NCBI GenBank assembly: GCA_910586435.1
Contig: CAJUGT010000003.1
Span: 1,782 to 65,781 of the forward strand
Direction of reading: 5' to 3'
DNA from: an uncultured Acetatifactor sp.
Lineage (GTDB): Bacteria; Bacillota; Clostridia; Lachnospirales; Lachnospiraceae
DNA length: 64,000 nucleotides
Part shown: positions 1-64,000 of the stretch, piece by piece
Layout of the letters: each line of letters begins with the position of its first letter
Numbering within the stretch: position 1 is the first letter of the stretch
Position numbers and translations under genes: made by a program
Notes under the pieces: generated by a model
What the model saw: the letters and a program-made list of their open reading frames with translations, nothing else
What the model was told of the DNA's origin: nothing
Databases searched by the model: none

Positions 1-2
1 AT

Positions 3-404
3 GCTCTTGACGGGGAATGGGGGTATTCCTGCTATGATATTCCTTCATTTACCACGAAAATGACCAGTGGCTGCATTTTCTTTTCAGACAACCGGCATCT
101 GAACACGAAATCCGACCGTCTCAACAGGATTGCCATACTTCTGAAAACCTTCAGTGACATAAAAAATCTGAAAACTGCCGCCGCATTATATCAGATTACC
201 TTCCAGGAGGAAGACCTCTACGCTTCCATTAGCAGTATCAGCAGACAGGCCGAACTGTGTGAGGAAACAGCAGGGGAATGTCTGAACTTACATCTTTCCC
301 CCTTTCTTAACAAAAAAGTTCAAAATGGACAAACCTTATATCGCTTCACAGGTCCCTATATGGAACTTATACCAAGTCTCATGATGCTTGACACAGTTGA
401 CTGA
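3..404 (+). CDS. hypothetical protein, 5' end probably outside the window
   Basis: The frame of ORF 60..404 stays open back to base 3, so the listed Met may be internal. No motif recognised. Confidence 0.35.
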   Translation, partial: ALDGEWGYSCYDIPSFTTKMTSGCIFFSDNRHLNTKSDRLNRIAILLKTFSDIKNLKTAAALYQITFQEEDLYASISSISRQAELCEETAGECLNLHLSPFLNKKVQNGQTLYRFTGPYMELIPSLMMLDTVD

Positions 405-458
405 AAATTAGTCTGATCTTTGATATTGTTCACATTTCAGGACTTGTTCTCACATATG

Positions 459-489
459 CACTCTGATATAATAGCTTTATATCAGAGTG
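459..489. promoter_or_regulatory. candidate operator/promoter of ogt: perfect inverted repeat CACTCTGATATA-N7-TATATCAGAGTG
   Basis: 12-bp perfect arms read directly. They contain TATAAT (467-472). The half-site CTCTGATATAAT recurs at 509-520, 25 nt before the ogt ATG. Confidence 0.4.
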
Positions 490-545
490 TCACATTTCTG
501 TACATACCCTCTGATATAATACAACTTGATACCCAAGGAGAAAAA

Positions 546-1052
546 ATGCAATACATACAATACTACAACTCCCCCATCAGTAAACTGGTTATGATTGGAA
601 ACCAAACATCACTTACCGGCTTGTGGTTTGCGAGCCAGAACAATATTCTCCGGGCCATGTCTGAAGAATACCAGGAACAATCTCTTCCTGTCTTTGAGGA
701 GACTGAAACGTGGCTTGATATTTATTTCAGCGGAAAGGCGCCGAATTTTACGCCGCCCCTGTCCATTGAGTCAACGCCCTTCCGCAAAATGGTATGGGAA
801 CTTCTGCTCACCATCCCATACGGCACAACAATGACTTATGGTCAAATCGCAAAAATCATTATGCGCAAAACCGGCAAAAATACAATGTCGGCCCAAGCCG
901 TGGGACAGGCTGTTGGACACAATCCAATATCCATCATTATTCCCTGTCACAGAGTCATGGGCGCAAATGGAAGCCTGACAGGTTACGCAGGGGGCATTGA
1001 CATCAAAATGAAATTACTTCAATTAGAACATATTATTCATACCATCCCCTAA
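546..1052 (+). CDS. ogt: methylated-DNA--protein-cysteine S-methyltransferase (Ogt/MGMT family)
   Basis: Active-site motif IPCHRV followed by GSLTGYAGG. AAGGAG RBS 7 nt before the ATG at 546. The first 42 codons of ORF 420..1052 lack an RBS. Confidence 0.9.
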   Translation: MQYIQYYNSPISKLVMIGNQTSLTGLWFASQNNILRAMSEEYQEQSLPVFEETETWLDIYFSGKAPNFTPPLSIESTPFRKMVWELLLTIPYGTTMTYGQIAKIIMRKTGKNTMSAQAVGQAVGHNPISIIIPCHRVMGANGSLTGYAGGIDIKMKLLQLEHIIHTIP

Positions 1053-1101
1053 TACTAAAGTTTCCGCAGGAACTTCCCCATGTTCTCACTGATACTAGTG
1101 T

Positions 1102-1149
1102 TCCATCCGGTCAGTAACCGCATTTCAGTGCAGTTACTGACCGGATGGA
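1102..1149. repeat. 17-bp-stem hairpin, a short derivative of the inverted-repeat element at 21456-21607
   Basis: TCCATCCGGTCAGTAAC-N14-GTTACTGACCGGATGGA. The same arms plus flanking AGTGCT/AGCACT bound the longer copy at 21.5 kb. Confidence 0.7.
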
Positions 1150-1303
1150 GCACTGGACAGGAATAAAATTTTACAGCGGGAATATTATTTCAAGGTAGGA
1201 TTATGCTGAACAAGACCATGAAAAGCATCCACAGTTTGGTGTTAAGAGTTATTGGTTTGAACCGTCATGGGGCGAGATTAGCCCCATAGAATTCATATTT
1301 GGT

Positions 1304-1771
1304 TTAGAATAAACGCCAAATTAAAATATTGTCTGCCCCTACACTTTTAAGGTTATTGAACAATACATTGCAGGCAATCTGTCCGGCATTTCCATAATCA
1401 GCCTCAAAAAAATCGTTGATAAATTGCGCAAGCGCAGTCAAATCAATTTTGTCTTCTAATGACAGCATTTGTTCTTTTTCATAGAACACAATGATATCAT
1501 AATCGCCAGTTGCATCCCGCCATTTTTCAGCAAGACATTCCAAATCACACCGGACATTTACCTCATAAGCTGTATCTAAATAGTGGAATAGCGCAATAAA
1601 GACCTCGCCGGAACACTTTCCGTTTTCCAATTTTGATGCTGAACTTTCCACTTCTGAATAAATCTCTTTTATCAGATTCTCCGTTTCCCCAAACTTGCCT
1701 TCCTGTATCAAATTCTTCAATGCATCATACTTGCTTTTTGGACATACTCCAAAATCCCCTATCATTGACAT
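1304..1771 (-). CDS. hypothetical small acidic protein (155 aa)
   Basis: Intact ORF with AGGAGG RBS upstream (GGAATAGGAGGAATGAATCATG on the minus strand). No recognisable catalytic motif. Confidence 0.55.
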   Translation of the reverse strand: MSMIGDFGVCPKSKYDALKNLIQEGKFGETENLIKEIYSEVESSASKLENGKCSGEVFIALFHYLDTAYEVNVRCDLECLAEKWRDATGDYDIIVFYEKEQMLSLEDKIDLTALAQFINDFFEADYGNAGQIACNVLFNNLKSVGADNILIWRLF

Positions 1772-2177
1772 GATTCATTCCTCCTATTCCAGTTCCCGCC
1801 TGCGGGAACTTGTTCCGGTCTCTGCACTTCGGTGCCCCTATGAAGGAAGGGTTATTCAGCCGCTTTTGCGTCTGAAAACCCTTCTCTGTGTCTGAAAGAC
1901 ACATTGCACCCCCGTTTCAAGACTGTTTTTAAATTTCCTCTTGACATTTCTTAGCTGGACTATTGAGTATAAAGTTATCCCCTAATATATTGATAAATTT
2001 TGCCTGCTGGTATTATAGCATATGCTGTTTTAGATTACAAGAAATATGGGATGGTTACTGTCCAGACCTGACAGCTCCAAGTGGCTTGCGGGTACTTTGT
2101 TTCTCCAGGGGACGGCGCAGGAATCATTTAAACAAATGAAAAAGGTTGAATTTACATTGTAATTCCCAGGAGCAAGT

Positions 2178-2469
2178 GGTATAATGTTGACACAGAAAGG
2201 CATTGTGTCAACTTCTGATTCCAAATGCGCTGAAGCGCATGAAATCATGGTATCATGTTGACACTCAAGGGCATTGTGTCAACTTCTGATTCCAAATGCG
2301 CTGAAGCGCATGAAATCATGGTATCATGTTGACACTCAAGGGCATTGTGTCAACTGTTGATTCCATGTGCGCTAAGGCGCGCAAAATCAGGGTATAATGT
2401 TGACACTGAAGGGCATTGTGTCAACTTCTGATTCCAAATGCGCTGAAGCGCACAGGATTATGGTATAAT
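2178..2469 (+). repeat. 4 x 71-bp head-to-tail 'A' units plus a closing GGTATAAT (modular structured repeat family)
   Basis: Units start at 2178, 2249, 2320 and 2391, with period exactly 71. Each is GGTAnnATG-TTGACAC-N11-GTGTCAAC-TTCTGATTCCAAA-TGCGC-TGAA-GCGCA-TGAAATCAT. Confidence 0.9.
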
Positions 2470-2646
2470 ATGTCCATATTCAGGGCGGGAATCGGCCGAA
2501 GGGCCATTAGCTGCCAGTGTCAAATCCACATGCTCCAAAACCAGAGCCATACACAAATGCCGGAACAAAAAGAAATGACCCATGTATAAAAATGTTCGGT
2601 GAAAAAATTCAGATAACCTACACACATATATAATAATATCAAAAAT

Positions 2647-4437
2647 ATGAATTCCAATAATAAAAAATATAATTCTTTTCAGATACCCAAAAGGACAGAG
2701 CATACGGGAGTTCCTACACCTCCCGGAAAGAAAGCTTCCTCCCTTCCCCAGGGACAGATGGACCTCTCCGACTCTTATTATGAGATAGAATACGACTCAT
2801 GTCCCATGCCAGGAGTGGGAAAATATGTATTAAAATCTCAGAAAATAGAGCAGCCCAAAAAGGACCAGGTCAGGGAATTATTCAACCAAATGAGAGATAT
2901 TGCCAGAGAAGACAGGTATCTTAATTTTCGTACCTCCGGTTTCTATGACAAAAAACTCCAGCAAGATAAGTCCCGGATATTTTATAAACAGGGAATATTT
3001 ATGCAGGACTTTGAGGACACCTATGAGCGGCAGGTGCCTTTTTCTTCCTATTTTCCCGATTATCAGATGATGGGATACGAACAGCTCCGAACCTATTTTA
3101 CATGGCGCGCGAAAGTTCGGTCAGGAGACATTGCTGACACTTCCCTTTCCTATGCCTTCCTGTATTTCTACGAACTGCTGAATAACATTGGTGTGAAAGA
3201 CGCACAGGAAGGCATGAATGCAATCATGTCTTTTTGGAAGACTTTTCGTGTATATCACCAGGAAATTGATAAGTATGTCATACACTGGCTGAAAGATTAC
3301 CATATATACTATGATTTACCCTGGTCTTTTAAGGATTTTATCAAAGAAAATAATCTGGGGGTACATTATCCGAAAGTGATAAATCCTGACGATAATTTTG
3401 ATTTTTATTGTTCCTTATCCAAATATGACATACGAAAATCGAAATTCTACAATGATGATACCCTTTGGTTGATTCGGGATTGTTTTGACCATGTGATAAA
3501 GAGATTACGGGATTCTTTGTCCGAGCAGAAGATATTTTTGGAGGATTTACTGTTTCGATCTCCCAAAAACATGACACCCTGGACTCCCTTCCAGAACGCT
3601 TTGTTCTATCCCGGTCTCAGACACAGAGACAAACGGGTAATACTTTCAGAAAAGGAAATCTATGTCCGCAGCCAGAATACATGGAAATTCCACACAACCA
3701 TTGCCACAGAAAGCGGAAAACAGTTCATTGGTTATATAGTAAAGCAGATGGAATCCGTCTTAAGGACGGCCATGAAATACAAGTACAAACTTTCCGTCAA
3801 AAGCGATGCTCTCAGCCAGGACACTGCAAATACATTGTCACAGGCAGGAATCTCCATAGAGAAACTGGTTACGGAAGCCACCATGGAATTCTACCGTGAA
3901 GCCACCAGGACTGTGGTAAAAGTAAATCCGGGCGCATTGGACAAAATCCGTCAGGAAGCATTGATGACACAGGAGAGACTGATTGTGCCGGAAGATGTCC
4001 AGGAAGAACCCTTCGTAGCGAAATCAGAGGACAGTTCTCCCGTCGCCCCTTCTCCAATGGCTGAACAGGACTTTTCCCGTCCTGAACCATCCACTGCCAG
4101 CCTGGATTCTCTTTCTGACCCCTGGGAATGTCTCAGAAACGCTTTCACTTCTCTGGAACAGGATGCTATCATCCATTTGTGGATGAATCAGGAAAATATT
4201 ACTCCATGTACGGAGAGCCCTAAGGCACAAATATGTGACTTGAAGCAGTTTGCTCAAAATAATAATATTATGTTGGAAGTGCTTATAGACGGAATCAATG
4301 AAAAAGCCGTGGACTGCATCGGTGACAGCCTTTTAGACGGAGAATTTGTCTTTTTTGAGGATTATATAGAACAAATAAAAGGAATGGTGAATCAGTTATG
4401 GCAGGAAAAGTACCCACAAGAATTGCCAATATTTTAA
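2647..4437 (+). CDS. sngA: TerB-N/TerB-C domain protein (Shango SngA-like)
   Basis: TerB-N-like signature YFPDYQMMGYEQLRTYFTWRAKVRSG...SYAFLYFYELLNNIG. It is the first gene of a tightly packed three-gene operon. The start is uncertain because there is no clear SD. Confidence 0.65.
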   Translation: MNSNNKKYNSFQIPKRTEHTGVPTPPGKKASSLPQGQMDLSDSYYEIEYDSCPMPGVGKYVLKSQKIEQPKKDQVRELFNQMRDIAREDRYLNFRTSGFYDKKLQQDKSRIFYKQGIFMQDFEDTYERQVPFSSYFPDYQMMGYEQLRTYFTWRAKVRSGDIADTSLSYAFLYFYELLNNIGVKDAQEGMNAIMSFWKTFRVYHQEIDKYVIHWLKDYHIYYDLPWSFKDFIKENNLGVHYPKVINPDDNFDFYCSLSKYDIRKSKFYNDDTLWLIRDCFDHVIKRLRDSLSEQKIFLEDLLFRSPKNMTPWTPFQNALFYPGLRHRDKRVILSEKEIYVRSQNTWKFHTTIATESGKQFIGYIVKQMESVLRTAMKYKYKLSVKSDALSQDTANTLSQAGISIEKLVTEATMEFYREATRTVVKVNPGALDKIRQEALMTQERLIVPEDVQEEPFVAKSEDSSPVAPSPMAEQDFSRPEPSTASLDSLSDPWECLRNAFTSLEQDAIIHLWMNQENITPCTESPKAQICDLKQFAQNNNIMLEVLIDGINEKAVDCIGDSLLDGEFVFFEDYIEQIKGMVNQLWQEKYPQELPIF

Positions 4438-5714
4438 TTAACGCATTAAAAGGCGGCGTAGTGCCCCGAGCCGGACTGGAATATATTACCGTGGGCCGGA
4501 CACAGGAAATTGCCGCCATTCTCCATGATATTGAGATGATTGAAGAAGGCGGCGCTTCTTTTCGCTTTATCGTGGGAAAATACGGAAGCGGAAAAAGTTT
4601 TCTGCTTCAGACCATACGAAATTATGCCACTGCCAGGGGATTTGTGGTGGTGGACGCGGATCTCTCACCGGAACGCCGTTTTGCGGGTACAAAGGGACAG
4701 GGACTTGCCACTTATAAGGAATTGATTCAAAATTTATCCACAAAGTCCAAACCCGACGGAGGCGCTCTTCCACTTATCCTGGAAAAATGGATTTCCGGCA
4801 TACAGACTTCCGTGAAAACCCAGTCTTCCGCCCAGGGGGAGGACTTCGATATTCTGGTGGAAAAACAAATTTATGCCGTGGCGGGTTCTCTGGAAGGCAT
4901 GGTCAATGGATTTGAGTTTGCCAGAGCCGTTGTGCTCTATTGGCAGGCATACAAACAGGACGACAATACTTTGAAGTCCAATGTTCTCCGATGGTTCCGT
5001 GGGGAATACCCCTCTCGAAAAGAAGCCAAAGAAGACCTTGGCATCAATTTTATTGTCACCGATGAGACCTGGTATGATTTTTTGAAGCTTTTTGCCGCCT
5101 TTCTGGTTGGGGCCGGCTACAAAGGAATGCTGGTTATCATCGACGAACTTGTAAACCTGTATAAGATACCCAATTCCATTACCCGCGCCAACAATTATGA
5201 GAAAATTCTCACCATGTACAATGATGTGCTTCAGGGCAAGGCCAGACATATCGGCTTTCTCATGGGAGGTACCCCGCAATGTATCGAGGATAAATACAAG
5301 GGTATCTTCAGTTATGAAGCCCTGCGCTCACGTCTGGCGGAAGGTCACTTCTCCACTGCCGACACCAGAGATTTTTCCGCTCCCATTATCAGGCTTCAGA
5401 TGCTCACCCAGGAGGAAATGTATATCCTGGTGGAAAAATTACAAAATATCCATGCCGGGCTCTACAACTATACCCCTGCCCTGTCCCAGGAAGACCTGGT
5501 ATATTTTCTGACAGTGGAATACAACCGTGTAGGAGCATCCACCCATATTACCCCAAGGGAAATCATTCGGGATTTTATAGAACTAATCAATATTTTATAT
5601 CAAAATCCGCAGAAAACCGTCTCTGAAATTCTGGGAGACAACAGCTTTGAAATGGCAAAGGGCGGAATAGATGGGGAAGAAATACGGGAAGAATTTCAGG
5701 AATTTGAAATATAA
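4398..5714 (+). CDS. sngB: DUF2791/BrxD-like P-loop ATPase (Shango SngB-like)
   Basis: N-terminal GGVVPRAGLEYITVGR, Walker A GKYGSGKS, Walker B LVIIDELVN. Overlaps the upstream gene by 40 nt. Confidence 0.7.
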   Translation: MAGKVPTRIANILINALKGGVVPRAGLEYITVGRTQEIAAILHDIEMIEEGGASFRFIVGKYGSGKSFLLQTIRNYATARGFVVVDADLSPERRFAGTKGQGLATYKELIQNLSTKSKPDGGALPLILEKWISGIQTSVKTQSSAQGEDFDILVEKQIYAVAGSLEGMVNGFEFARAVVLYWQAYKQDDNTLKSNVLRWFRGEYPSRKEAKEDLGINFIVTDETWYDFLKLFAAFLVGAGYKGMLVIIDELVNLYKIPNSITRANNYEKILTMYNDVLQGKARHIGFLMGGTPQCIEDKYKGIFSYEALRSRLAEGHFSTADTRDFSAPIIRLQMLTQEEMYILVEKLQNIHAGLYNYTPALSQEDLVYFLTVEYNRVGASTHITPREIIRDFIELINILYQNPQKTVSEILGDNSFEMAKGGIDGEEIREEFQEFEI

Positions 5715-5732
5715 CACCATTAACCTGACAGG

Positions 5733-7952
5733 ATGAAAAAAATGAACATATTTGACAGACTTGCCCCTTTTATTCAAGACTTTATCTACCAGAACCACTG
5801 GGAAGAACTTCGCGGCAATCAGGTAGCCGCCTGTGAAGTGATATTTGACAGCCATGATAACCTGCTATTATCCTCCGGCACTGCGTCCGGCAAGACAGAA
5901 GCCGCTTTTCTGCCCGTGTTGACCGATATCTACGAACATCCGTCAAATTCCGTTGCGGTGATTTATATTTCGCCTCTGAAAGCCTTGATCAATGACCAGT
6001 TCAAACGTCTGGAACAACTGCTTTTGGATTCCAATATTCCCGTGACAAAATGGCATGGAGACGCCTCCCAGACCCGGAAAAACAAACTGATAAAGAATCC
6101 GGAAGGCATCTTGCAGATTACTCCGGAATCCCTGGAAAGCCTCATTACCAATAAACGCGGCGCCTGCCTGTCCATGTTTTCCGACCTGCGTTATGTCATC
6201 ATCGACGAAGTACATCATTTTATGCGGGATGTGCGGGGAGTACAGCTTCTATGCGTCCTGGAACGGCTCAAAGCTCTCACAGGAGTGAACCCCAGGAGAA
6301 TCGGCCTCTCCGCCACTCTTGGAGATGTGTCCGTGGCACAGGAATGGCTGAATACCGGAACCGGACGGGAATGCGCCGCCCCCATTATGGATGAAGGAAA
6401 GAAAAGAATCCGGCTTCACATTGAACGATTTGTAAATTACGCAGATAAGCGGGATCTGGTGGAACGGGATGCCATAGGAAACATCGAACGAACGGACTCC
6501 GGCGGTGATATTGGAGACAGGGAACATTACGAATACCTTTTCCAGCAGACACTGGACAAGAAAACCATTCTCTTTACCAACAGCCGGGAAGAAACCGAAC
6601 TTGTCATGGCCCATCTTCGGGAAATTGCATTAAAACATAAAGCCCCCGACGTGTACAGGGTTCATCATGGAAATGTCTCAGCTCTCCTGCGGGAGAACAC
6701 GGAAGACGAAATGAAATCCGAGGACGAAAAAATTGTCACCGGCGCCACAGTGACTTTGGAACTTGGCATTGACATTGGTTCCCTGGATCAGGTAGTGCAG
6801 GTGGGCGCCCCTTTAAGCGTATCCAGTTTTGCCCAGCGCCTTGGCCGCTGCGGACGCCGGGGACAGGTGCCCCAATTGCTTTTTACCTTTGTGGAAAGCC
6901 TGAAAATTAATTCTTCTGATATTTTAGGCCCTATTAACTGGAATTATATCCGAACCATTGCCATCATTGAACTCTATCTGAAAGAACATTGGCTGGAACC
7001 CATTCCTCCCCTGTACCACGCCTATAACCTGCTGTACCACCAGACCATGAGCTGCCTGAAAAGCAATGGGGAAATGTCCCCTGCCGGCCTTGCCCAGTCC
7101 GTACTGAGCCTGGGATGCTTTCGGTATATCCCTCAGAAGGATTACAAACTGCTCTTAAATCACCTGATTCAAATAGAACAGCTGGAACGGACAGAAAGCG
7201 GAGGGTTGGCAATCGGACGTGCCGGAGAAAAAATAGTAAACAGTCACAAATTTCTAACCGTTTTTTTAGCGCCGGAATATTTTCTGGTAAAAGATGAAAA
7301 CCGCACCATTGGCACTGTGGACAAGGTATATCCGGTGGGTACCCATTTTTCTTTGGCAGGAATCTCCTGGGAAACTGTTGACGTCAATGAAAAGTCAAAG
7401 GTTATTTTTGTCAAACGGGTTCCCGGTATCTCAGTCGTAGACTGGGATGTGGACTTTGAAGTGGAACTCCATACCATTCTGGTGAAGAAAATGCGCAGTA
7501 CTCTGCAAACAGAGGATTCTTATCCTTACCTGAGCGAACGCTGCAAGGAACGATTACAGGAAATACGGTATATTACCCGCAACAGCGGTATTTTGGAACA
7601 TTTGGTGACACCACTTTCCGAAAAAAAATACGCCGTCTTCCCCTGGGTGGGCACCAGACAGCTCGTCACACTCCACTATGCCCTGCTGCAACGGAAAATT
7701 AAGAGCAAAATCCCGTGGAATATGAGCGTATATCTGGAAGTCATTTTTGAAGGGACAAAAGAAGAACTGGAACAAATCATTTTTGATATACTGTCCAAAA
7801 ATCTGGATACCTACGGCTTGCCCCTGCCTGACAAGATACAGATTCAGGGCAAATACAATGAGTTCATTCCTCTGAAATTACTGAGAAAACAGTTTATTGA
7901 AGACTTTCTGGATTTTGAGGGATTGCGGAATGATTGCCTCCTGCAACAATGA
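5733..7952 (+). CDS. sngC: superfamily-2 DEAD/DEAH (DEVH, Lhr-like) helicase (Shango SngC-like)
   Basis: Motif I SGTASGKTEAA, motif II IIDEVHH, motif VI QRLGRCGRRG. Starts 19 nt after sngB. Confidence 0.75.
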   Translation: MKKMNIFDRLAPFIQDFIYQNHWEELRGNQVAACEVIFDSHDNLLLSSGTASGKTEAAFLPVLTDIYEHPSNSVAVIYISPLKALINDQFKRLEQLLLDSNIPVTKWHGDASQTRKNKLIKNPEGILQITPESLESLITNKRGACLSMFSDLRYVIIDEVHHFMRDVRGVQLLCVLERLKALTGVNPRRIGLSATLGDVSVAQEWLNTGTGRECAAPIMDEGKKRIRLHIERFVNYADKRDLVERDAIGNIERTDSGGDIGDREHYEYLFQQTLDKKTILFTNSREETELVMAHLREIALKHKAPDVYRVHHGNVSALLRENTEDEMKSEDEKIVTGATVTLELGIDIGSLDQVVQVGAPLSVSSFAQRLGRCGRRGQVPQLLFTFVESLKINSSDILGPINWNYIRTIAIIELYLKEHWLEPIPPLYHAYNLLYHQTMSCLKSNGEMSPAGLAQSVLSLGCFRYIPQKDYKLLLNHLIQIEQLERTESGGLAIGRAGEKIVNSHKFLTVFLAPEYFLVKDENRTIGTVDKVYPVGTHFSLAGISWETVDVNEKSKVIFVKRVPGISVVDWDVDFEVELHTILVKKMRSTLQTEDSYPYLSERCKERLQEIRYITRNSGILEHLVTPLSEKKYAVFPWVGTRQLVTLHYALLQRKIKSKIPWNMSVYLEVIFEGTKEELEQIIFDILSKNLDTYGLPLPDKIQIQGKYNEFIPLKLLRKQFIEDFLDFEGLRNDCLLQQ

Positions 7953-8027
7953 TACCCCTAAAAGAGAGTCAGGGGGCACCCGCCAGTTCTGCTGACATCT
8001 TCCTTTGGGTACCCATATGCATAAAAA

Positions 8028-8056
8028 GTGGGGATGCGAACGCATCCCCATTTTTC
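8028..8056. terminator. bidirectional rho-independent terminator between the convergent sngC and the mrp operon
   Basis: GGGGATGCG-AA-CGCATCCCC flanked by an A-run upstream and TTTTT downstream. Confidence 0.7.
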
Positions 8057-10259
8057 ACCACCATATCAAATACATCAACGTCAGAGTCAGGCCCACGCAG
8101 AACAGTAAAAGCCCAAAAGACAAACTCCTGCGGATAATCAGATTGTTTTCCTTAAATTCCGCATGTTTCATTGCGGCCAGATGAACATAATCCCTGTGAG
8201 CTTTCTTCTTCCTGTGCCAGGTTCGATTTCCAATGCTTTGCGCCAGATTCAATGCTTTTCCCACTCGCTCCGTGAAAGCATTCCCTTCCATTCTCTCCCT
8301 GGGCAATGGCGAATTGCGGAATATTGTCCTGCGAAGCACGGAAGTCATCCCATCCGCCAAACTGTCCGGAATCCTGCACAATACTCCAAAAACCGCAGGC
8401 AATAACTTTAACAATACGGGCCTGTAAAGCAGCTCCTCCAAATCAAGCCAGGCAGGCCACAAATTCACATATTTTCTTCCCACAGTTTTCTCAGAGCCTG
8501 TACCCCCTTCTCTCTCCATCAATTTTTTACGGACAAAGAACAGATAGACCGCCGCCCCAATGAGTATGGAAATCAGCCCTCCCTTCAGATTCTCAGGACT
8601 GAAATACATTATATTGTGATGTGTCCCTTCTCCGGCCATGGTTTCGGCAGGAATATACGCAGCCGCCTGCCCCTGTGCCATGTAAAAAAAGTTCTCCCCC
8701 AGCCGGGCAGCCTTCTCCATGACTCCATGGGGGAAAAATCCCCACACCAAAAGCACCAGAGCGCTTCCCGCCACTGAAAAAACTGTGGAAAACCTGCCAA
8801 ATCCTTTCATTTCATCATAGATTTTCTGTTGTTCTTCCTTTTGATTCTTCTCCACGAAAACCGCAACGAAAAGCTTTGTCATATAAGCCACGGTCAATCC
8901 CCCTGACAACAGGAAAATCCACTCCACCGCAGTCATAATACTGCCGCCCCCATATTCCACAATACTTTCATGAAGCAGCGTTTTGCTGATATAACCTCCA
9001 AACATGGGCACGCCGCCAATGGCAAGGGCTCCTATGAGAAAACACCCGGCCAGAAGATATTTTCCACGGCCAAACCCCCGAATCACATTTAAATCCATGC
9101 TATGGACATTTTTATGAATTGCGCCTGCTGCCAGGAACAACACCAGCTTTATGAGAGAGTGATTTATCATATGAAGCATAATCCCATGGACCGCAAGCAT
9201 ATCAGGGGCAAAAAAGAGAATGTTGCCCACAGACATATCATTATACGCAGGGTTCTTGGCGCCGGACAGCCCTAACACGCCGATTCCCACAAGAATAAAT
9301 CCAATCTGGGACATGGAAGAGCAGGCCAGCGTCCTTTTCAAATCAATGGAAAATACCGCCAAAAATGCCCCTCCAAACATGGTAAGCACACCCAATGTTA
9401 AAACTGCACTGCCCCAAAAAAAGTCACAGGGAAACAAATTGCAGCTCACAATCAAAATTCCATATATTCCTGTCTTGGTCAGGATACCTGACAAAAGCGC
9501 GGACGCAGGCGCAGGGGCCACAGGATGCGCCTTGGGCAGCCAGATATGCAGTGGGAACATTCCCGCCTTTGCCCCAAATCCAAACAGCAGGCACAGACCT
9601 GCGACATAAAGCATATTTTTGTCATCACATGCCATGGATGCCTGGGCCAACTGCCCCATTGCCAGGGTTCCCAGGTGATACCATAAAAGGAAAAGCCCCA
9701 TGAGCATTACCAGACCTCCCATGACAGCCACCGCCAGATAAGTTCCCGCAGCCCGCAGCGACGCTCTGTTCTCCTCCTGCGCCACCCACACATAGGAAGT
9801 AAAGGACATAATCTCAAAGAAAAGAAAGGTGGTAAACAAATCCGCAGACAGGAATACCCCCATGGTTGCTCCTAAAGTCCAAAGCCAAAATACAAAGAAA
9901 CGGCTTTGATTCTTATGTCCCCTGAAGTATTCTATGGAAAAAATGGATGCCATCATCCACATAAAAGCCACTATGCATCCATAAACCACACGAAAGCCCT
10001 CCAGGACAAAACTTATCCCCAGGCCGCATATATCCGGCAATTCCAGATACAGGACCTGTTCCCCCCGGCTGACGCTCATAACCGCCAAAAGAACCATTCC
10101 CATGAATTCCAATACTGCTGCCAAAATAACTGTGTGGTTTCTAATCTTCTCCCTTTTTTCCGCAATGCCCCAGGAGTCTTTTCCAAAGTTACTTATAAAA
10201 TATACCAATATTCCTGCCATAAAAGGGAACAAAACCAAAATCATCAAACCGGCTTCCAA
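8055..10259 (-). CDS. NuoL/MrpA-family antiporter-like membrane subunit with a long C-terminal extension
   Basis: 734-aa polytopic protein. It has proton-antiporter-family motifs (GFGAKAGMFPLHIWLPKAHPVAPAPASALLSG). A ~230-aa tail ends in a single TM, like the NuoL lateral helix plus anchor. Confidence 0.8.
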   Translation of the reverse strand: MEAGLMILVLFPFMAGILVYFISNFGKDSWGIAEKREKIRNHTVILAAVLEFMGMVLLAVMSVSRGEQVLYLELPDICGLGISFVLEGFRVVYGCIVAFMWMMASIFSIEYFRGHKNQSRFFVFWLWTLGATMGVFLSADLFTTFLFFEIMSFTSYVWVAQEENRASLRAAGTYLAVAVMGGLVMLMGLFLLWYHLGTLAMGQLAQASMACDDKNMLYVAGLCLLFGFGAKAGMFPLHIWLPKAHPVAPAPASALLSGILTKTGIYGILIVSCNLFPCDFFWGSAVLTLGVLTMFGGAFLAVFSIDLKRTLACSSMSQIGFILVGIGVLGLSGAKNPAYNDMSVGNILFFAPDMLAVHGIMLHMINHSLIKLVLFLAAGAIHKNVHSMDLNVIRGFGRGKYLLAGCFLIGALAIGGVPMFGGYISKTLLHESIVEYGGGSIMTAVEWIFLLSGGLTVAYMTKLFVAVFVEKNQKEEQQKIYDEMKGFGRFSTVFSVAGSALVLLVWGFFPHGVMEKAARLGENFFYMAQGQAAAYIPAETMAGEGTHHNIMYFSPENLKGGLISILIGAAVYLFFVRKKLMEREGGTGSEKTVGRKYVNLWPAWLDLEELLYRPVLLKLLPAVFGVLCRIPDSLADGMTSVLRRTIFRNSPLPRERMEGNAFTERVGKALNLAQSIGNRTWHRKKKAHRDYVHLAAMKHAEFKENNLIIRRSLSFGLLLFCVGLTLTLMYLIWW

Positions 10260-10289
10260 TTTCTACCTCCCCTGTTTCATAACCTGTTT

Positions 10290-11762
10290 TCAGCATCCGT
10301 TGGAAAAAGATGTCAACAACTTTATTATGGGCCCTGAACACAGTCCAAAATAAAACATAATAACAACAAAAATCCCCAGGGGCAAGAGCATTTTCCAGTT
10401 GGAATCTCTCACGTTCCTTTCCCCTTCGGAATGGCTCACTTTGCCGGGGGAAAATGCCCGAATCACAATATCCATCATGTATATCGCTGTCAGCAGGGCC
10501 GAAATCATAAGTGCCGCCACTCCTGCGTAAGCCATGGGCATTTCACTTGCCACCGCCGCCTTTGCCAGATTCCACTTACTTACAAATCCACATAACCCCG
10601 GTACTCCCATAAGCGCAAGCGCCGAAATGGCAAAGCATCCAAACACTTTGGGCATTTTCCATCCCAAACCATTGATTTCATGGACATAATGCCTGTCCGT
10701 CTCACAGATAACTGCACCCACACAGAAAAAAGAACATATCTTCATAAAGGAATGGAAGAGCATATGTGCCATGGCCCCTGTAAGGCCCAATGGCGTCATT
10801 AGTACCACTCCAAACAGCATATAGGATAAATTGCTGATGGTTGACCAGGCAAGCCTTCTTTTTAAATGTGTCTCCTTCACAGCCCTGCTGCATCCGTATA
10901 CAATGGTAAAAATCACCAGAGCCATTACCAGTTTCTGTGCCCAGGTCCCCCGCAAAAGCCCCGAGCCAAAACTGAAATAAGTGACCCGCATTACCGCAAA
11001 GGCACCTGTATTCACCACTGCCACCGCATGAAGCAGCGCCGTTACCGGCGTGGGAGCCACTCCCGCCTTAGGCAGCCAGGCAGAAAATGGCCACATGGCG
11101 GTTTTTACACTGAAACCACAGAAACACAGCACATAAATCAATAAAAGCATCAGGGACTTTTCCCCTATTTTCGCTGCGTCCAGGACACCGCCTGGCACAA
11201 AGGATGAAGTGGTGCCGTATACCAATATGAAAACCATACCGATAAATGCGAAAGCGGCGCCTCCCAACATATAATAGAGATATGTCCTTGCGGCCAGAAC
11301 CGCCTCCCTTGTCCTGGTATGCAGTACCAGGGGCAATGTCACAAGGCTCAGCATTTCAAAAAAGAAATACATGGTGAGGATGTTTTCCGAAAGCGCAACC
11401 CCCAACGTAACTCCATACGTAATCAGATAAAACAGGAAAAAGGAACCCTCATTGTCCTCATGCTTCATATATTCAAAGGAATACAACATCGCAAGGGGCC
11501 AGAGGATGGCCGCCATTCCCGCAAATAAGGCCCCAAGGCCATCCATTCGGAACGTGACACTTAAATTTCCCGTAAAACGAAATAATGTCAATGAGCCTTT
11601 TGGAAGACCAAAAAGCAGCATCAATACCAAAACAGAATTGATACAGACCACCGCTTCCAAATAGAATAACATCTGCCTTCGTGTCCGAAATGGCAGCATT
11701 GGCATCAATATGCCTGAAAATACAGGTAAAATTACCACCAACAACATAATTATTTCTTTCAT
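10290..11762 (-). CDS. mrpD: MrpD/NuoM/N-family antiporter-like subunit
   Basis: Motif WPFSAWLPKAGVAPTPVTALLHAV. Start trimmed to MKEIIMLLVV because the upstream 48 codons of the ORF run through an intergenic 33-bp repeat. Confidence 0.8.
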   Translation of the reverse strand: MKEIIMLLVVILPVFSGILMPMLPFRTRRQMLFYLEAVVCINSVLVLMLLFGLPKGSLTLFRFTGNLSVTFRMDGLGALFAGMAAILWPLAMLYSFEYMKHEDNEGSFFLFYLITYGVTLGVALSENILTMYFFFEMLSLVTLPLVLHTRTREAVLAARTYLYYMLGGAAFAFIGMVFILVYGTTSSFVPGGVLDAAKIGEKSLMLLLIYVLCFCGFSVKTAMWPFSAWLPKAGVAPTPVTALLHAVAVVNTGAFAVMRVTYFSFGSGLLRGTWAQKLVMALVIFTIVYGCSRAVKETHLKRRLAWSTISNLSYMLFGVVLMTPLGLTGAMAHMLFHSFMKICSFFCVGAVICETDRHYVHEINGLGWKMPKVFGCFAISALALMGVPGLCGFVSKWNLAKAAVASEMPMAYAGVAALMISALLTAIYMMDIVIRAFSPGKVSHSEGERNVRDSNWKMLLPLGIFVVIMFYFGLCSGPIIKLLTSFSNGC

Positions 11763-11903
11763 ATGATTCCAGTTCCGCCCCTGCCTACGCAATCTTCTAT
11801 CTGTCAAGAAATTTTCTTCGCTTCGCTCTTTAAATTTCTTGATGATTGCTTCGGCAGGGGCTGTTTTTTTTATGATTCCAGTTCCGCCCCTGCCTACGCA
11901 ATC
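11762..11903 (-). repeat. two perfect 33-bp direct repeats (11762-11794, 11871-11903) inside the mrp operon
   Basis: TATGATTCCAGTTCCGCCCCTGCCTACGCAATC occurs twice, 109 bp apart. The proximal copy abuts the mrpD ATG. Confidence 0.9.
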
Positions 11904-11919
11904 CAAAAAAGGGGCTGCT

Positions 11920-13458
11920 TTATTTAAGTATTATTGTGGCTGCTTCGCTTACAAATTGAAGCAGTGGTTTTGGAAAAATTCCGGGCAGTAGTGTAAATAC
12001 TGCCAGCAATAGCAATGAAATCCCCATACCCCAGTCAGTTTTGTCCTTTTGACCTGTATGTTCCAGGTCGGAAGTTTCTTCTCCTGGAAAGAAACCATTT
12101 ATGGTGACAGGGAGAAGGTATCCCGCTGTCAGGAAGGCGCTGATTAAAAGTATCATAGGGCCAAGCCAGGAAAACACAGGGATTTGGGATTGCAGAGCGC
12201 CCTGGGCCAAATACCACTTGCTGAGAAAACCCAGAGTTGGCGGTATACCGATTAGCCCAAGAGAAAATAAGGTAAAACACCCCAGGACCAAGGGCATTTT
12301 CTTTCCAATTCCCCGCAATTGTTCCACTCTCCCATACCCATAGTAATGAAGAAACACTCCTGCTGTCAGAAACAATCCGCATTTGATAAACCCATGCGCA
12401 ATTACATGGAGCAATGCTCCTGACAATGCGTCGGATGTCATAAGGGACAAACCGAACAAAATATAGGACACCTGACTGACTGTAGAATAGGCAAGCCTTT
12501 TCTTAAATCCCTGTTCCCGATAGGCCAGCATGGAACCCATAAACACTGTAAGTAAGGCAAGCGTCATCCAGGTATACTGTACCCATGTGCCTTGTAAAAA
12601 CTCCCTTCCCACCACATAAAATATTACCCTGATAATGGCAATTACTCCTGCCTTTACAATGACGGAAGACAACGCGGCGGAAGCAGGGGACGGGGCCACA
12701 GGATGAGCTGTGGGAAGCCAGGCATGCAAGGGAAGCATCCCGGCCTTTACCCCAAATCCCAACAACATCACAAACACAGCAAGGAGCACAATATCCTCAT
12801 GCCCGCTTACCATGGCATACTCCAAGGTTCCTCCCGGGGTAAAATTCATAGAACCGCAATAACGATACAGGAAAAAAATTCCGAACAAGCCGCAGTATGC
12901 GCCGCACAGGGAATAAAATAAATACTTTCTCCCTGCCCTGACAGCTTCCCTGGTACCGTTATGAAGCACCAGAGGCATGGATACCAATGTAATCAGCTCA
13001 TAGAACAAATACATGGTAATCAGATTTCCCGCATAGACAAAACCTGTCAGCATTCCGTATGCCAATAGAAAAAACGCGTAATATCGCTTTTCTCCGCCTT
13101 CTCTTCTCATATAGGGAACAGAATAGATACCCACAACGGGCCAGATGATACTGATAATTGTCATGAAGAGTCTTCCTGTCTCATCTACATGAAAATATAT
13201 GGAGATGGTATCCAATAGCTGAAATACCGTCACAGAACCATTTCCCCACCATGCGGCAGCCATGGAAAAGCCCACAGAACAAATAAGCGCAATAAACACA
13301 TAAGCATACAGCCAGGCTCCTCCCTCCTGGAGTTTCCCCTCCTCTTCCGTCCTTTCCACCCTGCCCGCAGCTTTAAGGCGTTGGGATAAAGAAAACGCAA
13401 GCAATACCACTCCCGATGTCACTGGCAATCCTATGGAACCCAACATCAAAACCTGCAT
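11920..13458 (-). CDS. mrpD: MrpD/NuoM/N-family antiporter-like subunit (paralog 2)
   Basis: Motif GMLPLHAWLPTAHPVAPSPASAALSSV. Start set at MQVLMLGS, with a GGGGGTG RBS, 12 nt after the upstream stop. Confidence 0.8.
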   Translation of the reverse strand: MQVLMLGSIGLPVTSGVVLLAFSLSQRLKAAGRVERTEEEGKLQEGGAWLYAYVFIALICSVGFSMAAAWWGNGSVTVFQLLDTISIYFHVDETGRLFMTIISIIWPVVGIYSVPYMRREGGEKRYYAFFLLAYGMLTGFVYAGNLITMYLFYELITLVSMPLVLHNGTREAVRAGRKYLFYSLCGAYCGLFGIFFLYRYCGSMNFTPGGTLEYAMVSGHEDIVLLAVFVMLLGFGVKAGMLPLHAWLPTAHPVAPSPASAALSSVIVKAGVIAIIRVIFYVVGREFLQGTWVQYTWMTLALLTVFMGSMLAYREQGFKKRLAYSTVSQVSYILFGLSLMTSDALSGALLHVIAHGFIKCGLFLTAGVFLHYYGYGRVEQLRGIGKKMPLVLGCFTLFSLGLIGIPPTLGFLSKWYLAQGALQSQIPVFSWLGPMILLISAFLTAGYLLPVTINGFFPGEETSDLEHTGQKDKTDWGMGISLLLLAVFTLLPGIFPKPLLQFVSEAATIILK

Positions 13459-13469
13459 ACTAACACCCC

Positions 13470-15044
13470 CTATCCAAACATGGCAAGTCCCTTCTGAATC
13501 ATCCGGATAATTGGCTCTGAATTCAAACCCAAAATAAAATTCAGCACAATAAAACATATCAGCGCCGCAGCTTTTACCGGCTGGTCTTTCATAAAAATCA
13601 CTTTGCCCCCATTTCTTCTCATCTCCTTATGGGATACTTCCCCATAGTTCCATCCATCCTGCACTGCGTAAGAGGCATCTTCCTCCTCATTCCCCCCATA
13701 CCTGGGAGAATATATGCTGATTACCATTTTCATAAAATAAGCGGCGTTCAATATGGTACTAATTGCCAGAGCGATAAAAGTTGGCAGCATCTTATGAGCA
13801 TGTCCCACAGCTGCCTGGGCAAAGAACAGTTTGGATATAAAACCTGAAAACATGGGCATTCCCACCATGGACAAAGAACCCACGGTAAACGCGATTCCAG
13901 CCAGTTTGTTTCGATACCCCGACCCTGCCAGATTCCGGTACCTGGTTCCTCCGGCCGAAGCCGCCGTAAGCCCGGAAGCCGCCACAAACAACAGAGATTT
14001 GGTAGCGCCATGGGAAATCACATGATATATGCTTGCAACCATTCCCTCCTGGGTGGCCAGACCAATGCCCATATAAATATAACCTATCTGTGCCACGGAA
14101 GAATACGCAATCATCCGGGTAATCTGATCTTCCTGCATTGCGTTCAAGGAACCCATAATCATCCCAATGATACCAAAGACAAACAATACATTGGCCACCT
14201 TGCTTCCTGTGAGAACTTCAAACCCCACAACTCTGTAAAATATTTTAATCAGCAGAAATATATATCCCTTTGACACCAAAGAAGAGAGAATGGCTGCCGA
14301 AGAGAGAGTGGAATATCCATATGCGTCCGGAAGCCATGCGTGAAAAGGATACAATGCGCTCTTCATAGCAAGTCCCACGGACATCAATCCCACCGACACC
14401 ATCAAGGGAATATGGTATTGCCCTGTCTGGGCAAGAATATGCACCTGCTCCTTAATATTGCTCATGAGCAGATGCCCGGTCAAATCATATAGAAAACACA
14501 ATCCCAGCAATAGCAGACCGGAACCCAGCAAACTCATAATCATATATCTGGTAGCAGCCTCAATGGTTCTTCCGTTTTGCCGAATCATAATTAACCCGCA
14601 GGCTGAGATGGTATTAATCTCTACAAATACATATGCGGTAAACAAATCGTTGGTATAAATCAAAGCCAGCAAAGAACAAAGAAGCAAATTTACCATAACA
14701 TAATATAGATTTTGCTTGCTTTCCTCAATCTCCTCTTCCCTCTCTCTGGCTCCCGCCACCATACACAAGAGCATAATCACGCAAAAGAAAAATCCCATAA
14801 AGGCTTCCAATACACCCACTCTGATCTCATTGCCCCAAGGCGCTGGAAAATGCCCCATGCGATATACAAAAGCCTCCCCTGTGCCGCCCACATATCCAAG
14901 GACACATGCGGACAGTATACCCACAATGACAATCACCGCCTCATTGACACGTTTTGCCCATTTTCCCGACAGAATGGTACACAGAGGTCCGGAAAACAAT
15001 GTAATTATAATGGATATAAAGGGAAAATTACATACAAAATTCAT
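13470..15044 (-). CDS. MrpD/NuoN-family antiporter-like subunit (paralog 3)
   Basis: Motif ALYPFHAWLPDAYGYSTLSSAAILSS. Polytopic, with a hydrophilic insert before the last TM. Confidence 0.8.
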   Translation of the reverse strand: MNFVCNFPFISIIITLFSGPLCTILSGKWAKRVNEAVIVIVGILSACVLGYVGGTGEAFVYRMGHFPAPWGNEIRVGVLEAFMGFFFCVIMLLCMVAGAREREEEIEESKQNLYYVMVNLLLCSLLALIYTNDLFTAYVFVEINTISACGLIMIRQNGRTIEAATRYMIMSLLGSGLLLLGLCFLYDLTGHLLMSNIKEQVHILAQTGQYHIPLMVSVGLMSVGLAMKSALYPFHAWLPDAYGYSTLSSAAILSSLVSKGYIFLLIKIFYRVVGFEVLTGSKVANVLFVFGIIGMIMGSLNAMQEDQITRMIAYSSVAQIGYIYMGIGLATQEGMVASIYHVISHGATKSLLFVAASGLTAASAGGTRYRNLAGSGYRNKLAGIAFTVGSLSMVGMPMFSGFISKLFFAQAAVGHAHKMLPTFIALAISTILNAAYFMKMVISIYSPRYGGNEEEDASYAVQDGWNYGEVSHKEMRRNGGKVIFMKDQPVKAAALICFIVLNFILGLNSEPIIRMIQKGLAMFG

Positions 15045-15424
15045 TATTTTCCCTCCTTTTTCAGCTGAGTGGATATTTCATCCAGATCCAGAGTATGATA
15101 GCGTCGATATAATCTGATGGTGAGAGAGAGCATCAACGCTGTCACAGACACGGAAACTACGATTCCAGTCAGCACCAGCCCGCTGGGAATTGGATTCACA
15201 TATGCTTCCACACTCTGCACTCCATCCACTACCACCGGCGCTTTCCTGCCCTCAATGTATCCCTTTAAGGCGAGAAAGAGATATGTCGCCGTATCCATGA
15301 TATTTAAGCCAATGATTTTCTTGATAAGGTTTTTCTGTAATAACAGGTTGGAAAAACCAATTCCAAACAATATCATGGCAACTGCCTCTTCATAATTGCC
15401 CACCAAATTTCCCAAGCTCATCAA
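15044..15424 (-). CDS. mrpC: MrpC/MnhC (NuoK-like) subunit
   Basis: 126 aa with 3 TM segments. LFGIGFSNLLLQKNLIKKIIGLNIMD is typical of MnhC. Overlaps both neighbours by 1-4 nt. Confidence 0.8.
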   Translation of the reverse strand: MMSLGNLVGNYEEAVAMILFGIGFSNLLLQKNLIKKIIGLNIMDTATYLFLALKGYIEGRKAPVVVDGVQSVEAYVNPIPSGLVLTGIVVSVSVTALMLSLTIRLYRRYHTLDLDEISTQLKKEGK

Positions 15425-16374
15425 TAATCACCCTTTCGGAACATAACATAAAAAGTATACATGGTACCGGCCACCACAGTACCCACACAAATATTTAATA
15501 ATAAAATCAGCCCGCTGCTTAAAATCGCCCCCGGTGTCCCTAATGGAATCACACTCTCTATATGATTAGCCCCGGTATAAAAGGAATAGCTTTTTGCGAT
15601 ACTGTAACAGGCCAGAGCACAAAAACTGATTCTGCGATAGGTCTTTGCCGTAAAAAATTTTTCTGTCTTTACAAAACCAAAGGCATTCAAATGTAGAATC
15701 AAGCCCGCTCCAATGACAGCTCCGCCGGAAAATCCCCCGCCGGGCCCCAAATGTCCTGCCAGAATCACATATATTCCGAAAATAAAAATGGGTGGAACCA
15801 AAATTCTGGCCACTGTCTGCAATATTACATCGTTTTTCGGTTCATGTGTTCTGTCATTAATCTCCTCTTCCTTTTTGCCGTTTCTCAGCAAAATCAAAAC
15901 CGTACATGTGGCTATGAAGAGTACATGGGATTCCCCCAAAGTATCAAATGCCCTGTAATCTAATATCATTCCTGTGACGATATTCACCGCCCCTGTCTCC
16001 TGAAGCCCATTCTCTATATATCGGGCAGCCACTTCATTGTTCACAGGATTGTCCGCATTGCCAAACTCAGGCAGAGCCGATACCGCTGTCAACAGCATGG
16101 CAACCAGAAATACACAGAATAAAATACTGAATACAAAATATATTTTCTTAAAAATAAGTATTTCTTTATTGTGCTCCAAGTCATAAACCCGTTTTGACAG
16201 GTTCATTTTCTCCCTCCTGCGCAGCAGTTCCCTGACTTCCTCCTTCTCCTGCGCTGTATCCTGTTCCATACAGTCCGTTTCATGGGCGGGAACCTCTTCC
16301 ATGCCATTGAGCCATTGAGTGAATTTATAGGAAAAAGTTTTCCGATATTGCTCTTCAGGAATTTTTCTACTCAT
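15421..16374 (-). CDS. mrpB: MrpB/MnhB-domain subunit with an N-terminal hydrophilic extension
   Basis: MnhB-type segment ETGAVNIVTGMILDYRAFDTLGESHVLF. Confidence 0.75.
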   Translation of the reverse strand: MSRKIPEEQYRKTFSYKFTQWLNGMEEVPAHETDCMEQDTAQEKEEVRELLRRREKMNLSKRVYDLEHNKEILIFKKIYFVFSILFCVFLVAMLLTAVSALPEFGNADNPVNNEVAARYIENGLQETGAVNIVTGMILDYRAFDTLGESHVLFIATCTVLILLRNGKKEEEINDRTHEPKNDVILQTVARILVPPIFIFGIYVILAGHLGPGGGFSGGAVIGAGLILHLNAFGFVKTEKFFTAKTYRRISFCALACYSIAKSYSFYTGANHIESVIPLGTPGAILSSGLILLLNICVGTVVAGTMYTFYVMFRKGDY

Positions 16375-16732
16375 TTTTACCGCCTTTTCCTTCCACTTTC
16401 ACCTCGTTGCTGTCTGCGCTGTGTCCTTCCATTCTCTCCCGGACATTGTGCTGTCCTGCTTCCGTTTGCTCAGACATATTTTTGCTGTCTTCTTTTTTCA
16501 TTATGGCTTCAATTTTTTTCAGTGTCACCAGGAACAATACTGTGGTCACACCCGCCCCCACAGCAGCTTCCGTTATGGCCAAATCCGGAGATTCCAGCAA
16601 AATCCAGATAATGGACATCACAAGACTGTATGACATAAATATCAACACCGTATTCAATAAGTTTTTAGACAGGCTGGCCGCAATGGCGCAAATCACCAGA
16701 AAGCCGAGCAAAATACAATTAAATAATGTCAC
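16367..16732 (-). CDS. DUF4040 / MbhD-like small membrane subunit (equivalent to the MrpA C-terminal part)
   Basis: LESPDLAITEAAVGAGVTTVLFL motif, 3 TM segments, and its position between mrpG and mrpB as in Mbh-type operons. Confidence 0.65.
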   Translation of the reverse strand: MTLFNCILLGFLVICAIAASLSKNLLNTVLIFMSYSLVMSIIWILLESPDLAITEAAVGAGVTTVLFLVTLKKIEAIMKKEDSKNMSEQTEAGQHNVRERMEGHSADSNEVKVEGKGGKNE

Positions 16733-16735
16733 CGT

Positions 16736-17083
16736 TTACGCCTCCTGTTCCGCATCCATGTCTTTTACCTTATAATGTTTCTCTTTTTCCTCATCTGTCG
16801 TCACTTCCAGTCTGGCAATCAAATGTGAAGAAACTGGTGATGAAAACCAGAGAAATACAATTACAAGGAATAATTTTAAGGAAGTAAAGTTTATGCCGCT
16901 TATCACAATCAACCCCAGCAGCGCAAAACCAATTCCAAGGGTATCTCCCATGGCAGCCGCATGCATTCTGTTCAGAACATAGTGGAAACGAAACACTCCG
17001 ATTATCTCTATGATAAAAATCCCAAGTCCGCACAATAACAGTCCGCCGCCTGCTATAAACCGGACCCATTCAATGACCGCCAT
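16736..17083 (-). CDS. mrpG: MrpG/MnhG subunit
   Basis: FHYVLNRMHAAAMGDTLGIG...SSPVSSHLIARL is typical of the MnhG/PhaG family. Confidence 0.8.
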   Translation of the reverse strand: MAVIEWVRFIAGGGLLLCGLGIFIIEIIGVFRFHYVLNRMHAAAMGDTLGIGFALLGLIVISGINFTSLKLFLVIVFLWFSSPVSSHLIARLEVTTDEEKEKHYKVKDMDAEQEA

Positions 17084-17414
17084 CTTTCTCCTCCACAGGC
17101 TTCCCGCCCTCTTCCGATTCCTTTTTCTCCAGGTACACTCCCATACACACTTTAGTCAAAACAATGACAGCAAGAAAACTAATCATGGCATATATAATGC
17201 AAATATCCACAAGGTACCCTTCCCCAAGCATCAATGCCAGAATTGCTATTATCACAATTACCATGGTGCCCATCATGTTCACCGATACAATCCTGTCCGC
17301 TACCCTGGGGCCTATGATGGCACGCACAAGGCATAACATAAGTAATACTGCCAGTACAATCAATACTGCCATGAACAATATGTGATAAGCCTGTTCCAAT
17401 CCCTCAATCCCCAT
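17070..17414 (-). CDS. mrpF: MrpF/MnhF subunit
   Basis: LVRAIIGPRVADRIVSVNMMGT is the MrpF signature. Start trimmed to MGIEG; the longer ORF would overlap mrpE by 83 nt. Confidence 0.75.
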   Translation of the reverse strand: MGIEGLEQAYHILFMAVLIVLAVLLMLCLVRAIIGPRVADRIVSVNMMGTMVIVIIAILALMLGEGYLVDICIIYAMISFLAVIVLTKVCMGVYLEKKESEEGGKPVEEKDGGH

Positions 17415-17877
17415 TTCCGCTTCCCTCCAACTGCCGAATATACTCCACGAACTGGCTGTCTTGCATTCCCTCCGCCAAACTGTCATCCAGACAATGTACT
17501 GTATATTTCGATTCTTCCAATGTAACGGTAATCGTGCCGGGGGTGAGCGTAATACAATTTGCCAGAAAAGCCTTCCCCACAGTTGATTTCAAATCCGAAT
17601 GAAAACTCACAAGCAAAGGTTCCACTTCCTCCCTCTGGCTCAATATCATATGAATAACGCTCATATTTGCCTTGACTATCTCCTTTACCAACAGACAAAT
17701 ATACTTAAAAAACAAAAAAGACTTCCTGTAAACCCAGAATTCCTGTGCCAGGCCATAATCCATAAACTTACAGGTAAACGCCAATAACACACCCGCAATT
17801 ATCAGCCCTATGAGGCCTATCTCCAAAGTAAAACTGCCATTAAAAATTACCCACAACAGAAAATAAAGCAAATACAT
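17404..17877 (-). CDS. mrpE: MrpE/MnhE subunit, first gene of the operon
   Basis: LANCITLTPGTITV motif of the MnhE family, with 2 N-terminal TM segments. Confidence 0.8.
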   Translation of the reverse strand: MYLLYFLLWVIFNGSFTLEIGLIGLIIAGVLLAFTCKFMDYGLAQEFWVYRKSFLFFKYICLLVKEIVKANMSVIHMILSQREEVEPLLVSFHSDLKSTVGKAFLANCITLTPGTITVTLEESKYTVHCLDDSLAEGMQDSQFVEYIRQLEGSGNGD

Positions 17878-18022
17878 ATGATTAAATCACACCTTTCACA
17901 ACTTGTCTCTTCCTTACAAGTTTCACATTTTAGCACAAAATATTCCATTTTTAAAGCGTTTCTTTAAAAAAAAGTGTACAAAAAAGACAGCATTCCGCTG
18001 TCTTTTTATCAAACTTTTTCTC

Positions 18023-18508
18023 CTATATAATTTCTACTCTCTCAAAATATTTCATTAATATATCAGCGCAGTTTTCAATTCCCAGCCTGGAAGTATCCAA
18101 TATCATATGGTAATTATTCACATCCCCCCAAACCTTTCCTGTGTTCTGATAATAATATTCCGAACGTGCCTTATCGTTTTTCTCCAACAGGGCTTTTGCC
18201 TCTTCATAGGATAGTTTTTCTTTCTTCATAATCCTTTGAATGCGATCTTCCTTGTCGGCACAGACATAGATATGAAATACATTGGTCTGATCCTTCAGAA
18301 TCTCAGAAGCACATCGTCCCAAAATAATACAGGAATTTGCTGCCAGGTTCCTGATGACTTCCGCCTCATCCACATAACTGTCTCCTTCCAGCTCATGTTC
18401 AATATAAGCTCTGTCATACACCGGTATTTCAAGCTTTTGGGACAATTCTCCCGCTATCATACTTGCACCGGTTCCAAACCTACGGCTCATTGTAATCACC
18501 AGATTCAT
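18023..18508 (-). CDS. cytidylate kinase-like family protein
   Basis: N-terminus MNLVITMSRRFGTGASMIAGELSQKLEIPVYDR is typical of the Cytidylate_kin2 family. GGGAGG RBS. Confidence 0.7.
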   Translation of the reverse strand: MNLVITMSRRFGTGASMIAGELSQKLEIPVYDRAYIEHELEGDSYVDEAEVIRNLAANSCIILGRCASEILKDQTNVFHIYVCADKEDRIQRIMKKEKLSYEEAKALLEKNDKARSEYYYQNTGKVWGDVNNYHMILDTSRLGIENCADILMKYFERVEII

Positions 18509-18587
18509 AATTCATCCTCCCGTACCGATAAGGATTTCATGCTTTGACAATTTCCATCAAATTGCCCTGCCAATACCCCTTATCTTT

Positions 18588-18841
18588 CCATGGCCATTCG
18601 GCCGGTTCCTGCCTTCCATAATTTCGTGTGTTTCAACACACTTGGAATCAGAAGTTGACATAACGTCTTTTGTGTCAACATTGTACCATGATTTCCGCAA
18701 TGCTTCGGGCAGAGACCCGAAAAACCTTCTGTTTTTCGGGTTCGCTTCGCTTGCCAAATGTCCAAAGAAGCATCTGCTCAAACAAGTTTGGCAGTTGCTT
18801 CTTTGGACGCTTGGCTCTGCCCTTTGCGGACATTGTACCAT
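18588..18841 (-). repeat. composite B + A + C modules of the structured repeat family (minus orientation)
   Basis: The reverse complement of 18690-18841 aligns almost base-for-base with 58078-58233. 18616-18689 is an A unit. 18588-18613 resembles 2484-2510. Confidence 0.9.
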
Positions 18842-18969
18842 AGTTTTACCCTTGTTACAAGTCTGTGAAAACGGTAAATGCAGGCAAAGAAATTTCCCGT
18901 ACCCCGAATCACCTTGCGGCGGCACCGAGTGAACAGTAATTTTTTGTTACGTTCACTTAGCATGACAAA

Positions 18970-19533
18970 TCATATTTGAAATAAACTGCCCACCGCCAAT
19001 TTTACCACACCACAGCAGACCATTACCAGAATCGGATTTTTCTTCCAGATACGAAGCACCAGAAAAGCAGCCAGAAATATGCCGCACTCCAGCCAGTGTA
19101 TATTGGCAAAACTTACTTCCGCCCCATCAAAGGCCACAAGTTTTAAAATGGACAGACCTGCTGCCGCAATCAAGGCCACAACCGCAGGCCGAAGACTTCC
19201 CAATACGCTTTGCAGCGCAGACATTTGCTTATAACGATAGTAAATAAAAAATAACAGGGACACTATCAGACAGGAAGGCAGGATACAGCCAATGGTGGCT
19301 ATCACCGCCCCAGGAATTCCGGCGATGCGAATGCCCACGAAAGTTGCAGAGTTTACCGCAATGGGTCCGGGAGTCATTTCCGCAATGGTTATCAAATCGG
19401 TAAACTCACTCATGGTAAGCCAACCATGTTTTGTTACCACCTGTGCCTGTATCAGGGGCATGGCTGCATACCCTCCGCCAATGCTGAACATCCCCACCTG
19501 AATAAAACTTAACAATAACTCTAAATAAATCAT
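18970..19533 (-). CDS. chromate transporter (CHR family, short half-size protein)
   Basis: FSIGGGYAAMPLIQ...EMTPGPIAVNSATFVG motifs. Confidence 0.8.
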   Translation of the reverse strand: MIYLELLLSFIQVGMFSIGGGYAAMPLIQAQVVTKHGWLTMSEFTDLITIAEMTPGPIAVNSATFVGIRIAGIPGAVIATIGCILPSCLIVSLLFFIYYRYKQMSALQSVLGSLRPAVVALIAAAGLSILKLVAFDGAEVSFANIHWLECGIFLAAFLVLRIWKKNPILVMVCCGVVKLAVGSLFQI

Positions 19534-19659
19534 CTTAACCTCCCATCTATTTCAGTTCCGCAGTGTATCCCGGCACACTTTGCCCTGCCAAACCCTATTT
19601 GAACAGATTTTATTCAATCCACGTCAGATTAATCTACTGTCACATACCTTCTCCGTATC

Positions 19660-20250
19660 TCATGATTTCTTTTTCCGTTTCCACACTTCCATACAGATAC
19701 CTGCCAATGCCGCCGCAAGAATAATGTATATCACATTCACTTCCCATACAAAGGTTGCCAGAAACGCTGTAATCATCACAATTAAATGTATTATATTACG
19801 GTTTTTCAAAACTCCCGACCCAAGACCGCATACCACATCCAGAATCACGGCAGCCACGCCTGCCTGCATTCCTTTCAGCAACAGAGCAATATATGTATTG
19901 GTTGCAAAAGCGGCATAAAAAAAGGAAATTACAGATAACAACACCATGGGTGGAATAATAGTTCCAATCACCGCAATTAACATGCCTGGAAAACCACCCA
20001 TTCTCCACCCCACCAATATGGCCGCATTCACGGCAATTGCCCCCGGAGAAGACTGGGCCAATGCGGCCAAATCCAGCATTTCATCTTCCTCAATCCAATG
20101 ATACTCATCTACAAATTTCTTCTTCATAAAGGTAATGATTACAAAACCTCCCCCAAAAGTAAACGCGCTGATATACAAAGTACTGAAAAATAATTGAAGT
20201 AATATTTTCTTCTTATTCTCTTCCATCTCTATCTTCTCCTGCTCTGCCAT
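19660..20250 (-). CDS. chromate transporter (CHR family, partner half)
   Basis: FTFGGGFVIITFM...QSSPGAIAVNAAILVG. Paired with 18970..19533, as is usual for split ChrA. Confidence 0.8.
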   Translation of the reverse strand: MAEQEKIEMEENKKKILLQLFFSTLYISAFTFGGGFVIITFMKKKFVDEYHWIEEDEMLDLAALAQSSPGAIAVNAAILVGWRMGGFPGMLIAVIGTIIPPMVLLSVISFFYAAFATNTYIALLLKGMQAGVAAVILDVVCGLGSGVLKNRNIIHLIVMITAFLATFVWEVNVIYIILAAALAGICMEVWKRKKKS

Positions 20251-20327
20251 TCTTTTATGATACCATCTGACTGTAATTCAAACTGTTATTTCTACCCTTT
20301 TCACTCTGAGGCCCTTCCACCCAATAT

Positions 20328-20550
20328 ATTTTACCATGATTTCGTGCGCTTTAGCGCACTTGGAATCAGAAGTTGACACAATGCCCTTCTGTGTCAACAT
20401 TTTACCATAATTTTGTGTGCTTCAGCACACATGGAATCAGAAGTTGACACAATGCCCTTCTGTGTCAACATTTTACCATAATTTTGTGTGCTTCAGCACA
20501 CATGGAATCAGAAGTTGACACAATGCCCTTCTGTGTCAACATTTTACCCT
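20328..20550 (-). repeat. 3 x 71-bp 'A' units (minus orientation) upstream of the chromate transporter genes
   Basis: TACC junctions at 20332, 20403, 20474 and 20545 (period 71). Units 2 and 3 are identical. Confidence 0.9.
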
Positions 20551-20875
20551 GTTGGCGGAACCATGCTCTATCAAACTTTCCTGTCATAATCTCTCCCTGA
20601 ACCATTCCAAATAATATTTCTCTAAGTATACTGCGTATTACCCGCTCTGTCAATTTTCACTGGATTGTATCTCTTAGATAAGGAACTTTCTTTGCTCATT
20701 TTACCTCGACACCTAAGCCCCACCTGTCCGGCAGCCAGCCGGATAAGGAATACAGTGCGGCTTTCTATCTTAATTGTTCCATGGACAAAACCGAAACATA
20801 ATAGTATAATGAAATTATTCAAAATTCTGGTTTATGAGGATACACAGCTTAACAAAGCGTGTCGAAAGGAGTATT

Positions 20876-21295
20876 ATGAAAGATTCAAACTGCGGATATT
20901 GTATGAGGGGAGAACTGCTGGACAAATTTGGAATATTTATCTGTGAACTGAAGGTCAGCAGCCTGATTTTATTCAAGGAACAAAGCAAACCGGGCAGGTG
21001 CATCGTGGCCTACAAAGATCATGTCAGCGAGATTGTGGACATAAGTGATGAAGAGAGGGACGCTTTTATGGCGGATGTGGCTCATGCCGCCCGGGCCATT
21101 CACGCAGCCTTCCATCCCCATAAGCTCAACTATGGCGCATATGGCGACACCGGCTGTCATCTGCATATGCACCTGGTACCAAAATACAAGGATGGAGATG
21201 AGTGGGGCGGCACTTTCCAAATGAATCCTGACAAGACCTACCTCTCAGAAGCAGAATATAAAGAAATGATTGAGAAAATCAAGGCAAATCTGTAA
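20876..21295 (+). CDS. HIT-family (histidine triad) protein
   Basis: Histidine triad GCHLHMHLVPKY. AAGGAG RBS before the ATG at 20876. Confidence 0.85.
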   Translation: MKDSNCGYCMRGELLDKFGIFICELKVSSLILFKEQSKPGRCIVAYKDHVSEIVDISDEERDAFMADVAHAARAIHAAFHPHKLNYGAYGDTGCHLHMHLVPKYKDGDEWGGTFQMNPDKTYLSEAEYKEMIEKIKANL

Positions 21296-21388
21296 GATTA
21301 ATGAATAATACACTAAAAAGGAACCTCTTTACATTGTCAAAGAGGTTCCCTTACTATAAAACTGTAAAAAACCTCAAATTGCACTCTG

Positions 21389-21449
21389 GAGCATGTTTGA
21401 AAATTGCTTTCTGACAGCTGTGCTTACAAAGCAATTTTCAAACATGCTC
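21389..21449. repeat. perfect 22-bp-stem hairpin downstream of the HIT gene
   Basis: GAGCATGTTTGAAAATTGCTTT-N17-AAAGCAATTTTCAAACATGCTC. No T-run follows, so it is not a classic terminator. Confidence 0.7.
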
Positions 21450-21455
21450 TAGTAC

Positions 21456-21607
21456 TCCATCCGGTCAGTAATCGTACTTTCAGTACCGCCTATTTTGCCA
21501 TCTACTGCGTTGTCGTCAGCAGGCGTGTCCACCGCATCGTCTCCTTCCTCCGCCTTGCAGACTGCCAAAATATTTGGCACTGGCAGTGCAGTTACTGACC
21601 GGATGGA
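21456..21607. repeat. ~150-bp element bounded by ~22-bp terminal inverted repeats (MITE-like)
   Basis: AGTACTCCATCCGGTCAGTAAT ... GTTACTGACCGGATGGAGCACT. The same termini form the hairpin at 1102-1149. Confidence 0.65.
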
Positions 21608-21695
21608 GCACTAGGCACTGGAAAGGGTTTCTTGCTCTCTTGCGCAAAACCCCGAGACAGCAATGCGCCAAACCCAATAGAAAGGAACCCGCCTT

Positions 21696-22370
21696 ATGAG
21701 AGATATGCCTCTAAAAATATTTCTGAGTGACACTGAATTCAATAAAATGAATCATTCCTTCAGCGGAACTGTTCCTTTTCTTTACCTAAGTGATGACAAA
21801 CCTATAAAAAGATTTGATTTTATTATTTTTGCAGACACGAACGGAAGAGAACGGTTAATGCATATATTAGACAAAGAACAGAATAAAATTCATTACACAA
21901 GTTATCTTGATTTTCATGACTCCGGTTATCTTCCGCTCATTGTGGTATTGACACATTTAGCGGAAAGTATCACTTATATACGATCCGAAACAAGCGGCGT
22001 AACCCGTTATCCTTCCACTAACTTACCAATACAGACAATATACTGCAAAATTCATATCATTGAATTATGTGTGAATCTGTTGGAAGGGAAGGTCTCTGGG
22101 ACAAAATTTACAGAACAATTGAGAAATCTGGCTGCCCATGACGACTCCTATTTCTTTGAATCTTCAGAAGCGATTCTAAGACAATACCCCTGGACATACC
22201 AACAGCCGGATTCCAACAAAATATTGACAGAAAAAATCAGCCGCACGTTGACACATATCACTGAATGTCTGAAAAATGGAAATATACAAACCATTTGGAA
22301 CCTTATATATGCTGTTCATAATTTCCCCTTTTTTCTCTATCGCAATTTTGTCCGGATGCAGCCTTCTTGA
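21696..22370 (+). CDS. hypothetical protein (224 aa)
   Basis: Intact ORF with no recognisable motif and a weak RBS. Confidence 0.45.
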   Translation: MRDMPLKIFLSDTEFNKMNHSFSGTVPFLYLSDDKPIKRFDFIIFADTNGRERLMHILDKEQNKIHYTSYLDFHDSGYLPLIVVLTHLAESITYIRSETSGVTRYPSTNLPIQTIYCKIHIIELCVNLLEGKVSGTKFTEQLRNLAAHDDSYFFESSEAILRQYPWTYQQPDSNKILTEKISRTLTHITECLKNGNIQTIWNLIYAVHNFPFFLYRNFVRMQPS

Positions 22371-22533
22371 ACCATAACAGGCCCTCCTCTTTCTCCCTTA
22401 TGGTTGTCTCAGAAAAAACTAAGAAAAAATTTAAAAATTTATACGAAATAAGTTGTTGCGGACTAAGGATTCCTGTGGGATAATAGAAGATATGATAAAA
22501 GAAAAATTCAACAATTAAAAAGAGGTTATAATA

Positions 22534-23979
22534 ATGGGCAACAATCAAAATTGGACCAATACGGGCGAACAGATTAAGAACGCCCTGGCGGACGCTCTGA
22601 ATACCGGGGATTTTAAGAACTTAAATAATGTGGTAGCCCAAAGCGTAACCACCGCCCTGAACGAAGCGGGAATAAATATGAACAATCCCATAGGAGGAAG
22701 CAGGAGCCATTCTCAAAGCTCTTCCCAAAGCTTCGGAGGATTTACTCAAAACAGTTCCCAAAGCTTCTCTTCCAGTGGAAACGGCATCCAGGCAGGTATA
22801 AACGGCGTCCAGGCGGGCATCCAGACATGGCAGCAAAGAGCTTTGGAGCGGGCCCATAAAAAACAGGACAGATTAAACCATATTGAAGCTGCGAGGTCCG
22901 GCAATACTGCCATACAGCAAAACAATGCTTCCGTTCAGAACGGACTCATAAACACCACTCAGAATAACATAGTAGCATCCCCCGGGGTAAAAATGCGAAG
23001 AGTCGGACAGGTATCCAACATACTTTACCAGGTATTCGGCGGCATTGGTCTGGGGATTACCGGCTTTATCACATTTATCCGGCTGTTCCTTTTCCTTGAC
23101 GGTGATACTACTGTCGGAGGCTGGATTATAAACTTTGCTTTCCTGGCCTTATTTTATGGCATGATAAAATTGGGACTGGGACAGAAGCATCGTCTGAAAC
23201 GCGCGCTGCGCTATGTCCAGCTTTGCGGCCGTAAAATGTATGAAGACATTGAAACTTTGGCAAAATCCGTGGGTAAAAATACCCGTTATGTGGGAAAAGA
23301 CCTGGCCAAAATGCTGGAACTTGGCTTCTTTCCTGAAGGACACATAGATGAGAAAAATACCTGCCTGATGCTGAATGACAATATTTACAGACAATATCTG
23401 GAAGCGGAGAACAATACCAAACGCATCGGAATGGAAAGCGTCCAGGAAAATACTGATGAATCACAGTCCATGGAAGAAGTTCTGAACGAACAGGCTTCTG
23501 AACTGGACGCTATCATTGCGGAAGGGATGGAATACATTCGCAAGCTGAGAAACTTAAATGACAGAATATCCGGGGAAACCATTTCCGCAAAATTATTCCG
23601 CCTGGAAAACCTGCTGAAAGAACTTTTTGACAGCCTCAAGGAACATCCCGAACAGATGTATCGAATGCATAAACTCATGGATTATTACCTTCCCACCACT
23701 TTAAAATTGGTGGAAACTTATGAAAATTTCGACCGCATCAGTTCCCCCGGTGAAGAAATTGTCAAGGCAAAAAGGGAAATAGAGAATACTCTGGATACCA
23801 TCAATCAGGCATTTACGGAACTTTTGAATAATCTGTTCCAGGATACCGTCTTTGACGTCACCACAGATGCTCAGGTTTTAAAGACCATGTTGGCCAGAGA
23901 AGGGCTGACACGAGAAATGGAACTGGTACCCAATGAGAGGGAACAGCAGGACTTTGTTCCTCCCCGGTACATGAACTAG
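22534..23979 (+). CDS. XpaC-like (5-bromo-4-chloroindolyl phosphate hydrolysis family) membrane protein with a Q/S/N-rich N-terminal extension
   Basis: Two TM segments (GGIGLGITGFITFIRLFLFL, WIINFAFLALFYGMI). The C-terminal helical region HKLMDYYLPTTLKLVETYENFD is typical of XpaC. It lies immediately upstream of telA, as in B. subtilis xpaC-yaaN. Confidence 0.6.
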   Translation: MGNNQNWTNTGEQIKNALADALNTGDFKNLNNVVAQSVTTALNEAGINMNNPIGGSRSHSQSSSQSFGGFTQNSSQSFSSSGNGIQAGINGVQAGIQTWQQRALERAHKKQDRLNHIEAARSGNTAIQQNNASVQNGLINTTQNNIVASPGVKMRRVGQVSNILYQVFGGIGLGITGFITFIRLFLFLDGDTTVGGWIINFAFLALFYGMIKLGLGQKHRLKRALRYVQLCGRKMYEDIETLAKSVGKNTRYVGKDLAKMLELGFFPEGHIDEKNTCLMLNDNIYRQYLEAENNTKRIGMESVQENTDESQSMEEVLNEQASELDAIIAEGMEYIRKLRNLNDRISGETISAKLFRLENLLKELFDSLKEHPEQMYRMHKLMDYYLPTTLKLVETYENFDRISSPGEEIVKAKREIENTLDTINQAFTELLNNLFQDTVFDVTTDAQVLKTMLAREGLTREMELVPNEREQQDFVPPRYMN

Positions 23980-24066
23980 ATAAAACTGTTTGTAATGCGT
24001 CATATTACTTTTGACCTGACCAATGATACGCCTGTATAGGAACTATAAACATAAAATCAACATAGT

Positions 24067-25242
24067 ATGGAGGAAGAAATGGACAGCAATTTAGATGAAA
24101 TGTTAAAGCAAGCCCCCACCCTTACCCTGAACCCTTTTACTCAGGAGGAAAATTCCATGGGCACCACCCAAAACGCACCTGCCCCTGAGGAACCGAAAGC
24201 CCCTGAAATCACCCTAACCCCTGCGGAGCAGAAAATGGTAGATGATTTCGCTGCGCAGATAGACCTGAACAATACTCAGATGGTAATGCAGTATGGTGCG
24301 GGCAGTCAGAAGAAAATTGCCGATTTCTCCGAAAACGCTTTAAGCAATGTGCGTACCAAAGACATGGGTGAAATCGGCCAGATGCTCACCAGCGTGGTGT
24401 CGGAACTGAAGGATTTCAACGAGGAAGAAGAAAAAGGCTTCCTGGGATTCTTCAAAAAAACTGGCAACAGGCTTGACAGCCTGAAAATCAAGTATGACAA
24501 AGCGGAATCCAATGTGAACAGAATTTGCAAGGTAATGGAAAATCACCAGATTACGCTGTTAAAAGATGCCGCCATGCTGGACAAAATGTATGAACTGAAC
24601 CTGAATTATTTCAAAGAATTATCCATGTACATTCTTGCAGGAAAGAAGAAATTGGAACATGCCAGAACTGTGGAACTTCCGGAGCTTCTTGCCAAGGCAG
24701 AAAAAAGCGGATTACCGGAAGACACACAGGCGGCCAATGATTTTGCTTCCATGTGTGAGCGTTTCGAGAAAAAAATATATGATCTGGAGCTGACCCGGAC
24801 TATTTCCATGCAGATGGCGCCCCAGATTCGTCTCATTCAGAGCAATGATACCGCCATGTCAGACAAAATACAATCCACTCTGGTGAATACCATTCCCCTT
24901 TGGAAGAGCCAGATGGTGATTGCCATTGGATTAAGCCATTCCAGCGAAGCGGCAAAGGCGCAGAAAGAAGTCACGGACATGACCAATGCGCTTTTGAGAA
25001 AGAATGCCGAGACTCTGAAGATAGCCACCATTGAGACCGCCAGAGAGAGCGAGAGAGGCATTGTGGACATTGAAACTCTCACCGCCACCAATAAGACCTT
25101 AATCAGTACTCTGGATGAAGTGCTTAAGATTCAGGAAGACGGACGTGCCAAGAGAAAGAGCGCCGAAGCGGAGCTTGTTCGTATCGAAGATGAAATGAGG
25201 CAGAAGCTCCTGACTATGAGCCGCTCCTCCGGCAAGATGTAA
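24067..25242 (+). CDS. telA: TelA/YaaN-family toxic anion resistance protein
   Basis: Length, all-helical composition, and typical segments LDKMYELNLNYFKELSMYILAGKKKLE and QIRLIQSNDTAM. Confidence 0.8.
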   Translation: MEEEMDSNLDEMLKQAPTLTLNPFTQEENSMGTTQNAPAPEEPKAPEITLTPAEQKMVDDFAAQIDLNNTQMVMQYGAGSQKKIADFSENALSNVRTKDMGEIGQMLTSVVSELKDFNEEEEKGFLGFFKKTGNRLDSLKIKYDKAESNVNRICKVMENHQITLLKDAAMLDKMYELNLNYFKELSMYILAGKKKLEHARTVELPELLAKAEKSGLPEDTQAANDFASMCERFEKKIYDLELTRTISMQMAPQIRLIQSNDTAMSDKIQSTLVNTIPLWKSQMVIAIGLSHSSEAAKAQKEVTDMTNALLRKNAETLKIATIETARESERGIVDIETLTATNKTLISTLDEVLKIQEDGRAKRKSAEAELVRIEDEMRQKLLTMSRSSGKM

Positions 25243-25246
25243 AAAT

Positions 25247-25429
25247 ATACCCCATTGCGTTCCTTTATAAGTAATCCCTTCAAGATAGACGGTTGCACTT
25301 GCCCATATCGAAAAACAGGCAAGCAGAGCAGATTATCAACATGGATAGCTGCATTTGCCTATATCGTGTATAGGCAAGCAAAGCAGATTATCAACATGGC
25401 TGATTACACAAAAAAACGCAATGGGGTAT
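25247..25429. repeat. nested structured spacer: 15-bp outer inverted repeat enclosing two ~51-nt direct repeats
   Basis: ATACCCCATTGCGTT (25247-25261) pairs with AACGCAATGGGGTAT (25415-25429). The direct repeats are at 25293-25344 and 25349-25399, and each contains a hairpin plus CAGATTATCAACATGG. Confidence 0.75.
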
Positions 25430-25438
25430 TTTATCATC

Positions 25439-27304
25439 TTATGAAAAATAAAACACCTCGCCCCTGGGCCGAAAGGGAAGTCTCTTCCCTTTTGGTATTA
25501 AAAACGCATGTTTTCTTCTTATTTTCATTTGATCTTCTATTTCCCCGTCTGTAATGATTAAAATGGGACCATCCTTGGGAAAATCCGCCGCATCCTCCAA
25601 TAAGTCAACCCCGGGCTGTAATATGGTTCCCCCCAATCCCTTCACCTGAACCCTTCCCGCAATGTCTTCCGGCGCCATATAACCGGCGTCATATGCGCAG
25701 GCATCACAAAACACCACTCTCACATAAGGAACTTCTTTTGCTGCCGCATAACTTGCAATGGCCCCCAAGGCATATCCTATTAATTTTGTCCCCATAGAAC
25801 CGGAGGTATCCACCACCACTCCAAAAGTTCTGCTGTGTTCCGGAATCTCCCCCTGTACATAACTGGGCCTGGGAATATGGGGAGTACTCCCCTGACGGCG
25901 GCTGGGTCTGGCATAAGACCGCTTTTTTTCCAATGGGGCAAAATGGCGGTCAAACCATCTGGCCAGCTCCACATCCCAGGGAATGGGCGGAACTGCCAGA
26001 GCACGTATCTCCTGTATCAGACCTGCCGGAATATATCCCCGCCCTGTCTGATTGTGGTATTCCAATCCATTTTGCAAAGCGCTCTTGTAGAAATCGTCCA
26101 GGGAAGTGGCGCCGGAATTACGGAACCCGGAAGATCCTTTGGATCCGCCTATAATATCCCCCCTTCCGTAACCACGCAATGTCTCAAGCCTGGAATATTT
26201 CTTCAAGTCTCTCACCATCTGATCATAAAGAGTTTCCGCGGAAATATTCTTCAGATTCTCGTCATAGAGAAGTCCACGTTCCGGCATTTCCCCAATTCCC
26301 ATATCATGCAGCCAACCATTGATGACATAATCGCAGGCAATATTCCACAACTCATGATTTCTCCCCTGACAGCGTTCATGATGCTGCAATCCCGCATGAA
26401 GAAACTCGTGTGCCAATACAAATTTTAACTCTTCCATGCGCAATCCTGCTGCCGGATTTACATAAATCTCTGCGCAAGTCACATCCACGGCCGCAATGGA
26501 TATTTCATTTTCCACACATAACTTATAATCCTCAATAATTTTAAACCCGGAAGCCAACCCTCCAAGCAAGGGATAATGATTTATAAACCACATGGCAGCC
26601 TTCTGGGAAGAAGTATAATTTTTCCCCGTTCCAGAGTCATGTCCGCCCGCATTGCTTACCACCTTGGAGACAGAATAGGCCAACGCATAGGCAAAAGCTA
26701 TGACATATTTGTTCTTCTGATTCCTGGACTCATCATAAAAAAGAGGCTTGTCAAGCCCCCACATATCCTGAACTCCCTGAGACGCAGTGCCAAACTCCTG
26801 ATATTGTGCCGCACATCCATGTTCCGTCAAATACTCATATATTTTTCGTTCTTCTCCCACAGGACCCGGAAAGGCCATCACGGATGCGGCGCTTAAAGGC
26901 GCGCCAAACTTAATGTCATACAGAAATCTGGCAATATAAATATCGCAGGCCACATTCCATATATATGGATTACAGGAGACTTTCCATTTCTCCTCTCCTT
27001 TTCCAAAGAGATCTTTTATCCAATCACCGGGCATTTTTTCTCCGTCAAAATGCCCAAACGCAAGATGAAGCTCACAATGAGCAATGGCATAAGCCCATTG
27101 GGCAGGAGAAAGCAGCATATCCTGGTTCAAACAGATACAGCCGTCGCTGTCAACATATGCGGCTGACCTTTTATCCATGGTATGCTTGTCATTGATATAG
27201 ATATAACCTTCTAATTTGGCGAAAAGGGGGTTGGAATTCCTTATGGCAATTCCCATTTCAATATTCTGTCTGTTCTTATTAATTTTATTTTTATTACCTG
27301 GCAT
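25439..27304 (-). CDS. VWA-domain protein with two tandem DUF2201-type putative metallopeptidase modules
   Basis: HExxH in LAHEFLHAGLQHH. An earlier degenerate copy is AIAHCELHLAFGH. C-terminal MIDAS motif VVVDTSGSM. Confidence 0.75.
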   Translation of the reverse strand: MPGNKNKINKNRQNIEMGIAIRNSNPLFAKLEGYIYINDKHTMDKRSAAYVDSDGCICLNQDMLLSPAQWAYAIAHCELHLAFGHFDGEKMPGDWIKDLFGKGEEKWKVSCNPYIWNVACDIYIARFLYDIKFGAPLSAASVMAFPGPVGEERKIYEYLTEHGCAAQYQEFGTASQGVQDMWGLDKPLFYDESRNQKNKYVIAFAYALAYSVSKVVSNAGGHDSGTGKNYTSSQKAAMWFINHYPLLGGLASGFKIIEDYKLCVENEISIAAVDVTCAEIYVNPAAGLRMEELKFVLAHEFLHAGLQHHERCQGRNHELWNIACDYVINGWLHDMGIGEMPERGLLYDENLKNISAETLYDQMVRDLKKYSRLETLRGYGRGDIIGGSKGSSGFRNSGATSLDDFYKSALQNGLEYHNQTGRGYIPAGLIQEIRALAVPPIPWDVELARWFDRHFAPLEKKRSYARPSRRQGSTPHIPRPSYVQGEIPEHSRTFGVVVDTSGSMGTKLIGYALGAIASYAAAKEVPYVRVVFCDACAYDAGYMAPEDIAGRVQVKGLGGTILQPGVDLLEDAADFPKDGPILIITDGEIEDQMKIRRKHAFLIPKGKRLPFRPRGEVFYFS

Positions 27305-27307
27305 TTA

Positions 27308-28384
27308 TCAGACTCTCCCACCGGACGCAGTACTTGCCAGTCTCGGCAGATCCCTGACGATTTCCACCATAAACCATTCCGGCAAAATTTCCCCTTCCTC
27401 AGCGGATACTACCATCTGGGCAATTTCATAGTTTATCATAGATAATTCTTTGATTAATGCCTTTGCTCTGTGTGTCAGATTTTGTGTGTCCTTACTCATC
27501 TTCTGCCTGCTCTTGGGCAAATCATGAAGGAGCCTGGCCCGGAAGGATTGTGCCACAAAATATAAAACATCACGTTCCTCTGGCTTGGAAGGCCATTTTG
27601 CCCTGCCTGCCAAAATATCCGAGAGCAAATGGGTATTTCCCAATTGTTTGGTATACGCAAGAAACATTCCCGCATGATTGGCGGAAATGGAACCATAAGT
27701 CAATATCCTCAAAATATCCTCGGAAACTTCCTGCTCCCCTGCTCCATATTCTTTCAGGGCATCACTCAGCATATGCCAGGAACGGGGTGTGGAATAAGGT
27801 TCCTCTGTCTTGGGCGGCTCTGAAAAAAGATGATCCGGTCTCTGTCCAATATAATCTGTCACCCAGGGATGAAGTTTGTTCTCATATGCCCATTCCAACC
27901 ATTGATTTGGGTCTGCTTTTAACTGTACATGAAACATACGGTTAATCAAAGCGGATGACATGGTTTTCACAATTGCGCCGTCATTAGAACGATTTCCGGC
28001 GCCAATTACCACACTGCCCTTGGGCAGATGATACTCTCCAATTCTCCTCTCATGAATTAAACTGTAAAACGCCTTCTGCACCTCCTGAGAACAGGCATTT
28101 AGCTCATCCAGAAATAGAACATAGGGTTCTTTCCGGGCAATCATTTTAGGAGGAAGGAATTCTGATGTTTCCCCTTTAATCTGTGGAATACCGATAATAT
28201 CCTCCGGCGCCAGCTGGCTGCCCAGCAAAGACACGCAGGGCAACCCCACCATTTCCCCAAACCGTTCAACCAACGCAGACTTGCCGATGCCCGGCGCCCC
28301 CCAGATAAATACGGGCCGAATGGGCGCTATATTCAACAATACATCCAACAATTCATTTTGTGTAACCGAAAATGATAAATTCAT
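27308..28384 (-). CDS. MoxR/AAA_5-type AAA+ ATPase
   Basis: Walker A GAPGIGKS, Walker B VLFLDELN, sensor region VIGAGNRSND...ALINRM. Its stop lies 4 nt before the VWA gene start. Confidence 0.8.
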   Translation of the reverse strand: MNLSFSVTQNELLDVLLNIAPIRPVFIWGAPGIGKSALVERFGEMVGLPCVSLLGSQLAPEDIIGIPQIKGETSEFLPPKMIARKEPYVLFLDELNACSQEVQKAFYSLIHERRIGEYHLPKGSVVIGAGNRSNDGAIVKTMSSALINRMFHVQLKADPNQWLEWAYENKLHPWVTDYIGQRPDHLFSEPPKTEEPYSTPRSWHMLSDALKEYGAGEQEVSEDILRILTYGSISANHAGMFLAYTKQLGNTHLLSDILAGRAKWPSKPEERDVLYFVAQSFRARLLHDLPKSRQKMSKDTQNLTHRAKALIKELSMINYEIAQMVVSAEEGEILPEWFMVEIVRDLPRLASTASGGRV

Positions 28385-28512
28385 GTAAATTCTTCTTTCT
28401 GTTTTTACACTATTGATACTGAGATTTCAGGTATTCAAGCCCAAGTCCCCCGCCGCAGGCATGGCTTTTACATATTCCATCAAATCTTTTTTATCATATT
28501 TTTCATCCCTTT

Positions 28513-29262
28513 TCAATGTCTCATTTTACTCACCGCTATACTGGCTACAGCGTATGCTTCATAGGCGGCATATGCCTGGGATAATTCAGTTCTGACAAAT
28601 CCTGTCTGCTGCCCGCTTCCGTTCTCGCTTTCTTTTCTTGCAATCATTCTGTTCTCGTGGATGGCCTGGGCCTTTTCACTTTCCAGCACCCTTTTCCACA
28701 TAGCTCTTTTTGCCTGAACTTCCGCATATTGCCTCTGGAGCTTTTTCCTTCGCTCTTCTCGTTTCTTCCAAAAGCTTCTCTGGGCCTTGCGGCTGTCCAC
28801 ATAGCTTCCCTTACTCCAACTCCGTGCGATATATTCTTCTTTGGCAGCTCCGAAACTGTGATCCACATACCTTCCTTTGGAAAGACTCCCCCAGGGATCA
28901 TGATAATTAAAATCTCGCTCCAAAGTATCCAGTACCCATCTTTCATACTCAGGATCATTTTTCATTGCCTCAAATCCCTCATCCGTTATATTTACGGAAA
29001 AAGAACTGTTTATCTCCGTATTTCCAAAGGAGAGTTTTGTTATTTCATCATAAATATATTGCTTATATTCCTCCAATGTCATGTCTTTTACGAAAGCGCT
29101 TTTTACGTTTCCCGCCTCCGCAATATCCACACCCTGGGCAATTTTCTCCGCCACAAAATCCATAAAGTTTTTCCCAGACTGAGAATTGCTCTTCGCCACC
29201 CCGCCCTTTGCTGTATTTTGACAGGATTTTATCATGTAATCCACATACATTGTATGATTCAT
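28513..29262 (-). CDS. hypothetical protein (249 aa) with a basic coiled-coil C-terminal half
   Basis: Start set at MNHTMYV, preceded by GGGGGCAAAGGAAATG. No recognisable motif. Confidence 0.5.
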   Translation of the reverse strand: MNHTMYVDYMIKSCQNTAKGGVAKSNSQSGKNFMDFVAEKIAQGVDIAEAGNVKSAFVKDMTLEEYKQYIYDEITKLSFGNTEINSSFSVNITDEGFEAMKNDPEYERWVLDTLERDFNYHDPWGSLSKGRYVDHSFGAAKEEYIARSWSKGSYVDSRKAQRSFWKKREERRKKLQRQYAEVQAKRAMWKRVLESEKAQAIHENRMIARKESENGSGQQTGFVRTELSQAYAAYEAYAVASIAVSKMRH

Positions 29263-29401
29263 TTCCTTTGCCCCCTCTCCCATGGATATAACACAAATGA
29301 TCCGACAATTTCCTTTTGTCTCATATATCGTATTTTCAGGCAGTATGCTTAAGGCAAATGTAACCAATTGTATAAAATTAGAACATTACATTTTTTGTAT
29401 G

Positions 29402-30937
29402 TCAATTACGGTATTGCTCTGCATAATAACCACTCAGAGGAAAGGAATGGTTCATGGGGCCGGAACCCTTTCCAAGGTCAAGCTGCGCGGCCAGGGCTTC
29501 CGTGATATATTCCTTTGCTCTTTGTATGGACTCCAAAAGTCCAAATCCCTTTGCCAGATTGGACGCAATAGCGCTGGAAAGTGTACATCCTGTGCCATGG
29601 GTGTTTGGATTGCTTATTTTCTTGCCATGAATCCATTGCAGTTTGCCCTTTTCACAAAGCAGGTCGTCTGCATCGCTGAGAGAATGTCCGCCTTTTAAAA
29701 GAACCACACAGGAAAACTCTCTGCTGATTTTTTCCGCTGCGGCTTCCATATCTTCCTTGTACCGTATCGTCATGCCCGAAAGCACTTCCGCTTCCGGAAT
29801 ATTTGGTGTGACCACCGACGCTATGGGAAATAATTCCTGAATCAATGTGGACAGCGCTTCCGTCCGCATAAGAGAGGAACCGCTGGTGGCAACCATCACA
29901 GGGTCCACCACTATATTTTTTGCTTTATAATACTTAAGCCTTTCTCCTATTACTTTTATCAACTGAGCCGAGGATACCATTCCTATCTTAATGGCATCGG
30001 GATATATGTCCTCAAAAATGGCATCCAGCTCATTCTTCAGAAATTCTGGACTTACTTCCAAAATATCTCTCACTCCGGTGGTGTTCTGCGCCGTCAATGC
30101 TGTCACTGCGCTCATACCGTAGACCCCATTCATTGCCATTGTCTTCAAATCCGCTTGAATTCCGGCCCCTCCGCTGCAATCACTGCCGGCTATGGACAAT
30201 ACTGTATTCATAGTTGTCTTTCCAAAGGCAATCATCTTTTGAGACAGTTTTTTCAGTTCCCCGCATTCCTGTTCGATATTGTTGGAGGCAAAAACAGCAG
30301 ATACCAGCGCCACACCGTCAATGCCGGTTCCAGCCAGGTCCATCATATTGGCTTTATTGATTCCCCCAATTGCCACAACAGGAATGTCTGTTCTGTTACA
30401 GATTTCTTTCAATACATCATAGGAGACTTCATCGGCGTCCTCTTTTGTGGAAGTGGAGAATACGGCTCCCACACCAAGGTAATCCGCTCCTGCTTCCTGG
30501 GCGGCAAGGGCCTGTTCCACTGTCTGAACGGAAACGCCCACTATCATTTTATCCCCGGCCAAAAGCCTTACATTACCGGCTTCCATGTCACTCTGCCCCA
30601 CATGAATACCGTCGGCTCCGCATTCCAGCGCAATTTTTACATTGTCATTTATAATAAAGGGAATCCCATAAGAACGACATAAGCTTTTGATTTCCTTTGC
30701 CTCTTTTAGAAATTCTTCTTCCGACAGGTCTTTTTCCCTCAGCTGAATACAGGTTGCGCCTCCTTTTATGGCGGCCGTAACCTGCTCATGAAAGGATTGC
30801 CTTCCAACCCATGCCCTGTCAGTTACAGCGTAGAGCAGAAGCATCTCTTTTACTTTTTCTTTGATATTTCCTTTGATATTTTCTTTGATTTCTTCCATAT
30901 TTTCTATCTGCTTTCCTCTTTTAATTGATGTATCCAT
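29402..30937 (-). CDS. thiED: bifunctional thiamine-phosphate synthase / hydroxymethylpyrimidine (phosphate) kinase (ThiE-ThiD fusion)
   Basis: N-terminal half LYAVTDR...IQLREKD...GADGIHVGQSD (ThiE). C-terminal half VLSIAGSDCSGGAGIQADLKT...HGTGCTLSSAIA (ThiD). An alternative start is at 30898. Confidence 0.85.
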   Translation of the reverse strand: MDTSIKRGKQIENMEEIKENIKGNIKEKVKEMLLLYAVTDRAWVGRQSFHEQVTAAIKGGATCIQLREKDLSEEEFLKEAKEIKSLCRSYGIPFIINDNVKIALECGADGIHVGQSDMEAGNVRLLAGDKMIVGVSVQTVEQALAAQEAGADYLGVGAVFSTSTKEDADEVSYDVLKEICNRTDIPVVAIGGINKANMMDLAGTGIDGVALVSAVFASNNIEQECGELKKLSQKMIAFGKTTMNTVLSIAGSDCSGGAGIQADLKTMAMNGVYGMSAVTALTAQNTTGVRDILEVSPEFLKNELDAIFEDIYPDAIKIGMVSSAQLIKVIGERLKYYKAKNIVVDPVMVATSGSSLMRTEALSTLIQELFPIASVVTPNIPEAEVLSGMTIRYKEDMEAAAEKISREFSCVVLLKGGHSLSDADDLLCEKGKLQWIHGKKISNPNTHGTGCTLSSAIASNLAKGFGLLESIQRAKEYITEALAAQLDLGKGSGPMNHSFPLSGYYAEQYRN

Positions 30938-31395
30938 AGGTCCTTATAAACATGATATACTTGTTCAACCGCCCAGATTTGATGAGGCAGAAATAACTTT
31001 TCCCTGATTTGCTCAAGAGTCAACCATACCAGATAGTGGTCAGGTTCCGTTGGTTCTGATACAATATCTCCGATTTCCATGTAATAAAAATAACCGATAC
31101 CATGAAAATCTGTTTTTGTTTGTTCTATAAAATGAAAATAATCACCTTTGCATATAAGTTCTTTTGGAATTACAGAGAGGCCGGCCTCCTCCAGTGTTTC
31201 TCTAATAATGCAGTCAATATGACTTTCATTATTTTCAATACCGCCGCCAAGCAAAAAATAACCTTTTTCTCCATGATACAAATGAGTCATTACGACAGGT
31301 ATTTTTCCATCAGCCGAAAAACCTATACCATATTCGCCGGTTCGTTCTTTGTATATTGTATCAGACTTTTTTATGCCAAATGTTTTTTCTAACAA
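30904..31395 (-). CDS. NUDIX hydrolase
   Basis: Nudix box GGGIENNESHIDCIIRETLEEAGL. Probable TTG start after AGGGAGGG. Confidence 0.8.
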   Translation of the reverse strand: MLEKTFGIKKSDTIYKERTGEYGIGFSADGKIPVVMTHLYHGEKGYFLLGGGIENNESHIDCIIRETLEEAGLSVIPKELICKGDYFHFIEQTKTDFHGIGYFYYMEIGDIVSEPTEPDHYLVWLTLEQIREKLFLPHQIWAVEQVYHVYKDLWIHQLKEESR

Positions 31396-31518
31396 AACAG
31401 TACCCTCCCTATTTCGGAAAATTGTTCCTGCTGCGCAAACTTGATGTACAATGCATATTCCTGCAAATCATGACTCACCTGGCAACTTTGCAAAATAGAA
31501 TTTAGACTCACACTTTTT

Positions 31519-32367
31519 TCATTTGATTTTAAATCTTGCCATTTTTTCTAATGTATTGCTGTCAATGTTGCAGACAGCATCTATGATATAATTTCGATAC
31601 GTGGCATTTCCATCCACTTTCCCCATTCTCTTGTATGCCATTTCTCCACATACTCCCATGGTACATACGGCCGCTGCCGCCGCTTCCAGAATGTTTTCAG
31701 GGCAGGCGGTAATGAAAGCCGCTGTCAGAGCCGAAAGCTGGCATCCTGTTCCTGTTATCCTGCTCATCATAGGATGCCCATTATAAATGCAGTAGGCTTT
31801 TTCTGCGTCGGCAACAATGTCTATGACGCCTGTAATTGCAATTATGGCATGGCTTTTCTCCGCAAAGGCTTTTGCAAAGCCTATGGCTTTCTCCAGATTG
31901 TCTTCTGTAATTACATCATTTACATTGGCGTCCACTCCCTTTGTAGAACCGCTTCCCATAGCAAGTGTTTTTATTTCAGAACTGTTTCCCCGTATGACAC
32001 TGAATTTCACTTGCTGCATCAATTGAACTGCCGTATCCGTCCTTAACGCCGAAGCACCCGCGCCCACAGGATCAAGTACCACAGGATGTCCCAATTCATT
32101 GGCTTTTTTTCCGGAAGCGAACATGGCAGGTATTGTCCTTTGATTTAAAGTTCCTATATTGATATTCAATCCTCCGCATATGGATGTAATTTCCTCCACT
32201 TCGTCAATATCATCGGACATTATGGGCGACCCGCCACAGGCCAACAATATATTGGCGCAATCATTTACAGTCACATAATTTGTAATATTGTGAATCAATG
32301 GATGATACTTTCTCACATCATCCAAAATTTCTCCAAACATCATTTTTGCTCTTTCTTCCAATTTCAT
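31519..32367 (-). CDS. thiM: hydroxyethylthiazole kinase
   Basis: HNITNYVTVNDCANILLACGGSPIM and ITGTGCQLSAL motifs. Start at MKLEE, with a GGAAGGAG RBS. Confidence 0.85.
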   Translation of the reverse strand: MKLEERAKMMFGEILDDVRKYHPLIHNITNYVTVNDCANILLACGGSPIMSDDIDEVEEITSICGGLNINIGTLNQRTIPAMFASGKKANELGHPVVLDPVGAGASALRTDTAVQLMQQVKFSVIRGNSSEIKTLAMGSGSTKGVDANVNDVITEDNLEKAIGFAKAFAEKSHAIIAITGVIDIVADAEKAYCIYNGHPMMSRITGTGCQLSALTAAFITACPENILEAAAAAVCTMGVCGEMAYKRMGKVDGNATYRNYIIDAVCNIDSNTLEKMARFKIK

Positions 32368-32486
32368 TTCTCCTTCCCATTGATAAGATAATAAGTTATG
32401 AGCCCTCGTGTGCATAAAAAAAGAAGTCAGCCAGCCTGGTAACTTCCGTAGAAAATACATTGCTACACCACAGTAAATGTATGTGT

Positions 32487-32585
32487 CTCAAATCCTATGA
32501 TCCCTACGTTGGCATTACCCAAATCAGGTTATCGGTCGAAGGTCATACCTTCCTCTCAGCCTGTCATACAAGCTCCCGTTTCTTC
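32487..32585 (-). promoter_or_regulatory. TPP (THI-box) riboswitch
   Basis: The minus strand reads GGGAGC..GCUGAGAGG..ACCUUCGACCGAUAACCUGAUUUGGGUAAUGCCAACGUAGGGA, matching the conserved THI-box core. It lies ~120 nt upstream of thiM. Confidence 0.85.
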
Positions 32586-32856
32586 AATTTTGTTTATTAT
32601 ACACCTTTTCCAGAGGCTTAGCAAGTTATGACGCTACCTATTTTTTTTTCAGCTGCCTCCTGCTTCTCACGCAGCCTTGACGAGTATTGTCCATGCCTGA
32701 CAATTATGGCTGAACTGGTGTTCCAGGTTGTAGCCATAGTTTTATATTAATCTGCTGCGAATTAAGTTTAAGTCAGAATATGTTGATTGTATATTAGAAG
32801 GGAAAATGTTATACTCATATATGAAATCTTTCTATTCTATTGGAAAGTGAGGGAAA

Positions 32857-34341
32857 ATGATGTATATTTCATTGAAACAGCTTATAAAAAATATAACTTT
32901 ATTTCTGGCTCTTTTCTTCCTCTTTGGAGGATTTTCTTCTCATGCAGAGGAACTGACCCCTGTTTTCACTTTATCCACAGGCGGCGACGGAACCTATATG
33001 AAAGACGGCGACTACAATACATCCTATACCTTTCAAGCAGGCGACACAATCTCCGTAACATCAAAAGAAAACACTCCCATTTCCGGACTCTATATTATTT
33101 GGGACAGCCTGGTTCCAGAGTGGACCTTACATACGGATGCGGAAGATATTCTCTGCGGCCAGCACGGATTCCTGCATGAATACATTTCTCTTAATTCACC
33201 TGCGGCAGACACAGTTATCAATATTCTTCATGACAATGTTCGCATAAGTGATATTCGCGTTTTTGGTGAAGGCACACTTACGGAGGATGTACAGATATGG
33301 AATCCTCCTTGTGAGAGGGCGGATATTCTCCTTGTGCCGGCCCATGCGGATGATGAAATACTCTTTTTTGGAGGAATTATCCCAACCTATGGCGTAGAAC
33401 AGGAGGCCCAAATTCAGGTTGCCTATATGTCCGAGTTCTGGAGTTCCGCAAAAATTCGCGAACATGAAAAACTGGACGGTTTATGGGAAGCCGGACTGCG
33501 AAACTATCCCGTATGCGGCAATTTTAAAGATGTATATTCCGATACATTGGAGAAAGCTCAGGAACAGTACAATTTCGATGACATGACAGCCTATATCACA
33601 GAACAAATCCGACGCTTTAAGCCCCAGGTCATTGTAACACATGATGAAAAAGGGGAATATGGACATGGTTTCCATATGCTGACATCAAAAGCCGTAACTA
33701 CGGCAGTGGAAGCCGCTTCAAATGAGACTCAGTATACGGACTCCGCTTCCCTGTATGGCATATGGGACACCCCAAAGACATATCTTCATCTATACAAAGA
33801 AAATATGATACGCCTGGACTTAAGGAGTCCCATAGAATCCATGGGCGGCCGTACTGCGCTTGAAATAGCCGCAGATGCCTATAAAAAGCATGTTTCACAG
33901 CAATGGTGCTGGTTCTATGTATCGGATGATTATGAATACAGTTGCGCGGAATTTGGTCTATACCGCACATTGGTTGGCACTGATTCTCTGGGAAATGACC
34001 TTTTGGAGAATTTGAAAACCTATAAAGTTCAGCAACAGGAAGAAGAGCGCCTGGAAGCGGAACAGAGGAAATTAGAAGAGGAACGCCTGGAACGGGAAAG
34101 AAAGGAACAGGAAGAACAGCTGAGACTGGAACAGGAAAAACGGGAACAGGAAGAACAGCTGAGACTGGAACAGGAAAAATTGGAACAAGAGGAACAGCTG
34201 AGACTGGAACAGGAAAAACAGGAGCAGGAAGAACAGCTTTATTCTTTTATTATGATTCTGTTAATTATCATGGGCATATTGCTTACCATACTGATTATTG
34301 CGGGAACAGGTATGATTTTAAAAAGAAAAAACAGAAAATGA
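32857..34341 (+). CDS. PIG-L/LmbE-family deacetylase with signal peptide, C-terminal coiled-coil repeats and a TM anchor
   Basis: LLVPAHADDEILFFGG and THDEKGEYGHGFH motifs. N-terminal signal-like LFLALFFLFGGFSSHA. C-terminal hydrophobic LLIIMGILLTILIIAG. Confidence 0.75.
   Translation: MMYISLKQLIKNITLFLALFFLFGGFSSHAEELTPVFTLSTGGDGTYMKDGDYNTSYTFQAGDTISVTSKENTPISGLYIIWDSLVPEWTLHTDAEDILCGQHGFLHEYISLNSPAADTVINILHDNVRISDIRVFGEGTLTEDVQIWNPPCERADILLVPAHADDEILFFGGIIPTYGVEQEAQIQVAYMSEFWSSAKIREHEKLDGLWEAGLRNYPVCGNFKDVYSDTLEKAQEQYNFDDMTAYITEQIRRFKPQVIVTHDEKGEYGHGFHMLTSKAVTTAVEAASNETQYTDSASLYGIWDTPKTYLHLYKENMIRLDLRSPIESMGGRTALEIAADAYKKHVSQQWCWFYVSDDYEYSCAEFGLYRTLVGTDSLGNDLLENLKTYKVQQQEEERLEAEQRKLEEERLERERKEQEEQLRLEQEKREQEEQLRLEQEKLEQEEQLRLEQEKQEQEEQLYSFIMILLIIMGILLTILIIAGTGMILKRKNRK
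34105..34236 (+). repeat. in-frame 39-bp tandem repeat (about 3.4 copies) encoding (R/Q)EQEEQLRLEQEK
   Basis: GAACAGGAAGAACAGCTGAGACTGGAACAGGAAAAACGG is repeated from 34105. Confidence 0.85.
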
Positions 34342-34342
34342 T

Positions 34343-34699
34343 TTAACTTTTTTCCTGTTTTTTCTTTAATCTTTGCCGCAATGCTTTTATAATGTCCAGT
34401 ATGTAAAGCTGCTCTTCCTTCTCAAGTGTTCCGGCTGCTTCATATAGTTCCACAAGTATTTCATCTTTTTGTAAAGGCGCCTCCTCCTTTTCCATTTTAC
34501 CTGTTCCATAAAGCAGCCAGTTCTTGTTTATTTTCAAAGTATTACAAAGGGCAATCACCACAATATTTTGAGGCATGGTTTTATTTTTTTCAAGATTATA
34601 TATGACGCCCCGGGATACGCCGATTTTTTTAGCAAGAGAATCCTGTGTAAAACCATGCTTTTTACGAATATAAATCAATCGTTCTCCCAGACTGTTCAT
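34343..34699 (-). CDS. XRE-family helix-turn-helix transcriptional regulator
   Basis: HTH_3 pattern FTQDSLAKKIGVSRGVIYNLEKNKTMP. Confidence 0.8.
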   Translation of the reverse strand: MNSLGERLIYIRKKHGFTQDSLAKKIGVSRGVIYNLEKNKTMPQNIVVIALCNTLKINKNWLLYGTGKMEKEEAPLQKDEILVELYEAAGTLEKEEQLYILDIIKALRQRLKKKQEKS

Positions 34700-34717
34700 T
34701 TCGCAACTCCTTTTCTG

Positions 34718-36550
34718 TTATGTATAATACTGGGCCTGAGCATCCCACAATTCCCTGTACAGTCCTTCCTGATGCTCTAATTCTTCATGTTTCCCCCTTT
34801 GTATTACATCACCTCCATCAAATACCAGAATATCTTCACAGAACCGGCAGGAAGCAAGCCTATGGGATATATAAATGGCTGTCTTATTGCCCACCATCTT
34901 ATCAAAGCCAGCATATACTTCACATTCTGATTCCGGGTCCAGGGCAGCGGTAGGTTCATCCATAATGACAAAGGGAGCATTTTTATATATGGCACGGGCA
35001 ATGGCAATTTTCTGCTTCTCACCACCGGAAAAAGTCACACCTTTGTCATCAAATTCTTTGCTGATATTCGTGGAAAGCCCTTTTTCCAGATTTCCATAAC
35101 ACTCCCCAAGACCAGCTCTGTTCAGTGCGTCCACCGCACGCTCTTCTTCCACTTTAGTCCCTGCTGCCACATTTTCTCCCAACGGAAACGCAAATACCTG
35201 AAAATCCTGAAAAACGACGGAAAATAATTGACAATATTCTGTATAATCATATTTTCTAATGTCAATTCCATTTACTTTAATGCATCCCTCAGTCACATCA
35301 TACAGACGGCACAAAAGTTTGATAAATGTAGTCTTGCCCGATCCGTTTCTGCCCACTATGGCCATTCTCTCTCCAATGACAAATTTCAGATTCAAATCCT
35401 TTATCACATATGTTTCACTCCCGGGATACTTAAATGAAACATGATCAAATTCTACGGAGAACTTGCCATCCTGACGTTTTTCCATGGGTATGGTGCCTTC
35501 GTGTTTTCTCTGTGGCAGACCCATATATTTCACATAATCCCCGGCAAATGCACAATTTCCGCTAAGCCAGCTCAATTGATAAGTAGCCCTTCCTATGGCA
35601 TCCATAAATTTCAAAATACTTGCCGCGTAAGTCACCACACCTCCAATGCTGATGATTCCGGCGCAGGCCAGCAAACCGGCAAACACATATACAAGAAAAC
35701 CAGTGACAGCGGAAACAGATTGTTCCGTAAATATATCCAACATGATATAATGTGCCATTTTATTCATAGTTCTCTTTACATTGGACTCAATGCGCCGAAA
35801 TTCCTTCTCATATAAATTCTGCTGTTTACATATTCTTAAATCTTTCTGTTTCTCATATCCCGAAAGAATTTCAAGATAATATTTGTTTCTGGTTTCATCG
35901 TTTGACATTTCTTTCCTGGCATCCGCTACTTTTTTACTGAAATACCTTCCCATTTGAAATTCTGTTATGACCAGAAAAATGACCACCACAAAAAGAAGTA
36001 TCGACATGAGCCAGGAACCCATAAACCCCTCGGACAGAGAGTGACTGCCCCGGATAAACATGGGAACCACCACAAAAAACGCCATTAAAACCGTAGTGGC
36101 CGCAGTCATAATTTTATTCAGAACACTTAGAGTAATTGCCGTCAGGCTCCACCCTCCAAATTTTTCGATTCTCTGCCGCATTTCGTGAATTCCCACATCT
36201 TCCAGGTACTCATAATCCATGGACATGCTCTTTTGGTTCATGGGCTGTGCCTGAATCTCCTGCATATACTCAAGCTTTCGATTAAAAAACATGGTGAGAA
36301 TGCCTTCCATAACGGACATTAGAAAGATTCCACCCACTCCCATGGCTGCGTACCGCAACAATTCCCCAATACTTTCTCCCGCATATACTGCGTCCACCAG
36401 CATTCCTGTCAAAATTACGGCAATAAAAGGACGTGTCCCCATAAATATGGATAAACATACCATGCTGATTAATACATCTTTATGCTTCTGAACCAGGTTT
36501 CCCAAAAGGGCAACTATATTTTTCCAATCTTTTCTACTCATCAAATACAC
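34718..36550 (-). CDS. ABC exporter, fused permease/ATP-binding protein
   Basis: Walker A GRNGSGKTT, signature FSGGEKQK, Walker B FVIMDEPTAALD. The N-terminal half has 6 TM segments. Confidence 0.85.
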   Translation of the reverse strand: MYLMSRKDWKNIVALLGNLVQKHKDVLISMVCLSIFMGTRPFIAVILTGMLVDAVYAGESIGELLRYAAMGVGGIFLMSVMEGILTMFFNRKLEYMQEIQAQPMNQKSMSMDYEYLEDVGIHEMRQRIEKFGGWSLTAITLSVLNKIMTAATTVLMAFFVVVPMFIRGSHSLSEGFMGSWLMSILLFVVVIFLVITEFQMGRYFSKKVADARKEMSNDETRNKYYLEILSGYEKQKDLRICKQQNLYEKEFRRIESNVKRTMNKMAHYIMLDIFTEQSVSAVTGFLVYVFAGLLACAGIISIGGVVTYAASILKFMDAIGRATYQLSWLSGNCAFAGDYVKYMGLPQRKHEGTIPMEKRQDGKFSVEFDHVSFKYPGSETYVIKDLNLKFVIGERMAIVGRNGSGKTTFIKLLCRLYDVTEGCIKVNGIDIRKYDYTEYCQLFSVVFQDFQVFAFPLGENVAAGTKVEEERAVDALNRAGLGECYGNLEKGLSTNISKEFDDKGVTFSGGEKQKIAIARAIYKNAPFVIMDEPTAALDPESECEVYAGFDKMVGNKTAIYISHRLASCRFCEDILVFDGGDVIQRGKHEELEHQEGLYRELWDAQAQYYT

Positions 36551-38450
36551 CTCTCTCTTCCCCTGTTTTCACCTCATAAATGTCACCCATCAGCTGACTT
36601 TTTATCTTTCTTTCCTTTTCTTCCTGGTAATACTGGCTCTGGACTTGAAATAACTCCGCATATCTGGTCTTACCTGCAAGCAGCTCCTCATGCGTGCCCT
36701 CCTCAATGATTTTCCCATGCTCTAAAAGCAATATTCTGTCACAAAACCTGGTACTGGACAAACGATGAGAGATATAAACACTGGTCTTATGCTCCATGGA
36801 TTTCCCATAATTTAAGTATAATTCATTCTCCGCAATGGGGTCCAATGCCGCCGTGGGCTCATCCAATATTACCAAAGGTGTATTCTGATATAGCGTCCTT
36901 GCAAATAACATTTTCTGCTTTTCGCCGCCGGAGAAATCAGTGGAACCCTGATTGACTTCCCTGACCAATAATGACCCTCCCTTTTTGGGAAGTTTTTCAT
37001 AAACAGTTTCAAAATGAGACAATTCCAATGCTTTTTTCAGGTTTTCTCTGTCTATTTCTTCCAGATTTTGTCCTGTCAGATTTTCATCCAGACTTAATGC
37101 CATCATGGTAGAATCCTGAAACAATACGGATATTAGACTATAATATTCCTCCCTGCTAAATTCCTGTATGGGAATGTCGTTTAATAAAATATCACCTTCT
37201 GTAGGATGATAAAAGCCACACATCAATTTTACAAATGTGGTCTTTCCGGCGCCATTTAATCCAATAAGCGCTATTTTTTCTCCTGGTTTGATAACCACAT
37301 TTATATTTTTCAACGTTGGTTTCTCATTGCCCGGATAGGTAAAAGAAACATTTCTGAATTCAAGCTTTACAGGATTTTGTTTTATTTGATTCAGTTTATC
37401 TTTTCCAATCCCTTCTCCTCTGTTCCATCGGTCTTTTGTCTCCAAAAATTCCCTCATATAACTGATGGAAGCACTGGTATTATTAAATCCCATTACCTGT
37501 CTCAGGACATCTTCAAAATAAAGCGCAAAACCATTCACCAAACCAATATAAAATACAAACTCCGCAACGGTAATCCTTCCATTCACTAATAAATGAATTA
37601 AAAATCCATAAGTTGCTCCATTCATTAAAAGCTGCAAGAAAGCATGGAAAATATTTCGGAACAGATACCAGTCATGTATGATACCATACATTTTCCCCAT
37701 CTCCTTCAGTGAATCATCATATTTTTCAAGAAACCAATCCAGAAGATGATAGATGCGAATATCCTTTCCCGCTGCGCTGTCCGTTGCCTGGGCGGTAATA
37801 TAACTTTCCTTTCTGGCAGAGAGCTGCAATTTCTCATAATACTCACTATGCTTCTTCCTTGCAATAGAAAGAAGCCACAGACTTATCCCCAGGGAAAACA
37901 TGATAATTGCCAGAAGAAGTATGCTTTTTCCTGCCAGAAGAATTCCGTAAAGCATCACACCCACCATGGAAGAAAGGAACATGGGAAATGAAATAACCGC
38001 ATTTGAAACACCCTGCCCAAAACGTGCCACACGCCAGGCATTTCCGGATATTTTCTGAAACTCCTCATCTTCCAGACAGTCATAGTCCACATCCATTATT
38101 TTATGTACAAATTTACCGGCATAATGATATTGAATAAACTGCCCTATATTACCGCAATATTCAATGAGCATGTTGTATACACAATTACATATCCACATCA
38201 TGACCGCAATGAAAGCCATATGAAATACCAAATGAGGAATCGTAATCTGCGCAGTCAAATCCTCCACCAGTTTAGAGGGCAGATAAGTTCCCAACAGAGA
38301 ACCAAAAGCCCCTGGCACCACTGCGAAAATCTGTGCCCAGAACAGCTTCCTGTCCCACTCTTTGGTTGCTTTCATGTTATAAAGAAAGTTACTGATAAGC
38401 CCATATTTTCTTCTTGACCTATCATCAAACACCTTGTTCATATACAGCAT
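36534..38450 (-). CDS. ABC exporter, fused permease/ATP-binding protein (heterodimer partner)
   Basis: Walker A GLNGAGKTT, signature FSGGEKQK, Walker B LVILDEPTAALD. Start at MLYMNK after AGGAGG. Confidence 0.85.
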   Translation of the reverse strand: MLYMNKVFDDRSRRKYGLISNFLYNMKATKEWDRKLFWAQIFAVVPGAFGSLLGTYLPSKLVEDLTAQITIPHLVFHMAFIAVMMWICNCVYNMLIEYCGNIGQFIQYHYAGKFVHKIMDVDYDCLEDEEFQKISGNAWRVARFGQGVSNAVISFPMFLSSMVGVMLYGILLAGKSILLLAIIMFSLGISLWLLSIARKKHSEYYEKLQLSARKESYITAQATDSAAGKDIRIYHLLDWFLEKYDDSLKEMGKMYGIIHDWYLFRNIFHAFLQLLMNGATYGFLIHLLVNGRITVAEFVFYIGLVNGFALYFEDVLRQVMGFNNTSASISYMREFLETKDRWNRGEGIGKDKLNQIKQNPVKLEFRNVSFTYPGNEKPTLKNINVVIKPGEKIALIGLNGAGKTTFVKLMCGFYHPTEGDILLNDIPIQEFSREEYYSLISVLFQDSTMMALSLDENLTGQNLEEIDRENLKKALELSHFETVYEKLPKKGGSLLVREVNQGSTDFSGGEKQKMLFARTLYQNTPLVILDEPTAALDPIAENELYLNYGKSMEHKTSVYISHRLSSTRFCDRILLLEHGKIIEEGTHEELLAGKTRYAELFQVQSQYYQEEKERKIKSQLMGDIYEVKTGEERGVFDE

Positions 38451-38574
38451 AATATTTCCTCCTGCCCAGTTCCGCAACTTGTCCGGTCCGTTGCTGTTTT
38501 TTCATATCCCATTTGACACTACCATGCAAAATTACCTTGCACCATTCGCCAAATGGATGCTGGCACATCCGCTT

Positions 38575-38655
38575 GGCTCATTGCACGCAGGAATCAAAAG
38601 TTGACATAAGGTCCTGCTGTGCCAAGCTTGTAACGTGATTGCTCTGAAATCATGG
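38575..38655 (-). repeat. degenerate/partial copy of the A unit of the structured repeat family
   Basis: GCACGCAGGAATCAAAAGTTGACATAAGG..GTGCCAAG followed by CTGAAATCATGGTATGGG. Confidence 0.55.
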
Positions 38656-38791
38656 TATGGGATGCCCATTCGGTCTTTTTATCAACTTTATTTCACAGTA
38701 TAGCATTTTTTTGTGCTCTTCCGAAAATTTTGCACGAATTGTATTTCACCACGCACGAATAGCAAATGGAACTAAAAGGTGCTGCATGTAC

Positions 38792-38824
38792 ATAAAAAAG
38801 AGCGGAACACACCCCGCTCTTTTC
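38792..38824 (-). terminator. rho-independent terminator after the histidine kinase gene
   Basis: The minus strand reads AAGAGCGGGGTGTGTTCCGCTCTTTTTT. Confidence 0.75.
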
Positions 38825-38830
38825 TATGAT

Positions 38831-39571
38831 TCACATATGTTCCGCCTCTTTGGATTTTACAATGGGAAGCATAATCTCCGTTGCAAACACTCCTTTTTCC
38901 ATCTGTCTGTTAATATAGCCATTATGTTTTGTCACAATATCATCTACCCTGAGCAATCCAAAACCATGATCCCCCTTTTTCATTGAAACCAAATGATTTC
39001 CCTTTCTCTTGGGATTACCAAACATGGAATTTGTTATACAGATATACAACTGCTGCTTCATGACATCAATGTATACACGAATGAATCTCTCCTGTTCCGG
39101 CACCAGTTCACATGCCTCCATGGCATTGTCCATAAGATTTCCAATCAATACTGATAAATCAATATCAGAAACAGGCAGATTATCCGGAACATGTGCCGTG
39201 GCGTTGACCTGAATATTACGTTCCTGTATCAAAGTCAGTTTACTGTTCAGAATTGCATCCACCATCACATTGCCTGTCCGCAGTACCATATCCACATTGG
39301 CCAAATCTTCTTCCAGGCGATCCAGATATTTTGAAGCTTTTTCATACTGTACCATGGCCAAATAAGCTTTCAGCGTCTGTATATGATTGTGATAATCATG
39401 ACGCCATTCCCGCATGGTACGATACATAATTTCCACTTCATCATAGTGTCTGTCCACCAGGTCGTTTTGAAATCTTGAAATCTTCCAGTTGACATACCAT
39501 GGCATGGCAAATATCCACAAAATCAAATTGACGACCACCATCAACAACAGTGCCGCTATTTGCCAAATCAA
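38831..39571 (-). CDS. GHKL-domain sensor histidine kinase (AgrC/LytS-type partner of a LytTR regulator), single TM
   Basis: N-box GNLMDNAMEAC and G-box GDHGFGLL. One N-terminal TM segment. Confidence 0.75.
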   Translation of the reverse strand: MIWQIAALLLMVVVNLILWIFAMPWYVNWKISRFQNDLVDRHYDEVEIMYRTMREWRHDYHNHIQTLKAYLAMVQYEKASKYLDRLEEDLANVDMVLRTGNVMVDAILNSKLTLIQERNIQVNATAHVPDNLPVSDIDLSVLIGNLMDNAMEACELVPEQERFIRVYIDVMKQQLYICITNSMFGNPKRKGNHLVSMKKGDHGFGLLRVDDIVTKHNGYINRQMEKGVFATEIMLPIVKSKEAEHM

Positions 39572-39586
39572 ATCAATAACCCCCCA

Positions 39587-40300
39587 TCAATTTAAGCTTC
39601 CTCTGTACAAATCAATAAAAGCCTGGTTCACTCCCTTTTCCGTACTCCGACTCACTGGAAGCCTGCGTCCGTCATCCATGGTCAATTGAGATTTTACTAT
39701 AATTGAAACATGCCGCAGATTCACCACATAGGAGCGATGGCAGCGTATAAATTCTTTATGGGCCCCTAAATACTCCTCCATTTCACTAATGGAAGATCCA
39801 ATCATATACTCTTCCCCATCCGTATATAGGACACACTGGTGTGCTCTCGCCTCCACATACCATATCTTAAACAAGGGCAGAGAGAGTGACCCATTTTCTG
39901 TCTTAAATAATAATTTTACTTCCTGTTTGCCTTTTCTTTTTACCCTGTCAAGAACCTCAAAAAACTTCTGCTTGTCTAATGGTTTTACCAAATAATGTAA
40001 TGCTGCCACCTCATAGCCCTGGGACATATATTCATCATATCCTGTGACAAATAATATGGGAATTTCATTGTCCTGCTGTCTTATTTTTGCCGCAAGCTCC
40101 AAACCGCTCATTCGGCCCAGTCCAACGTCAAAAATCAACAAATCGTATTCCTTGTCTTCCTCCCAGAAAAACATAAAATTTTCTCCGCTTTGAAACAATT
40201 TCATTTCCAAAGAAATTCCACTTAATTTTGACCATTCTTCCAGGTATCCTTTCAGCAACTGCCTCTGCGCATCTTCATCATCACATATTGCAATCCTCAT
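39587..40300 (-). CDS. LytTR-family response regulator
   Basis: Receiver MRIAICDDED...LLIFDVGL...LVKP. C-terminal LytTR region FIRCHRSYVVNLRHV. Start after GGGAGG. Confidence 0.85.
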   Translation of the reverse strand: MRIAICDDEDAQRQLLKGYLEEWSKLSGISLEMKLFQSGENFMFFWEEDKEYDLLIFDVGLGRMSGLELAAKIRQQDNEIPILFVTGYDEYMSQGYEVAALHYLVKPLDKQKFFEVLDRVKRKGKQEVKLLFKTENGSLSLPLFKIWYVEARAHQCVLYTDGEEYMIGSSISEMEEYLGAHKEFIRCHRSYVVNLRHVSIIVKSQLTMDDGRRLPVSRSTEKGVNQAFIDLYRGSLN

Positions 40301-40426
40301 TTTTTCCTCCCTCTTACACCATCTGTTCCAATTGGGGTTATAATGACATATCAGGTCGCCATACCACAATCATTTGGAACAGAATGCAAACAGGTTTTAT
40401 CGAAATGGGATGTTTTTTCAGCAAAT

Positions 40427-41614
40427 TTATGCCGCCATAGCCTTATGTTCGTCCCTGGAATACAAAAGCTTCAGCACAATAGGAGTGGATATACTTGACA
40501 CAATAATCAATAAGATAACAGAAGTAAAATATATTGGGGTCAACAGACCAACCGACAGTCCCTTCTGCGCCACAATCAAAGCCACTTCTCCCCTGGTCAT
40601 CATTCCCACACCTATCTTAAAGCAATCAAGCCCACGGAACTTACACAATCTTGCCATGAGACCACATCCGATAATTTTACCCAACAATGCCACTACCACA
40701 AAGCCCAGGGAAAATAACAGAATACCTCCATCCACATTATCTATACTTGTCTTCAGTCCAATGCTGGCAAAAAATATGGGGCCAAAAATCATATAAGAGC
40801 TTACTTCCATTTTTTCTTCAATATAATTGGAATCTTTAATGGAACACAATACAATTCCTGCCACATAAGCGCCTGTAATATCCGCAATTCCAAAAAATTT
40901 CTCCGCAGCATACGCAAAGAAAAAGCAGAGGGCAAGGCTTATAATAGGAATCCGTCTTGTGTGCGGATAACGTGCGTCCAATATCTGAAATAATTTATAT
41001 AGAACCCATCCCAGCCCCAAAGCAAGAACAAAGAACAAAACTGTGGAAATAACCACCTTTCCCGGATTGGAATCCGGGCTTTTAAATCCAACCACAAAAG
41101 TAAGGACAATAATCCCTATGACATCGTCAATAATAGCGGCACTTAAAATGGTGGTACCAACTTTTTCCCGTAATTTCCCCATCTCTTTTAATGACTGCAC
41201 CGTAATACTCACACTGGTTGCGGTCATTATCACACCAATAAAAACAGCCTTATAAAATGCTTCCGAACCCCAGGGCGCCATTCCATAGAATCCCATATAC
41301 AGAAATGTTCCAAATATAAGTGGTATGAATACGCCCGCACAGGCTATCAACAGCGCTACAGGTCCTGTCTTCATGAGTTCTTTCAGATCTGTTTCCAGTC
41401 CTGCGGAAAACATGAGCAACACCACACCTACCTCTGCCATCTCCATTAAAAAGTCTGTCTGTTGTACCAATCCCAAGACGCTTGGTCCAATGATTAATCC
41501 TGCCACAATCTCTCCAACTACCTGCGGCGCCTTACACTTTCTTGCAAGAATGCCGAATAATTTAGCGAATATAATGATAATCGCCAGGTCTTTAAACACA
41601 CTGTATGCTTCCAT
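40427..41614 (-). CDS. cation:proton antiporter (CPA2 / Na_H_Exchanger family)
   Basis: APQVVGEIVAGLIIGPSVLGL N-terminal motif. About 11 TM segments. Confidence 0.8.
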   Translation of the reverse strand: MEAYSVFKDLAIIIIFAKLFGILARKCKAPQVVGEIVAGLIIGPSVLGLVQQTDFLMEMAEVGVVLLMFSAGLETDLKELMKTGPVALLIACAGVFIPLIFGTFLYMGFYGMAPWGSEAFYKAVFIGVIMTATSVSITVQSLKEMGKLREKVGTTILSAAIIDDVIGIIVLTFVVGFKSPDSNPGKVVISTVLFFVLALGLGWVLYKLFQILDARYPHTRRIPIISLALCFFFAYAAEKFFGIADITGAYVAGIVLCSIKDSNYIEEKMEVSSYMIFGPIFFASIGLKTSIDNVDGGILLFSLGFVVVALLGKIIGCGLMARLCKFRGLDCFKIGVGMMTRGEVALIVAQKGLSVGLLTPIYFTSVILLIIVSSISTPIVLKLLYSRDEHKAMAA

Positions 41615-41734
41615 AACTTTCTCCTCTTCTACCGTATTACTTTTTTATCCACAAAAGTATAGCACAAACTATAATATGATGCAATTTCTTATTATTGAAA
41701 ATTTTTACCGTAAGCATTGGAGTGCGAAAAAGAA

Positions 41735-41834
41735 AAGGGCTGTCGCATTAAGAAATTCTACACAAGATACAGGATGTCTGGTAATCAGGCATACCTATAT
41801 CCAGTGTCCATAACCCTTAATGCGACAGCCCCTT
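41735..41834 (-). terminator. long hairpin (about 18-bp stem, ~63-nt loop) plus T-run downstream of gyrA
   Basis: AAGGGCTGTCGCATTAAG (41735-41752) pairs with CTTAATGCGACAGCCCCTT (41816-41834). The minus strand continues with TTTTCTTTTT. Confidence 0.6.
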
Positions 41835-41858
41835 CCCCTTTCTTTTATTTTCTATTCT

Positions 41859-44456
41859 CTATTCTTCTGAGTCCTTCTCCTGTGTCAAATCCTTCTCTTC
41901 TTCCGTAAATTCCGTCAATGATTTCGTTGATGATTCATCAGAAGAGTTCTGGTTCAAATCAGAGACTTTGTCCTCAGCGGTATCTTCCATGTTCTCCACT
42001 TTTGCCCTGACTTTGGCAATCTGCGCCACTTTGATACCTTCGTCCAGGTTCATCATCTTCACACCGGAAGTAATCCGTCCAAGAGTGGAAATATCCTGCA
42101 TTCTTAACTGTATGATAATCCCTTCCGTGGTAATCATCATGATTTCATTGTCATCATTGACAGCTTTCACTCCTACCACATTTCCTGTCTTTTCCGTGAT
42201 TTTATAACATTTAACCCCTTTTCCTCCCCGGTTCTGTACACCGAACTCATTCAGATAAGTACGCTTCCCAAGGCCGTTTTCTGATACAATCAAAAGGGAA
42301 TCTCCCTGGCTTTGAAGCTGCATTCCAATCACTTCATCTCCATCGGAAAGATTCATACCAATGACACCCATGGAACTTCTGCTGGTGGCTCTTACATCCG
42401 TTTCCCTGAACCTGATACACATACCCTGTTTGGTCACAAGCAAAATCTCACTGTCCCTGTCTGTGGCTTTCACTTCAATCAGCTCATCCTCTTCCTTCAA
42501 GGTAATGGCTGCTAGGCCCTTCTTCCGAATATTAGAGAATTCAGCCAGAGAAGTCTTCTTTACAATTCCCGTCCTTGTAACCATAAAGAGGTTTTTGCCG
42601 CTTTCATAGTCTTCTATTGGTATCATGGCCGTAATCTTTTCACCCGGGGTAAGCTGCAACAAATTTACTATGGCAGTTCCCCTGGCAGTTCTTCCGGCTT
42701 CCGGAATTTCATAGGCCTTTAGCCTGTATACCCTTCCTAGACTGGTAAAGAAATTCAGATAATGATGGGTGGTGGTCATGAGCAAATCTTCAATAAAATC
42801 ATCTTCAATGGTCTGCATTCCCTTAATTCCCTTACCGCCACGGTTCTGAGACTTAAAATTATCCACCGTCATTCTCTTAATGTACCCTAAACTGGTAAGA
42901 GCAATCACCGTATTTTCCTTTGGAACCATATCCTCTTCAGAAAAATCCAACTCATCGTAACCTATTTTTGTTCTCCTGTCATCCCCATGTTTTTCGGAGA
43001 TTTCAGATATTTCTTTCTTAATGACGCCCAACAAAAGCTTTTCATCTGCCAGAATTGTTTTTAATTCTGTGATTTTCAACTGCAATTCATTATGTTCGTT
43101 CTCCAGTTTCTCCCTTTCCAAACCGGTAAGGGCCCGCAGACGCATATCAACAATTGCCTGGGCTTGGGGGTCGGAAAGCTCAAAACGCTCAATAAGCCTT
43201 TCTTTTGCCAATTGAGTATTCTGACTGCTTCGTATGATGGAGATAACCTCGTCTATGAAATCCAGAGCCTTTAACAGCCCCTGTAATATATGATCTCTCT
43301 CTTCCGCTTTGTTCAGCTCATATTTTGTCCTTCTGGTGACAACATCCTCCTGATGTTTCAGATAATATGTCAGCATTTGCAGAAGATTCATAATTTTTGG
43401 CTCCTGGTTTACCAAAGCCAACATAATGACACCGTAGGAATTTTGCAGTTGGGTATGTTTATAAAGCTGATTTAATATCACATTGGCATTGGCATCTCTG
43501 CGAAGTTCAATCACAACCCTGACACCTTCTCTGTTTGATTCATCACGTATCTCCGTAATTCCGTCAATCTTTTTCAATTTCACCAACTCTGCAATCTTGA
43601 TTATAAGGTTGGCTTTATTCACCATATAGGGCAATTCCGTAGCCACAATCTGACTTTTTCCATTGGACAATGTCTCTATATTGGTAATGGCCCGCACTAC
43701 TACTTTGCCCCGCCCTGTCTTATAGGCTTCCTCACAGCCACGGGTTCCCAAAATGAGACCTCCTGTTGGAAAATCAGGTGCTTTTATCAAAGTAAGAATC
43801 TCTTCTATGGTAGTATCCCTGTCTTCCTCCACTCTGTTATCAATCATTTTATTGATAGCGCTAATCACTTCCCGAAGATTATGCGGAGGTATATTGGTGG
43901 CCATACCAACCGCAATGCCTGTGGTGCCGTTTACCAGAAGATTGGGATAACGCCCCGGCAATACTACGGGCTCTTTTTCCGTATCATCAAAATTCGGTAC
44001 AAAATCCACGGTATCTTTATTGATATCTGCCAAAAGCTCCATGGATATTTTGGACAGCCTTGCTTCCGTGTATCGCATGGCGGCGGCGCCGTCGCCATCC
44101 ATGGAACCAAAATTCCCATGCCCGTCCACAAGAGGATACCTGGTAGACCAATCCTGCGCCATATTCACCAGAGCACCATAAATGGAACTGTCCCCATGAG
44201 GATGGTACTTACCCATGGTATCACCAACAATACGCGCGCTTTTTCGATGAGGCTTGTCAGGGCCATTATTCAATTCAATCATGGAATAGAGTACACGACG
44301 CTGAACCGGTTTTAAGCCATCCCTTACATCCGGAAGCGCACGGGAGGCAATAACACTCATGGCATAGTCTATATAGAATGTCTCCATCCTTTCCTTTAAG
44401 TCTACCTCATGAATCTTATCTATTTCCGGATTGTTGTCAAAAATATCATCGTTCAT
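41859..44456 (-). CDS. gyrA: DNA gyrase subunit A
   Basis: [24 protein letters not shown] and GKYHPHGD motifs. Start at MNDDIF after AAGAGGAAA. Acidic C-terminal tail. Confidence 0.95.
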
Positions 44457-44501
44457 GTTTTTCCTCTTTCTATTGTCCAAATCTCGCAAAGTCCCAATGA
44501 A

Positions 44502-46655
<2,154 letters not shown>

Positions 46656-46689
46656 TTAAAGCAGAGTTTATTAGATATTCTCCTAAGAC

Positions 46690-47781
46690 TTATATGCTGC
46701 TCATACAAGTAACCTTCCCCTGGGAAACTTCATACACTTTATTCATTTCAAAGCGGTGATTGACAAATTCCTCTAAACCGGTACAGGTTATAATGGTCTG
46801 AATATCCCCTATACTGTCCAATAGAAAATTACGTCTGTTGGAATCCAGTTCTGAAAGCACATCATCCAGCAGTAAAACCGGTGTGTCCCTGGTAATTTTC
46901 TTTACAAGTTCTATTTCTGAAAGCTTTAATGACAAAGCTGCCGTTCGCTGCTGCCCCTGGGAACCATATTTTCTGATATCCACATCCCCCACCATAAAAG
47001 AAAAATCATCTCGATGGGGTCCCACCGAAGTCATTTTGGATCTCATATCCCTGTCCTGGCTGTTTCTCAATTTATCCTCAAATTCACTCAATTTTACGTC
47101 AGGTTCATAATGAATCCTGATTTCTTCCTTGTCTCCTGACAATTTCTTATGTATATCAAATATAATTTCATTTAATTGTTCCACAAATAGATTTCTGCGT
47201 TCAATAATTTTACTTCCAAAAGATACCAGCTGCATATCCCATATACTTAAAGTTTCCTTTAAATCAGGATTCAAATACATATCCTTTAAAAGCTTATTGC
47301 GCTGATTTACTATTTTATTATAATGATTCAAATTATAGAGATAAAATCCATCCAGCTGACAGAGCTCCATATCCACAAAATGTCTTCGCTCAGCGGGACC
47401 ATTCTTGATAATTCCCAAGTCCTCCGGTGAAAAGAATACCACATTGCACAATCCCAATAAGTCTGCGGCTTTTTTAATCTTCTGCCCGTCTATGGCAATT
47501 CCCTTGGACTTATTCTTCCGCAGATGCATATCAATCCTGGTTTGAACGCCTTCTTTTTCCAGATAAGCTCTGATATGGCCTTCTTCTTTGTCAAAATTTA
47601 CAATCTCCTTGTCCTTGCTTCCCTTATGAGATTTTGTCGTGGCCATCACAAAGATTGCTTCCAGTATATTCGTCTTTCCCTGGGCATTGTCTCCGTACAG
47701 AATGTTTGTGCCACGGTCAAACTGCATAATAAGTGAATCATAATTTCTGTAATCAGCCAGTTCTATTGACTTTATAATCAT
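46690..47781 (-). CDS. recF: DNA replication/repair protein RecF
   Basis: Walker A GDNAQGKTNILEAI, signature SQGQQRTAALSLKL, Walker B LLLDDVLSELD. Confidence 0.95.
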   Translation of the reverse strand: MIIKSIELADYRNYDSLIMQFDRGTNILYGDNAQGKTNILEAIFVMATTKSHKGSKDKEIVNFDKEEGHIRAYLEKEGVQTRIDMHLRKNKSKGIAIDGQKIKKAADLLGLCNVVFFSPEDLGIIKNGPAERRHFVDMELCQLDGFYLYNLNHYNKIVNQRNKLLKDMYLNPDLKETLSIWDMQLVSFGSKIIERRNLFVEQLNEIIFDIHKKLSGDKEEIRIHYEPDVKLSEFEDKLRNSQDRDMRSKMTSVGPHRDDFSFMVGDVDIRKYGSQGQQRTAALSLKLSEIELVKKITRDTPVLLLDDVLSELDSNRRNFLLDSIGDIQTIITCTGLEEFVNHRFEMNKVYEVSQGKVTCMSSI

Positions 47782-47794
47782 GTTTATACCGTCT

Positions 47795-48004
47795 TTACTT
47801 TTCTATTTTAATTTCTTCCCCATGAAATTCCACCATATCACCGGCCACAAGCTTTCGTCCGCGCCTTGTATCCACCTCACCGTTTACCTTTACCTCACCG
47901 TCCTGAACCACTATTTTCGCTTCCACACCTGAATCCACCAGCCCGGCTGCCTTTAATGCCTGACCTAATTTAATATAATCGTCCTTTAAATGAATGAAAT
48001 GCAT
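47795..48004 (-). CDS. yaaA: S4-domain RNA-binding protein YaaA
   Basis: 69 aa in the conserved position between dnaN and recF. S4-like KLGQALKAAGLVDSG...VNGEVDTRRGRKL. Confidence 0.8.
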   Translation of the reverse strand: MHFIHLKDDYIKLGQALKAAGLVDSGVEAKIVVQDGEVKVNGEVDTRRGRKLVAGDMVEFHGEEIKIEK

Positions 48005-48108
48005 TTTATCCCTCTTTCATTACGGCATTCAGCCGCAATATTGATTTTCTACAAAATTCTACAAAACATGACCATAATTCAAACATCACTCAGTGATATC
48101 CCCGTGAA

Positions 48109-49224
48109 TTAACGGGGATAATTTGCCACCAGACTTACAGGAAGAATCAAATAAATATAATTTTTATCCTCATTTTTAATAAAGCAGGGTGCCTTTGGAT
48201 TCACCATATAGAGATCCACTGTCTCGTCATCTATCACTCTCAGGGCATCTATGAGGAACTTGGGATTAAACCCAATCATCAAATCTTTTCCCTGTTTCTC
48301 AATATCAATGTCTTCTTTCATGCTGCCCAATGTGGAATCAATTTTAAGCTCCATTGTCCCGTCGGCAATATTGATGACAATGGGTTTTCTTTCCCCTTCT
48401 TTTGTGAGCAGCGTCGCTCTGTCAATACAATTCAGCAATTCTTTTTTATTGATTTTCACTTTTGTCTCATAATCACTGGAGAGCATTCTGTCGATATTGA
48501 AATATTCTCCTTCTATGAGTCTGGACACCACTACAGTATTATCAAATTCAAATACAATATGCTTTGGGGCAAAATAAATTGTTACAAAGCTGTCAGCATT
48601 TCCGGGAAGTATTTTACTTACTTCGTTTAAAGTCTTGCCTGGAACCACCACTTTTTTGGGGGAGTAACTTTGGCGAAGCTGAATATTGCGAATGGAAATG
48701 CGATGACCGTCAGAAGAAACCACACGCATTTCTTCCCCATTGATTTCAAATAATTCACCTGTCATCAATTTGTTATTCTCATTATCTGAAATTGAGAAAA
48801 TAGTCTGTCTGACAACTTCCTTTAACGTGAACTGACTGATGGAAATATGATCTTCTTTTTCCACCACAGGGAGATAGGAAAAATCTTCTCCGGATTTTCC
48901 GATAATTGTAAATTTGGCCTTTTCACATGTAATGGTTGTCTTATAGGAGGAATCTGTTTCTATTTTGATATCGCTGTCAGGCAGTCTTCTTACCATTTCA
49001 AGTAATATTTTGGCGTCAAGGGCAATGACACCCTTTTCAATGATATCTCCTTCTATGGTGGTTTCAATCCCCAGATCCATATCGTTGCCTGTAAGAGTTA
49101 TGACACCGTTGGCAGCGTCTATCAATATACATTCCAGTATTGACATCGTCGTCTTATTTGAGACAGCTTTGGAAACAATTTGTACTCCATTCAGCAGATT
49201 TGATTTGGAAACAACTAATTTCAT
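48109..49224 (-). CDS. dnaN: DNA polymerase III beta sliding clamp
   Basis: Position directly after dnaA, length ~371 aa, typical N-terminus MKLVVSKSNLLNGVQIVSKAV. Start trimmed to the MKL Met. Confidence 0.9.
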   Translation of the reverse strand: MKLVVSKSNLLNGVQIVSKAVSNKTTMSILECILIDAANGVITLTGNDMDLGIETTIEGDIIEKGVIALDAKILLEMVRRLPDSDIKIETDSSYKTTITCEKAKFTIIGKSGEDFSYLPVVEKEDHISISQFTLKEVVRQTIFSISDNENNKLMTGELFEINGEEMRVVSSDGHRISIRNIQLRQSYSPKKVVVPGKTLNEVSKILPGNADSFVTIYFAPKHIVFEFDNTVVVSRLIEGEYFNIDRMLSSDYETKVKINKKELLNCIDRATLLTKEGERKPIVINIADGTMELKIDSTLGSMKEDIDIEKQGKDLMIGFNPKFLIDALRVIDDETVDLYMVNPKAPCFIKNEDKNYIYLILPVSLVANYPR

Positions 49225-49520
49225 ATGCGCAGCGCCCTCCATGATATAATATAAAGAATTTAGTAGTAATCTTAGTAATGGCTGTTGATATGTGCAAAAC
49301 TATCTCCATTATACTATTTTTTGGGAAAAAAGGGAATGGAAAACTTGTTAATGTTTTCAGAATAACCTGAGAATAAATCTGAAGTTATTCACATTCTTTT
49401 TTCATACTGTTATCCTGCCCCGGAAAATAATATTGTTATCAACAGAGATATCAACATCCAAACCACAAAAACACAGCAGACATTTGTGTTATATTTCATA
49501 GAAATTATTAACAGCGTGAA

Positions 49521-49598
49521 TCTTTTAAGAGGGATTTATCTTTTAAGAAGGATATATCTTCTAAGAAGGGTTTATCTTCTAAGAAGGGTTTATCTTCT
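49521..49598. repeat. about 4.3 copies of an 18-bp tandem repeat straddling the dnaA stop codon
   Basis: Units TCTTYTAAGARGGDTWTA start at 49521, 49539, 49557 and 49575. Each contains the mini-palindrome CTTCT-A-AGAAG or a near variant. Confidence 0.85.
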
Positions 49599-50985
49599 TT
49601 ATGATAATGTCAACCTTACTTCTAAGTTCACTGTTGTTCTCAAGTTCAGCACTGATTTTATTGACACCATGGATAATTGTGGTGTGATCCTTCTTGCCGA
49701 GAAGTTTTCCTATATTTACATAAGATGTATCCGTAAGTTCACGGCATAAATACATAACAATCTGTCTGGGAAGAACAAATTCGGAATTTCTCTTTTTGGA
49801 TGTTATGTCTTCTGATTTTACACCAAAATGCTCAGATACCACATTGATAATCAGTGATGGAGTAATTTCTTTTGATTTGTTAGGGTAAATTACATCTTTC
49901 AAGGCCTCTTCCGCCACGGCAAGAGTAAGATCCACTTTATTCAGCTTTGCGGATGCTACAATTTTGTTAAAAGCTCCCTCCAGCTCCCGAATGTTGGATT
50001 TAATGTTGGTGGCAATATATTTAATGATTTCTTCGTCTATGGGCCTGCCGCAGGATTCTACATTTTTGCGCAAAATTGCCATTCTGGTTTCATAATCGGG
50101 AGGCTGAATGTCCGCAATCAGGCCCCATTCAAAACGGGATCTGAAACGTTCGTCCAGGGTTTCAATCTCTTTGGGAGGTTTGTCTGAAGACAGAATAATC
50201 TGTTTTCTGGCGGAATGAAGCACGTTAAACGTATGGAAAAATTCCTCCTGGGTACTTTCTTTTCCTATAATAAATTGAACATCGTCAACCATCAGCACAT
50301 CAACCGTCCTGTATTTTTCACGAAGCTTGGACATGGAGGCGGCGTTACCGTTTCGTATGGATTCGATTACCTCATTGGTGAATTCTTCACTGGTTACATA
50401 CAATACTTTTTTATCAGGATTGTGTTCCAGTATAAAGTGGCCTATGGAATGCATGAGGTGGGTTTTGCCAAGACCGGGGCCGCTGTACAGGTAGAGAGGA
50501 TTGTACACATGTCCGGGAGTCTCCGCCACGGCAAGGGAAGCCGAATGCGCGAACTTATTACTGCTTCCGACTACAAAGGTATCAAATTTATATTTGGGGT
50601 TTAAATTTGCGTTTTCATAATTCATATTGTAAGAAGCGGAAATGTTTTGATTGTCCTGTTCATTCTCCTGGGGAACAGCGTCACTTTCCAAAATGAATTT
50701 TACATCATAAAAATGGTTAAACATTTCCGCAATCGTAACCTGGAAAAAGTCGCTGTATTTTCCTGAAATATAATTCAGAGCATGGGACTTGTCCGACGGA
50801 ATTATTATTATGACTTCATTATTTACAATGGTATAGAATTCCAGGGGCGCAACCCATGTGTCAAAAGAAACCCTGGTCAGGCTGTATTCCTTACATATGG
50901 TTTCTTTGATAATGGACCAGTTTTCTCTGATATAATTGATTTCCGTATTCAAGTCAGTTTTCATAATGTGTTCTTTTCCATGCAT
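49579..50985 (-). CDS. dnaA: chromosomal replication initiator DnaA
   Basis: Walker A GPGLGKTHL, Walker B VLMVDDVQF, C-terminal DNA-binding HTTIIHGVNKI. The start is ambiguous (50985, 50964 or 51012). Confidence 0.95.
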   Translation of the reverse strand: MHGKEHIMKTDLNTEINYIRENWSIIKETICKEYSLTRVSFDTWVAPLEFYTIVNNEVIIIIPSDKSHALNYISGKYSDFFQVTIAEMFNHFYDVKFILESDAVPQENEQDNQNISASYNMNYENANLNPKYKFDTFVVGSSNKFAHSASLAVAETPGHVYNPLYLYSGPGLGKTHLMHSIGHFILEHNPDKKVLYVTSEEFTNEVIESIRNGNAASMSKLREKYRTVDVLMVDDVQFIIGKESTQEEFFHTFNVLHSARKQIILSSDKPPKEIETLDERFRSRFEWGLIADIQPPDYETRMAILRKNVESCGRPIDEEIIKYIATNIKSNIRELEGAFNKIVASAKLNKVDLTLAVAEEALKDVIYPNKSKEITPSLIINVVSEHFGVKSEDITSKKRNSEFVLPRQIVMYLCRELTDTSYVNIGKLLGKKDHTTIIHGVNKISAELENNSELRSKVDIIIKKINPS

Positions 50986-51169
50986 ATGATATTCCTTTAT
51001 TGCCGGGCGCATTGGCAGGGCTGTGGCTCTTTTGATGTAGTTTCCCTTTCGGTTCCAAAGCGGCTGAACATTCTTTGCTTTGGACGATATTTGTGGGGGG
51101 TCGTAATCCCGCCCTTCTATTGTAATATAGATTCCCTAATATTTCAAATATAAGTTTTGTTCATAAGGG

Positions 51170-51470
51170 GTATAATTTTATCCACATCATGTGGATAAAT
51201 ATGTTTATAAACAGGAGGTGTGAAAGAAATTGTGGATATAAATGTGAATATGTGGATAAGTGTCAAAATTGGACAAAGCTGTTATTCAGTGGGTTTTTAT
51301 AATTTCTTAATTTTTATTACACATATTATTCAAATTTTTGCGTAAATTATCCACAAGTAATCAACATCATGTGGATAACTAATTTCCACATTTTTTATGT
51401 GGATATCTATGTGAATATTGAGGAAAAAATTTTTTTGATTTTAAAAAATGAGGTTTTTAACGAATTTTTC
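51170..51470. other. oriC: DnaA-box cluster plus AT-rich tract
   Basis: Perfect TTATCCACA/TGTGGATAA boxes at 51178-86, 51190-98, 51251-59, 51347-55 and 51370-78. 8/9 boxes at 51231-39 and 51398-406. AT-rich stretch at 51424-51470. Confidence 0.9.
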
Positions 51471-51499
51471 TTGACATATGGCGAAATTTCTTATACAAT
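51471..51499 (+). promoter_or_regulatory. sigma-A-type promoter of rpmH
   Basis: TTGACA (51471-76), a 17-nt spacer, then TACAAT (51494-99), ~40 nt upstream of the rpmH RBS AGGAGG. Confidence 0.6.
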
Positions 51500-51541
51500 C
51501 AAAATGCTATTTTCCGAACAGAGAGAAGGAGGTGCTATATT

Positions 51542-51676
51542 ATGAAAATGACTTATCAGCCTAAAAAGCGTTCCCGTGCGAAAGTTCATGGCTTCAGAGC
51601 CAGAATGAGCACGAAAGGCGGAAGAAAGGTTTTGGCAGCAAGACGCGCAAAAGGAAGAAAGAGATTATCCGCGTAA
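51542..51676 (+). CDS. rpmH: 50S ribosomal protein L34
   Basis: Translates to [44 protein letters not shown]. Below the ORF-track length cutoff. AGGAGG RBS. Confidence 0.95.
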
Positions 51677-51747
51677 AGCTGCGGCAATGTGACAGGTCAC
51701 AGAAATGTGGCCTTTTTGTATTATTGTACGTCAAATGGTTGACATTT

Positions 51748-52089
51748 ATGAAACATTTTGAGAGTTTGAAGAAAAATTACGAATTTCAATCTGTATATAG
51801 AAACGGCAAATCTTATGCAAATAAATATCTGGTAATGTATGTGAAGGAAAATGGCGCCGAAAAGAACAGGATTGGAATCAGTGTGAGCAAAAAGGTAGGC
51901 AACAGCGTTGTAAGGCATCGGATTACAAGGTTGGTGCGGGAGAGTTATCGGTTACATGAGGCAATGTTCAATAGTGGTTTGGACATAGTGATCGTTGCAA
52001 GGAAAAGTGCGGCCACAGCAGGGTATGATGAGATACGAAGTGGGCTGCTTCACCTTGGAAAGCTTCATCATGTGGTTGTTCCACAGTAA
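51748..52089 (+). CDS. rnpA: ribonuclease P protein component
   Basis: MKHFESLKKNYEFQSVYRNGKS...RIGISVSKKVGNSVVRHRITR is a typical RnpA pattern. Follows rpmH. Confidence 0.9.
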   Translation: MKHFESLKKNYEFQSVYRNGKSYANKYLVMYVKENGAEKNRIGISVSKKVGNSVVRHRITRLVRESYRLHEAMFNSGLDIVIVARKSAATAGYDEIRSGLLHLGKLHHVVVPQ

Positions 52090-52107
52090 GGAATAGTTCT
52101 ATTAGAT

Positions 52108-52317
52108 ATGAAAAAAATTTTGATTGCCGGTATCAGATTTTATCAGAGGCATTTATCTCGTTTCAAAAGTACAAGATGCCCCTATGTTCCATGTTGTTCT
52201 CAATATGGATTGGAGGCAATAGAAAAGTATGGTGCCTGTAAGGGAAGTCTCCTGGCTGTGTGGAGAATATTGCGCTGCAATCCTTTTTCAAAAGGAGGAT
52301 ATGATCCTGTTCCGTAA
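52108..52317 (+). CDS. yidD: membrane protein insertion efficiency factor YidD
   Basis: IRFYQRHLS...[19 protein letters not shown]...RILRCNPF. Confidence 0.9.
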
Positions 52318-52428
52318 AGGGATAGGTTTCCTCCTTTTGTTTTATGGTACCGTCAATGAAAGTTTGTATGTTTTTAACGGCAAAGTACAGATTCTTCAAT
52401 GATGTGATTCGGCATAATCGGAGGGTAA

Positions 52429-53754
52429 ATGAACCTAATTTTATTAACTCAGAATACGACGCCTATTATAGGACAAATAGCGTGGCTTCTCGGCAAGATC
52501 ATGAATGGTATCTTCTATATCATTGATATGATAGGGATTCCTAATGTGGGCCTGGCTATTATTTTGTTTACGATTATTGTAAACCTTTTGATGCTGCCGC
52601 TGAATATTAAGCAGCAGAAATTCTCAAAGCTTTCTGCCAAGATGAGTCCTGAGATTCAGGCGGTTCAGCAGAAGTACAAAGGAAAAAATCAGGACCAGCA
52701 GGCAATGATGGCGCAGCAGCAGGAGATTAATGCCATTTACGCAAAATATGGAGTCTCACCCAGCGGCAGCTGTGTGCAGCTGTTAATTCAGATGCCGATT
52801 TTGTTTGCATTGTATCGTGTCATTTACGCCATGCCCGCTTATGTTACAAAAATAGGCGATACTTTCAGGGTTTTGGCGGACAAGATTATCTCTGTGGATG
52901 AAGGAGGTTTTCTCCGGGAGTCAGGCAGTGAAACCATATCCAATGTGGTTTCCATGTATGGAAAATCCATGACAGACGGAAATTTGTCGAATGGAATCAT
53001 TGATGTATTGAATAAGCTGTCTTCTCTGGATTTGGCTTTTATTGCGGATCATTATGATTTGTCCCAGCTTACGTATGAGGGGCAGCTGATATTGAGCAAT
53101 GAGACCACAAGAGGTCTCATAGATGTATATAATAATTTCCTTGGATTAAATATGGGAGATTCTCCGTCTGTTCTGGTACAGAGAGCGTGGTCTTTGGGGC
53201 AGTGGGGAATTTTGGTAGGAGCGATTCTGATTCCTGTACTATCCGCAGTGACCCAATGGATTAATGTGAAGCTCATGCCCCAGCAGCCTACAAACAATAA
53301 TGACCAGGCATCTTCCATGGCGGCTTCCATGAAAACCATGAATATGATTATGCCTTTGTTCTCTGCCTGGATTTGTTTTTCACTTCCTTCCGGTATGGGA
53401 TTATACTGGGTGGCGGGAAGCGTTGTAAGAAGTATTCAGCAGGTAGTAATTAACCGACATATTGATAAAATGGATTTTGAGGAGATTATTAAGAAAAATT
53501 CCGTCAAAAGCGCGAAAAAAATCCAGAAAATGAAAGAAACCCAGGAAAAAATGAATGCTTATGCCAATATGAATACAAAGAATATTCAGAAAAAAGCAAG
53601 CTTCTCATCCGGTATGTCAGAGCAGGAAAAGGAAAAAGCTTATAAGAATTCAACAGAAAAGGAAAGCGGAATCAAGGCCAAACCCGGAAGCATGATGGCA
53701 AAAGCAAATATGGTAAAAGAATATAATGAGAGAAATAACAGCAATAAGGGGTAA
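52429..53754 (+). CDS. yidC: YidC/Oxa1-family membrane insertase (long form with a basic C-terminal tail)
   Basis: Conserved position, GGAGGG RBS, LMLPLNIKQQKFSKLSAKMSPEIQAVQQKYKG and LPSGMGLYWV motifs. Confidence 0.9.
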   Translation: MNLILLTQNTTPIIGQIAWLLGKIMNGIFYIIDMIGIPNVGLAIILFTIIVNLLMLPLNIKQQKFSKLSAKMSPEIQAVQQKYKGKNQDQQAMMAQQQEINAIYAKYGVSPSGSCVQLLIQMPILFALYRVIYAMPAYVTKIGDTFRVLADKIISVDEGGFLRESGSETISNVVSMYGKSMTDGNLSNGIIDVLNKLSSLDLAFIADHYDLSQLTYEGQLILSNETTRGLIDVYNNFLGLNMGDSPSVLVQRAWSLGQWGILVGAILIPVLSAVTQWINVKLMPQQPTNNNDQASSMAASMKTMNMIMPLFSAWICFSLPSGMGLYWVAGSVVRSIQQVVINRHIDKMDFEEIIKKNSVKSAKKIQKMKETQEKMNAYANMNTKNIQKKASFSSGMSEQEKEKAYKNSTEKESGIKAKPGSMMAKANMVKEYNERNNSNKG

Positions 53755-53771
53755 GCAGGGAGGATTTGAAG

Positions 53772-54410
53772 ATGGGATCGGAATATATTGAAGTAACGGC
53801 TAAGACAGTAAACGAAGCAATTACGGAAGCGTGCCGGAAACTCAGTGTTACCAGCGATAAACTTGAGTATGAAGTGGTAGAGGAAGGTTCAGCCGGTTTC
53901 CTGGGTATTGGGGCGAAGCCTGCGATTATCAGAGCAGCGGTTAAATTTGAGAAAAAATCTGTGGATGAGGCGGCCAAAATCTTTTTAAATGATGTATTCT
54001 CCGCAATGAATATGAAAGTTACTGTTCATGTGAAATATGATGAAATTGAGAAGACTATGGATATTGATCTCACCGGTGAGGAAATGGGTGTATTAATCGG
54101 TAAAAGGGGACAGACGCTGGATTCGTTGCAGTATCTGGTTTCTTTGGTGGTAAATAAAGAGGTTGACGATTATATCAGAGTGAAAGTTGACACGGAAAAT
54201 TATCGTCAAAGACGAAAAGAAACGCTTGAGAATCTGGCGAAAAACATTGCTTATAAGGTTAAAAGAACAAAGCGCCCTGTCTCTCTTGAACCTATGAATC
54301 CTTATGAAAGAAGAATTATTCATTCGGCGCTGCAAAACGATAAATATATTACGACACATAGTGAAGGGGATGAACCTTTCAGAAGAGTGGTTGTCACTTT
54401 AAAGAGATAA
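53772..54410 (+). CDS. jag: Jag/KhpB (EloR) RNA-binding protein
   Basis: Jag_N, KH and R3H modules (LEPMNPYERRIIHSAL). Conserved position after yidC. Confidence 0.9.
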   Translation: MGSEYIEVTAKTVNEAITEACRKLSVTSDKLEYEVVEEGSAGFLGIGAKPAIIRAAVKFEKKSVDEAAKIFLNDVFSAMNMKVTVHVKYDEIEKTMDIDLTGEEMGVLIGKRGQTLDSLQYLVSLVVNKEVDDYIRVKVDTENYRQRRKETLENLAKNIAYKVKRTKRPVSLEPMNPYERRIIHSALQNDKYITTHSEGDEPFRRVVVTLKR

Positions 54411-54574
54411 GTGTGAAGGAAATCACTGAGCTCGCAAAAACCTCGCTAAGAGATTTCATACTCTGCGGGCAGAGATTCTTCACACATAAAGAACGCAAAA
54501 GCAGCGTTCTTCATGGATTGTTTGTGCCGCCAAAGCCGGCATGTCTGGAAATGTGAGGATAATGGAAATGGGAG

Positions 54575-54605
54575 AAACCGGATATAGTTTTATATCCGGT
54601 TTTTG
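54575..54605 (+). terminator. rho-independent terminator
   Basis: AAACCGGATATA-GTTT-TATATCCGGTTTTT. Confidence 0.8.
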
Positions 54606-54650
54606 TGGCTATGTGAAACCCAAAACGCAGCGGAAAGTGTGGGAGTGATT

Positions 54651-56060
54651 ATGGAGAACTATGATACAATTGCCGCCATTGCCACTGGAATGACGGATTC
54701 TGGAATTGGAATTATAAGGATCAGCGGAGAAAATGCGGTGACGGTTGGAAACCGCTTGTTCAGATCCCCTTCCGGTAAAAAGATATTGGACAGCGCGCAG
54801 AGTCATATGTTATATTATGGCTATGCCGTATGTGAAGAGTCAGATAAGATGATTGATGAGGTGATGGCAGTAGTTCTGAAGGCGCCAAGGAGCTATACCG
54901 GTGAGGATACGGTGGAAATTCAGTGCCATGGCGGTGTGCTGGTGATGCGCAGATTGCTTGATATTATATTAAAATATGGCGCCAGGCTTGCCATGCCGGG
55001 AGAATTTACCAAGAGAGCTTTTCTGCATGGAAGGATAGATTTATCAAAGGCGGAAGCTGTCATGGATCTCATTTCATCTCAGAATGAGGCCGCTTTGGCC
55101 GCGTCAGTGAATCAGCTTCGAGGAGCTCTTGCAGACAAAATAAAAAATTTACGGGAAGAGCTTATATATGAGATTGCTTTTATTGAATCCGCCCTGGACG
55201 ATCCGGAGCATATGGATTTAGAGGGGTATCCGGAAAAATTACTGGCAAAGATAATGATATTATCAAATGATATAAGCGGATTGATTGCAGGAGCAGAGGA
55301 TGGAAGGCTGATAAAGGAAGGCATCAATACGGTGATTGTAGGGAAGCCCAATGTGGGCAAGTCATCTTTTTTGAATTGTCTCCTGGGAGAGGATAGGGCT
55401 ATTGTGACGGAGATAGCCGGAACCACAAGGGATATTTTACAGGATACGGTAAGGATTGGATCTATCAGTCTTAATATAGTGGATACGGCGGGAATTCGGG
55501 AAACGGCAGACAGGGTGGAAAAAATCGGAGTGGAAAAAGCAAGAAAATACGCTAAAAACGCCGATTTGATAGTGTATGTGGTGGATGCTTCCGTGGCTTT
55601 GGACAATGATGACAAGGAAATTGTGTCGCTGATTAAGAATCAGAATATAATTGTGCTGATGAATAAAAATGACTTGGTAAGTACAGTCACGGAAGAGGAT
55701 ATTAGACTCTTGTTTCAGGACAGGACAGAGGAAAAAAGGCCGCCGGTGATATTAAAAATATCCGCTGCGCTTTGTGAGGGAATGGCAGAATTTGAAGAGG
55801 CGGTAAAGGAATTATTTTTTCATGGAGAAATAGCAAGCGGCAATGAGGTTGTGATTACTAATCTAAGGCATAAGGAAGCGTTGCAGGAAAGTTTGGACGC
55901 CCTGATGCTTGTGAGAAAAAGTATTGAAGAAGGTATGCCGGAAGATTTTTATTCCATTGATTTGATGAATGCTTATACCGCTTTGGGTAGAATCATTGGC
56001 GAAGCTGTGGAAGATGATCTTGTGGAGGAGATTTTCTCAAAATTCTGTATGGGAAAATGA
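54651..56060 (+). CDS. mnmE: tRNA modification GTPase MnmE
   Basis: N-terminus DTIAAIAT, G1 GKPNVGKSS, G3 DTAG, C-terminal FCMGK. Start after GGGAG. Confidence 0.95.
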   Translation: MENYDTIAAIATGMTDSGIGIIRISGENAVTVGNRLFRSPSGKKILDSAQSHMLYYGYAVCEESDKMIDEVMAVVLKAPRSYTGEDTVEIQCHGGVLVMRRLLDIILKYGARLAMPGEFTKRAFLHGRIDLSKAEAVMDLISSQNEAALAASVNQLRGALADKIKNLREELIYEIAFIESALDDPEHMDLEGYPEKLLAKIMILSNDISGLIAGAEDGRLIKEGINTVIVGKPNVGKSSFLNCLLGEDRAIVTEIAGTTRDILQDTVRIGSISLNIVDTAGIRETADRVEKIGVEKARKYAKNADLIVYVVDASVALDNDDKEIVSLIKNQNIIVLMNKNDLVSTVTEEDIRLLFQDRTEEKRPPVILKISAALCEGMAEFEEAVKELFFHGEIASGNEVVITNLRHKEALQESLDALMLVRKSIEEGMPEDFYSIDLMNAYTALGRIIGEAVEDDLVEEIFSKFCMGK

Positions 56061-56132
56061 TGTGGCATACAATTGTGGATAACAGAAAATATTTACTGGA
56101 ATACAAAATGGATGCCCAAAGCGGGCAGGGGT

Positions 56133-58073
56133 ATGGATATGGAAAAGGTAGATGTTTGTATCGTGGGCGCAGGTCATGCGGGATGTGAAGCAGCTTTGGC
56201 ATGTGCCAGATTGGGGATGGAGACGGTAATATTTACGGTAAGTGTGGACAGCATTGCTCTCATGCCCTGTAATCCGAATATTGGAGGTTCTTCCAAAGGA
56301 CATTTGGTCAGGGAACTGGATGCCCTTGGAGGGGAGATGGGTAAAAATATTGATAAAACATTTCTTCAGTCCAAGATGCTGAATGTTTCCAAAGGTCCGG
56401 CCGTTCATTCTCTTCGCGCGCAGGCGGACAAGTCCGAATACTCCAGGGCAATGAGGAAGGTTCTGGAGGGGCAGGAACATATAACCATTAAACAGGCTGA
56501 GGTTTGTGAACTTTTATGGGAAGAAGTATCCCATAATGATTCCCGGAAACCAAGCGGCATAAATGCTGAAAAAGGGAACAGGAAAAAGATAAAGGGTGTC
56601 AGGACTTACACGGGGATGGTCTATGAGTGCCATGCCGTGGTTTTGTGTACGGGTACTTATCTTGGGGCAAGATGCCTGTGTGGTGAGTCAATCACTTATA
56701 CGGGTCCCAATGGGTTGCAGGCGGCGACGCATCTGACACAGTCTCTGAAGGATATGGGGATTGAGCTTCGGCGTTTTAAGACGGGCACACCTGCCAGGAT
56801 GGATGGGAGAAGTATTGATTATACAAAGATGGAAGAACAATTTGGAGATAAGAGGGTGGTGCCCTTTTCCTTCTCCACGGCTCCGGAATCGGTTCAGAAA
56901 GAGCAGGTATCCTGCTGGCTGACCTATACAAATGAGGAAACCCATGAGATTATTCGTAGTAATCTGGACAGATCACCTATCTATGCGGGAATTATAGAGG
57001 GTACGGGCCCAAGATACTGTCCGTCCATAGAAGATAAGGTGGTAAAATTTGCCGATAAGAACAGACACCAGGTATTTATAGAACCGGAAGGGATGCATAC
57101 AAATGAAATGTATGTTGGGGGCATGTCTTCTTCTTTGCCGGAAGATGTACAGTTGGCCATGTATCGCACGGTTCCGGGACTGGAACATTGTAAAATTGTG
57201 AGAAATGCCTATGCGATTGAGTATGACTGTATTGATGCCAGACAGTTAAAGACAACTCTTGAATTCAAGGATATAGAGGGATTATTCAGCGGAGGACAGT
57301 TAAACGGGAGCAGCGGATATGAGGAAGCGGCCTGTCAGGGGTTGGTTGCAGGTGTCAATGCGTCCATGTACATACTGGGCAGAGAACCTTTGACAATTGA
57401 CCGGTCTGAAGGTTATATAGGAGTTTTAATTGATGATTTGGTTACAAAGGATAACAGGGAGCCTTATCGTATGATGACTTCCCGTGCGGAATATAGACTG
57501 CTTCTGAGACAGGATAATGCTGATTTGCGTCTTCGGAAAAAGGGATATGAAATCGGTTTGATTTCCAGACAGGAATATGAGGCGTTACTGGAAAAAGAAA
57601 AGATGATAAAGGAGGAAATCAAACGACTGAAAGATACTTCGGTTGGCGCAAGAAAAGACATTCAGGAGTTTCTTCAGGCACATGGCAGTTCCGAATTGAA
57701 AACATCCGCAAGTCTTGCGGAATTAGTATGTCGTCCTGAACTTTCGTATGAAATCATAGGAGAGATAGATCAGAACAGAAAGCAATTGCCTGAAACGGTA
57801 AAAGAACAGGTGGAAATTGAAATCAAATATGAAGGGTATATTGAAAGACAGACCCGTCAGGTTGAGCAGCATAGGAAAATGGAAAGAAAACTCATACCGG
57901 AATACATTGATTATGATAAAATTTCCTCCCTCAGACTGGAAGCCCGGCAAAAACTAAAACTGTATCGTCCCGTCTCCATTGGACAGGCTGCCAGGATTTC
58001 TGGAGTGTCTCCTGCGGATATTTCTGTTCTGCTGGTATACTTAGAACATAGTTTTTATTTGAAGAATGAATAA
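56133..58073 (+). CDS. mnmG: tRNA uridine 5-carboxymethylaminomethyl modification enzyme MnmG
   Basis: FAD motif [13 protein letters not shown], plus [13 protein letters not shown]. The start is ambiguous between 56133 and 56139. Confidence 0.95.
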
Positions 58074-58077
58074 ACAT

Positions 58078-58296
58078 ATGGTATAATGTCCGCAAAGGGC
58101 AGAGCCAAGCGTCCAAAGACGCAACTGCCAAACTTGTTTGAGCAGATGCGTCTTTGGACATTTGGCAAGCGAAGCGAACCCGAAAAACAGAAGGTTTTTC
58201 GGGTCTCTGCCCGAAGAATCGCAGAAATCATGGAATAAAGTTGACACAGAAATGCATTGTGTCAACTTCTGATTCCAAGTGCGTTTCAGCGCAAGA
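58078..58296 (+). repeat. B module (~150 nt) plus one A unit of the structured repeat family
   Basis: Starts 5 nt after the mnmG stop with ATGGTATAATG. Near-identical to the reverse complement of 18690-18841. The A unit begins at GTTGACAC (58240). Confidence 0.9.
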
Positions 58297-58339
58297 AATA
58301 AATATGTATTAATATTCTTATCTTGAGGAGGGTATATTG

Positions 58340-59260
58340 ATGAGGTTGGTTACACGTTCTGATTTTGATGGTTTGGCATGTGGGGCATTGCTTCTGGAAG
58401 CCGGAATTATTGACAGTTGGAAGTTTGCGCATCCCAAGGATTTACAGGATGGTCTGGTAGAAGTAAATGAAAATGACTGTCTGGCCAATGTGCCGTATGT
58501 GGAAGGGTGCGGATTGTGGTTTGATCATCATTCCAGTGAACATGAAAGGTTGGAGCTTCAGGGAAAATACAAAGGCGAGAGCCGTATCACCCCTTCCTGC
58601 GCAAGGATTATTTATGAATATTATGGCGGCAGAGAACGTTTTCCTCAATTTGATGAAATGATGGAAGCGGTTGACAAGGTGGATTCCGGTAATTTGACTA
58701 TTGAAGAAGTTATGAATCCTGAAGGGTGGATTCTTGTGGGGTTTTTGATGGATCCAAGAACGGGATTGGGCAGGTGGAGACAGTTTTCCATTTCTAATTA
58801 TCAGTTGATGGAGAAGCTTATGCATGCCTGCTGTACAATGAATACGGAAGAAATTCTGGCATTGTCCGATGTGCAGGAACGTATTGAGGTATATCTTGAA
58901 CAGACGGAAAAATTCAAAAAAATGGTTGCGGATCATACAAAAGTAAACGGAAATGTGATTATCTCTGATTTAAGGGGTGTGGAACCTATTTATACTGGGA
59001 ATAGATTTATGATTTACAGTATGTATCCGGAACAGAATATCTCTGTCTGGATTGTGAGCGGAAGGGGCGGAAAAGGCTGTTCTGCGGCAGTGGGATATAG
59101 TATTCTGAATAAGACGTCGGATGTCAATGTGGGCAGTTTAATGCTGAAGTATAACGGGGGCGGACATAAAAAGGTCGGTACCTGCCAATTTACGGATGAA
59201 AATATGGAAACGGAACTTCCTAAAATGTTGGAAGAACTGTGTTCAATGGCAAATACATAA
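58340..59260 (+). CDS. DHH-family phosphoesterase-like protein
   Basis: DHH-type motifs TRSDFDGLACG and WFDHHSSE. GAGGAGGG RBS 7 nt before the ATG at 58340. Confidence 0.6.
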   Translation: MRLVTRSDFDGLACGALLLEAGIIDSWKFAHPKDLQDGLVEVNENDCLANVPYVEGCGLWFDHHSSEHERLELQGKYKGESRITPSCARIIYEYYGGRERFPQFDEMMEAVDKVDSGNLTIEEVMNPEGWILVGFLMDPRTGLGRWRQFSISNYQLMEKLMHACCTMNTEEILALSDVQERIEVYLEQTEKFKKMVADHTKVNGNVIISDLRGVEPIYTGNRFMIYSMYPEQNISVWIVSGRGGKGCSAAVGYSILNKTSDVNVGSLMLKYNGGGHKKVGTCQFTDENMETELPKMLEELCSMANT

Positions 59261-59344
59261 AAATGTTTAACCGTGTCAATTGAATAGTATTGATAAAGCG
59301 GTTTGAATTATGGGCAGGAAAACCGAGAAGAATTGAGAAAAGCA

Positions 59345-60088
59345 ATGGGTATAGAAAATATGAGTGAGAATCAACATCAAAGAGATGAATTCATACAGGA
59401 TTTGAGAATGCTTGACATTGCTTTTTCAGATCTGCAGTTGGATCAGATGACGCAATATTATGAGACTTTAATGGAATGGAATGAGAAGATGAATCTGACC
59501 GCCATTACAGAGTATGGGGATGTGATGAAGAAACATTTCATAGACAGTATTTCCATTGTGAAGGCTTGTAATATGGATGATTTTCATTCTATGATAGATG
59601 TTGGTACAGGTGCGGGTTTCCCAGGGCTTGTACTGAAAATAGTGTTTCCTGGTTTACATGTTACATTAATGGATTCCCTGCATAAAAGGATTCAATTTTT
59701 GAACCATTTAATACAGAAGCTGGGTCTTTTAGATGTGGATACAATTCACGGAAGAGCGGAAGATTATGCAAAGATGGAGCAGTTCAGAGAAGTCTATGAT
59801 TTATGTGTCTCCAGGGCTGTGGCTAATCTTTCCACTCTCTCTGAATACTGCATTCCTTTTGTGAAAAAAGGGGGAATGTTTATTTCGTATAAATCAGAAA
59901 AGGTGGAAGAGGAATTGCCTGCCGCCGCTCATGCAATTTCTGTTCTGGGAGGAAGGCTGGAACGTAAAGTAGAATTCATTTTGCCAAATTCTGATATTAA
60001 CAGAAGTTTTGTGATAATTAAAAAAGAGAACGCAACTCCTTTGAAATATCCAAGAAAAGCGGGGTTGCCGGGAAAAGAGCCGTTATAG
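59345..60088 (+). CDS. rsmG: 16S rRNA (guanine527-N7)-methyltransferase RsmG
   Basis: EWNEKMNLTAIT and SAM motif DVGTGAGFPG. The start is ambiguous (59345 or 59360). Confidence 0.9.
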   Translation: MGIENMSENQHQRDEFIQDLRMLDIAFSDLQLDQMTQYYETLMEWNEKMNLTAITEYGDVMKKHFIDSISIVKACNMDDFHSMIDVGTGAGFPGLVLKIVFPGLHVTLMDSLHKRIQFLNHLIQKLGLLDVDTIHGRAEDYAKMEQFREVYDLCVSRAVANLSTLSEYCIPFVKKGGMFISYKSEKVEEELPAAAHAISVLGGRLERKVEFILPNSDINRSFVIIKKENATPLKYPRKAGLPGKEPL

Positions 60089-60313
60089 CGCATTGCTGTT
60101 ACGGCTCTTTGCGTTGTGTGCCGCAGGAAAAGCAAGTTTTATACAGGGATAAAAAAATAAAGAGAAAAGAAAATATTTTCTTTTATAATGGTGTCAGTTT
60201 TGATATAATATGTTTAAAAGCTCCCGGTATACTGTATCTTTGGTGTTTTATTTAAGGTTTTGCAGGAAATGATTAAGATGAAGATAGTATTTTATATCTG
60301 ATAAGGTGGAAAA

Positions 60314-61303
60314 ATGATATTAGATGATTATAATTCTTTAAGTGAAATATGGAATGAACTATCTCAGGAAGCATCTGAATTGGAAACACAGATTCAATAT
60401 AATCTTCGATGTATCAGGGAAGCGGAAGCTTATGTGGATACTTTTTTAAATTCGGAAACAGAAGATTATAAAGTGTTTTCACCAAGAAAAGCCGAAATTA
60501 TTTATAAAGATGAAATTGAAGAAGCAAAAATGCGAATAACATCTCATGAAGAGAATAACAGGGAATTATATCAAAAGAAAAATGTCATAGATGAAAGAAT
60601 CCGCAGATTAGAGACAATATTAAATCATCAGAACAGGAATTTAACGTTTTTAAATGTGCAGGAAGAGGACAGGCAAAGGATAGCAAGGGATTTGCATGAT
60701 ACATCATTGCAGAATCTCTCCCATTTGATTCATAAGATTGAATTATCTTCAATGTATATAGATAAGGACCCGATACAGGCGAAATTGGAGCTGGCTGTCA
60801 TAGGAAGATGCCTGAGGGATACAATTGATGAAATCAGAGGTACTATCTTTAATTTGCGTCCTATGACCTTTGACAATTTGAGCTTAAAAGATGCGTTGGA
60901 GCAGCTGCTGATGGGTTTGAATGAAGGAGGGAAATATACCATTGTCTCCAATATTCATAATATCTCCTGTGATAATAATATTATTCTGGTTGAAATATAC
61001 CGTGTGGTTTCGGAGATATTCTGTAATATAGAGAAACATGCGGAAGCGGATCAAATTACATTTGATTGTTTTGAGACAGAGGGAAAATGTGTCTTATGTG
61101 TGATGGATAATGGCAAGGGAATGACAAGAGACCATAGTTATAATTCTGATGACCATAAGAAACACTTCGGCATGTCTCTCATGAGGGAAAGGGTGGAATT
61201 GCTCAATGGAACTATTGATATTATTTCCGAAAAAGGAAAGGGTACTAAAATATCTATTGAGGTTCCTTTAAATATTGTGGAGACGAATGGGGTAGCAAAA
61301 TGA
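60314..61303 (+). CDS. cytoplasmic HisKA_3-type sensor histidine kinase (DegS-like)
   Basis: H-box RIARDLHDTSLQNL and ATP-lid GKGTKISIEVPL. No TM segment; coiled-coil N-terminus. Confidence 0.8.
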   Translation: MILDDYNSLSEIWNELSQEASELETQIQYNLRCIREAEAYVDTFLNSETEDYKVFSPRKAEIIYKDEIEEAKMRITSHEENNRELYQKKNVIDERIRRLETILNHQNRNLTFLNVQEEDRQRIARDLHDTSLQNLSHLIHKIELSSMYIDKDPIQAKLELAVIGRCLRDTIDEIRGTIFNLRPMTFDNLSLKDALEQLLMGLNEGGKYTIVSNIHNISCDNNIILVEIYRVVSEIFCNIEKHAEADQITFDCFETEGKCVLCVMDNGKGMTRDHSYNSDDHKKHFGMSLMRERVELLNGTIDIISEKGKGTKISIEVPLNIVETNGVAK

Positions 61304-61944
61304 GTATTAAAGTAATGTTGGCGGATGATCATGTAATGATGAGGGAGGGAATCAGGCAGTTACTTGAATTTGATGGAAGTTTTAAAATAGTTGATGAGGC
61401 AAGCGATGGGGAAGAGTGTCTGGAAAAATTGAAAATATCCAAACCTCAGGTATTGTTATTGGATATTAATATGCCTAAGATGGATGGAATGGCAGTTTTA
61501 TCGGCAGTAAAAAATATGGGCCTGGATGTAAAGATTTTAATATTAACTGTTCATAATGAAATAGAATACTTATTAAAAGCTGTGGATATGGGAGTGGATG
61601 GATATATTCTGAAGGATTCCGAATCAGCTGAATTGAAAAGAGCGATACAGCTGGTATTGAATGGGGAAGTCTATATACCGCCCAAATTGATACCTGCTTT
61701 CAATAACAGACTCATAGCAAGGGATGTGGATAAGGATAAAATAGCTCTATTGACCAGTCGGGAGTTGGAAGTATTGGTACAGGTGGCAAATGGAATGTTT
61801 AATAAAGAGATTGCCATTCACTTAAATATTAGTGAAAGAACAGTAAAAAATCATATAGCCAATATCTTTAAGAAAATTGATGTATCGGATAGAACTCAGG
61901 CGGCGGTTTTTGCCATTAAGAATGATATTATAAAGCTTTTTTAA
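61300..61944 (+). CDS. NarL/LuxR (DegU-like) response regulator
   Basis: Receiver LLLDINMPKMDG, and LuxR HTH LTSRELEVLVQVANGMFNKEIAIHLNISERTVKNH. Overlaps the kinase gene by 4 nt. Confidence 0.85.
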   Translation: MSIKVMLADDHVMMREGIRQLLEFDGSFKIVDEASDGEECLEKLKISKPQVLLLDINMPKMDGMAVLSAVKNMGLDVKILILTVHNEIEYLLKAVDMGVDGYILKDSESAELKRAIQLVLNGEVYIPPKLIPAFNNRLIARDVDKDKIALLTSRELEVLVQVANGMFNKEIAIHLNISERTVKNHIANIFKKIDVSDRTQAAVFAIKNDIIKLF

Positions 61945-62057
61945 GTGAGAAATGGCTTTGTTTTCAATTGCAGTCCCTTTGAACGATTTGTGTTTTGATT
62001 GGGAGTGGTCTTAGCATGTGGAAAAGGAAGATAAGGTGTGGATAGTGTGTGAGTAAA

Positions 62058-63686
62058 ATGATAGAATTAATAAAAAAAAGAGTTTATGATAAAGGTGTTT
62101 TAAAAGTTCTAAGTGAGATGGCAATTTTCATATTAAAGATATGTCTATTTCCTGTTTCTTTTTATTTGCTTTATATTGGAATCAGAGCTTCGTATTATTC
62201 AGCCAGAGACTATAATCAATATATATATGCAGTGCAGGATTCAATAGCTGTTCATATAGGTGTATTTATTTTTTTGGAGATGTCAGTATTTGTCTTACAA
62301 TGGATAAAAGGGTATGTGAAAGATAAAATTCCCAAAGAATCTTTTTGGAGTCATCAGGAGAATTTCTGTAAAATAGTGCTTATTTTGTCTTGCTTTTTGC
62401 TGGTGATAGCAGAGTATTTTTATGTCAGGGAACATCCCTATTATCCTTCCGGGGATCAGCTTAATACCACTGCCGGCTCGGTTTATGCCCGGGAAGGTAA
62501 TTATCTGATGTTTACCAAGGGAGGATATATTGGTCTATATGAGCAGCAAAAAGGTCTTTTATTTTTATATGAAATTTTATTTTCTATTTTTGGCGATTTC
62601 AGATATGATATAACATCAAAATTTCATATATGTTTAAGCGTTATTACACTTCTATCAGGCTATTCTTTTTTGAAAATTGTCATGAAAAGGCCTGTTTACC
62701 GCATTTTATATTGTGGGATGATGGTTTGTTGTCTTCCTTGTATCATATATCTGCCCTATGCATATGGGGATCTTCCAGCCATTTGTTTTAGTATGGTTTT
62801 ATTCTGGGCATTGGCTGCTTATGGGGAGCAAATGAAAAAGCGGTATCTCATATGCGCTTGCCTTATGGCGGCTTTTGCTCTGCTGATGAGAATGCATATA
62901 TGGGTGGTGTTAATAGCCGCAGGGATTGGATTGCTTCTATTGTCTCTGGAAAAGAAAACATTTCGTCCTATTTTGGCGGCTCTGTGTGTGGTATTAGTTG
63001 CCCAGGGAGCAGTCAAAGGTGTGGATAAAATGTATGAATATCGTTCCGGATATGAGAGCGGAGTGGGGATACCATATATTTTGTGGATTGCCATGGGACT
63101 TCAGGAAACGGATGGTAATCCGGGAATTTATAATAGATACCAACAGTCAGTCTTTGGTGATTGTGATTTTAATCAGGAGGCTGCGGAGAAGATAGGTAAG
63201 GAATATATTGCCGCTCGCTTGGAAGAGTTAAAAGAAAATCCTGCCTATGCCAGATATTTCTTTACAACAAAGATTAAAATGCAGTGGACGGAACCTCTGT
63301 TTCAGGGATTGTATGAGACACATTCCTTCAAGGAAGATACTGTAATCCCAAAATTTTATGAAAGCCTGTATTATGGGGAAATTCATGATACAGTTTGGAA
63401 GTTTGCAAATTATTATCAGAGTGTGGTTTATATCTCCTTATTTGTTTTTGTGTCTATGAGTTTTAAAAAATCTAAGACTGTGGGCATTGTGGGATGGATT
63501 CCATTGATTGCTGTTCTCGGGGGATTTCTTTTTAGTATTATCTGGGAAAATAAATGTAGGTATGTCATGCCATATTATGTGTATATTATTTTATATGCAC
63601 CTGTGGGAATAGTTTTTATAGCGGACTGTATGAGAAAACTGATTAGAATAGGAATGAAAAGGATGAAAGTAATGAAAGTAATTTGA
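62058..63686 (+). CDS. polytopic membrane protein, possibly a GT-C-type (ArnT/PMT-like) glycosyltransferase
   Basis: More than 10 predicted TM segments with one large loop. The function call rests only on overall topology. Start taken at the ATG at 62058. Confidence 0.4.
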   Translation: MIELIKKRVYDKGVLKVLSEMAIFILKICLFPVSFYLLYIGIRASYYSARDYNQYIYAVQDSIAVHIGVFIFLEMSVFVLQWIKGYVKDKIPKESFWSHQENFCKIVLILSCFLLVIAEYFYVREHPYYPSGDQLNTTAGSVYAREGNYLMFTKGGYIGLYEQQKGLLFLYEILFSIFGDFRYDITSKFHICLSVITLLSGYSFLKIVMKRPVYRILYCGMMVCCLPCIIYLPYAYGDLPAICFSMVLFWALAAYGEQMKKRYLICACLMAAFALLMRMHIWVVLIAAGIGLLLLSLEKKTFRPILAALCVVLVAQGAVKGVDKMYEYRSGYESGVGIPYILWIAMGLQETDGNPGIYNRYQQSVFGDCDFNQEAAEKIGKEYIAARLEELKENPAYARYFFTTKIKMQWTEPLFQGLYETHSFKEDTVIPKFYESLYYGEIHDTVWKFANYYQSVVYISLFVFVSMSFKKSKTVGIVGWIPLIAVLGGFLFSIIWENKCRYVMPYYVYIILYAPVGIVFIADCMRKLIRIGMKRMKVMKVI

Positions 63687-63725
63687 TTGCTTAGTGGTAT
63701 TCGGTAGTATGTTCGGCAGTTAACT

Positions 63726-64000
63726 ATGTGCTTTAAAATTCTGGATTCATACCTGTTCTGTGGCAGCCAGTTCAGCAAGTCCTGCAAATGAACCATATGC
63801 TTTAAAAGTCTGGATTTTTACTTGTTCTGTGGTAGTCAGTTCAGCAAGCCCCGCAAATGAACCATATGTTTCAAAAGTCTGGATTTTTACTTGTTCTGTG
63901 GTAGTCAGTTCAGCAAGCCCCGCAAATGAACCATATGTTTCAAAAGTCTGGATTTTTACTTGTTCTGTGGTAGTCAGTTCAGCAAGCCCCGCAGATGAAC
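63726..64000. repeat. 69-bp tandem repeat, at least 4 copies, running off the window end
   Basis: Unit boundaries at 63726, 63797, 63866 and 63935. Units 3 and 4 are identical, and unit 1 carries 2 extra nt. Confidence 0.9.

Follow-up and report, generated by a model that had tools for sequence, protein, structure and literature searches.

A four-unit tandem array upstream of a Shango defence operon and the likely promoter-resident, modular repeat family in Acetatifactor to which it belongs

What is a run of 71-nt repeats doing directly in front of a bacterial defence operon? The question is raised by a 64,000-nt stretch of DNA from an uncultured Acetatifactor sp. (hereafter, the window), in which an initial annotation described four contiguous units closed by a fifth copy of their first eight bases, aimed them at a downstream Shango-like operon and considered stacked promoter/operator cassettes, a tandem leader or small-RNA array, or a BOX/REP-like modular repeat.

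The tandem organization is borne out by Tandem Repeats Finder, which reports positions 2177-2452 of the window with period 71, 3.9 copies, 88% matches and 0% indels, and by direct reading, which places the unit starts at 2178, 2249, 2320 and 2391, with no spacers. The four gap-free units span 2178-2461 on the plus strand, and a fifth GGTATAAT closes the array at 2462-2469. Unit 1 (2178-2248) consists of the box GGTATAAT, hairpin 1 (2186-2212), a linker and hairpin 2; units 2 (2249-2319) and 3 (2320-2390) start with the box GGTATCAT, the latter carrying the hairpin 2 variant TGTGCGC-TAAG-GCGCGCA, and unit 4 (2391-2461) again starts with GGTATAAT. The unit template of the initial annotation is exact in units 1 and 2, whereas units 3 and 4 deviate from it, unit 3 reading ...CTGTTGATTCCATGTGCGCTAAGGCGCGCAAAATCAG and unit 4 terminating in ...GCGCACAGGATTAT. 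The TGGTAnnAT that every unit junction was said to create is likewise missing from one of them, the junction between units 3 and 4, which reads AGGGTATAAT and lacks the TG. Within the units, the palindrome GTTGACAC-N11-GTGTCAAC is exact in all four copies; with up to 3 mismatches allowed, it is found 9 times in the window against 0.16 expected, a count that none of 100 shuffles reached. Upstream of the array, unique sequence provides a −35-like hexamer, TTGTAA (2157-2162, plus strand), 17 nt ahead of the TATAAT of the first box, and a promoter scan scores this first box as TTGTAA-17-TATAAT, with 10 of 12 matches and a TG ahead of the −10 hexamer. A mini-ORF, ATG-GTA-TAA, that spans the junction was rejected because no ribosome-binding site precedes it. 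The GC-rich module that had been noted behind the array (2470-2509) is real, as is its relative at ~18588-18616, on the minus strand, but it is the opening 48 nt of another module, type B, which measures 72 nt: the closing box and the sequence that follows it (2462-2509, plus strand) form a truncated B that is matched by positions 1-48 of the B consensus in an nhmmer search (E = 1.2e-5).

The operon downstream is a complete Shango system, as proposed. PADLOC recovers full-length SngA (2.3e-65), SngB (2.3e-182) and SngC (2.7e-219), encoded on the plus strand between 2647 and 7952 (sngA 2647-4437, sngB 4398-5714, sngC 5733-7952), with the Pfam domains TerB_N/TerB_C, BrxC_BrxD and DEAD/Helicase_C. 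The array does point towards sngA, but this orientation is not specific to Shango since, as described below, the family nearly always faces whatever gene lies downstream; the Shango operon is a neighbour of the repeat array, not part of it. Two public contigs encode an identical SngA, and both end inside the array, which hides any copy-number variation between strains at this locus; the ChrA protein of the window is absent from the records.

The window itself contains further copies that were absent from the initial annotation, namely, a second array, two solitary units, one degenerate copy and the X module. The second array, on the minus strand (20328-20548), comprises three A units (20478-20548, 20407-20477 and 20336-20406) and a closing box, GGTAAAAT (20328-20335), and sits upstream of a chromate-transporter gene (19660-20250, minus strand). 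Also on the minus strand are an X module of 152 nt with nested hairpins, which opens with the box GGTACAAT (18688-18839; nhmmer E = 6.3e-44; 93% identical to 58071-58251), and, at 18588-18687, a solitary A unit (18617-18687, box GGTACAAT) followed by the B-like fragment at ~18588-18616, the unit being located upstream of a cytidylate-kinase-like gene (18023-18508, minus strand). A degenerate composite (38520-38690, minus strand), in which a B-type hairpin end (CCATACCATGATTT...) precedes a decayed A core (38590-38629), lies upstream of an ABC-transporter gene (36534-38477, minus strand). On the plus strand, a second X module (58080-58231, box GGTATAAT at 58080-58087; nhmmer E = 3.5e-40) is followed by another solitary A unit (58232-58301), whose box (GGAATAAA) is decayed and which lies 36 nt ahead of a DHH/DHHA1 gene (58337-59260). 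The genes downstream of these copies, encoding Shango, ChrA, a cytidylate-kinase-like protein, a DHH protein and an ABC transporter, are unrelated, and downstream genes elsewhere, as far as their N-termini were recognised, are presumably those for kinases, response regulators, a Sir2-like protein and others.

Beyond the window, a 22-base pattern matched at least 96 genome blocks, with ~23 Acetatifactor/Lachnospiraceae genomes among the matches listed and ~0.07 matches expected by chance, as well as 57 rodent-gut metagenome contigs; a scan of viral contigs yielded 0 matches. In the collected loci, nhmmer delineates 167 units in 113 arrays, 80 of which consist of a single unit, 19 of 2, 9 of 3, 3 of 4 and 2 of 5 units. 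Synteny of these loci with the window amounts to one weak block only. The mean column identity over 88 unit copies is 90%; the sample was collected with patterns that fix hairpin 1, and the near-perfect conservation of this hairpin is partly owed to that selection. All units of an array face the same way, and the arrays as a whole are placed in a strongly biased manner: among the matches listed, with genes called crudely as greedy long ORFs, 32 lie between divergent genes and 1 between convergent genes, and co-directional gene pairs harbour 29 sense arrays against 3 antisense, with 10 further sense arrays overlapping a crude ORF call. The median distance from the array to the downstream start codon is 85 nt. 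Independent metagenome loci (n=21) replicate the orientation, with 17 arrays co-oriented and 4 not. A unit found at the same site in two loci (L050 and L087) is ~86% identical, compared with ~78% for the coding flanks; the unit being only modestly above these flanks, strong purifying selection at orthologous sites was dropped as an interpretation. In a further locus (L048), the array faces the divergent gene, as an independent event.

The 71-nt unit, A, is one of at least six module types, the others being A' (95 nt), B (72 nt), C (142 nt), X (~152 nt) and Y (~160 nt). Segments bounded by GGTAnAAT include 111 A, 7 A', 12 B, 7 C and at least 3 X modules, and nhmmer over all loci finds 36 B, 45 C and 10 X. 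Every module starts right after a TRTG-G-TAnAAT extended −10 sequence and stops just before its next copy, and the architectures are free strings, such as C-A4, A-B-A-B, X-A-B, A-Y or A(n) alone, always direct and box-delimited. Among the proposals of the initial annotation, a BOX/REP-like modular repeat gains support, the family being dispersed, multi-copy and modular, present in many genomes and located upstream of unrelated genes.

The box that delimits the modules has the features of a promoter element. Its columns in 88 unique units, which lay outside the search pattern (columns 1-8), read G83 G83 T83 A87 n(T52/C21/A15) A82 A88 T84, in accord with the −10 hexamer profile T, A, x, A, A, T. 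The unique left flanks supply T (66/93), A or G (86/93) and T (79/93) ahead of the box G, so that the complete motif, TRTG-n-TAnAAT, is an extended −10 element with its TRTG. A −35 match of at least 4/6 at a distance of 16-18 nt is present for 30% of the leftmost boxes, compared with 14% in shifted controls (p = 4e-4), but for only 9% of the internal boxes; the −35 is enriched at leftmost boxes without being general, and an extended −10 element can do without it. The box promoter without a module can be written as TATGGTATAAT. From these patterns we infer that the GGTAnAAT boxes behave like real extended −10 elements with promoter activity. The stacked promoter cassettes of the initial annotation retain this much, with conservation of the box, its presence as a single copy at empty sites and the −35 enrichment all pointing the same way.

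How the modules came to be bounded by promoter elements is indicated by orthologous sites that are filled in one locus and empty in another. In all four comparisons, with homologous gene starts downstream in each pair, the empty site holds one TRTGGTAnAAT box and the filled one has a box on each side of the module: box-C-A-A-A-A-box in L068 against one box in L076, box-A-box in L021 against one box in L094, box-B-box-A-box in L025 against one box in L033 and, at another site, box-A-box in L033 against one box in L025. On the two sides of a module, base 5 of the box, which is variable, agrees in 70 of 84 cases, compared with 44 expected (within-genome permutation, p < 5e-5), and in 74 of 93 modules with unique sequence on the left flank, compared with 47.5 expected; concordance at position −2 is marginal (65 against 59.7 expected, p = 0.05). 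With a lone box at the empty site and matching boxes at the filled one, these comparisons show what appears to be duplication or regeneration of the resident box by the arriving module. This signature hangs on one informative box position, and local gene conversion could mimic the concordance. The duplicated length lies somewhere between 4 and 11 nt. Of 77 arrays, 12 finish in a box followed by a partial A unit, an ending that a clean cut-and-duplicate mechanism does not predict. The duplicated target, present as a box on both sides of the module and single in the four empty orthologs, is a hallmark of MITEs; the terminal inverted repeats of MITEs are not seen, given that neither the A ends (GTTGACAC... 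/ ...GAAATTAT) nor those of B, C and X form inverted pairs, the best inverted match being the 5 nt ATAAT/ATTAT, that is, the box itself.

The explanation that we favour, with moderate confidence, is that the array upstream of sngA is a local expansion of a genus-wide, promoter-resident modular repeat family in Acetatifactor, and not a Shango-specific regulator. As judged from the comparisons above, this would be a BOX-like, self-duplicating repeat family that is probably co-transcribed as a structured leader. A regenerated box would let further modules join at either copy, and unequal recombination between boxes could lengthen or shorten the run; together, box regeneration and recombination would produce spacer-free, head-to-tail arrays and mixed strings, such as C-A-A-A-A, A-B-A-B and X-A-B. 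The leftmost box would retain the gene's own −35 and probably fire, in which case the modules would be transcribed as a hairpin-rich 5' leader; the last box, which precedes the original leader of the gene, could serve as a promoter of the extended −10 kind, with no −35. Instead of being a dedicated regulator, the family is probably a selfish or near-neutral one that influences expression as a side effect. Its spread could be the work of an enzyme that acts at the box, either site-specific or working on single-stranded DNA, or could result from template switching from one box to another. In ~1.2 Mb of flanking sequence, no partner transposase or recombinase came to light, and ~0.7 Mb of genome loci around the modules contained no IS-like long multi-copy sequence.

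A more far-reaching possibility, which we put forward tentatively and consider rather unlikely, is that the family is promoter-homing mobile DNA, that is, a set of unrelated short modules inserted by one machinery at TRTGGTAnAAT with duplication of this element. The target might be recognised as a melted or sigma-bound open complex; the host gene would keep its promoter, and the module would gain both transcription and a fresh target for the next insertion. If true, a principle of target selection new to bacterial mobile elements would be at work, and promoters and leaders would have a natural way of becoming stacked.

A different account holds that the units were selected for an RNA function, as a cis-acting leader or a tandem small-RNA array that, for example, binds a protein or ligand, stabilises the mRNA 5' end or is processed into 71-nt RNAs. 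Nearly always, the units are in sense, with a promoter-like box before and a start codon after them, which is what such a function would entail, and their structure is well supported: hairpin cells are paired in 97% of cases, compared with 24-50% in slid registers, 8 pairs are changed on both sides, compared with 2.2 in shuffles, of which 0 of 500 reach 8, and RNAalifold recovers hairpins 1 and 2. Both hairpins covary and are real, a finding that counts for the favoured repeat family as well. The linker TGATTCCAT is nearly invariant, also in a sample that left it unconstrained, and the array folds far better than shuffles (z = −6.7). However, the antisense strand folds equally well (z = −7.4), the units end without a terminator or U-tract, and Rfam offers no match at either gathering or lenient thresholds: at the gathering threshold, the window yields a TPP riboswitch at another position and nothing more; for both arrays and the X module, E <= 10 brings up noise only; and nine loci with B, C, X, Y and A' yield tRNAs only. 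ARAGORN found nothing relevant. Selection on a sense-strand RNA, initially read from 137 G-U against 10 A-C pairs, was withdrawn once the selection of the sample was considered: the 5' half of the 'outer helix' is fixed by the search pattern and three polymorphic 3' positions account for most of the G-U pairs, 13 G-U stand against 10 A-C in the inner stem once pair 47-64 is set aside and, in a sample with hairpin 2 unconstrained, the outer helix contains A-A or T-T mismatches in 13 and 8 of 53 units. Nor do the downstream genes share a pathway that a common ligand or regulator could explain, and riboswitches or leaders do not resemble this family, with its variable copy number and its interleaving with unrelated modules. 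An RNA-level function is an unlikely account of the family, and the tandem small-RNA array, in particular, finds no backing in terminators, Rfam matches or a strand-specific structural signal.

Several finer structural ideas were abandoned. What looked like a last unit truncated into a Shine-Dalgarno sequence is the A' variant, in which the tip of hairpin 2 holds a nested hairpin. An alternative hairpin, modelled for transcripts beginning at the unit's own box and joining the loop CAGAAG to the linker CUUCUG, is predicted by folding but shows no covariation (pair 18-38: odds ratio 1.4, p = 0.5, 30 A-C mismatches). A loop-to-linker pseudoknot was ruled out sterically, and pairing of the linker ATTCCAT with the next junction, ATGGTAT, was rejected on the strength of A-unit box variants, such as AGTA, that are uncompensated; the latter idea was modelled on the terminal hairpin of module B.

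The hairpins could instead serve as single-stranded DNA recognition structures for an HUH (Y1) transposase or a RAYT-like enzyme, in the manner of REPs and IS200, with modules inserted 3' of a TAnAAT-like target in exposed single-stranded DNA, for example the lagging-strand template or the −10 melted in an open complex. Hairpin shape rather than sequence seems to count: the tip of hairpin 2 accepts any tetraloop and, in A', a 24-nt nested hairpin, and hairpin 1 exists in a compensated variant, (A/G)(T/C)CGAAAC...GTTTCG(A/G)C. The absence of terminal inverted repeats, a boundary that is a fixed short sequence, the strict orientation and a B terminal hairpin that includes the junction (ATACCATGATTG-AACTG-CAATCATGGTAT, with compensated variants in two loci, L005 and L022) are all congruent with this mechanism. 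IS200/IS605 insertion, however, is not known to duplicate its target, whereas the two boxes of a module share the locus-specific variable base, as expected of a duplicated target. Furthermore, the hairpins differ by module type, and an enzyme specific for one hairpin would not mobilise every type; a multi-copy gene resembling tnpA or RAYT was not found beside the modules, in the module-flanking sequence; and REPs are typically located 3' of genes or between convergent genes, the opposite of what is observed here. Taken together, we deem this mechanism quite improbable.

Very unlikely, in our assessment, is a global regulon in which GTTGACAC-N11-GTGTCAAC would be the duplex site of a dimeric repressor and unit number would tune repression, which corresponds to the operator part of the cassettes in the initial annotation, a part that finds no support. 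The palindrome follows the box immediately and lies across the predicted start, a position from which a repressor would prevent open-complex formation or promoter escape; it is almost wholly Watson-Crick (692/704 pairs) and encloses a fairly conserved loop (~nnAAGGnCATT), its near-perfect conservation being in part a product of the search patterns. Yet the standard palindrome and the compensated variant, equivalent in structure but different in sequence, share a genome, and even an array (L016, L019, L064, L076, L006), and a single sequence-specific protein would not recognise the two. The box is found in modules B, C, X and Y together with its context but without the palindrome, the full 71 nt including hairpin 2 is conserved and tandemly repeated, unlike transcription-factor sites, the 19 bp that separate the half-site centres are out of the ordinary, and no function unites the downstream genes.

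Insulated promoter cassettes of benefit to the host, in which each A unit would combine an extended −10 promoter with hairpin 1 and its U-rich tail as a weak terminator that the unit's own transcripts, starting in the 5' arm, escape, so that arrays would buffer read-through and the last box would set gene expression, are equally hard to credit. Hairpin 1 (−11.8 kcal/mol) followed by UUCUGAUU is the sole terminator-like site from a regional scan, the start predicted by the general spacing rule of ~7 nt after the −10, here past TAnAAT, lands in the 5' arm, and the box is almost always retained beside the gene's own leader; but this would be a poor terminator, with only 3-4 G-C pairs, a 7-11-nt loop and an interrupted U-tract, the internal boxes have no −35 elements, B, C and X lack an equivalent hairpin-plus-U layout, and the excess conservation of the orthologous unit over its coding flanks is modest.

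If the favoured reading of the array as part of a promoter-resident repeat family is true, each genome of a common mouse-gut genus has dozens of promoters with insertions by which the promoter's own −10 box is regenerated. Such placement is unusual, in that most small bacterial repeats avoid promoters or have inverted-repeat bounds, and raises the question of what puts DNA at −10 boxes. The family offers a natural series, from 0 to 5 tandem extended −10 elements with structured leaders, for measuring transcription and mRNA fate. There are practical implications as well: the repeats break short-read assemblies, as in both public contigs with this sngA, can mislead annotation through spurious ORFs that cross arrays and are open to confusion with locus-specific regulators of the adjoining gene, such as the Shango defence operon.

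Comparison with known systems places the family among the small modular repeats and, at the same time, sets it apart. The resemblance to CRISPR and integron arrays is one of topology only, insertion regenerating the junction (the CRISPR repeat or the integron core site) and arrays growing head to tail. What takes the place of spacers here is a small set of constant modules instead of captured foreign DNA, the junction, only 8-11 nt long, is at once a promoter element, and the arrays extend over dozens of loci. Actual membership in either class was rejected: the 63 nt between boxes are the same unit and not diverse CRISPR spacers and, for integron attC (RYYYAAC ... GTTRRRY), GTGTCAAC and GTTGACAC misfit the consensus, the box misfits GTTRRRY and the arrays are scattered. 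REP/BIME/REPIN elements with their RAYTs are likewise short, dispersed, hairpin-forming repeats, abundant per genome, with a conserved motif beside the hairpin. REPINs, however, are inverted pairs, whereas the Acetatifactor units are strictly direct, with neither the location nor the inverted pairs of REPs among the collected arrays (1 convergent against 32 divergent; same orientation within arrays); REPs are found mainly 3' of genes, and the Acetatifactor modules have a duplicated target and no RAYT seen.

Among promoter-associated repeats, Correia elements of Neisseria are similarly dispersed and hairpin-forming, but are not organized in modular tandem arrays or held to one orientation in promoters, and they duplicate a TA target. 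These elements can create or carry functional promoters and form transcribed hairpins (PMC3049150, PMC3575422), and are MITEs delimited by 26-bp inverted repeats (PMC3049150). BrickBuilt, a MITE of Porphyromonas gingivalis with a minisatellite inside, consists of spacer-less tandem units with 'leader' and 'tail' subunits, is always intergenic and contains segments with promoter activity (PMC4596501). It differs in its 23-nt units, inverted-repeat ends, bidirectional promoter activity and phylum, and no duplication of a −10 box has been described for it.

A close structural parallel is BOX (boxA-boxB(n)-boxC in Streptococcus pneumoniae, and the S. suis types), which likewise consists of small, dispersed, intergenic and interchangeable modules, with one module in tandem, variable in number and spacer-free, between differing end modules, and with stem-loops predicted if transcribed. 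Its hosts are different ones, and the boxB module is 45 nt long, compared with 71 nt for the A unit. BOX elements affect the expression of neighbouring genes, have terminal inverted repeats that resemble ISSpn2 and vary in size by a process credited to unequal crossover or to excision and reinsertion (PMC3049150). The Acetatifactor modules have no such terminal repeats and are probably unrelated to BOX in sequence, and the A(1)B(n)C(1) layout with inverted-repeat outer ends does not occur in the collected arrays. Pneumococcal repeats are tabulated as over-represented between convergent genes (PMC3049150), in contrast to 1 convergent against 32 divergent placements in Acetatifactor, and nothing similar to the extended −10 box duplicated at every boundary here is described for BOX. 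Finally, putative mobile promoters (Matus-Garcia, Nijveen and van Passel 2012) are highly similar sequences that recur, within and between genomes, upstream of unrelated genes; for most of these sequences, Rfam offers no match and the mode of movement is obscure (PMC3575422). The screen that defined them covered −150 to −50 from the start codon, mostly leaving out the −10 box (PMC3575422). The Acetatifactor repeat family would qualify as a putative mobile promoter; that category is an operational one, without anatomy, whereas the defining junction of the family described here is the −10 box itself.

The 71-nt units upstream of the Shango operon sngA-sngB-sngC belong to a promoter-resident, modular, dispersed repeat family in which the module junction is an extended -10 box, GGTAnAAT, and module insertion leaves a box on both sides. 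Tandem Repeats Finder assigns the array (2177-2452) a period of 71 nt (3.9 copies; 88% matches, 0% indels), and direct sequence reading places the starts of spacer-free units (hereafter A units, each consisting of the box, hairpin 1, a linker and hairpin 2) at 2178, 2249, 2320 and 2391 and a closing fifth box, GGTATAAT, at 2462-2469. The four contiguous units and fifth box described in the initial annotation are thus borne out. The unit template given there is exact for units 1 and 2, but unit 3 departs from it in the linker and in a 7-bp version of hairpin 2, and unit 4 in the tail; the TG-bearing extended -10 that it placed at each junction lacks the TG between units 3 and 4. The first box forms part of TTGTAA-17-TATAAT, with a TG. 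The palindrome GTTGACAC-N11-GTGTCAAC is perfect in all four units and, at up to 3 mismatches, has 9 matches in the window vs 0.16 expected by chance. The "GC-rich module" 3' of these units represents another module, B, of which just the beginning is present.

Downstream of the array lies a complete Shango system, with each component detected at full length by PADLOC (SngA, 2.3e-65; SngB, 2.3e-182; SngC, 2.7e-219). The link between the array and this system, previously taken to be its target, is incidental; the same repeats precede unrelated genes in the window. Three A units (20336-20548, minus strand) are located upstream of a chromate-transporter gene, lone units upstream of a cytidylate-kinase-like gene (18617-18687, minus strand) and a DHH/DHHA1 gene (58232-58301, plus strand), and a decayed copy upstream of an ABC-transporter gene (38590-38629, minus strand). 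Each of the two lone units is preceded by the 152-nt module X, with 93% identity between the sites. The window repeats match no Rfam family or tRNA. The two adjacent half-size chromate-transporter genes (18970-19533 and 19660-20250, both minus strand; Pfam Chromate_transp, 2.7e-49 and 1.7e-44) are the usual split ChrA pair, with the three-unit array before the gene at 19660-20250 and an X-A-B string after the one at 18970-19533. ORFs of 57-122 aa that cross repeat modules (18557-18925 and 2030-2248, minus strand; 2416-2589, plus strand) are almost certainly spurious, although automatic annotation could call them genes.

The window also contains other features. A TPP riboswitch (RF00059, 32484-32589, minus strand; 61.4 bits, with a gathering score of 54.3) lies upstream of the minus-strand ORF 31519-32460. 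A second, unrelated dispersed repeat is a long palindrome, CTAGTGTTCCATCCGGTCAGTAACCGCA / TGCAGTTACTGACCGGATGGAGCACT, whose arms adjoin at 1095-1159 and are separated by about 60 nt at 21449-21617; since each copy is located 3' of genes, the element is REP-like or terminator-like. A 69-nt tandem array (63722-64000; at least 4 copies, 93% matches) extends past the window end and probably encodes C-terminal repeats of a minus-strand gene, given that one minus-strand frame is open throughout as a 23-aa repeat (...FAGLAELTTTEQVKIQTFETYGS...); one plus-strand frame is open too. In-frame E/Q-rich tandem repeats with periods of 15, 24, 36 and 39 nt occur at 34034-34238, within ORF 32857-34341.

When regions that carry arrays are split at each GGTAnAAT-like box, the pieces cluster into A (71 nt, 111 segments), the unit of the window array; A' (95-96 nt, 7 segments), an A unit whose hairpin 2 bears a nested hairpin at its tip; A'' (98 nt, 3 segments), a variant in locus L006; B (72 nt, 12 segments); C (142 nt, 7 segments); X (150-168 nt, 3 segments); and Y (153-166 nt, 2 segments). 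With nhmmer, 36 B, 45 C and 10 X modules are found across all loci. Each type terminates in ...AAT(C/T)AT followed by the box, and the modules form strings such as C-A-A-A-A, A-B-A-B, X-A-B and A-Y; the earlier BOX-like modular-repeat reading was right. None of the module types matches Rfam. In L006 (22-384, plus strand), three tandem copies of A'' are present; within this 98-nt unit, a stretch made up of the linker plus hairpin 2's 5' half occurs twice.

The A-unit repeat is a genus-wide dispersed family, not unique to the sngA locus. A 22-base pattern over hairpin 1 and the linker, run on 185,579 species-representative genomes (about 0.07 chance matches expected), retrieved at least 96 blocks in about 23 genomes among the matches listed, nearly all labelled Acetatifactor or Lachnospiraceae, with up to 24 blocks from a single genome; the carriers among these matches include mouse-gut MAGs, A. 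aquisgranensis DSM 110981 and one A. muris MAG. A profile search gave 167 units in 113 arrays among the matches listed, of 1 (80 arrays), 2 (19), 3 (9), 4 (3) or 5 (2) units. A second pattern matched 57 rodent-gut metagenome contigs, and viral contigs contained no match to the repeat pattern. Just two public contigs encode the identical SngA, and each of them stops within the 71-nt array (L097, 1-357; L098, 1-206); these repeats break short-read assemblies.

The arrays occupy promoter positions. By crude gene calls on the matches listed, 32 arrays lie between divergent genes vs 1 between convergent genes, and those between co-directional genes are sense in 29 cases vs antisense in 3; 10 more arrays, also sense, overlap a called ORF, which is an artefact of the crude gene calling. 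Among these matches, a median of 85 nt separates the end of the array from the start codon that follows. At 21 independent metagenome loci, 17 arrays are oriented towards the gene downstream, and the other 4 are not. The box resembles a genuine promoter element, and the promoter/operator-cassette idea is probably right as far as "promoter" goes. In 88 unique aligned units, columns 1-8, which were outside the search pattern, read GGTAnAAT, with the third hexamer position, the known weak position of -10 hexamers, free. Unique left flanks terminate in T-R-T, which implies a resident site TRTG-G-TAnAAT, a Firmicute-type extended -10. A -35 match of at least 4/6 at 16-18 nt accompanies 30% of leftmost boxes vs 14% of shifted controls (p = 4e-4) and 9% of internal boxes; one of at least 5/6 accompanies 13% of leftmost boxes vs 2.4% of controls. 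In two other likely promoters of the window, C rather than G separates the TG from the hexamer, so the G is specific to the repeat-associated box.

Synteny among loci provides four clean ortholog comparisons. Every empty site in them carries a single TRTGGTAnAAT-type box, at the place where its filled counterpart has modules flanked by boxes at both ends. The filled locus L068 reads tattat / GGTACAAT / C / GGAATAAT / A x4 / GGTAATT / aggaaaacg...ATGAGCTTTATGGATGAGTTTAATTTCTGG, and its empty ortholog L076 reads acatat / GGTAAAAT / aaggaaaag...ATGAGTTTTAGGGATGAGTTTAATTTCTGG; L021 vs L094 and L025 vs L033 show the same pattern, which is reciprocal for a different gene of the last pair (L033 vs L025). 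Position 5 (T, C or A), the sole freely variable box position, is equal on both module sides in 70 of 84 cases vs 44 expected (p < 5e-5, right-hand boxes permuted within genomes) and in 74 of 93 vs 47.5 expected for modules with a unique-sequence left flank; one genome has 13 C/C, 9 T/T, 4 A/A and 3 discordant pairs. Concordance at position -2 is marginal (p = 0.05). Matching flanking boxes are the signature of target-site duplication or equivalent local copying; the duplication length cannot be fixed because box positions other than 5 hardly vary. A box plus a partial A unit terminates 12 of 77 arrays, an ending more readily explained by recombination or template switching than by clean cutting and insertion. 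At L057 (about 330-360, minus strand), the left-hand box and the upstream gene overlap: the gene's last codons and stop, ATG GTA TAA, lie within TATGGTATAAT, so a box can occupy a gene's 3' end.

In the 88 unique units, 97% of cells are paired in the two-hairpin structure vs 24-50% in slid registers, 8 pairs are changed on both sides vs 2.2 after shuffling (none of 500 shuffles reaches 8), and RNAalifold recovers both hairpins. Hairpin 2 covaries (GTGCGC/GCGCAC, ATGCGC/GCGCAT, GTGTGC/GCACAC, GCACGC/GCGTGC) around a free tetraloop, where A' carries a 24-nt nested hairpin. The compensated hairpin 1 variant TCGAAAC/GTTTCGA occurs alongside the standard sequence within a single genome and within a single array, which favours a hairpin shape over one duplex-DNA-binding protein. 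The linker, TGATTCCAT, is near-invariant even in the sample that leaves it unconstrained. A large excess of G-U over A-C pairs, which would have pointed to selection on the sense RNA, does not hold up on closer inspection; relative to shuffles, the two strands fold equally well (sense z = -6.7, antisense z = -7.4). The hairpins may act either in RNA or in single-stranded DNA.

We propose that box regeneration would allow arrays to lengthen, either by further rounds of insertion or by unequal recombination. Transcription would start from the leftmost box, which keeps the native -35, and run through the modules to give a structured leader, and the last box would keep a promoter ahead of the native leader. 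For the most part the family is probably selfish or neutral, and it would affect expression as a side effect.

Among known elements, MITE/BOX membership fails because the modules lack terminal inverted repeats. Their flanks also showed no IS-like partner. REP/REPIN membership fails on location and the lack of inverted pairs, the defining tests of CRISPR and integron attC were negative, and no Rfam family accommodates the units; a literature search of incomplete coverage found no description of the family. In architecture, BOX elements come nearest; they are modular, contain tandem boxB and influence expression (PMC3049150). Pneumococcal repeats are reported to be over-represented between convergent genes (PMC3049150), the reverse of the divergent bias in this family. 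In promoter creation, Correia elements are nearest; BrickBuilt (PMC4596501), too, has tandem units within a repeat and shows promoter activity, and "putative mobile promoters" (PMC3575422) are the operational category containing the A-unit family. As a variant of small bacterial repeats, the family stands out by the duplication of an extended -10 box, a property that is unusual and can be tested.

What the first reader, a model, noticed from the sequence alone, without database searches (positions are those of the whole stretch)
18588..18841. Second copy of the B module shows a compensatory base-pair change relative to the 58-kb copy
The reverse complement of 18690-18841 aligns with 58078-58233 with only a handful of differences. 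In the long hairpin the 58-kb copy has GTCCAAAGACGCA...TGCGTCTTTGGAC. The 18-kb copy has GTCCAAAGAAGCA...TGCTTCTTTGGAC. This is a C-G pair replaced by A-T through two coordinated substitutions. The outermost helix is perfect here (TCCGCAA/TTGCGGA) but weaker in the other copy. Read on the minus strand the order is B, then A, then a C-like module (GGCAGGAACCGGCCGAATGGCCATGG), then TTGGCAGGGCAA, then the RBS and ATG (18508) of the cytidylate-kinase-like gene. The ORF-track entries 18557..18925 and 18642..18932 are translations of this repeat.
Basis: seen in the sequence. Interest (0 to 1): 0.65.

Follow-up and report, generated by a model that had tools for sequence, protein, structure and literature searches.

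The report
Promoter-linked structured RNA repeat module

Summary

That pair alone proves little. Among seven near-identical B copies from mouse-gut assemblies it reads C-G twice, A-T twice, and A.G, C.A and C.T once each, which is about what independent variation gives. The outer helix TCCGCAA/TTGCGGA is not conserved.

The wider claim holds. Eight diverged B copies, 72-80% identical where measured, were recovered from other metagenome assemblies. They keep a closing stem (GGGCAGA/TCTGCCC), a 27-bp hairpin, an invariant junction (GAGCGAAGCGA) and an 11-bp hairpin. In that alignment:
- 95.5% of cells pair.
- 16 of 45 pairs have changes on both sides (0 of 500 shuffles reach this).
- G.U outnumbers A.C 28 to 6, which favours the strand that points toward the downstream gene.

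Every copy sits at a fixed distance behind a TGnTAnAAT box. Nine of 12 array-first copies also have a -35-like hexamer 17-18 nt upstream. No terminator follows the two window copies. The downstream gene is co-oriented in 13 of 13 loci and its function varies.

B combines with a 71-nt tandem unit (A) and a short tail (C). Unit numbers differ between samples. Rfam has no match.

Best reading: a promoter-proximal structured RNA leader module within a BOX-like modular repeat. Its function is untested.

The parts
18832..18860 (-). Promoter-like site directly upstream of the 18-kb B copy: TTGTAA, 17 nt, TG-n-TACAAT
   Evidence: 9 of 12 consensus matches, TG present. The same arrangement appears in family members.
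18707..18822 (-). B core, 18-kb copy: closing stem P2 (GGGCAGA/TCTGCCC), long hairpin P3 (18753-18815), junction GAGCGAAGCGA (18742-18752), hairpin P4 (18715-18741)
   Evidence: MFE fold, family consensus fold, pair counts, covariance-model hit of 178 bits at 18687-18843(-).
18769..18799 (-). The flagged base pair in the 18-kb copy: A (18799) with T (18769), read on the minus strand
   Evidence: Its state in other copies is (A4 columns 44/94: AU 4, CG 4, unpaired 3).
18694..18830 (-). It is perfect here but not conserved.
   Evidence: helix 1 (75% paired, no compensatory change). It is absent from the RNAalifold consensus.
18621..18695 (-). Single A unit (71-nt repeat): box ATGGTACAATG, hairpin GTTGACAC/ATGTCAAC, TTCTGATTCC, second hairpin GTGTG/CACAC
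   Evidence: (D5).
18562..18613 (-). C-like tail: GGCAGGAACCGGCCGAATGGCCATGG (18588-18613) and TTGGCAGGGCAA (18562-18573). A related tail follows arrays at 2484-2507 and in L014, L011 and L019.
18023..18508 (-). Downstream co-oriented gene, cytidylate-kinase-like (PF13189)
58059..58087 (+). Promoter-like site directly upstream of the 58-kb B copy: TTGAAG, 17 nt, TG-n-TATAAT. The -35 hexamer lies inside the last codons of mnmG.
   Evidence: 10 of 12 consensus matches, TG present.
58097..58212 (+). B core, 58-kb copy (P2, P3, junction, P4). The flagged pair is C58120-G58150.
   Evidence: covariance-model hit of 179 bits at 58076-58232(+).
58224..58299 (+). Single A unit after the 58-kb B copy. 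The downstream gene starts at 58340 (no Pfam hit).
   Evidence: (D2).
2170..2507 (+). Array of four A units (2170-2470) plus a C-like tail (2484-2507), upstream of a TerB_N/TerB_C gene (2647-4437)
   Evidence: (D1, D2).
20328..20551 (-). Array of three A units upstream of the chromate-transporter gene 19660-20250(-)
   Evidence: (D5).

Best explanation
B is one module of a modular, multi-copy intergenic repeat (modules B, A and C).

**Anatomy of B.** It begins with a sigma-A-type promoter: a -35-like hexamer, 17 nt, then TGnTAnAAT. A roughly 125-nt RNA fold follows, starting a few nucleotides after the expected transcription start. The fold is a three-way junction. A 7-bp closing stem encloses a 27-bp hairpin, usually capped by a CUUG-type tetraloop, then an invariant single-stranded GAGCGAAGCGA, then an 11-bp hairpin.

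**Inferred working.**
- The RNA strand is the one that points toward the downstream gene.
- No terminator follows the two window copies. B, and any A or C units after it, would therefore form the 5' leader of the downstream mRNA. In effect it is a portable promoter-plus-structured-leader cassette.
- Its likely effect is on the expression or stability of whatever gene lies downstream. It could act as a 5'-terminal structure that blocks 5'-end-dependent decay, as an RNase III-type processing site, or as a binding site for a factor that recognises the invariant junction.
- Modules are gained, lost and shuffled by recombination or slippage at the shared ATCATGGTAYAATG box.

**Shown:** the family, its structure and covariation, the strand bias, the promoter consensus, the orientation, the modularity and the copy-number polymorphism.

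**Inferred:** that it is transcribed, that it acts in cis, and what the biochemical effect is.
For: **Family.** Translating the repeat and searching protein databases recovered other copies called as ORFs. One metagenome DNA scan added more. The DNA was fetched.

**Structure.**
- RNAalifold on a MAFFT alignment of 11 lineages predicts P2, P3 and P4 independently. 16 of 45 pairs are kept through changes on both sides.
- 95.5% of cells pair, against 86.9% in shuffles. There are 44 double-change cells against 13.5 in shuffles (0 of 500 reach the observed value). Slid controls give at most 8 double-change cells.

**Strand.** G.U appears in 28 cells (15 pairs) and A.C in 6 cells (5 pairs). The wobble at the base of P3 is G.U in 8 lineages and A-U in 3. 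Full-length covariance-model hits occur only in the forward orientation, at 138-179 bits. The single weaker exception is a partial second unit in L023 at 64 bits. Reverse-strand hits cover isolated hairpins only, at 44 bits or less.

**Promoter.** 14 of 14 copies have TAnAAT at the same distance from the fold, and 13 of 14 have TGn. Nine of 12 array-first copies have a hexamer matching TTGACA at 4 or more of 6 positions, 17-18 nt upstream, in otherwise unalignable flanks. The background rate is 13%. My binomial estimate from those figures is about 2e-6. The tool scan agrees for both window copies.

**Terminators.** None is found in either window locus.

**Orientation.** The downstream gene is co-oriented in 13 of 13 loci where one can be read. 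In two window A arrays and at the TetR locus the upstream gene is divergent. That places the element 5' of a gene rather than 3' of one.

**Downstream genes.** They are unrelated in function: a cytidylate-kinase-like gene, ruvA, TetR, a LytTR regulator, GH8, glutamine synthetase III, membrane proteins and others. This argues for a generic rather than a pathway-specific role.

**Modularity.** The arrangements seen are A-B-A-A versus A-B-A at one locus, A-B-B versus A-B-tail at another, and B-A-C and B-A in the window.

**Not coding.** There is a 20-nt insertion and there are 1-nt indels in stems. No start codon is conserved. Both window substitutions are non-synonymous in the open frame.
Against: - There are no expression data. 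The promoter call is consensus-based only.
- Among the near-identical copies, G.U (18) does not exceed A.C (29), so the strand signal rests on the diverged lineages alone.
- The invariant junction contains GCGAAGC, the heptamer known as an extraordinarily stable DNA mini-hairpin (PMC13037366). In both window copies the sense strand is also the lagging-strand template. A single-stranded-DNA role is therefore not excluded.
- The invariance of P2 and the junction could reflect recognition by a transposase or recombinase rather than an RNA function.
- The diverged set holds only 8 lineages, found through ORF calls. Copy number per genome is unknown outside the mouse-gut clade.
- A simple 5'-stabiliser role would not need such sequence conservation.
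Confidence: 0.5

Rival explanations
1. B is a DNA-level mobile element: a MITE-like or single-strand-transposed element, or a recombination site. The invariant GGGCAGAG/CTCTGCCC arms would be terminal inverted repeats bound by a transposase. The hairpins would be single-stranded-DNA recognition structures. The flanking ATGGTAYAATG boxes would be a target-site duplication made by insertion into existing -10 boxes. Transcription would be incidental.
For: - B is bracketed by direct repeats of the box in the mouse-gut clade and, in degenerate form, in L014, L021, L023 and L024.
- P2 and the junction are invariant while the inner stems vary.
- GCGAAGC is a known hyper-stable DNA mini-hairpin (PMC13037366).
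- The -35-like hexamers lie in unique flanks, as expected if pre-existing promoters were the targets.
- In both window copies the sense strand is the lagging-strand template.
- The element is multi-copy and its unit number varies between samples.
Against: - B's orientation relative to the asymmetric box is the same in 14 of 14 copies. Classical inverted-repeat transposition would insert both ways.
- No transposase, RAYT or reverse-transcriptase gene was annotated in any fetched locus or among the 17 window proteins scanned.
- No copy was found in viral, plasmid or phage collections.
- The upstream box stays a perfect -10 in diverged lineages while the downstream box decays. This fits selection for promoter function.
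- A G.U wobble kept across lineages is more typical of RNA.
- The 2.2-kb A array points against the direction of replication.
Confidence: 0.2
2. B is a free-standing small RNA gene family, either trans-acting or protein-sequestering. It has its own promoter, is processed out of longer transcripts, and happens to sit in intergenic regions.
For: - A promoter sits at a fixed distance, and the fold is compact, conserved and covarying with invariant unpaired nucleotides.
- L021 has a weak hairpin followed by a U-rich tract about 45 nt after B, seen by eye.
- Several copies per genome is common for sRNA families.
Against: - No terminator-like site follows B in either window locus, and none is obvious in most other loci.
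- Strict co-orientation with the downstream gene in 13 of 13 loci is not required of a trans-acting sRNA.
- B is embedded in arrays with A units, and tandem B-B occurs.
Confidence: 0.15
3. B is a ligand- or polymerase-responsive cis-regulatory RNA: a new riboswitch-like aptamer, or a put/EAR-like element that modifies RNA polymerase. It would control whatever gene lies downstream.
For: - It is a three-way junction with invariant junction nucleotides and covarying stems, placed immediately after a promoter.
- Extra copies of the P2 3' arm (CTGCCC) lie downstream in L016, L023, L024 and L025, and extra copies of the P2 5' arm (GGGCAG) lie downstream in w18, L011, L014, L019 and L027. These could form alternative pairings. 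In L025, GGCAGA overlaps the start codon.
Against: - The downstream genes share no functional theme.
- No terminator or consistent RBS-sequestering platform is present.
- The GGGCAG copies mostly belong to one homologous tail module, so they are not independent observations.
- Near-identical multi-copy spread with varying unit numbers looks like a repeat element.
- Rfam has no match.
Confidence: 0.1
4. The double substitution, and the hairpins in general, carry no function. They would be palindromes maintained by gene conversion or template switching between the arms, and the C-G to A-T change would be chance.
For: - The flagged pair varies almost independently among close copies: 4 of 7 are paired and about 3 of 7 are expected.
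- The changes concentrate on mirror-image CpGs.
- L010_B2 looks like a recombinant.
- Both strands fold equally well.
Against: - Across diverged lineages, 16 pairs carry compensatory changes, with asymmetric G.U use. P4 and P3 keep their architecture while their sequence changes. The unpaired junction is invariant.
- Arm-to-arm conversion would give perfect palindromes. It would not give conserved bulges and a conserved G.U.
Confidence: 0.05

Closest known systems
Pneumococcal BOX elements (boxA-boxB(n)-boxC), Croucher et al. 2011, PMC3049150
   Same: - Both are small intergenic interspersed repeats built from three module types, with a variable number of the middle module.
- Both have extensive predicted RNA secondary structure and are thought to be co-transcribed with neighbouring genes.
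- Large arrays of both are mis-annotated as ORFs on both strands.
- Unit number varies between strains (PMC3049150; here).
   Different: - No sequence relationship was tested or seen.
- Here every module starts with an extended -10 box.
- B is always co-oriented with the downstream gene.
- B is conserved, with covariation, across diverged lineages, not only within one species.
- Terminal inverted repeats and a target-site duplication are not established here.
Neisseria Correia elements, ERIC, REPIN and 'putative mobile promoters' (Nijveen, Matus-Garcia and van Passel 2012, PMC3575422)
   Same: - They are repeats that carry or create promoters and are reused upstream of unrelated genes.
- Their long double-stranded RNA stems can be RNase targets (as summarised in PMC3049150 and PMC3575422).
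   Different: - Correia and REP elements have defined inverted-repeat ends and known or proposed transposases (RAYT for REPIN). None was found here.
- B has a three-way junction with an invariant single-stranded segment, which those elements lack.
Riboswitch-type and leader RNAs of Firmicutes (for example the TPP riboswitch at 32484-32589 in this window)
   Same: They are promoter-proximal, with covarying helices around conserved junction nucleotides, on the sense strand of the downstream gene.
   Different: - B shows no coherent downstream gene function.
- It has no terminator or RBS platform.
- It is multi-copy with tandem modules.
- No Rfam family matches.
UG27 reverse-transcriptase ncRNA arrays (bioRxiv 10.64898/2026.09.22.753630)
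   Same: They are arrays of structured units of about 150 nt in gut bacteria, with gain or loss of units between related loci.
   Different: - UG27 arrays sit next to RT, sORF and bORF genes in prophages, and their units are sequence-diverse.
- Here there is no RT in the window or in any fetched locus, and no hit in viral contigs.
- The units here are near-identical and scattered upstream of housekeeping genes.
Type III toxin-antitoxin RNA repeats (ToxI-like); comparison from my own knowledge
   Same: They are tandem short structured RNA repeats behind a promoter and upstream of a gene, as with the A arrays.
   Different: No ToxN-like toxin gene follows the arrays. The downstream genes are diverse, and no terminator separates the repeats from the gene.

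Membership tests
Any Rfam 15 RNA family | Covariance-model score at or above the family gathering threshold | tested here: not met
   Across the whole window only TPP passes. Permissive E<=10 scans of 18500-18980 and 2100-2560 give only sub-threshold chance hits. Six loci with diverged B copies give nothing relevant.
BOX-like / MITE-like interspersed modular repeat | Multiple dispersed intergenic copies within a genome or clade | tested here: met
   The window holds two B loci and four A loci. At least four further B loci at 94-98% identity come from mouse-gut assemblies.
BOX-like / MITE-like interspersed modular repeat | Modular build with a variable number of internal units | tested here: met
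   A occurs 1 to 4 times and B 1 or 2 times. The same locus differs between samples: L003 versus L005, and L010/L018 versus L011/L012.
BOX-like / MITE-like interspersed modular repeat | Terminal inverted repeats | tested here: inconclusive
   The P2 arms GGGCAGAG/CTCTGCCC are invariant and inverted. They lie inside the box-delimited unit, and the outer P1 arms are not conserved.
BOX-like / MITE-like interspersed modular repeat | Target-site duplication, shown against an empty site | tested here: inconclusive
   A direct repeat of ATGGTAYAATG flanks B, but no empty site could be retrieved. The fixed orientation in 14 of 14 copies argues against random-orientation insertion.
BOX-like / MITE-like interspersed modular repeat | Sequence homology to boxA, boxB or boxC | not tested
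Sigma-70/sigma-A promoter | -10 TATAAT-like hexamer, optional TGn extension, -35 TTGACA-like hexamer at 16-18 nt | tested here: met
   Searches cover the window copies. One search gives 14 of 14 with TAnAAT, 13 of 14 with TGn, and 9 of 12 array-first copies with a -35 match of at least 4 of 6, against a 13% background.
Sigma-70/sigma-A promoter | Demonstrated transcription start | not testable with these tools
   No expression data are available.
Structured functional RNA (generic) | Covariation above controls, with a strand-specific wobble bias | tested here: met
   (16 covarying pairs; 0 of 500 shuffles reach this; slid controls are low). (G.U 28 versus A.C 6). Caveat: there are only 11 lineages, and R-scape was not run.
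Riboswitch | Functionally coherent downstream genes and an expression platform | tested here: not met
   The downstream genes are unrelated. No terminator-like sites are present.
REP/BIME-RAYT or IS200/IS605-derived elements | Associated Y1/HUH transposase gene and characteristic conserved tetranucleotide plus hairpin ends | tested here: inconclusive
   No such gene lies next to any copy or among the scanned window genes. Whole genomes could not be searched.
UG27 RT ncRNA array | Adjacent RT, sORF and bORF genes in a prophage | tested here: not met
   No reverse transcriptase is annotated in any fetched locus or among the scanned window proteins. The viral-contig scans found no copy of the repeat; the single hit was a chance match.

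The most novel reading that the evidence does not exclude
B is a new class of cis-acting regulatory RNA with a built-in promoter. It could be a riboswitch-like sensor of a global signal, or a put/EAR-like element that reprograms RNA polymerase or recruits a specific RNA-binding protein through the invariant GAGCGAAGCGA junction. It would have spread as a portable cassette upstream of unrelated genes across gut Clostridia-like bacteria. The downstream GGGCAG/CTGCCC copies would act as alternative pairing partners.
Probability: 0.15. Interest if true: 0.8.

Novelty: new variant of a known kind. Interest (0 to 1): 0.55.

Why it matters
If B is transcribed as inferred, it is a compact, portable promoter-plus-structured-leader unit. 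Gut anaerobes would have copied it in front of many unrelated genes, and it is absent from Rfam.

- It would be a natural case of promoter and 5'-UTR reuse rewiring expression in poorly studied, mostly uncultured gut bacteria.
- It would explain a class of spurious hypothetical ORFs in metagenome annotations.
- It would supply a variable-number repeat marker for strain typing.
- The invariant junction inside covarying helices gives a concrete target for finding the protein, ligand or nuclease that recognises it.

There is also a methodological lesson. One compensatory pair between two near-identical repeat copies is not evidence. Diverged family members are what decide the question.

Tried and rejected
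**Searches that led nowhere**
- The genome-contig scan with TTGGCAAGCGAAGCGAACCC gave only two chance hits, in a Verrucomicrobiae MAG and in Actinophytocola.
- Viral-contig scans with A and B patterns found nothing or one chance hit.
- blastn against the plasmid and phage collections found nothing.
- The third protein-word search, using six-frame translations of the diverged copies L014 and L016, found nothing.
- P0008 and P0014 from the representative search are low-complexity repeat proteins and were ignored.
- A full-text search for the junction motif returned only unrelated primer sequences.
- Two 2026 preprints on intergenic features do not describe this element.

**Ideas rejected**
- Restriction-site avoidance as the cause of the hotspot. 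GACGC/GCGTC is not depleted in the window: 31 and 35 observed against about 37 and 36 expected.
- A coding reading of B. The frames are open only because stop codons are rare. Indels that are not multiples of three, the absence of a conserved start codon, and non-synonymous changes rule it out.
- The outer helix P1 as part of the conserved fold.
- A promoter made from the TTGACA inside A units. The spacing to any -10-like hexamer is wrong on both strands (my inspection).

**Result weaker than hoped**
- A-unit covariation is only modest. Hairpin 1 is nearly invariant. Hairpin 2 has 3 covarying pairs, a count that 74 of 500 shuffles reach.

Full report
**1. The observation**

The 18-kb region read on the minus strand and the 58-kb region read on the plus strand are two copies of the same ~160-nt element. 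They are 95.1% identical over 163 nt.

- The 58-kb copy has C58120 paired with G58150.
- The 18-kb copy has A paired with T, read on the minus strand at window positions 18799 and 18769.

The outer helix TCCGCAA/TTGCGGA is perfect at 18 kb and has two mismatches at 58 kb. The order B, A, C-like tail, TTGGCAGGGCAA, RBS, ATG is correct. The gene that follows is a Cytidylate_kin2 family member.

Both strands fold far better than shuffled sequence, with z between -8 and -10.7.

The ORFs over the region are artefacts. Their only relatives among 5.8 billion proteins are other translated copies of the repeat.

**2. Repeats in the window**

B occurs only twice in the window. A 71-nt unit, A, occurs nine times.
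- Four tandem units at 2170-2470 (+), followed by a C-like tail.
- Three tandem units at 20328-20551 (-).
- One unit after each B copy.

Every unit, whether A, B or C, begins with ATGGTAYAATG.

The window spans oriC. Five DnaA boxes lie at 51178-51370 and the GC skew flips there. The 2.2-kb array points with its downstream gene and against the direction of replication, so orientation follows transcription.

**3. Finding more copies**

The single genome-collection scan gave only chance hits. I therefore used the fact that gene callers translate these repeats.

Searching with the translated repeat, in one frame and then in five frames joined together, returned six ORF products that are B copies. 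Their contigs come mostly from mouse-gut metagenomes, plus one NCBI MAG.

These near-identical copies (94-98%) lie at four further loci, in these arrangements:
- A-B-A-A or A-B-A upstream of a LytTR regulator.
- A-B-B or A-B-tail upstream of a TetR gene.
- B-tail (L019).
- B-A-A upstream of an AraC-like gene (L020).

The same locus differs in unit number between samples.

A metagenome DNA scan with a 20-mer from the junction gave two diverged copies, 73% and 80% identical. One lies upstream of ruvA (L014/L015) and one upstream of a membrane protein (L016).

A profile search of the 1.84-billion representative proteins gave six more diverged copies. They are L021/L022, L023, L024, L025, L026 and L027.

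**4. The flagged pair**

In the 11-sequence alignment dominated by close copies, the pair reads A-U four times, C-G four times, and is unpaired three times.

Counting distinct close loci gives:
- C-G twice.
- A-T twice.
- A.G once (L010_B2).
- C.A once (L019, a contig with 0.7x coverage).
- C.T once (L020).

That is 4 of 7 paired, against about 3 of 7 expected under independence.

Within the 13-bp stem, all variation among close copies hits the mirror-image CpGs of GACGC/GCGTC. L010_B2 carries a 5' half like w18 and a 3' half like its tandem neighbour, so it is probably a recombinant.

A-T is the majority state in diverged lineages: A5 columns 48/98 read AU 7, CG 2 and GC 1. C-G is therefore probably the derived state.

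Restriction-site avoidance does not explain the hotspot. Among close copies G.U (18) does not exceed A.C (29), so they carry no strand signal.

**5. The family**

I aligned three close copies and eight diverged lineages with MAFFT, without reference to any structure. RNAalifold predicted the same core on its own:
- A 7-bp closing stem, GGGCAGA/TCTGCCC.
- A 27-bp hairpin with a conserved internal mismatch and bulge, usually capped by a G(CUUG)C loop.
- An unpaired GAGCGAAGCGA.
- An 11-bp hairpin.

Sixteen of 45 pairs are kept through changes on both sides.

Pair counting gave the following:

| Measure | Observed | Shuffle control |
|---|---|---|
| Cells paired | 95.5% | 86.9 +/- 0.8% |
| Cells with changes on both sides | 44 | 13.5 +/- 3.1 |
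| Covariation score | 0.308 | 0.150 |

None of 500 shuffles reached any observed value. Partners slid by 1-3 columns gave at most 8 double-change cells.

The outer helix P1 is not part of the consensus and shows no covariation.

G.U outnumbers A.C by 28 to 6. The wobble at the base of the long hairpin is G.U in 8 lineages and A-U in 3. This favours the strand that points toward the downstream gene.

A covariance model built from this alignment finds full-length matches only in that orientation, at 138-179 bits. The one weaker exception is a partial second unit in L023 at 64 bits. It finds no further copies in the 163 kb held.

Rfam has no match for the window copies or the diverged copies.

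**6. Promoter and context**

Every copy has TAnAAT at a fixed distance from the fold, and 13 of 14 have TGn before it.

Nine of the 12 copies that head their array have a hexamer matching TTGACA at 4 or more of 6 positions, 17-18 nt upstream. These hexamers sit in flanks that otherwise do not align. The background rate is 13%, and my binomial estimate is about 2e-6. The consensus scan flags the same sites at 58059-58087(+) and 18860-18832(-). It finds no terminator-like site in either locus.

The expected start lies 2-5 nt before the closing stem.

In 13 of 13 loci with a readable downstream gene, that gene is co-oriented. In several loci the upstream gene is divergent, so the element belongs to the 5' side of a gene.

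The downstream genes are functionally unrelated.

**7. Interpretation**

The best-supported reading is a promoter-proximal structured RNA leader module. It is part of a modular repeat whose units recombine at the shared box.

*Shown:* the family, the fold with its covariation, the strand bias, the promoter consensus, the orientation and the modular copy-number variation.

*Inferred:* that B is transcribed, that it acts in cis, and what it does. Candidate effects are protection of the 5' end, RNase III-type processing of the 27-bp helix, or recognition of the invariant junction by a factor.

I hold this reading at about 0.5.

The main rival is a DNA-level mobile element.
- In its favour: box direct repeats, invariant inverted arms, the GCGAAGC DNA mini-hairpin (PMC13037366) and the sense strand lying on the lagging-strand template.
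- Against it: the fixed orientation relative to the box (14 of 14), selective retention of the upstream box as a -10, the absence of any nearby transposase, and the absence from viral, plasmid and phage collections.

A free-standing sRNA, a riboswitch-like or polymerase-modifying element, and a functionless palindrome are less likely, for the reasons given under the rival explanations.

**8. Comparison with known systems**

In architecture the element works most like pneumococcal BOX elements: three module types, a variable middle module, structured RNA co-transcribed with neighbours, and spurious ORFs (PMC3049150). It also resembles promoter-bearing repeats and 'mobile promoters' (PMC3575422).

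It differs from these in four ways:
- It has a built-in extended -10 box on every module.
- Its orientation is strict.
- It has a three-way junction with an invariant single strand.
- It is conserved, with covariation, across diverged lineages.

It is not a member of any Rfam family. It is also not a UG27 array, because there is no RT and no prophage.

I rate it a new variant of a known kind.

**9. Limits**

- There are no expression data.
- Only eight diverged lineages were found, and they were found through ORF calls.
It has 42% G+C, and relatives of its repeat come mostly from mouse-gut assemblies.
- No empty sites were retrieved.
- R-scape was not run.

Noticed in passing
window 63722-63997 (runs off the window end): An unrelated tandem repeat of 69-nt units, at least four copies at 89-91% identity, lies just downstream of ORF 62049-63686(+). 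It has no sequence similarity to A or B.
   Followed up: no
window 1095-1157 and 21386-21614: A second interspersed palindromic repeat family shares CTAGTRYTCCATCCGGTCAGTAAYCG. One site has 26-nt arms with a 6-nt loop. The other has two nested or adjacent hairpins (D9, D11, I14, I16, I17, I20, I22).
   Followed up: no
window 2647-7952 (+): A three-gene cluster encodes a TerB_N/TerB_C protein, a BrxC/BrxD-like ATPase (PF10923, E = 7e-160) and a DEAD/ResIII helicase. It looks like a defence-type operon, and the four-unit A array sits directly upstream.
   Followed up: partly
window 48000-52000: The window spans the chromosomal replication origin. Five DnaA boxes (TTATCCACA) lie at 51178-51370 and the GC skew changes sign here. 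dnaA (49579-51012, -) and dnaN lie to the left; mnmG and rsmG lie to the right.
   Followed up: yes
window 18742-18752 and 58167-58177; all family members: The invariant junction of B contains GCGAAGC, the heptamer described as an 'extraordinarily stable mini-hairpin DNA' (PMC13037366). This hints that a single-stranded-DNA form could matter.
   Followed up: partly
L016 1775-1880; L024 3040-3110; L025 370-400; L023 818-984: In several diverged lineages the 3' part of B is duplicated again downstream of B. The duplicated part is the junction, P4 and CTGCCC, or just a 20-nt unit GGGNGGCTGCCCGYAGAAY repeated five times. This gives several alternative partners for the 5' arm GGGCAGAG.
   Followed up: partly
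window 18588-18613 and 2484-2507; L014 ~8630; L011 ~1175; L019 ~560: The C tail (box + TCCATATT..GGGCAGG..CGGCCGAAKGGCC) resembles the first ~25 nt of B (box + TCCGCAAAGGGCAGAG). It may be a truncated B 5' end. Its GGGCAG could pair with the 3' arm of B's closing stem. GGCAG occurs in the leader of 7 of 13 loci, against about 2.4 expected (my estimate from the background rate), but most of these belong to this one homologous module.
   Followed up: partly
window 32484-32589 (-): A TPP riboswitch (61 bits, above the gathering score) lies upstream of ORF 31519-32460(-).
   Followed up: no
window 34074-34229: An in-frame coding repeat with alternating 24- and 15-nt spacing, rich in Glu, Gln and Leu codons, lies inside ORF 32857-34341(+) (D4).
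   Followed up: no
window 20620-20650 (-): A near-consensus promoter, TTGACA-17-TATACT, lies about 70 nt upstream of the three-unit A array (seen by eye). That array would then lie inside a 5' leader rather than start one.
   Followed up: no

Follow-up and report, generated by a model that had tools for sequence, protein, structure and literature searches.

A 71-bp tandem unit upstream of a chromate transporter gene pair in an uncultured Acetatifactor sp., best read as one module of a mosaic interspersed repeat centred on a promoter −10 element

The window analysed here is a 64,000-nt stretch of DNA from an uncultured Acetatifactor sp. and carries, near 20.4 kb, a tandem array 5′ of a pair of chromate transporter genes. 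Tandem Repeats Finder reports period 71 at 20328-20548, with 3.1 copies, 96% matches and 0 indels, and direct reading resolves 20328-20549 into three 71-bp units in minus orientation followed by a terminal box. This confirms the period, coordinates and orientation that an earlier note had given for the array. The small-hairpin forms listed in that note (GCGC-TGAA-GCGC, GTGC-TGAA-GCAC, GTGTG-TTGAAA-CACAC, GCGC-TAAA-GCGC and GCG-TTTCA-GCGC) are all present, as are its hexamers TATAAT, TATCAT, TACAAT and TAAAAT after TGG. It had also placed the array 78 nt before a chrA start at 20250; the distance to that ATG is correct, but public gene calls start chrA at 20226, with an AGGAGA ribosome-binding site 5′ of this start. 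The transporter, described there as split, is instead a normal pair of ~188-aa PF02417 genes and not a broken gene. The features of the locus are as follows.

20625..20653, minus strand: canonical promoter-like site TTGACA-17-TATACT, 5′ of the array and in the same orientation (consensus scan only)
20541..20549, minus strand: leftmost (upstream-most) box GGGTAAAAT, hexamer TAAAAT (direct read)
20479..20540, minus strand: unit 1 body, 62 nt, with hairpin 1 at 20540-20514 followed by linker TTCTGATTCCA
20470..20478, minus strand: internal box TGGTAAAAT
20408..20469, minus strand: unit 2 body, same sequence as unit 1
20399..20407, minus strand: internal box TGGTAAAAT
20337..20398, minus strand: unit 3 body, with hairpin 1 at 20398-20372, linker at 20371-20361, hairpin 2 AGTGCGC-TAAA-GCGCACG at 20360-20343 and spacer AAATCA at 20342-20337
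20328..20336, minus strand: terminal box TGGTAAAAT, 78 nt 5′ of the ATG at 20250
20257..20267, minus strand: extra box-like site GATGGTATCAT between chrA and the array (direct read)
19660..20226, minus strand: chromate transporter, first of the pair, 188 aa, PF02417

Hairpin 2 of unit 1 reads TGTGTGC-TGAA-GCACACA and is followed by the spacer AAATTA. Conspecific contigs have GGATAAAAT in place of the leftmost box and AAGGTATCAT at the extra box-like site. A transcript starting from the TTGACA-17-TATACT site would cross the entire array.

The sequence that forms hairpin 1, GTTGACAC-N11-GTGTCAAC, has eight exact occurrences in the window against 0.16 expected: four at 2186-2425 (plus strand), three at 20372-20540 and one at 58240 (plus strand). 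A nhmmer profile recovered a ninth unit at 18.6 kb, which has a 1-nt deletion, and an additional decayed unit at 38.6 kb. The second array is scored by Tandem Repeats Finder as 3.9 copies at 2177-2452. At three of these loci the 71-bp unit, hereafter module A, is combined with other modules.

2177..2469, plus strand: sister array of four units and a terminal box, 5′ of a TerB_N-domain gene (2647-4437)
18689..18840, minus strand: module B (143 nt), preceded by a box of its own, TGGTACAAT, at 18840-18832
18609..18688, minus strand: single A unit, consisting of box TGGTACAAT and body, with decayed terminal box TGGAAGGCA
38570..38670, minus strand: decayed D-A composite in a 5′ intergenic region, with degenerate box, palindrome and linker TTTTGATTCC
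58079..58239, plus strand: box TGGTATAAT, then module B (58088-58230), then decayed box TGGAATAAA
58240..58310, plus strand: single A unit body with degenerate terminal box TATGTATTAAT

The A unit at 18.6 kb lies 5′ of a cytidylate-kinase-like gene (18023-18508), and that at 58 kb lies 27 nt 5′ of a DHH-like gene (58337-59260). The D-A composite at 38.6 kb is 3′ of a TGCTATACT site. Upstream of the first box of the 2.2-kb array is TTGTAA-17, at 2157. Direct reading places TTGTAA 17 nt further upstream of the box that precedes module B at 18.6 kb, and TTGAAG 17 nt upstream of TGGTATAAT at 58 kb. Terminal boxes are dead at two of the four window loci.

Read in the sense orientation, each unit consists of the box TGGTAnAAT, a 27-bp palindrome (hairpin 1), the linker TTCTGATTCCA, hairpin 2 and an A/T-rich spacer, GAAATYA. 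The body after each box measures 62 nt, and one extra box closes every array. No inverted repetition relates the two ends of the unit, GTTGACAC... and ...CGAAATCA, and a given array has all its units in a single orientation. Representative genomes scanned for the exact pattern yielded 41 loci in 15 assemblies, all of them Acetatifactor or unclassified Lachnospiraceae and mostly from mouse gut; at least 14 of the 41 come from one metagenome-assembled genome, and the census is skewed toward exact core-pattern matches and 8-kb loci. Window and census together hold about 71 full units in 49 arrays (34 single, 10 double, 3 triple and 2 quadruple). Many metagenomic contigs end inside arrays.

Searches of viral contigs and plasmids returned no match to the unit, and a phage or plasmid origin was rejected on this basis. 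With Rfam 15, the only gathering-threshold match in the window was a TPP riboswitch elsewhere; matches within the array had E >= 0.15 and scores far under threshold. ARAGORN detected no tRNA or tmRNA gene, and with both searches empty at the arrays, a tRNA-like gene or known RNA family was likewise rejected. The unit sequence occurs in no paper of the library searched, and a keyword search there for intergenic tandem repeats and promoters in Lachnospiraceae found nothing. No transposase or recombinase was seen near the units: the sole protein cluster common to more than three of the 41 loci consists of two-component-system proteins, and an associated transposase was therefore rejected.

The arrays show a strong preference in their placement. 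Of 42 arrays, 37 are followed by a co-oriented gene in a crude ORF call, a placement that supports the promoter reading of the earlier note. When the exceptions were re-inspected, at least two of them, L014 and L030, also seemed to have an ORF in the same orientation downstream. Within tandem gene pairs the element is co-oriented with the genes 17:1, divergent regions outnumber convergent ones (17-22 versus 0-4), and the distance from terminal box to gene start is mostly below 250 nt. These orientation and region counts point to an element of gene 5′ regions, neither REP-like at gene 3′ ends nor purely replication-oriented. The genes themselves are heterogeneous, with 36 downstream proteins matching 49 different Pfam families and a single excess, of five two-component-system genes. 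Given that the downstream genes are unrelated, the operator of a single regulon was ruled out.

To describe the junction between units we compiled 66 distinct copies, which read Y-R-T-G-G-T-A-n-A-A-T. Along TGGTAnAAT the consensus base is found in 55 (T), 62 (G), 63 (G), 64 (T), 65 (A), then, past the variable position, 62 (A), 66 (A) and 64 (T) copies. Hexamer position 3 is the only one of the six that varies freely (T 29, A 21, C 16, G 0), and position −16 is A in 47 copies and G in 17, with a pyrimidine in just 2. The TAnnnT preference that the earlier note had read from the junctions of the window is thus borne out in a logo of many copies, with T1, A2 and T6 kept in 64, 65 and 64 of the 66, and extends to A4 (62) and A5 (66). 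The Gram-positive extended −10 consensus is TRTGNTATAAT, with transcription starting 6-8 nt downstream (PMC5036317). Both in its purine at −16 and in the freedom allowed at hexamer position 3, the junction logo fits this consensus, and the box agrees base for base with the Gram-positive extended −10 promoter ('-16 region'). Ordinary promoters of this class are single-copy and locus-specific, whereas the box described here sits within a duplicating 71-bp unit and is followed by 62 nt whose sequence is kept between loci and between species. Conservation within the unit is not highest at the junction, which varies more than hairpin 1 and the linker TTCTGATTCCA do.

Flanking sequence provides one of two independent lines of evidence for a −10. 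In 9 of 46 arrays the unique flank has TTG exactly 17 nt 5′ of the leftmost hexamer, where 0.7 would be expected per position (p = 4e-8). Internal boxes have no −35, an element that extended −10 promoters can do without, and a within-unit −35 was rejected, there being no acceptable candidate at 16-18 nt. Two further promoter readings were rejected by direct reading: an antisense promoter from the TTGACA of the palindrome, which has no acceptable −10 at 16-18 nt, and a sigma-54 reading of TGGTAT-N4-TTGAC, where the spacing is off by one and the GC is absent. The other line comes from orthologues of the DHH gene at 58 kb. In 32 of 69 other-species loci TRTGnTAnAnT lies 23-147 nt upstream of the gene (8 on the opposite strand), and the repeat is present at none of the 69. 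Promoters that carry the motif without the repeat suggest that the box is the ordinary promoter motif of the clade. Among the remaining TGnTAnAAT sites in the window, 23 of 38 have TGA rather than TGG, which suggests that TGG marks a version of the motif specific to the family.

Not every junction is constrained in this way. TAnnnT is kept in the leftmost boxes of 46 of 48 arrays and in the terminal boxes of 34 of 48 (p = 0.002); with two of the four terminal boxes in the window dead, this argues that constraint falls mainly on the box that precedes a unit. The earlier proposal that the junction is a functional extended −10 element therefore holds in part: the conservation pattern, the −35 spacing and the orthologous promoters favour it, and the decay of terminal boxes shows that promoter-type constraint does not extend to all junctions. 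The note also did not recognise the unit as a single module within a wider mosaic family.

Comparison with conspecific contigs revealed that the arrays are polymorphic. At the chrA locus some contigs have two units and others three, an exact 71-bp difference, and contig L134 is without one of the identical units 1 and 2. The 2.2-kb locus has one unit in most conspecific contigs, against four in the window. At 58 kb, 152 nt comprising module B and its 3′ box are missing from most conspecific contigs. Module B is 143 nt long and folds tightly into a Y shape (z = -8.2). Its junction at 58 kb falls exactly between TATAAT and GTTGACAC, and the resident box and −35 are unchanged in the empty allele. 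The filled allele also differs over the first 45 nt of the neighbouring A unit, which points to a gene-conversion tract. At 18.6 kb, three strains have three versions of hairpin 2, one of them mismatched and one identical to the version from another array, and the blocks of hairpin variants shared between copies look like gene conversion.

The box is the joint of this mosaic. The module types that it links number at least four (A, B, C and D). One genome has many copies of C (70 nt), and GRAATCATGG-TAnAAT is the shared ending of A, B and D. Module order varies, being B-A in the window and A-B in L034. Synteny breaks among conspecific contigs coincide with box edges, and units are flanked by direct repeats of 9-14 nt that share their variable bases. 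The variable base n is the same in the left and the right box of 25 of 29 arrays, where permutation gives a mean of 10.1, and in one genome the two match at 13 of 13 although the base differs between loci, which indicates that the boxes are locally duplicated or homogenised. In the loci compared no empty site for module A was found; the orthologous chrA and DHH loci of other species are without A, and their intergenic DNA is too diverged or non-syntenic to align.

These observations bear on the main competing explanation, in which the family is a selfish mosaic repeat. Here the box would be a joint or target, the element would home to a pre-existing −10 and duplicate it, and only the resident leftmost box would fire, leaving the units as passengers. 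Such a repeat would account for the shared variable bases of left and right boxes, the position of module B and its 3′ box immediately after the TATAAT of a full promoter that the empty allele retains, and the breakpoints at box edges. The use of one joint by several unrelated modules, the freely polymorphic copy number and the decay of terminal boxes also favour it. Against it, the units have no terminal inverted repeats and no transposase or recombinase is associated with them at the 41 loci; the altered A unit beside the filled B allele indicates gene conversion rather than clean insertion; and the module A empty site was not found. The unit core is, moreover, strongly conserved across species, which is unexpected for passengers. 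We regard the selfish repeat as possible but doubtful.

We also evaluated the unit as a folded structure. The small hairpin, hairpin 2, was claimed earlier to be kept by compensatory change, and the 66 copies agree: both sides have changed at 5 of 7 pairs, and 94.6% of cells are paired compared with 22-55% in slid controls. Examples include one pair that is GC in 43, AU in 11 and GU in 7 copies, another that is CG in 53 and UA in 9, and GCACGC/GCGTGC in L030. These cells are not all independent events, since hairpin variants move between copies as blocks. RNAalifold predicts hairpins 1 and 2 independently. In hairpin 1 the arms are near-invariant and the 11-nt spacer is variable, and the 11-nt linker TTCTGATTCCA is nearly invariant. 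Its sole compensatory variant, GTCGAAAC/GTTTCGAC, is a symmetric double change at two loci of one genome, and fits base pairing better than a fixed protein site. With arms and linker invariant and hairpin 2 covarying, it seems that sequence matters for hairpin 1 and the linker and only pairing matters for hairpin 2.

Several readings of this structure were rejected. A hammerhead-like core (CUGAU ... stem ... GAAA) misfits at its core bases and gets no score from any Rfam ribozyme model, and the loop GGA that CsrA-type binding would use is missing from many copies. A short peptide gene, formed by a 23-codon frame from the ATG of TATA-ATG to a TAA in the next box, is ruled out by a period that is not a multiple of 3, by single-base indels (the 18.6-kb unit, L009 and L019), by the lack of a ribosome-binding site and by the L030 hairpin swap, which exchanges Cys and His.

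A cis-acting structured RNA in the 5′ leader would serve as stabiliser, processing site or protein-binding platform, with transcription from an upstream promoter and the box as a single-stranded linker. The independently predicted hairpins and the covariation of hairpin 2 are consistent with this, as are the canonical promoter 5′ of the 20.4-kb array and the tight fold of module B. The sense array folds far better than shuffled sequence (z = -6.2), but the antisense folds equally well (z = -7.4). We tested an outer helix, whose wobble cells are all G-U in the sense orientation (70 versus 0); no pair in it has changes on both sides. Counts of G-U against A-C within hairpins 1 and 2 favour neither strand. 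The Rfam families do not match, and 34 of 49 arrays are single units directly after a box. A linker would also explain neither the −10-type conservation nor the −35 spacing, and we consider a leader RNA of this kind unlikely. Less probable still is a terminator or insulator cassette, in which hairpin 1 and UUCUGAUU would halt upstream read-through and the box would restart the downstream gene: hairpin 1 with the tail TTCTGATT does pass a permissive scan in three units at 20.4 kb and in the first unit at 2.2 kb, 17 arrays lie between co-directional genes, and the mnmG stop codon is ~10 nt or less before the 58-kb element, but the stem is only 4/10 G-C with interrupted U runs, suggesting a weak terminator, equally many arrays lie in divergent regions with nothing to terminate, and tandem copies would silence the gene unless the boxes fire.

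We therefore return to the reading in which the 71-bp unit is module A of a mosaic interspersed-repeat family arranged around the sigma-A extended −10 of the clade, (T/C)(A/G)TGGTAnAAT, and in which the boxes would be working tandem promoters; to this we assign a probability of about 0.5. The data described above show the anatomy and distribution of the units, their covariation and copy-number polymorphism, the 5′ placement and the −35 spacing; that the boxes fire, that a protein binds and whether the hairpins work in RNA or in DNA are inferences. In this mechanism the box 5′ of each unit would provide a working −10, an array would form a row of tandem promoters, and the unit bodies would make up the initial transcribed region and 5′ leader. 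The palindrome begins 1 nt past the hexamer and would span roughly −6 to +21 of a box-driven start. Together with the linker it is a putative protein binding site overlapping the start site, and the near-invariance of both would imply a binding partner. Transcription starting 7 nt past the hexamer would begin within the left arm of hairpin 1 and so truncate that arm in the transcript, so hairpin 1 would not function in RNA from its own box; with 34 of 49 arrays being single units, it would probably act in DNA or in read-through RNA. The small hairpin may act as a structure in RNA or in single-stranded DNA. According to the strain comparison, arrays gain and lose exact 71-bp steps through recombination between units or boxes, and gene conversion ending at the box copies modules from one locus to another.

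Several points count against working tandem promoters, among them the mostly TGA form of other such sites in the window, the loss of the left arm of hairpin 1 from a box-driven transcript and the compensatory variant of hairpin 1. An element that targets pre-existing promoters would also yield the 5′ placement and the −35 spacing, internal boxes are without a −35, and terminal boxes are dead at half of the four window loci. A more elaborate and rather improbable version is a promoter-nested copy-and-paste process: modules would land just past sigma-A −10 hexamers and regenerate the box, each event thereby duplicating the promoter; a dedicated protein recognising GTTGACAC-N11-GTGTCAAC-TTCTGATTCCA would mobilise the modules or repress genome-wide at the start site; and copy number would tune unrelated genes.

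If the boxes do fire, they are portable promoters whose number varies between strains of one gut species, and would offer a simple, heritable way for the expression of transporters, defence genes and signalling systems to vary in Lachnospiraceae. To our knowledge, there are almost no promoter-level data for Lachnospiraceae. The unit is a candidate compact promoter and leader for genetic tools in anaerobes that are hard to engineer. The arrays could serve as tandem-repeat markers for strain typing, and the repeats are recombination and assembly breakpoints.

Among known systems, the streptococcal BOX elements have the structure boxA-boxB(n)-boxC, with reported effects on the expression of neighbouring genes (PMC3049150). 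Like the Acetatifactor arrays they are small, dispersed, intergenic modular repeats with a strain-variable tandem module and predicted stem-loops, and further module types exist in related species (PMC3049150). BOX elements end in boxA and boxC with IS-like terminal inverted repeats, whereas here there are none and modules are joined by direct copies of the extended −10 box. The Acetatifactor arrays also lie strongly 5′ of, and co-oriented with, a gene, and have no sequence similarity to BOX.

The Correia repeat enclosed elements (CREE) of Neisseria are bounded by terminal inverted repeats of 26 nt, duplicate a TA target and contain an IHF site; the Acetatifactor unit shows none of these features. 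CREE are described as small non-coding repeats whose terminal promoter sequences can alter expression of the adjacent gene, and they are also transcribed into structured RNA (PMC2649163). The likeness lies in a promoter supplied by the repeat; the Acetatifactor box differs in being a complete TRTGGTAnAAT direct repeat, with units in tandem arrays.

Enterobacterial BIMEs (REP mosaics) resemble the family in combining a few palindromic modules and linker motifs in tandem between genes. BIMEs and REPs lie mostly at gene 3′ ends or in convergent intergenic regions, occur in alternating orientation and have an association with RAYT transposases, whereas the Acetatifactor modules have a single orientation and lie 5′ of genes. 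The REP/RAYT (REPIN) class does not fit this co-oriented 5′ placement, with 0-4 arrays in convergent regions, nor a shared cluster at the 41 loci that is not a transposase. MITE terminal inverted repeats are absent from the units; the empty site of module B retains a single box, but the A unit beside it is altered as well. Mycobacterial MIRU-type VNTRs are direct intergenic repeats of 50-80 bp, oriented with transcription and differing between strains by exact unit steps. The Acetatifactor arrays share with them direct tandem units and a strain copy number that changes in exact steps. MIRUs, however, are linked to overlapping short ORFs inside operons and are without a −10 box or conserved hairpins.

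The family thus has traits of the BOX and BIME type, namely dispersed copies at 41 loci in 15 assemblies, A arrays of 1-4 units and combined modules. The features that define the BOX, CREE, BIME and MIRU families, terminal inverted repeats, 3′ placement, a nearby transposase and sequence similarity, are absent from it. The reading with most support is a mosaic interspersed repeat organised around a promoter −10 box. In it the 71-bp unit would most likely serve as a self-duplicating promoter/leader cassette, which adds a variant to an already familiar kind of bacterial repeat.

Comparison of conspecific metagenomic contigs indicates that the repeats mark rearrangement breakpoints. When contig L136 (1290-1740) is set against window positions 18480-18990, or contig L146 against L142, the neighbouring genes differ and homology begins or ends exactly at the edge of the box, the extended -10-like motif at which the modules are joined. 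After the terminal box, L146 carries other genes in place of the TerB_N/BrxC-like gene block. The repeats also break short-read assemblies: many short chrA-bearing metagenomic contigs (L123-L130) have their first base within the array.

The window carries the following copies of modules B and D, together with a decayed D-A composite.

58088-58230, plus strand: module B copy, 143-nt repeat
18689-18831, minus strand: module B copy, 143-nt repeat
2470-2600, plus strand: module D
about 18618-18560, minus strand: module D
about 38570-38670, minus strand: decayed D-A composite

The two copies of module B are 96.5% identical, and the module has a Y-shaped fold (z = -8.2). The same box flanks it in every case. 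Most conspecific contigs are without module B at the 58-kb locus, and weaker copies were found at the repeat-bearing loci L032, L006 and L034. Module D, which also occurs at loci L005, L013, L035 and L036, contains ..CGGCCGAAGGGCCAT.. and ..ATACCATGATT..GGAATCATGG, followed by the box, and is found on both sides of A units, upstream as well as downstream. Module C, a 70-nt repeat with the sequence ACACTCAAGAATCCAGCCGCTGCGCG..., likewise precedes or follows A arrays; its loci (L001, L008, L010, L022, L023, L026, L027, L037 and L038) all come from one assembly, MGBC107221, and share 93-97% identity in this module.

Altered copies of the A unit were also observed. The decayed composite retains a degenerate box (CACGTTACAAG), a palindrome with three mismatches and the linker TTTTGATTCC; a promoter-like site, TGCTATACT, lies upstream of it and a minus-strand gene (36534-38477) downstream. 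At locus L004 (19-392), the unit is a variant with a period of 98 bp, every unit holding a duplication of the segment CTTCTGATT(C/T)CATGTG.

A separate palindromic repeat, with arms CTAGT.CTCCATCCGGTCAGTAA.. and ..TTACTGACCGGATGGAGCACTAG, is intergenic at 1095-1160, after the 420-1052 gene, and at 21449-21614, after the HIT gene. Its appearance suggests either a hairpin-type repeat family of its own or a terminator. The 69-bp tandem repeat at 63722-64000 is coding, its minus strand giving 23-aa repeats (FAGLAELTTTEQVKIQTFETYGS) that form the C-terminus of a protein extending past the window end. One riboswitch was matched.

32484-32589, minus strand: TPP riboswitch, score 61.4 bits (gathering threshold 54.3)

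Of the 36 genes that come immediately after A arrays, 5 (at L004, L011, L016, L018 and L035) encode two-component-system proteins, namely OmpR-type regulators, histidine kinases and hybrid kinases, which may represent a mild enrichment. The motif TGnTAnAAT occurs at 38 sites in the window, against 15 expected. TGATAnAAT accounts for 23 of these and may be how the extended -10 element normally reads in the source genome; the repeats carry TGG where such sites have TGA.

Follow-up and report, generated by a model that had tools for sequence, protein, structure and literature searches.

What is a strongly folded stretch of intergenic DNA doing between mnmG and a DHH phosphoesterase gene of an uncultured Acetatifactor sp., inside the otherwise conserved mnmE-mnmG-rsmG block? 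The initial annotation of the analysed window, 64,000 nt long, left three options: a non-coding RNA, a structured 5' leader, or a mobile structured repeat. The folded stretch is one copy of an undescribed modular repeat family of mouse-gut Lachnospiraceae. The second and third options hold together, and a free-standing RNA gene is the least supported. The existence of the family, its architecture, promoter geometry, orientation, covariation and polymorphism are matters of observation. It is probable, in our judgement, that this is a lineage-specific multi-copy mosaic repeat residing inside sigma-A promoters of Acetatifactor-like Lachnospiraceae, that its modules become part of the 5' leader, and that one of them, called B below, is a structured RNA.

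The region between mnmG and the DHH gene

The mnmG (GIDA) ORF ends at 58073 and the DHH/DHHA1 gene starts with ATG at 58340, leaving a spacer of about 266-267 nt. The region 58078-58300 contains the promoter box ATGGTATAATG, the B module, which folds into a three-way junction of about 135 nt, and one copy of another unit, called A (Table 1). All sequence features listed in the initial annotation are present within 1 nt. The second hairpin, the linker, the A unit and the ATG of the DHH gene lie where it placed them. The closing helix starts at 58097 as described, its 3' arm CTCTGCCC beginning at 58205 rather than 58204, and the long hairpin, estimated by eye at about 28 bp, has 27 consensus pairs. 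The sequence ATGGTATAATG, read there as the opening of the module, is an extended -10 box found on both sides of every module. The Pfam assignment of the DHH protein of the window is DHHA1, and it is weak; close homologues are labelled exopolyphosphatase or nanoRNase in some sources.

Table 1. Features of the repeat loci in the 64-kb window; positions are counted from the first letter of the window
Feature	Position	Strand	Remarks
-35-like hexamer TTGAAG	58059..58064	+	host sequence within the 3' end of mnmG; retained in the B-less allele
First junction box ATGGTATAATG, extended -10 (TGnTATAAT)	58078..58088	+	left edge of the repeat
B module, three-way junction with 3' tail to GAAATC	58089..58229	+	covariation, G.U strand bias; missing from the short allele
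B helix P1	58097-58103 / 58206-58212	+	GGGCAGAG (58097-58104) pairs with CTCTGCCC (58205-58212)
B long hairpin P2	58104-58133 / 58136-58166	+	27 consensus pairs
B junction J2/3	58167-58177	+	linker AAGCGAAGCGAA (58167-58178)
B second hairpin P3	58178-58189 / 58193-58204	+	
Second, degenerate junction box ATGGAATAAAG	58230..58240	+	9/11 identical to the first box; with B forms the 152-nt indel
A unit	58240..58299	+	hairpin 1, conserved CTTCTGATTCCA, hairpin 2
A hairpin 1, GTTGACAC-N11-GTGTCAAC	58240-58266	+	GTTGACAC 58240-58247, GTGTCAAC 58259-58266
A hairpin 2, GCGTTTCAGCGC	58282-58293	+	
Possible degenerate terminal box ATGTATTAAT, before the native short leader	58305..58314	+	weak; read from the sequence by analogy with terminal boxes of other loci
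RBS GAGGAGGG (58325-58332) and DHH/DHHA1-family gene (ATG 58340)	58325..59260	+	served by this predicted promoter and leader
Second B copy: box, B, box, A, truncated C-like tail	18585..18848	-	B+A 18848-18610, 93% identity over 181 nt, 154.7 bits
Gene 3' of the second B+A copy: cytidylate-kinase-like (Pfam Cytidylate_kin2)	18508-18023	-	
A-unit array, 3.9 copies, period 71, with C-like tail	2177..2510 (A units 2177-2452)	+	promoter TTGTAA-17-TGGTATAAT
Gene 3' of the first A array: TerB_N/TerB_C	2647-4437	+	
A-unit array, 3.1 copies, period 71, with degenerate C-like tail	20290..20551 (A units 20548-20328)	-	
Gene 3' of the second A array: chromate transporter	20250-19660	-	

The folding energy of the spacer is -108.5 kcal/mol, compared to -62.7 +/- 4.5 in dinucleotide shuffles (z = -10.1). 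Since the opposite strand folds about equally well (z = -10.9), energy alone cannot indicate the functional strand. The structure exceeds chance also by the A hairpin pattern, which occurs eight times in the 64-kb window with none expected, and by the covariation in B. A search of Rfam 15, proposed along with the initial annotation, gave no family at the gathering or at permissive thresholds: the best match was mir-4041 (30.9 bits, with a threshold of 74), the sub-threshold matches are generic hairpins, and the sole genuine family hit in the window, a TPP riboswitch, lies elsewhere.

A dispersed family of modular repeats

The structure is not confined to the conserved block; it is a dispersed repeat, with three further loci in the same 64 kb. 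One is a second copy of B followed by A, and two are arrays of A units. Protein look-up found no record of the chromate transporter of the window, and for the TerB protein it returned only a contig ending at the repeat; several other retrieved contigs also start or stop inside these repeats.

In a sample of one genome per species, the A core was found at 44 loci, all of them in metagenome-assembled genomes (MAGs) of Lachnospiraceae mostly labelled Acetatifactor, with up to about 14 loci per MAG. The B-specific pattern was found at 27 loci in a metagenome scan. Relatives are confined, in the sources scanned, to Acetatifactor-like Lachnospiraceae MAGs and gut metagenomes. Neither pattern matched viral contigs, and a BLAST search with B+A found no match in plasmid and phage records; thus nothing points to carriage by phages or plasmids. 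Literature searches by topic and by motif strings yielded no description of the family.

Read in the orientation of the repeat, a locus consists of unique sequence, a box (T)ATGGTAyAAT, a module, another box, another module and so on up to the last box, which is followed by a unique leader of about 25-45 nt with the RBS, and by the start codon. The -35 element precedes the first box and belongs to the host, and copies of one extended -10 box flank each module. At least four types of module can be told apart: A, with two hairpins in about 60 nt; B, the three-way junction of about 135 nt; C, which contains GGCCGAATGGCC; and D, of about 135 nt. They occur in the orders A-A-A, B-A-C, C-A, D-A, A-D-A, C-B and A-B. 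What follows B varies: it may be an A, C or D module, tandem repeats, or the RBS, and at several loci (L060, L063, L064, L071) B is joined directly to the RBS and start codon.

The junction box and the promoter

Boxes were aligned across loci by anchoring on the module starts. The nine nucleotides before the module start have the profile (per cent) T86 G95 G91 T98 A96 N A95 A100 T96. The box is near-invariant at T-12, A-11, T-7 and in the TG extension, and varies freely only at the third position of the hexamer; first and internal boxes do not differ in profile. The third G of TGG is not needed for promoter function, and all other TGnTATAAT sites of the window have TGA or TGC, hence the box belongs to the element.

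The DNA 5' of the first boxes is not homologous between loci, yet it matches TTGACA at exactly 17 nt. The mean score at this spacing is 2.77, compared to about 1.5 at other spacings. At least four of six matches to TTGACA are seen in 20 of the 53 first boxes (about 1-6 at other spacings), and TTG in 16 of the 53 (0-5 at other spacings). Only one of the 33 internal boxes has a -35 match at 17 nt. The spacing was scored on the subset of B loci as well. At the mnmG-DHH locus, the promoter scan gave TTGAAG, 17 nt, and TATAAT with the TG extension, with 10 of 12 matches. Judged from the sequence, the first box has the geometry of a sigma70-type promoter, that is, a -35 hexamer 16-18 nt from a TATAAT-like -10 hexamer, whether or not the TG extension is present.

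First boxes are mostly of the element's TGG type and not of the native TGA, TGC or TGT types. The pattern is at odds with a simple target-site duplication of a native -10 hexamer and equally with random insertion; neither accounts for element-type first boxes that still sit 17 nt from a -35 hexamer of the host.

Among the 74 clusters examined, the downstream gene, taken as the next long ORF, is co-oriented with the repeat at 57 of the 63 loci where this could be scored. At least two of the six exceptions (the 18.8-kb locus of the window and L092) are spurious ORF calls. The upstream ORFs are divided between 33 co-oriented and 31 divergent ones. Therefore the family occupies 5' regions of genes in the sense orientation. 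The genes 3' of B, as judged by N-terminal sequences, include those for Sua5-like, phospho-sugar mutase, RuvA, ECF S-component, DeoB, chloramphenicol acetyltransferase (CAT), response regulator and cobalamin adenosyltransferase-like proteins, and the two in the window are the cytidylate-kinase-like and DHH genes. Their housekeeping functions are unrelated to one another.

A scan of the plus strand found no terminator anywhere from mnmG through B and A to the DHH gene. The stretch is read as a leader, in line with the second option of the initial annotation, because it lies just 3' of the predicted sigma70-type promoter, is co-oriented with the next gene, and is separated from it by no terminator. 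Over the family, the modules are probably structured 5' leaders transcribed from the promoters of the genes they precede.

The B module is probably under selection as RNA

Twenty-four distinct copies of B were aligned, and RNAalifold returned the consensus fold that had been drawn by eye. Homologues in which helices are broken as often as kept would have spoken against this fold; the opposite was found. Standard pairs occur in 96.3% of the cells of the alignment of 24 copies, versus 26-43% after a shift of the 3' partners by one to three columns. Changes on both sides are seen in 24 of the 48 pairs, compared to 11.7 +/- 1.8 in shuffles, and none of 500 shuffles reached the observed value on any measure. 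There are 18 covarying pairs in P2 and six in P3, while P1 never varies: P1 and J2/3 are conserved in sequence, P2 and P3 as pairings only. The invariance of GCAAAGGGCAGAG and GCGAAGCGAACCC in this alignment is partly built in, as they were fixed by the search pattern; the two window copies, L006, L033 and L035 were found independently of it. A covariance model of B, run over the loci selected by A, found no further diverged full-length copies, so that the caveat about ascertainment stays with the junction motif.

Three observations bear on the nature of the selected molecule. On the sense strand, G.U and U.G pairs outnumber A.C and C.A pairs 44 to 12, or 26 to 12 if one conserved G.U pair is omitted. 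The apical loop of P2 is CUUG in 22 copies and UUCG in two, and both are stable RNA tetraloop classes. This excess and these loops favour selection on the sense-strand RNA. The lengths of the copies differ by -8, -2, -1, +4 and +20 nt, hence there is no conserved reading frame in B; a 50-aa ORF at 58086-58238 was rejected as coding on account of such indels, which are not multiples of three. On the other hand, the motif GCGAAGC in J2/3 is also a very stable DNA mini-hairpin, and this motif together with the equally folding minus strand leaves room for a role of B as single-stranded DNA.

The strands of the junction are 0, 12 and 1 nt long, and GAGCGAAGCGAA of the junction could be a protein-binding site. 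An outer helix, P0 (TCCGCAA / TTGCGGA), has at least six of its seven pairs in nine of the 24 copies, compared to about 7% in controls, and there is no compensation in it. It looks like a decaying terminal inverted repeat outside the selected fold, and P1 with this decaying P0 behaves like terminal inverted repeats (TIRs) of 16-20 nt. The G+C content of B copies is 49-59%, so they are not AT-rich as is expected of a MITE. These alignments are best read as evidence of a structured RNA module whose fold is selected for. Given its compactness, its extreme stability and the support from covariation, B is a candidate for a new RNA motif.

The A unit

Hairpin 1 of A is a perfect 8-bp dyad, almost invariant in sequence across species. 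Its rare variants, GTCGAAAC / GTTTCGAC and GTTGACAT / ATGTCAAC, are fully compensated. Hairpin 2 covaries modestly, and in the mnmG-DHH copy its loop is inverted (TTCA vs TGAA). The A, C and D modules showed no TIRs.

The 5' arm of hairpin 1 starts within 1 nt of the -10 box. In the first position, hairpin 1 cannot act as RNA, because transcription started at that box would cut its 5' arm. Thus it would act as RNA only if transcribed from farther upstream; alternatively, it may act in DNA, and the near-invariant palindrome could be a DNA-level site.

One specific form of the latter possibility is that the palindrome GTTGACAC-N11-GTGTCAAC, at about +2 to +28, is the operator of a dimeric DNA-binding regulator, the A modules being portable operator cassettes. 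The perfect dyad, its conservation across species beyond what pairing demands, and its position against the -10 box, where the start site falls inside the 5' arm, are what one would expect of an operator. However, fully compensated variants are the mark of a hairpin and are awkward for a protein site, the units form arrays of up to four, extending away from the start site, and no candidate regulator was identified. We consider such a role decidedly improbable.

Turnover of modules and of the DHH gene

Contigs encoding the identical DHH protein fall into two forms, one with a 266-nt spacer (the window and L073) and one with a 114-nt spacer (L072, L074, L075 and L076). The short allele reads ...AAACAT ATGGTATAATG TTGACAC..., and the long allele reads ...AAACAT ATGGTATAATG, then TCCGC...B...GAAATC ATGGAATAAAG, then TTGACAC.... 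The difference of 152 nt is B plus the second box, and the breakpoint lies exactly between ATGGTATAATG and TTGACAC. The loop of A next to the indel also differs (AAATGCA vs AGGGYG), and the following 90 nt are identical. Since the boxes flanking B are only 9/11 identical and the neighbouring A loop differs as well, this filled/empty pair suggests a recombination patch rather than a clean insertion.

At an orthologous promoter of two species, with flanks about 75% identical, B is present in both and its P2 has diverged with compensation. One of the two species has an additional C module plus box, 70 nt in total, with ATGGTATAAT identical on both sides (10/10). The indels of modules are flanked by direct repeats of 10-11 nt that are always the same box of the element type (TGG). 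In one strain, the DNA 5' of the 18.8-kb locus has been replaced, and homology begins exactly at the box. In near-identical strains, hairpin 2 of A differs by paired changes linked to TTCTGATT/TGTTGATT, and the same combination recurs in another A copy of the window (2312-2387); as read from these sequences, the sharing is a signature of gene conversion among copies. The loci L009 and L061, one with A and the other with B, seemed at first to be orthologous but were discarded, as their flanks fail to correspond at the element.

Seven orthologues of the DHH protein (85-92% identity) are encoded, in every species examined, in other neighbourhoods. Their -10 boxes are of the ordinary TGT, TGC or TGA types, and their leaders are short and carry no modules. 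Therefore both the position of the DHH gene between mnmG and rsmG and the modules are lineage-specific additions; an empty ancestral promoter at the mnmG-DHH site was not recovered from these seven, all of which lie elsewhere. The structure in the mnmE-mnmG-rsmG block, which had been called unexpected, is real, but it is less surprising than it seemed, since the modules, like the DHH gene, were added recently and vary. The suggestion of a mobile repeat is borne out by a multi-copy, lineage-restricted family whose module content varies between strains and, at an orthologous promoter, between species.

Possible mechanism

The first box with the host -35 hexamer at 17 nt would be a complete promoter. 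Because this is so, and because the internal boxes have no -35 hexamer, sense transcription is likely to start at the first box and to run through the modules, which would make them the 5' leader of whichever gene follows, here that of the DHH phosphoesterase. The first helix of B lies about 10 nt after the -10 box, and so may be at the extreme 5' end of the transcript, capping the mRNA. The geometry would fit that of a 5'-terminal stabiliser if the transcription start lies about 7 nt 3' of the -10 box.

The main effect of B may then be on the fate of the mRNA, by protection of the 5' end against decay of the RNase J type, by processing at P2, or by binding of a protein at the junction. P2, with its 27 bp, would be long enough for RNase III, and the invariant P1 and junction may form a protein site. 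From what is general in mRNA decay of Firmicutes, protection of the 5' end seems the most likely of these effects, though in itself it is less likely than not.

Recombination at the shared box may spread modules or remove them, by way of ectopic gene conversion or unequal crossing-over, possibly with a dedicated enzyme; in another form of box recombination, a circle could re-integrate. Recombination at the box is the simplest mechanism because all junctions are at the box, two clean indels equal a module plus one box, and patches move. A model of the IS200/IS605 style, with insertion 3' of a fixed target and sub-terminal hairpins, was set aside, the hairpins of the four module types being unrelated.

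Comparison with known systems

Pneumococcal BOX elements have the structure boxA-boxB(n)-boxC (Croucher et al. 2011, PMC3049150), and pneumococcal repeats are tabulated there as over-represented between convergent genes. The repeats described here resemble BOX in being small (<200 bp per module), non-coding, multi-copy, intergenic, tightly folded and limited to a single lineage, and in having few module types of variable number and order, a modularity that is analogous only. BOX elements are co-transcribed with neighbouring genes and are thought to alter their expression; here co-transcription is predicted. However, there is no evident sequence similarity, the Lachnospiraceae family is nearly always 5' of a co-oriented gene (57/63), and its modules are bracketed by a -10 promoter box, a linker that BOX does not have. 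Its location thus differs from the 3' ends or convergent gene pairs typical of BOX and REP/BIME.

In Correia elements (CREE) of Neisseria, insertion can create functional promoters, and the transcribed long hairpin is cut by RNase III, which changes mRNA stability (PMC3049150). They are short repeats with inverted ends, and in B, too, a promoter box is joined to a helix of 27 bp. In contrast to the 26-bp TIRs of Correia elements, three of the four module types here have no TIRs. Correia elements duplicate TA and insert in either orientation, whereas the junction here is an extended -10 box of 10-12 nt and the orientation is fixed.

The REP/BIME repeats of enterobacteria and REPINs are similar to the present family in being mosaics of short palindromic units in regular patterns, of high copy number and lineage-specific. 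REP and BIME lie mostly at the 3' ends or between genes of operons and are tied to RAYT transposases; the Lachnospiraceae repeats differ in being 5' and linked to promoters.

In Firmicutes mRNAs, stable structures near the 5' end, such as the stem-loops of the aprE and ermC leaders, prolong the life of mRNA in organisms with the 5'-exonuclease RNase J. B is similar in that its P1 is close to the predicted 5' end. However, the known stabilisers are single-locus hairpins, whereas B is a three-way junction that is dispersed and covarying and whose junction sequence is conserved.

Finally, 'putative mobile promoters' are near-identical promoter-bearing intergenic sequences found before unrelated genes within and between genomes (PMC3575422). 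The abstract of that report describes a generic similarity census, without box-bracketed modules or a covarying RNA fold. Against this background the unusual features of the Lachnospiraceae repeats are the -10 box as a linker, the strict placement in the sense of the promoter, and the well-supported RNA module with a three-way junction.

Alternative explanations

B could be a purely selfish MITE acting at the level of DNA, its fold being kept for a transposase or recombinase and its RNA being a by-product. Like a MITE, it is tightly folded and non-coding, measures less than 200 bp, exists in multiple copies and varies in presence between strains. The direct repeats of 10-11 nt on its flanks, and its ends, which resemble TIRs if P0 is added to P1, fit a MITE ambiguously. 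Both strands fold equally well, and the inverted loop of A hairpin 2 is an event at the DNA level. Nevertheless, the excess of G.U over A.C is on the sense strand only, the apical loops are of RNA type, and at 57 of 63 loci the repeat keeps one orientation with respect to promoter and gene. The same box junctions occur, without TIRs, in the A, C and D modules, and the putative target-site duplication is always one sequence, of the element and not of the native type. There is no copy in phages, plasmids or viral contigs. Moreover, B has been kept at an orthologous promoter of two species with its stems compensated while the flanks diverged by about 25%. On balance this explanation appears unlikely.

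It is clearly less than likely, too, that the leader cassettes are moved by a dedicated sequence-specific mechanism that targets or regenerates the extended -10 box in the manner of integrons, with B binding a protein, so that unrelated genes would come under shared post-transcriptional control and gain or loss of modules between strains would retune their expression in a programmed way; we would give this little weight.

A free-standing small RNA gene, with its own promoter and acting in trans or by binding a protein, would account for the strong predicted promoter immediately in front of B and for the conservation of the junction and P1 in sequence and of the other stems as pairings, and the lack of an Rfam match could mean a new class of RNA. 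Yet there is no intrinsic terminator after B at this locus and no U-tract was seen after it in the other copies, and at several loci B runs straight into the RBS and start codon. It is co-oriented with the next gene, judging by the figures for the whole family. Two copies in 64 kb, and absence from strains with the identical DHH protein, would be unusual for a dedicated small RNA. We regard this explanation as very improbable.

Hardly credible is a riboswitch, another ligand-sensing cis-regulator or a self-cleaving ribozyme: a three-way junction with conserved unpaired sequence and covarying stems in 5' leaders would suit it, but the genes that follow have no function in common, an expression platform is absent, be it a terminator or an anti-RBS element, the sequence 3' of B is variable, no such Rfam family scores above noise, and the junction strands do not have the lengths of a hammerhead core, so that a hammerhead-type ribozyme was set aside on both the latter grounds.

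Conclusions

Good descriptions of small interspersed repeats exist for proteobacteria, streptococci and neisseriae; for Lachnospiraceae, which dominate the gut communities of rodents and humans, the literature searched contained no description of one. Comparative screens are likely to take repeat modules of this kind for novel ncRNAs or candidate riboswitches, and the modules matter for assembly, since several retrieved contigs break inside them. If B stabilises mRNA, it could be a portable leader for the engineering of gut Clostridia. In these bacteria, 5' leaders appear to be built from interchangeable structured modules joined by a promoter box, and the modules vary between strains of identical coding sequence. 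Therefore expression may differ between strains without any change in the gene or in its -35 hexamer.

Genes downstream of A and B modules

The DHH/DHHA1 gene, which follows a copy of the three-way-junction module B and the two-hairpin unit A, is 85-92% conserved in related species, and its neighbourhood differs in each of those examined (loci L077-L090 and L096-L101). Only in the species of the window does it lie between mnmG and rsmG. Some sources call its homologues exopolyphosphatase or nanoRNase. On contigs labelled Schaedlerella (L083-L086:1050-1130), two different hairpins, GCGCTGAGGCGC and GTCATCAATTTCC...GGAAATTGGTGAC, lie downstream of the promoter of the DHH gene (TGCTATAAT); they may represent a related family of leader modules in another genus.

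The A array precedes, as a putative promoter or leader, a gene encoding a TerB_N/TerB_C protein. This region looks like a defence-type locus, since the next gene in a matching contig encodes BrxC_BrxD/AAA_16 domains.

Other features of the window

The TPP riboswitch is the sole Rfam family above threshold in the window. A second dispersed palindromic family, unrelated to the A/B family, occupies two sites between genes, separated by about 20 kb, and accounts for matches D9, D11, I14, I16, I17, I20 and I22 of the within-window repeat comparison. Among the tandem repeats, the one with period 69 has a minus-strand frame that is open throughout and repeats ...GSFAGLAELTTTEQVKIQTFETY...; the repeat probably encodes part of a protein whose gene extends into the window from outside. 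The repeats with periods 39 and 24 have E/Q-rich translations; they and the repeat of 18 nt x 4.4 are presumably also coding.

Coordinates and properties of features in the window
Feature	Position	Strand	Details
A array	2177-2452
TerB_N/TerB_C gene region	2647-5714
TPP riboswitch	32484-32589	-	61.4 bits; Rfam gathering score 54.3
Palindromic repeat family	1095-1157 and 21386-21614		CTAGTGYTCCATCCGGTCAGTAAC... as inverted pairs
Tandem repeat	63722-64000		period 69 (23 codons), 4 copies, 93% identity; continues past window end
Tandem repeats	34034-34238 and 49520-49598		in-frame-looking; periods 39 and 24, plus 18 nt x 4.4
DHH/DHHA1 gene	58340-59260	+

Strain rearrangement and assembly breaks

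Comparison of L092:1100-1302 with window 18848-18980 (minus strand) revealed a strain-level rearrangement upstream of the B-A-C locus, the second B+A copy in the window. In L092, the upstream DNA is swapped for unrelated sequence adjoining a PF04439 adenylyltransferase gene, and homology restarts precisely at the ATGGTACAATG box, the promoter-like element bracketing the modules. Several public contigs (L094, L095, L014, L026, L047, L004) start or stop within A/B-family repeats, which suggests that these repeats break short-read assemblies.

Further modules and repeats around A and B

In Acetatifactor MAG MGBC107221, a further module of about 135 nt, D (ACACTCAAGAATCCAGCCGCTGCGCG...GATTTCCTGCTGAT; L008, L010, L027, L028, L039, L041), is bracketed by the same boxes as the other modules and interspersed among A units. 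Short species-specific tandem repeats often lie 3' of B (L051, L056, L066, L067, L049/L059, L048, L062); L049 and L059 have common flanks and differ in these repeats. They include copies of B's own 3' half (J2/3, P3 and the 3' strand of P1), and such duplicated halves would give the 5' strand of P1 alternative pairing partners.
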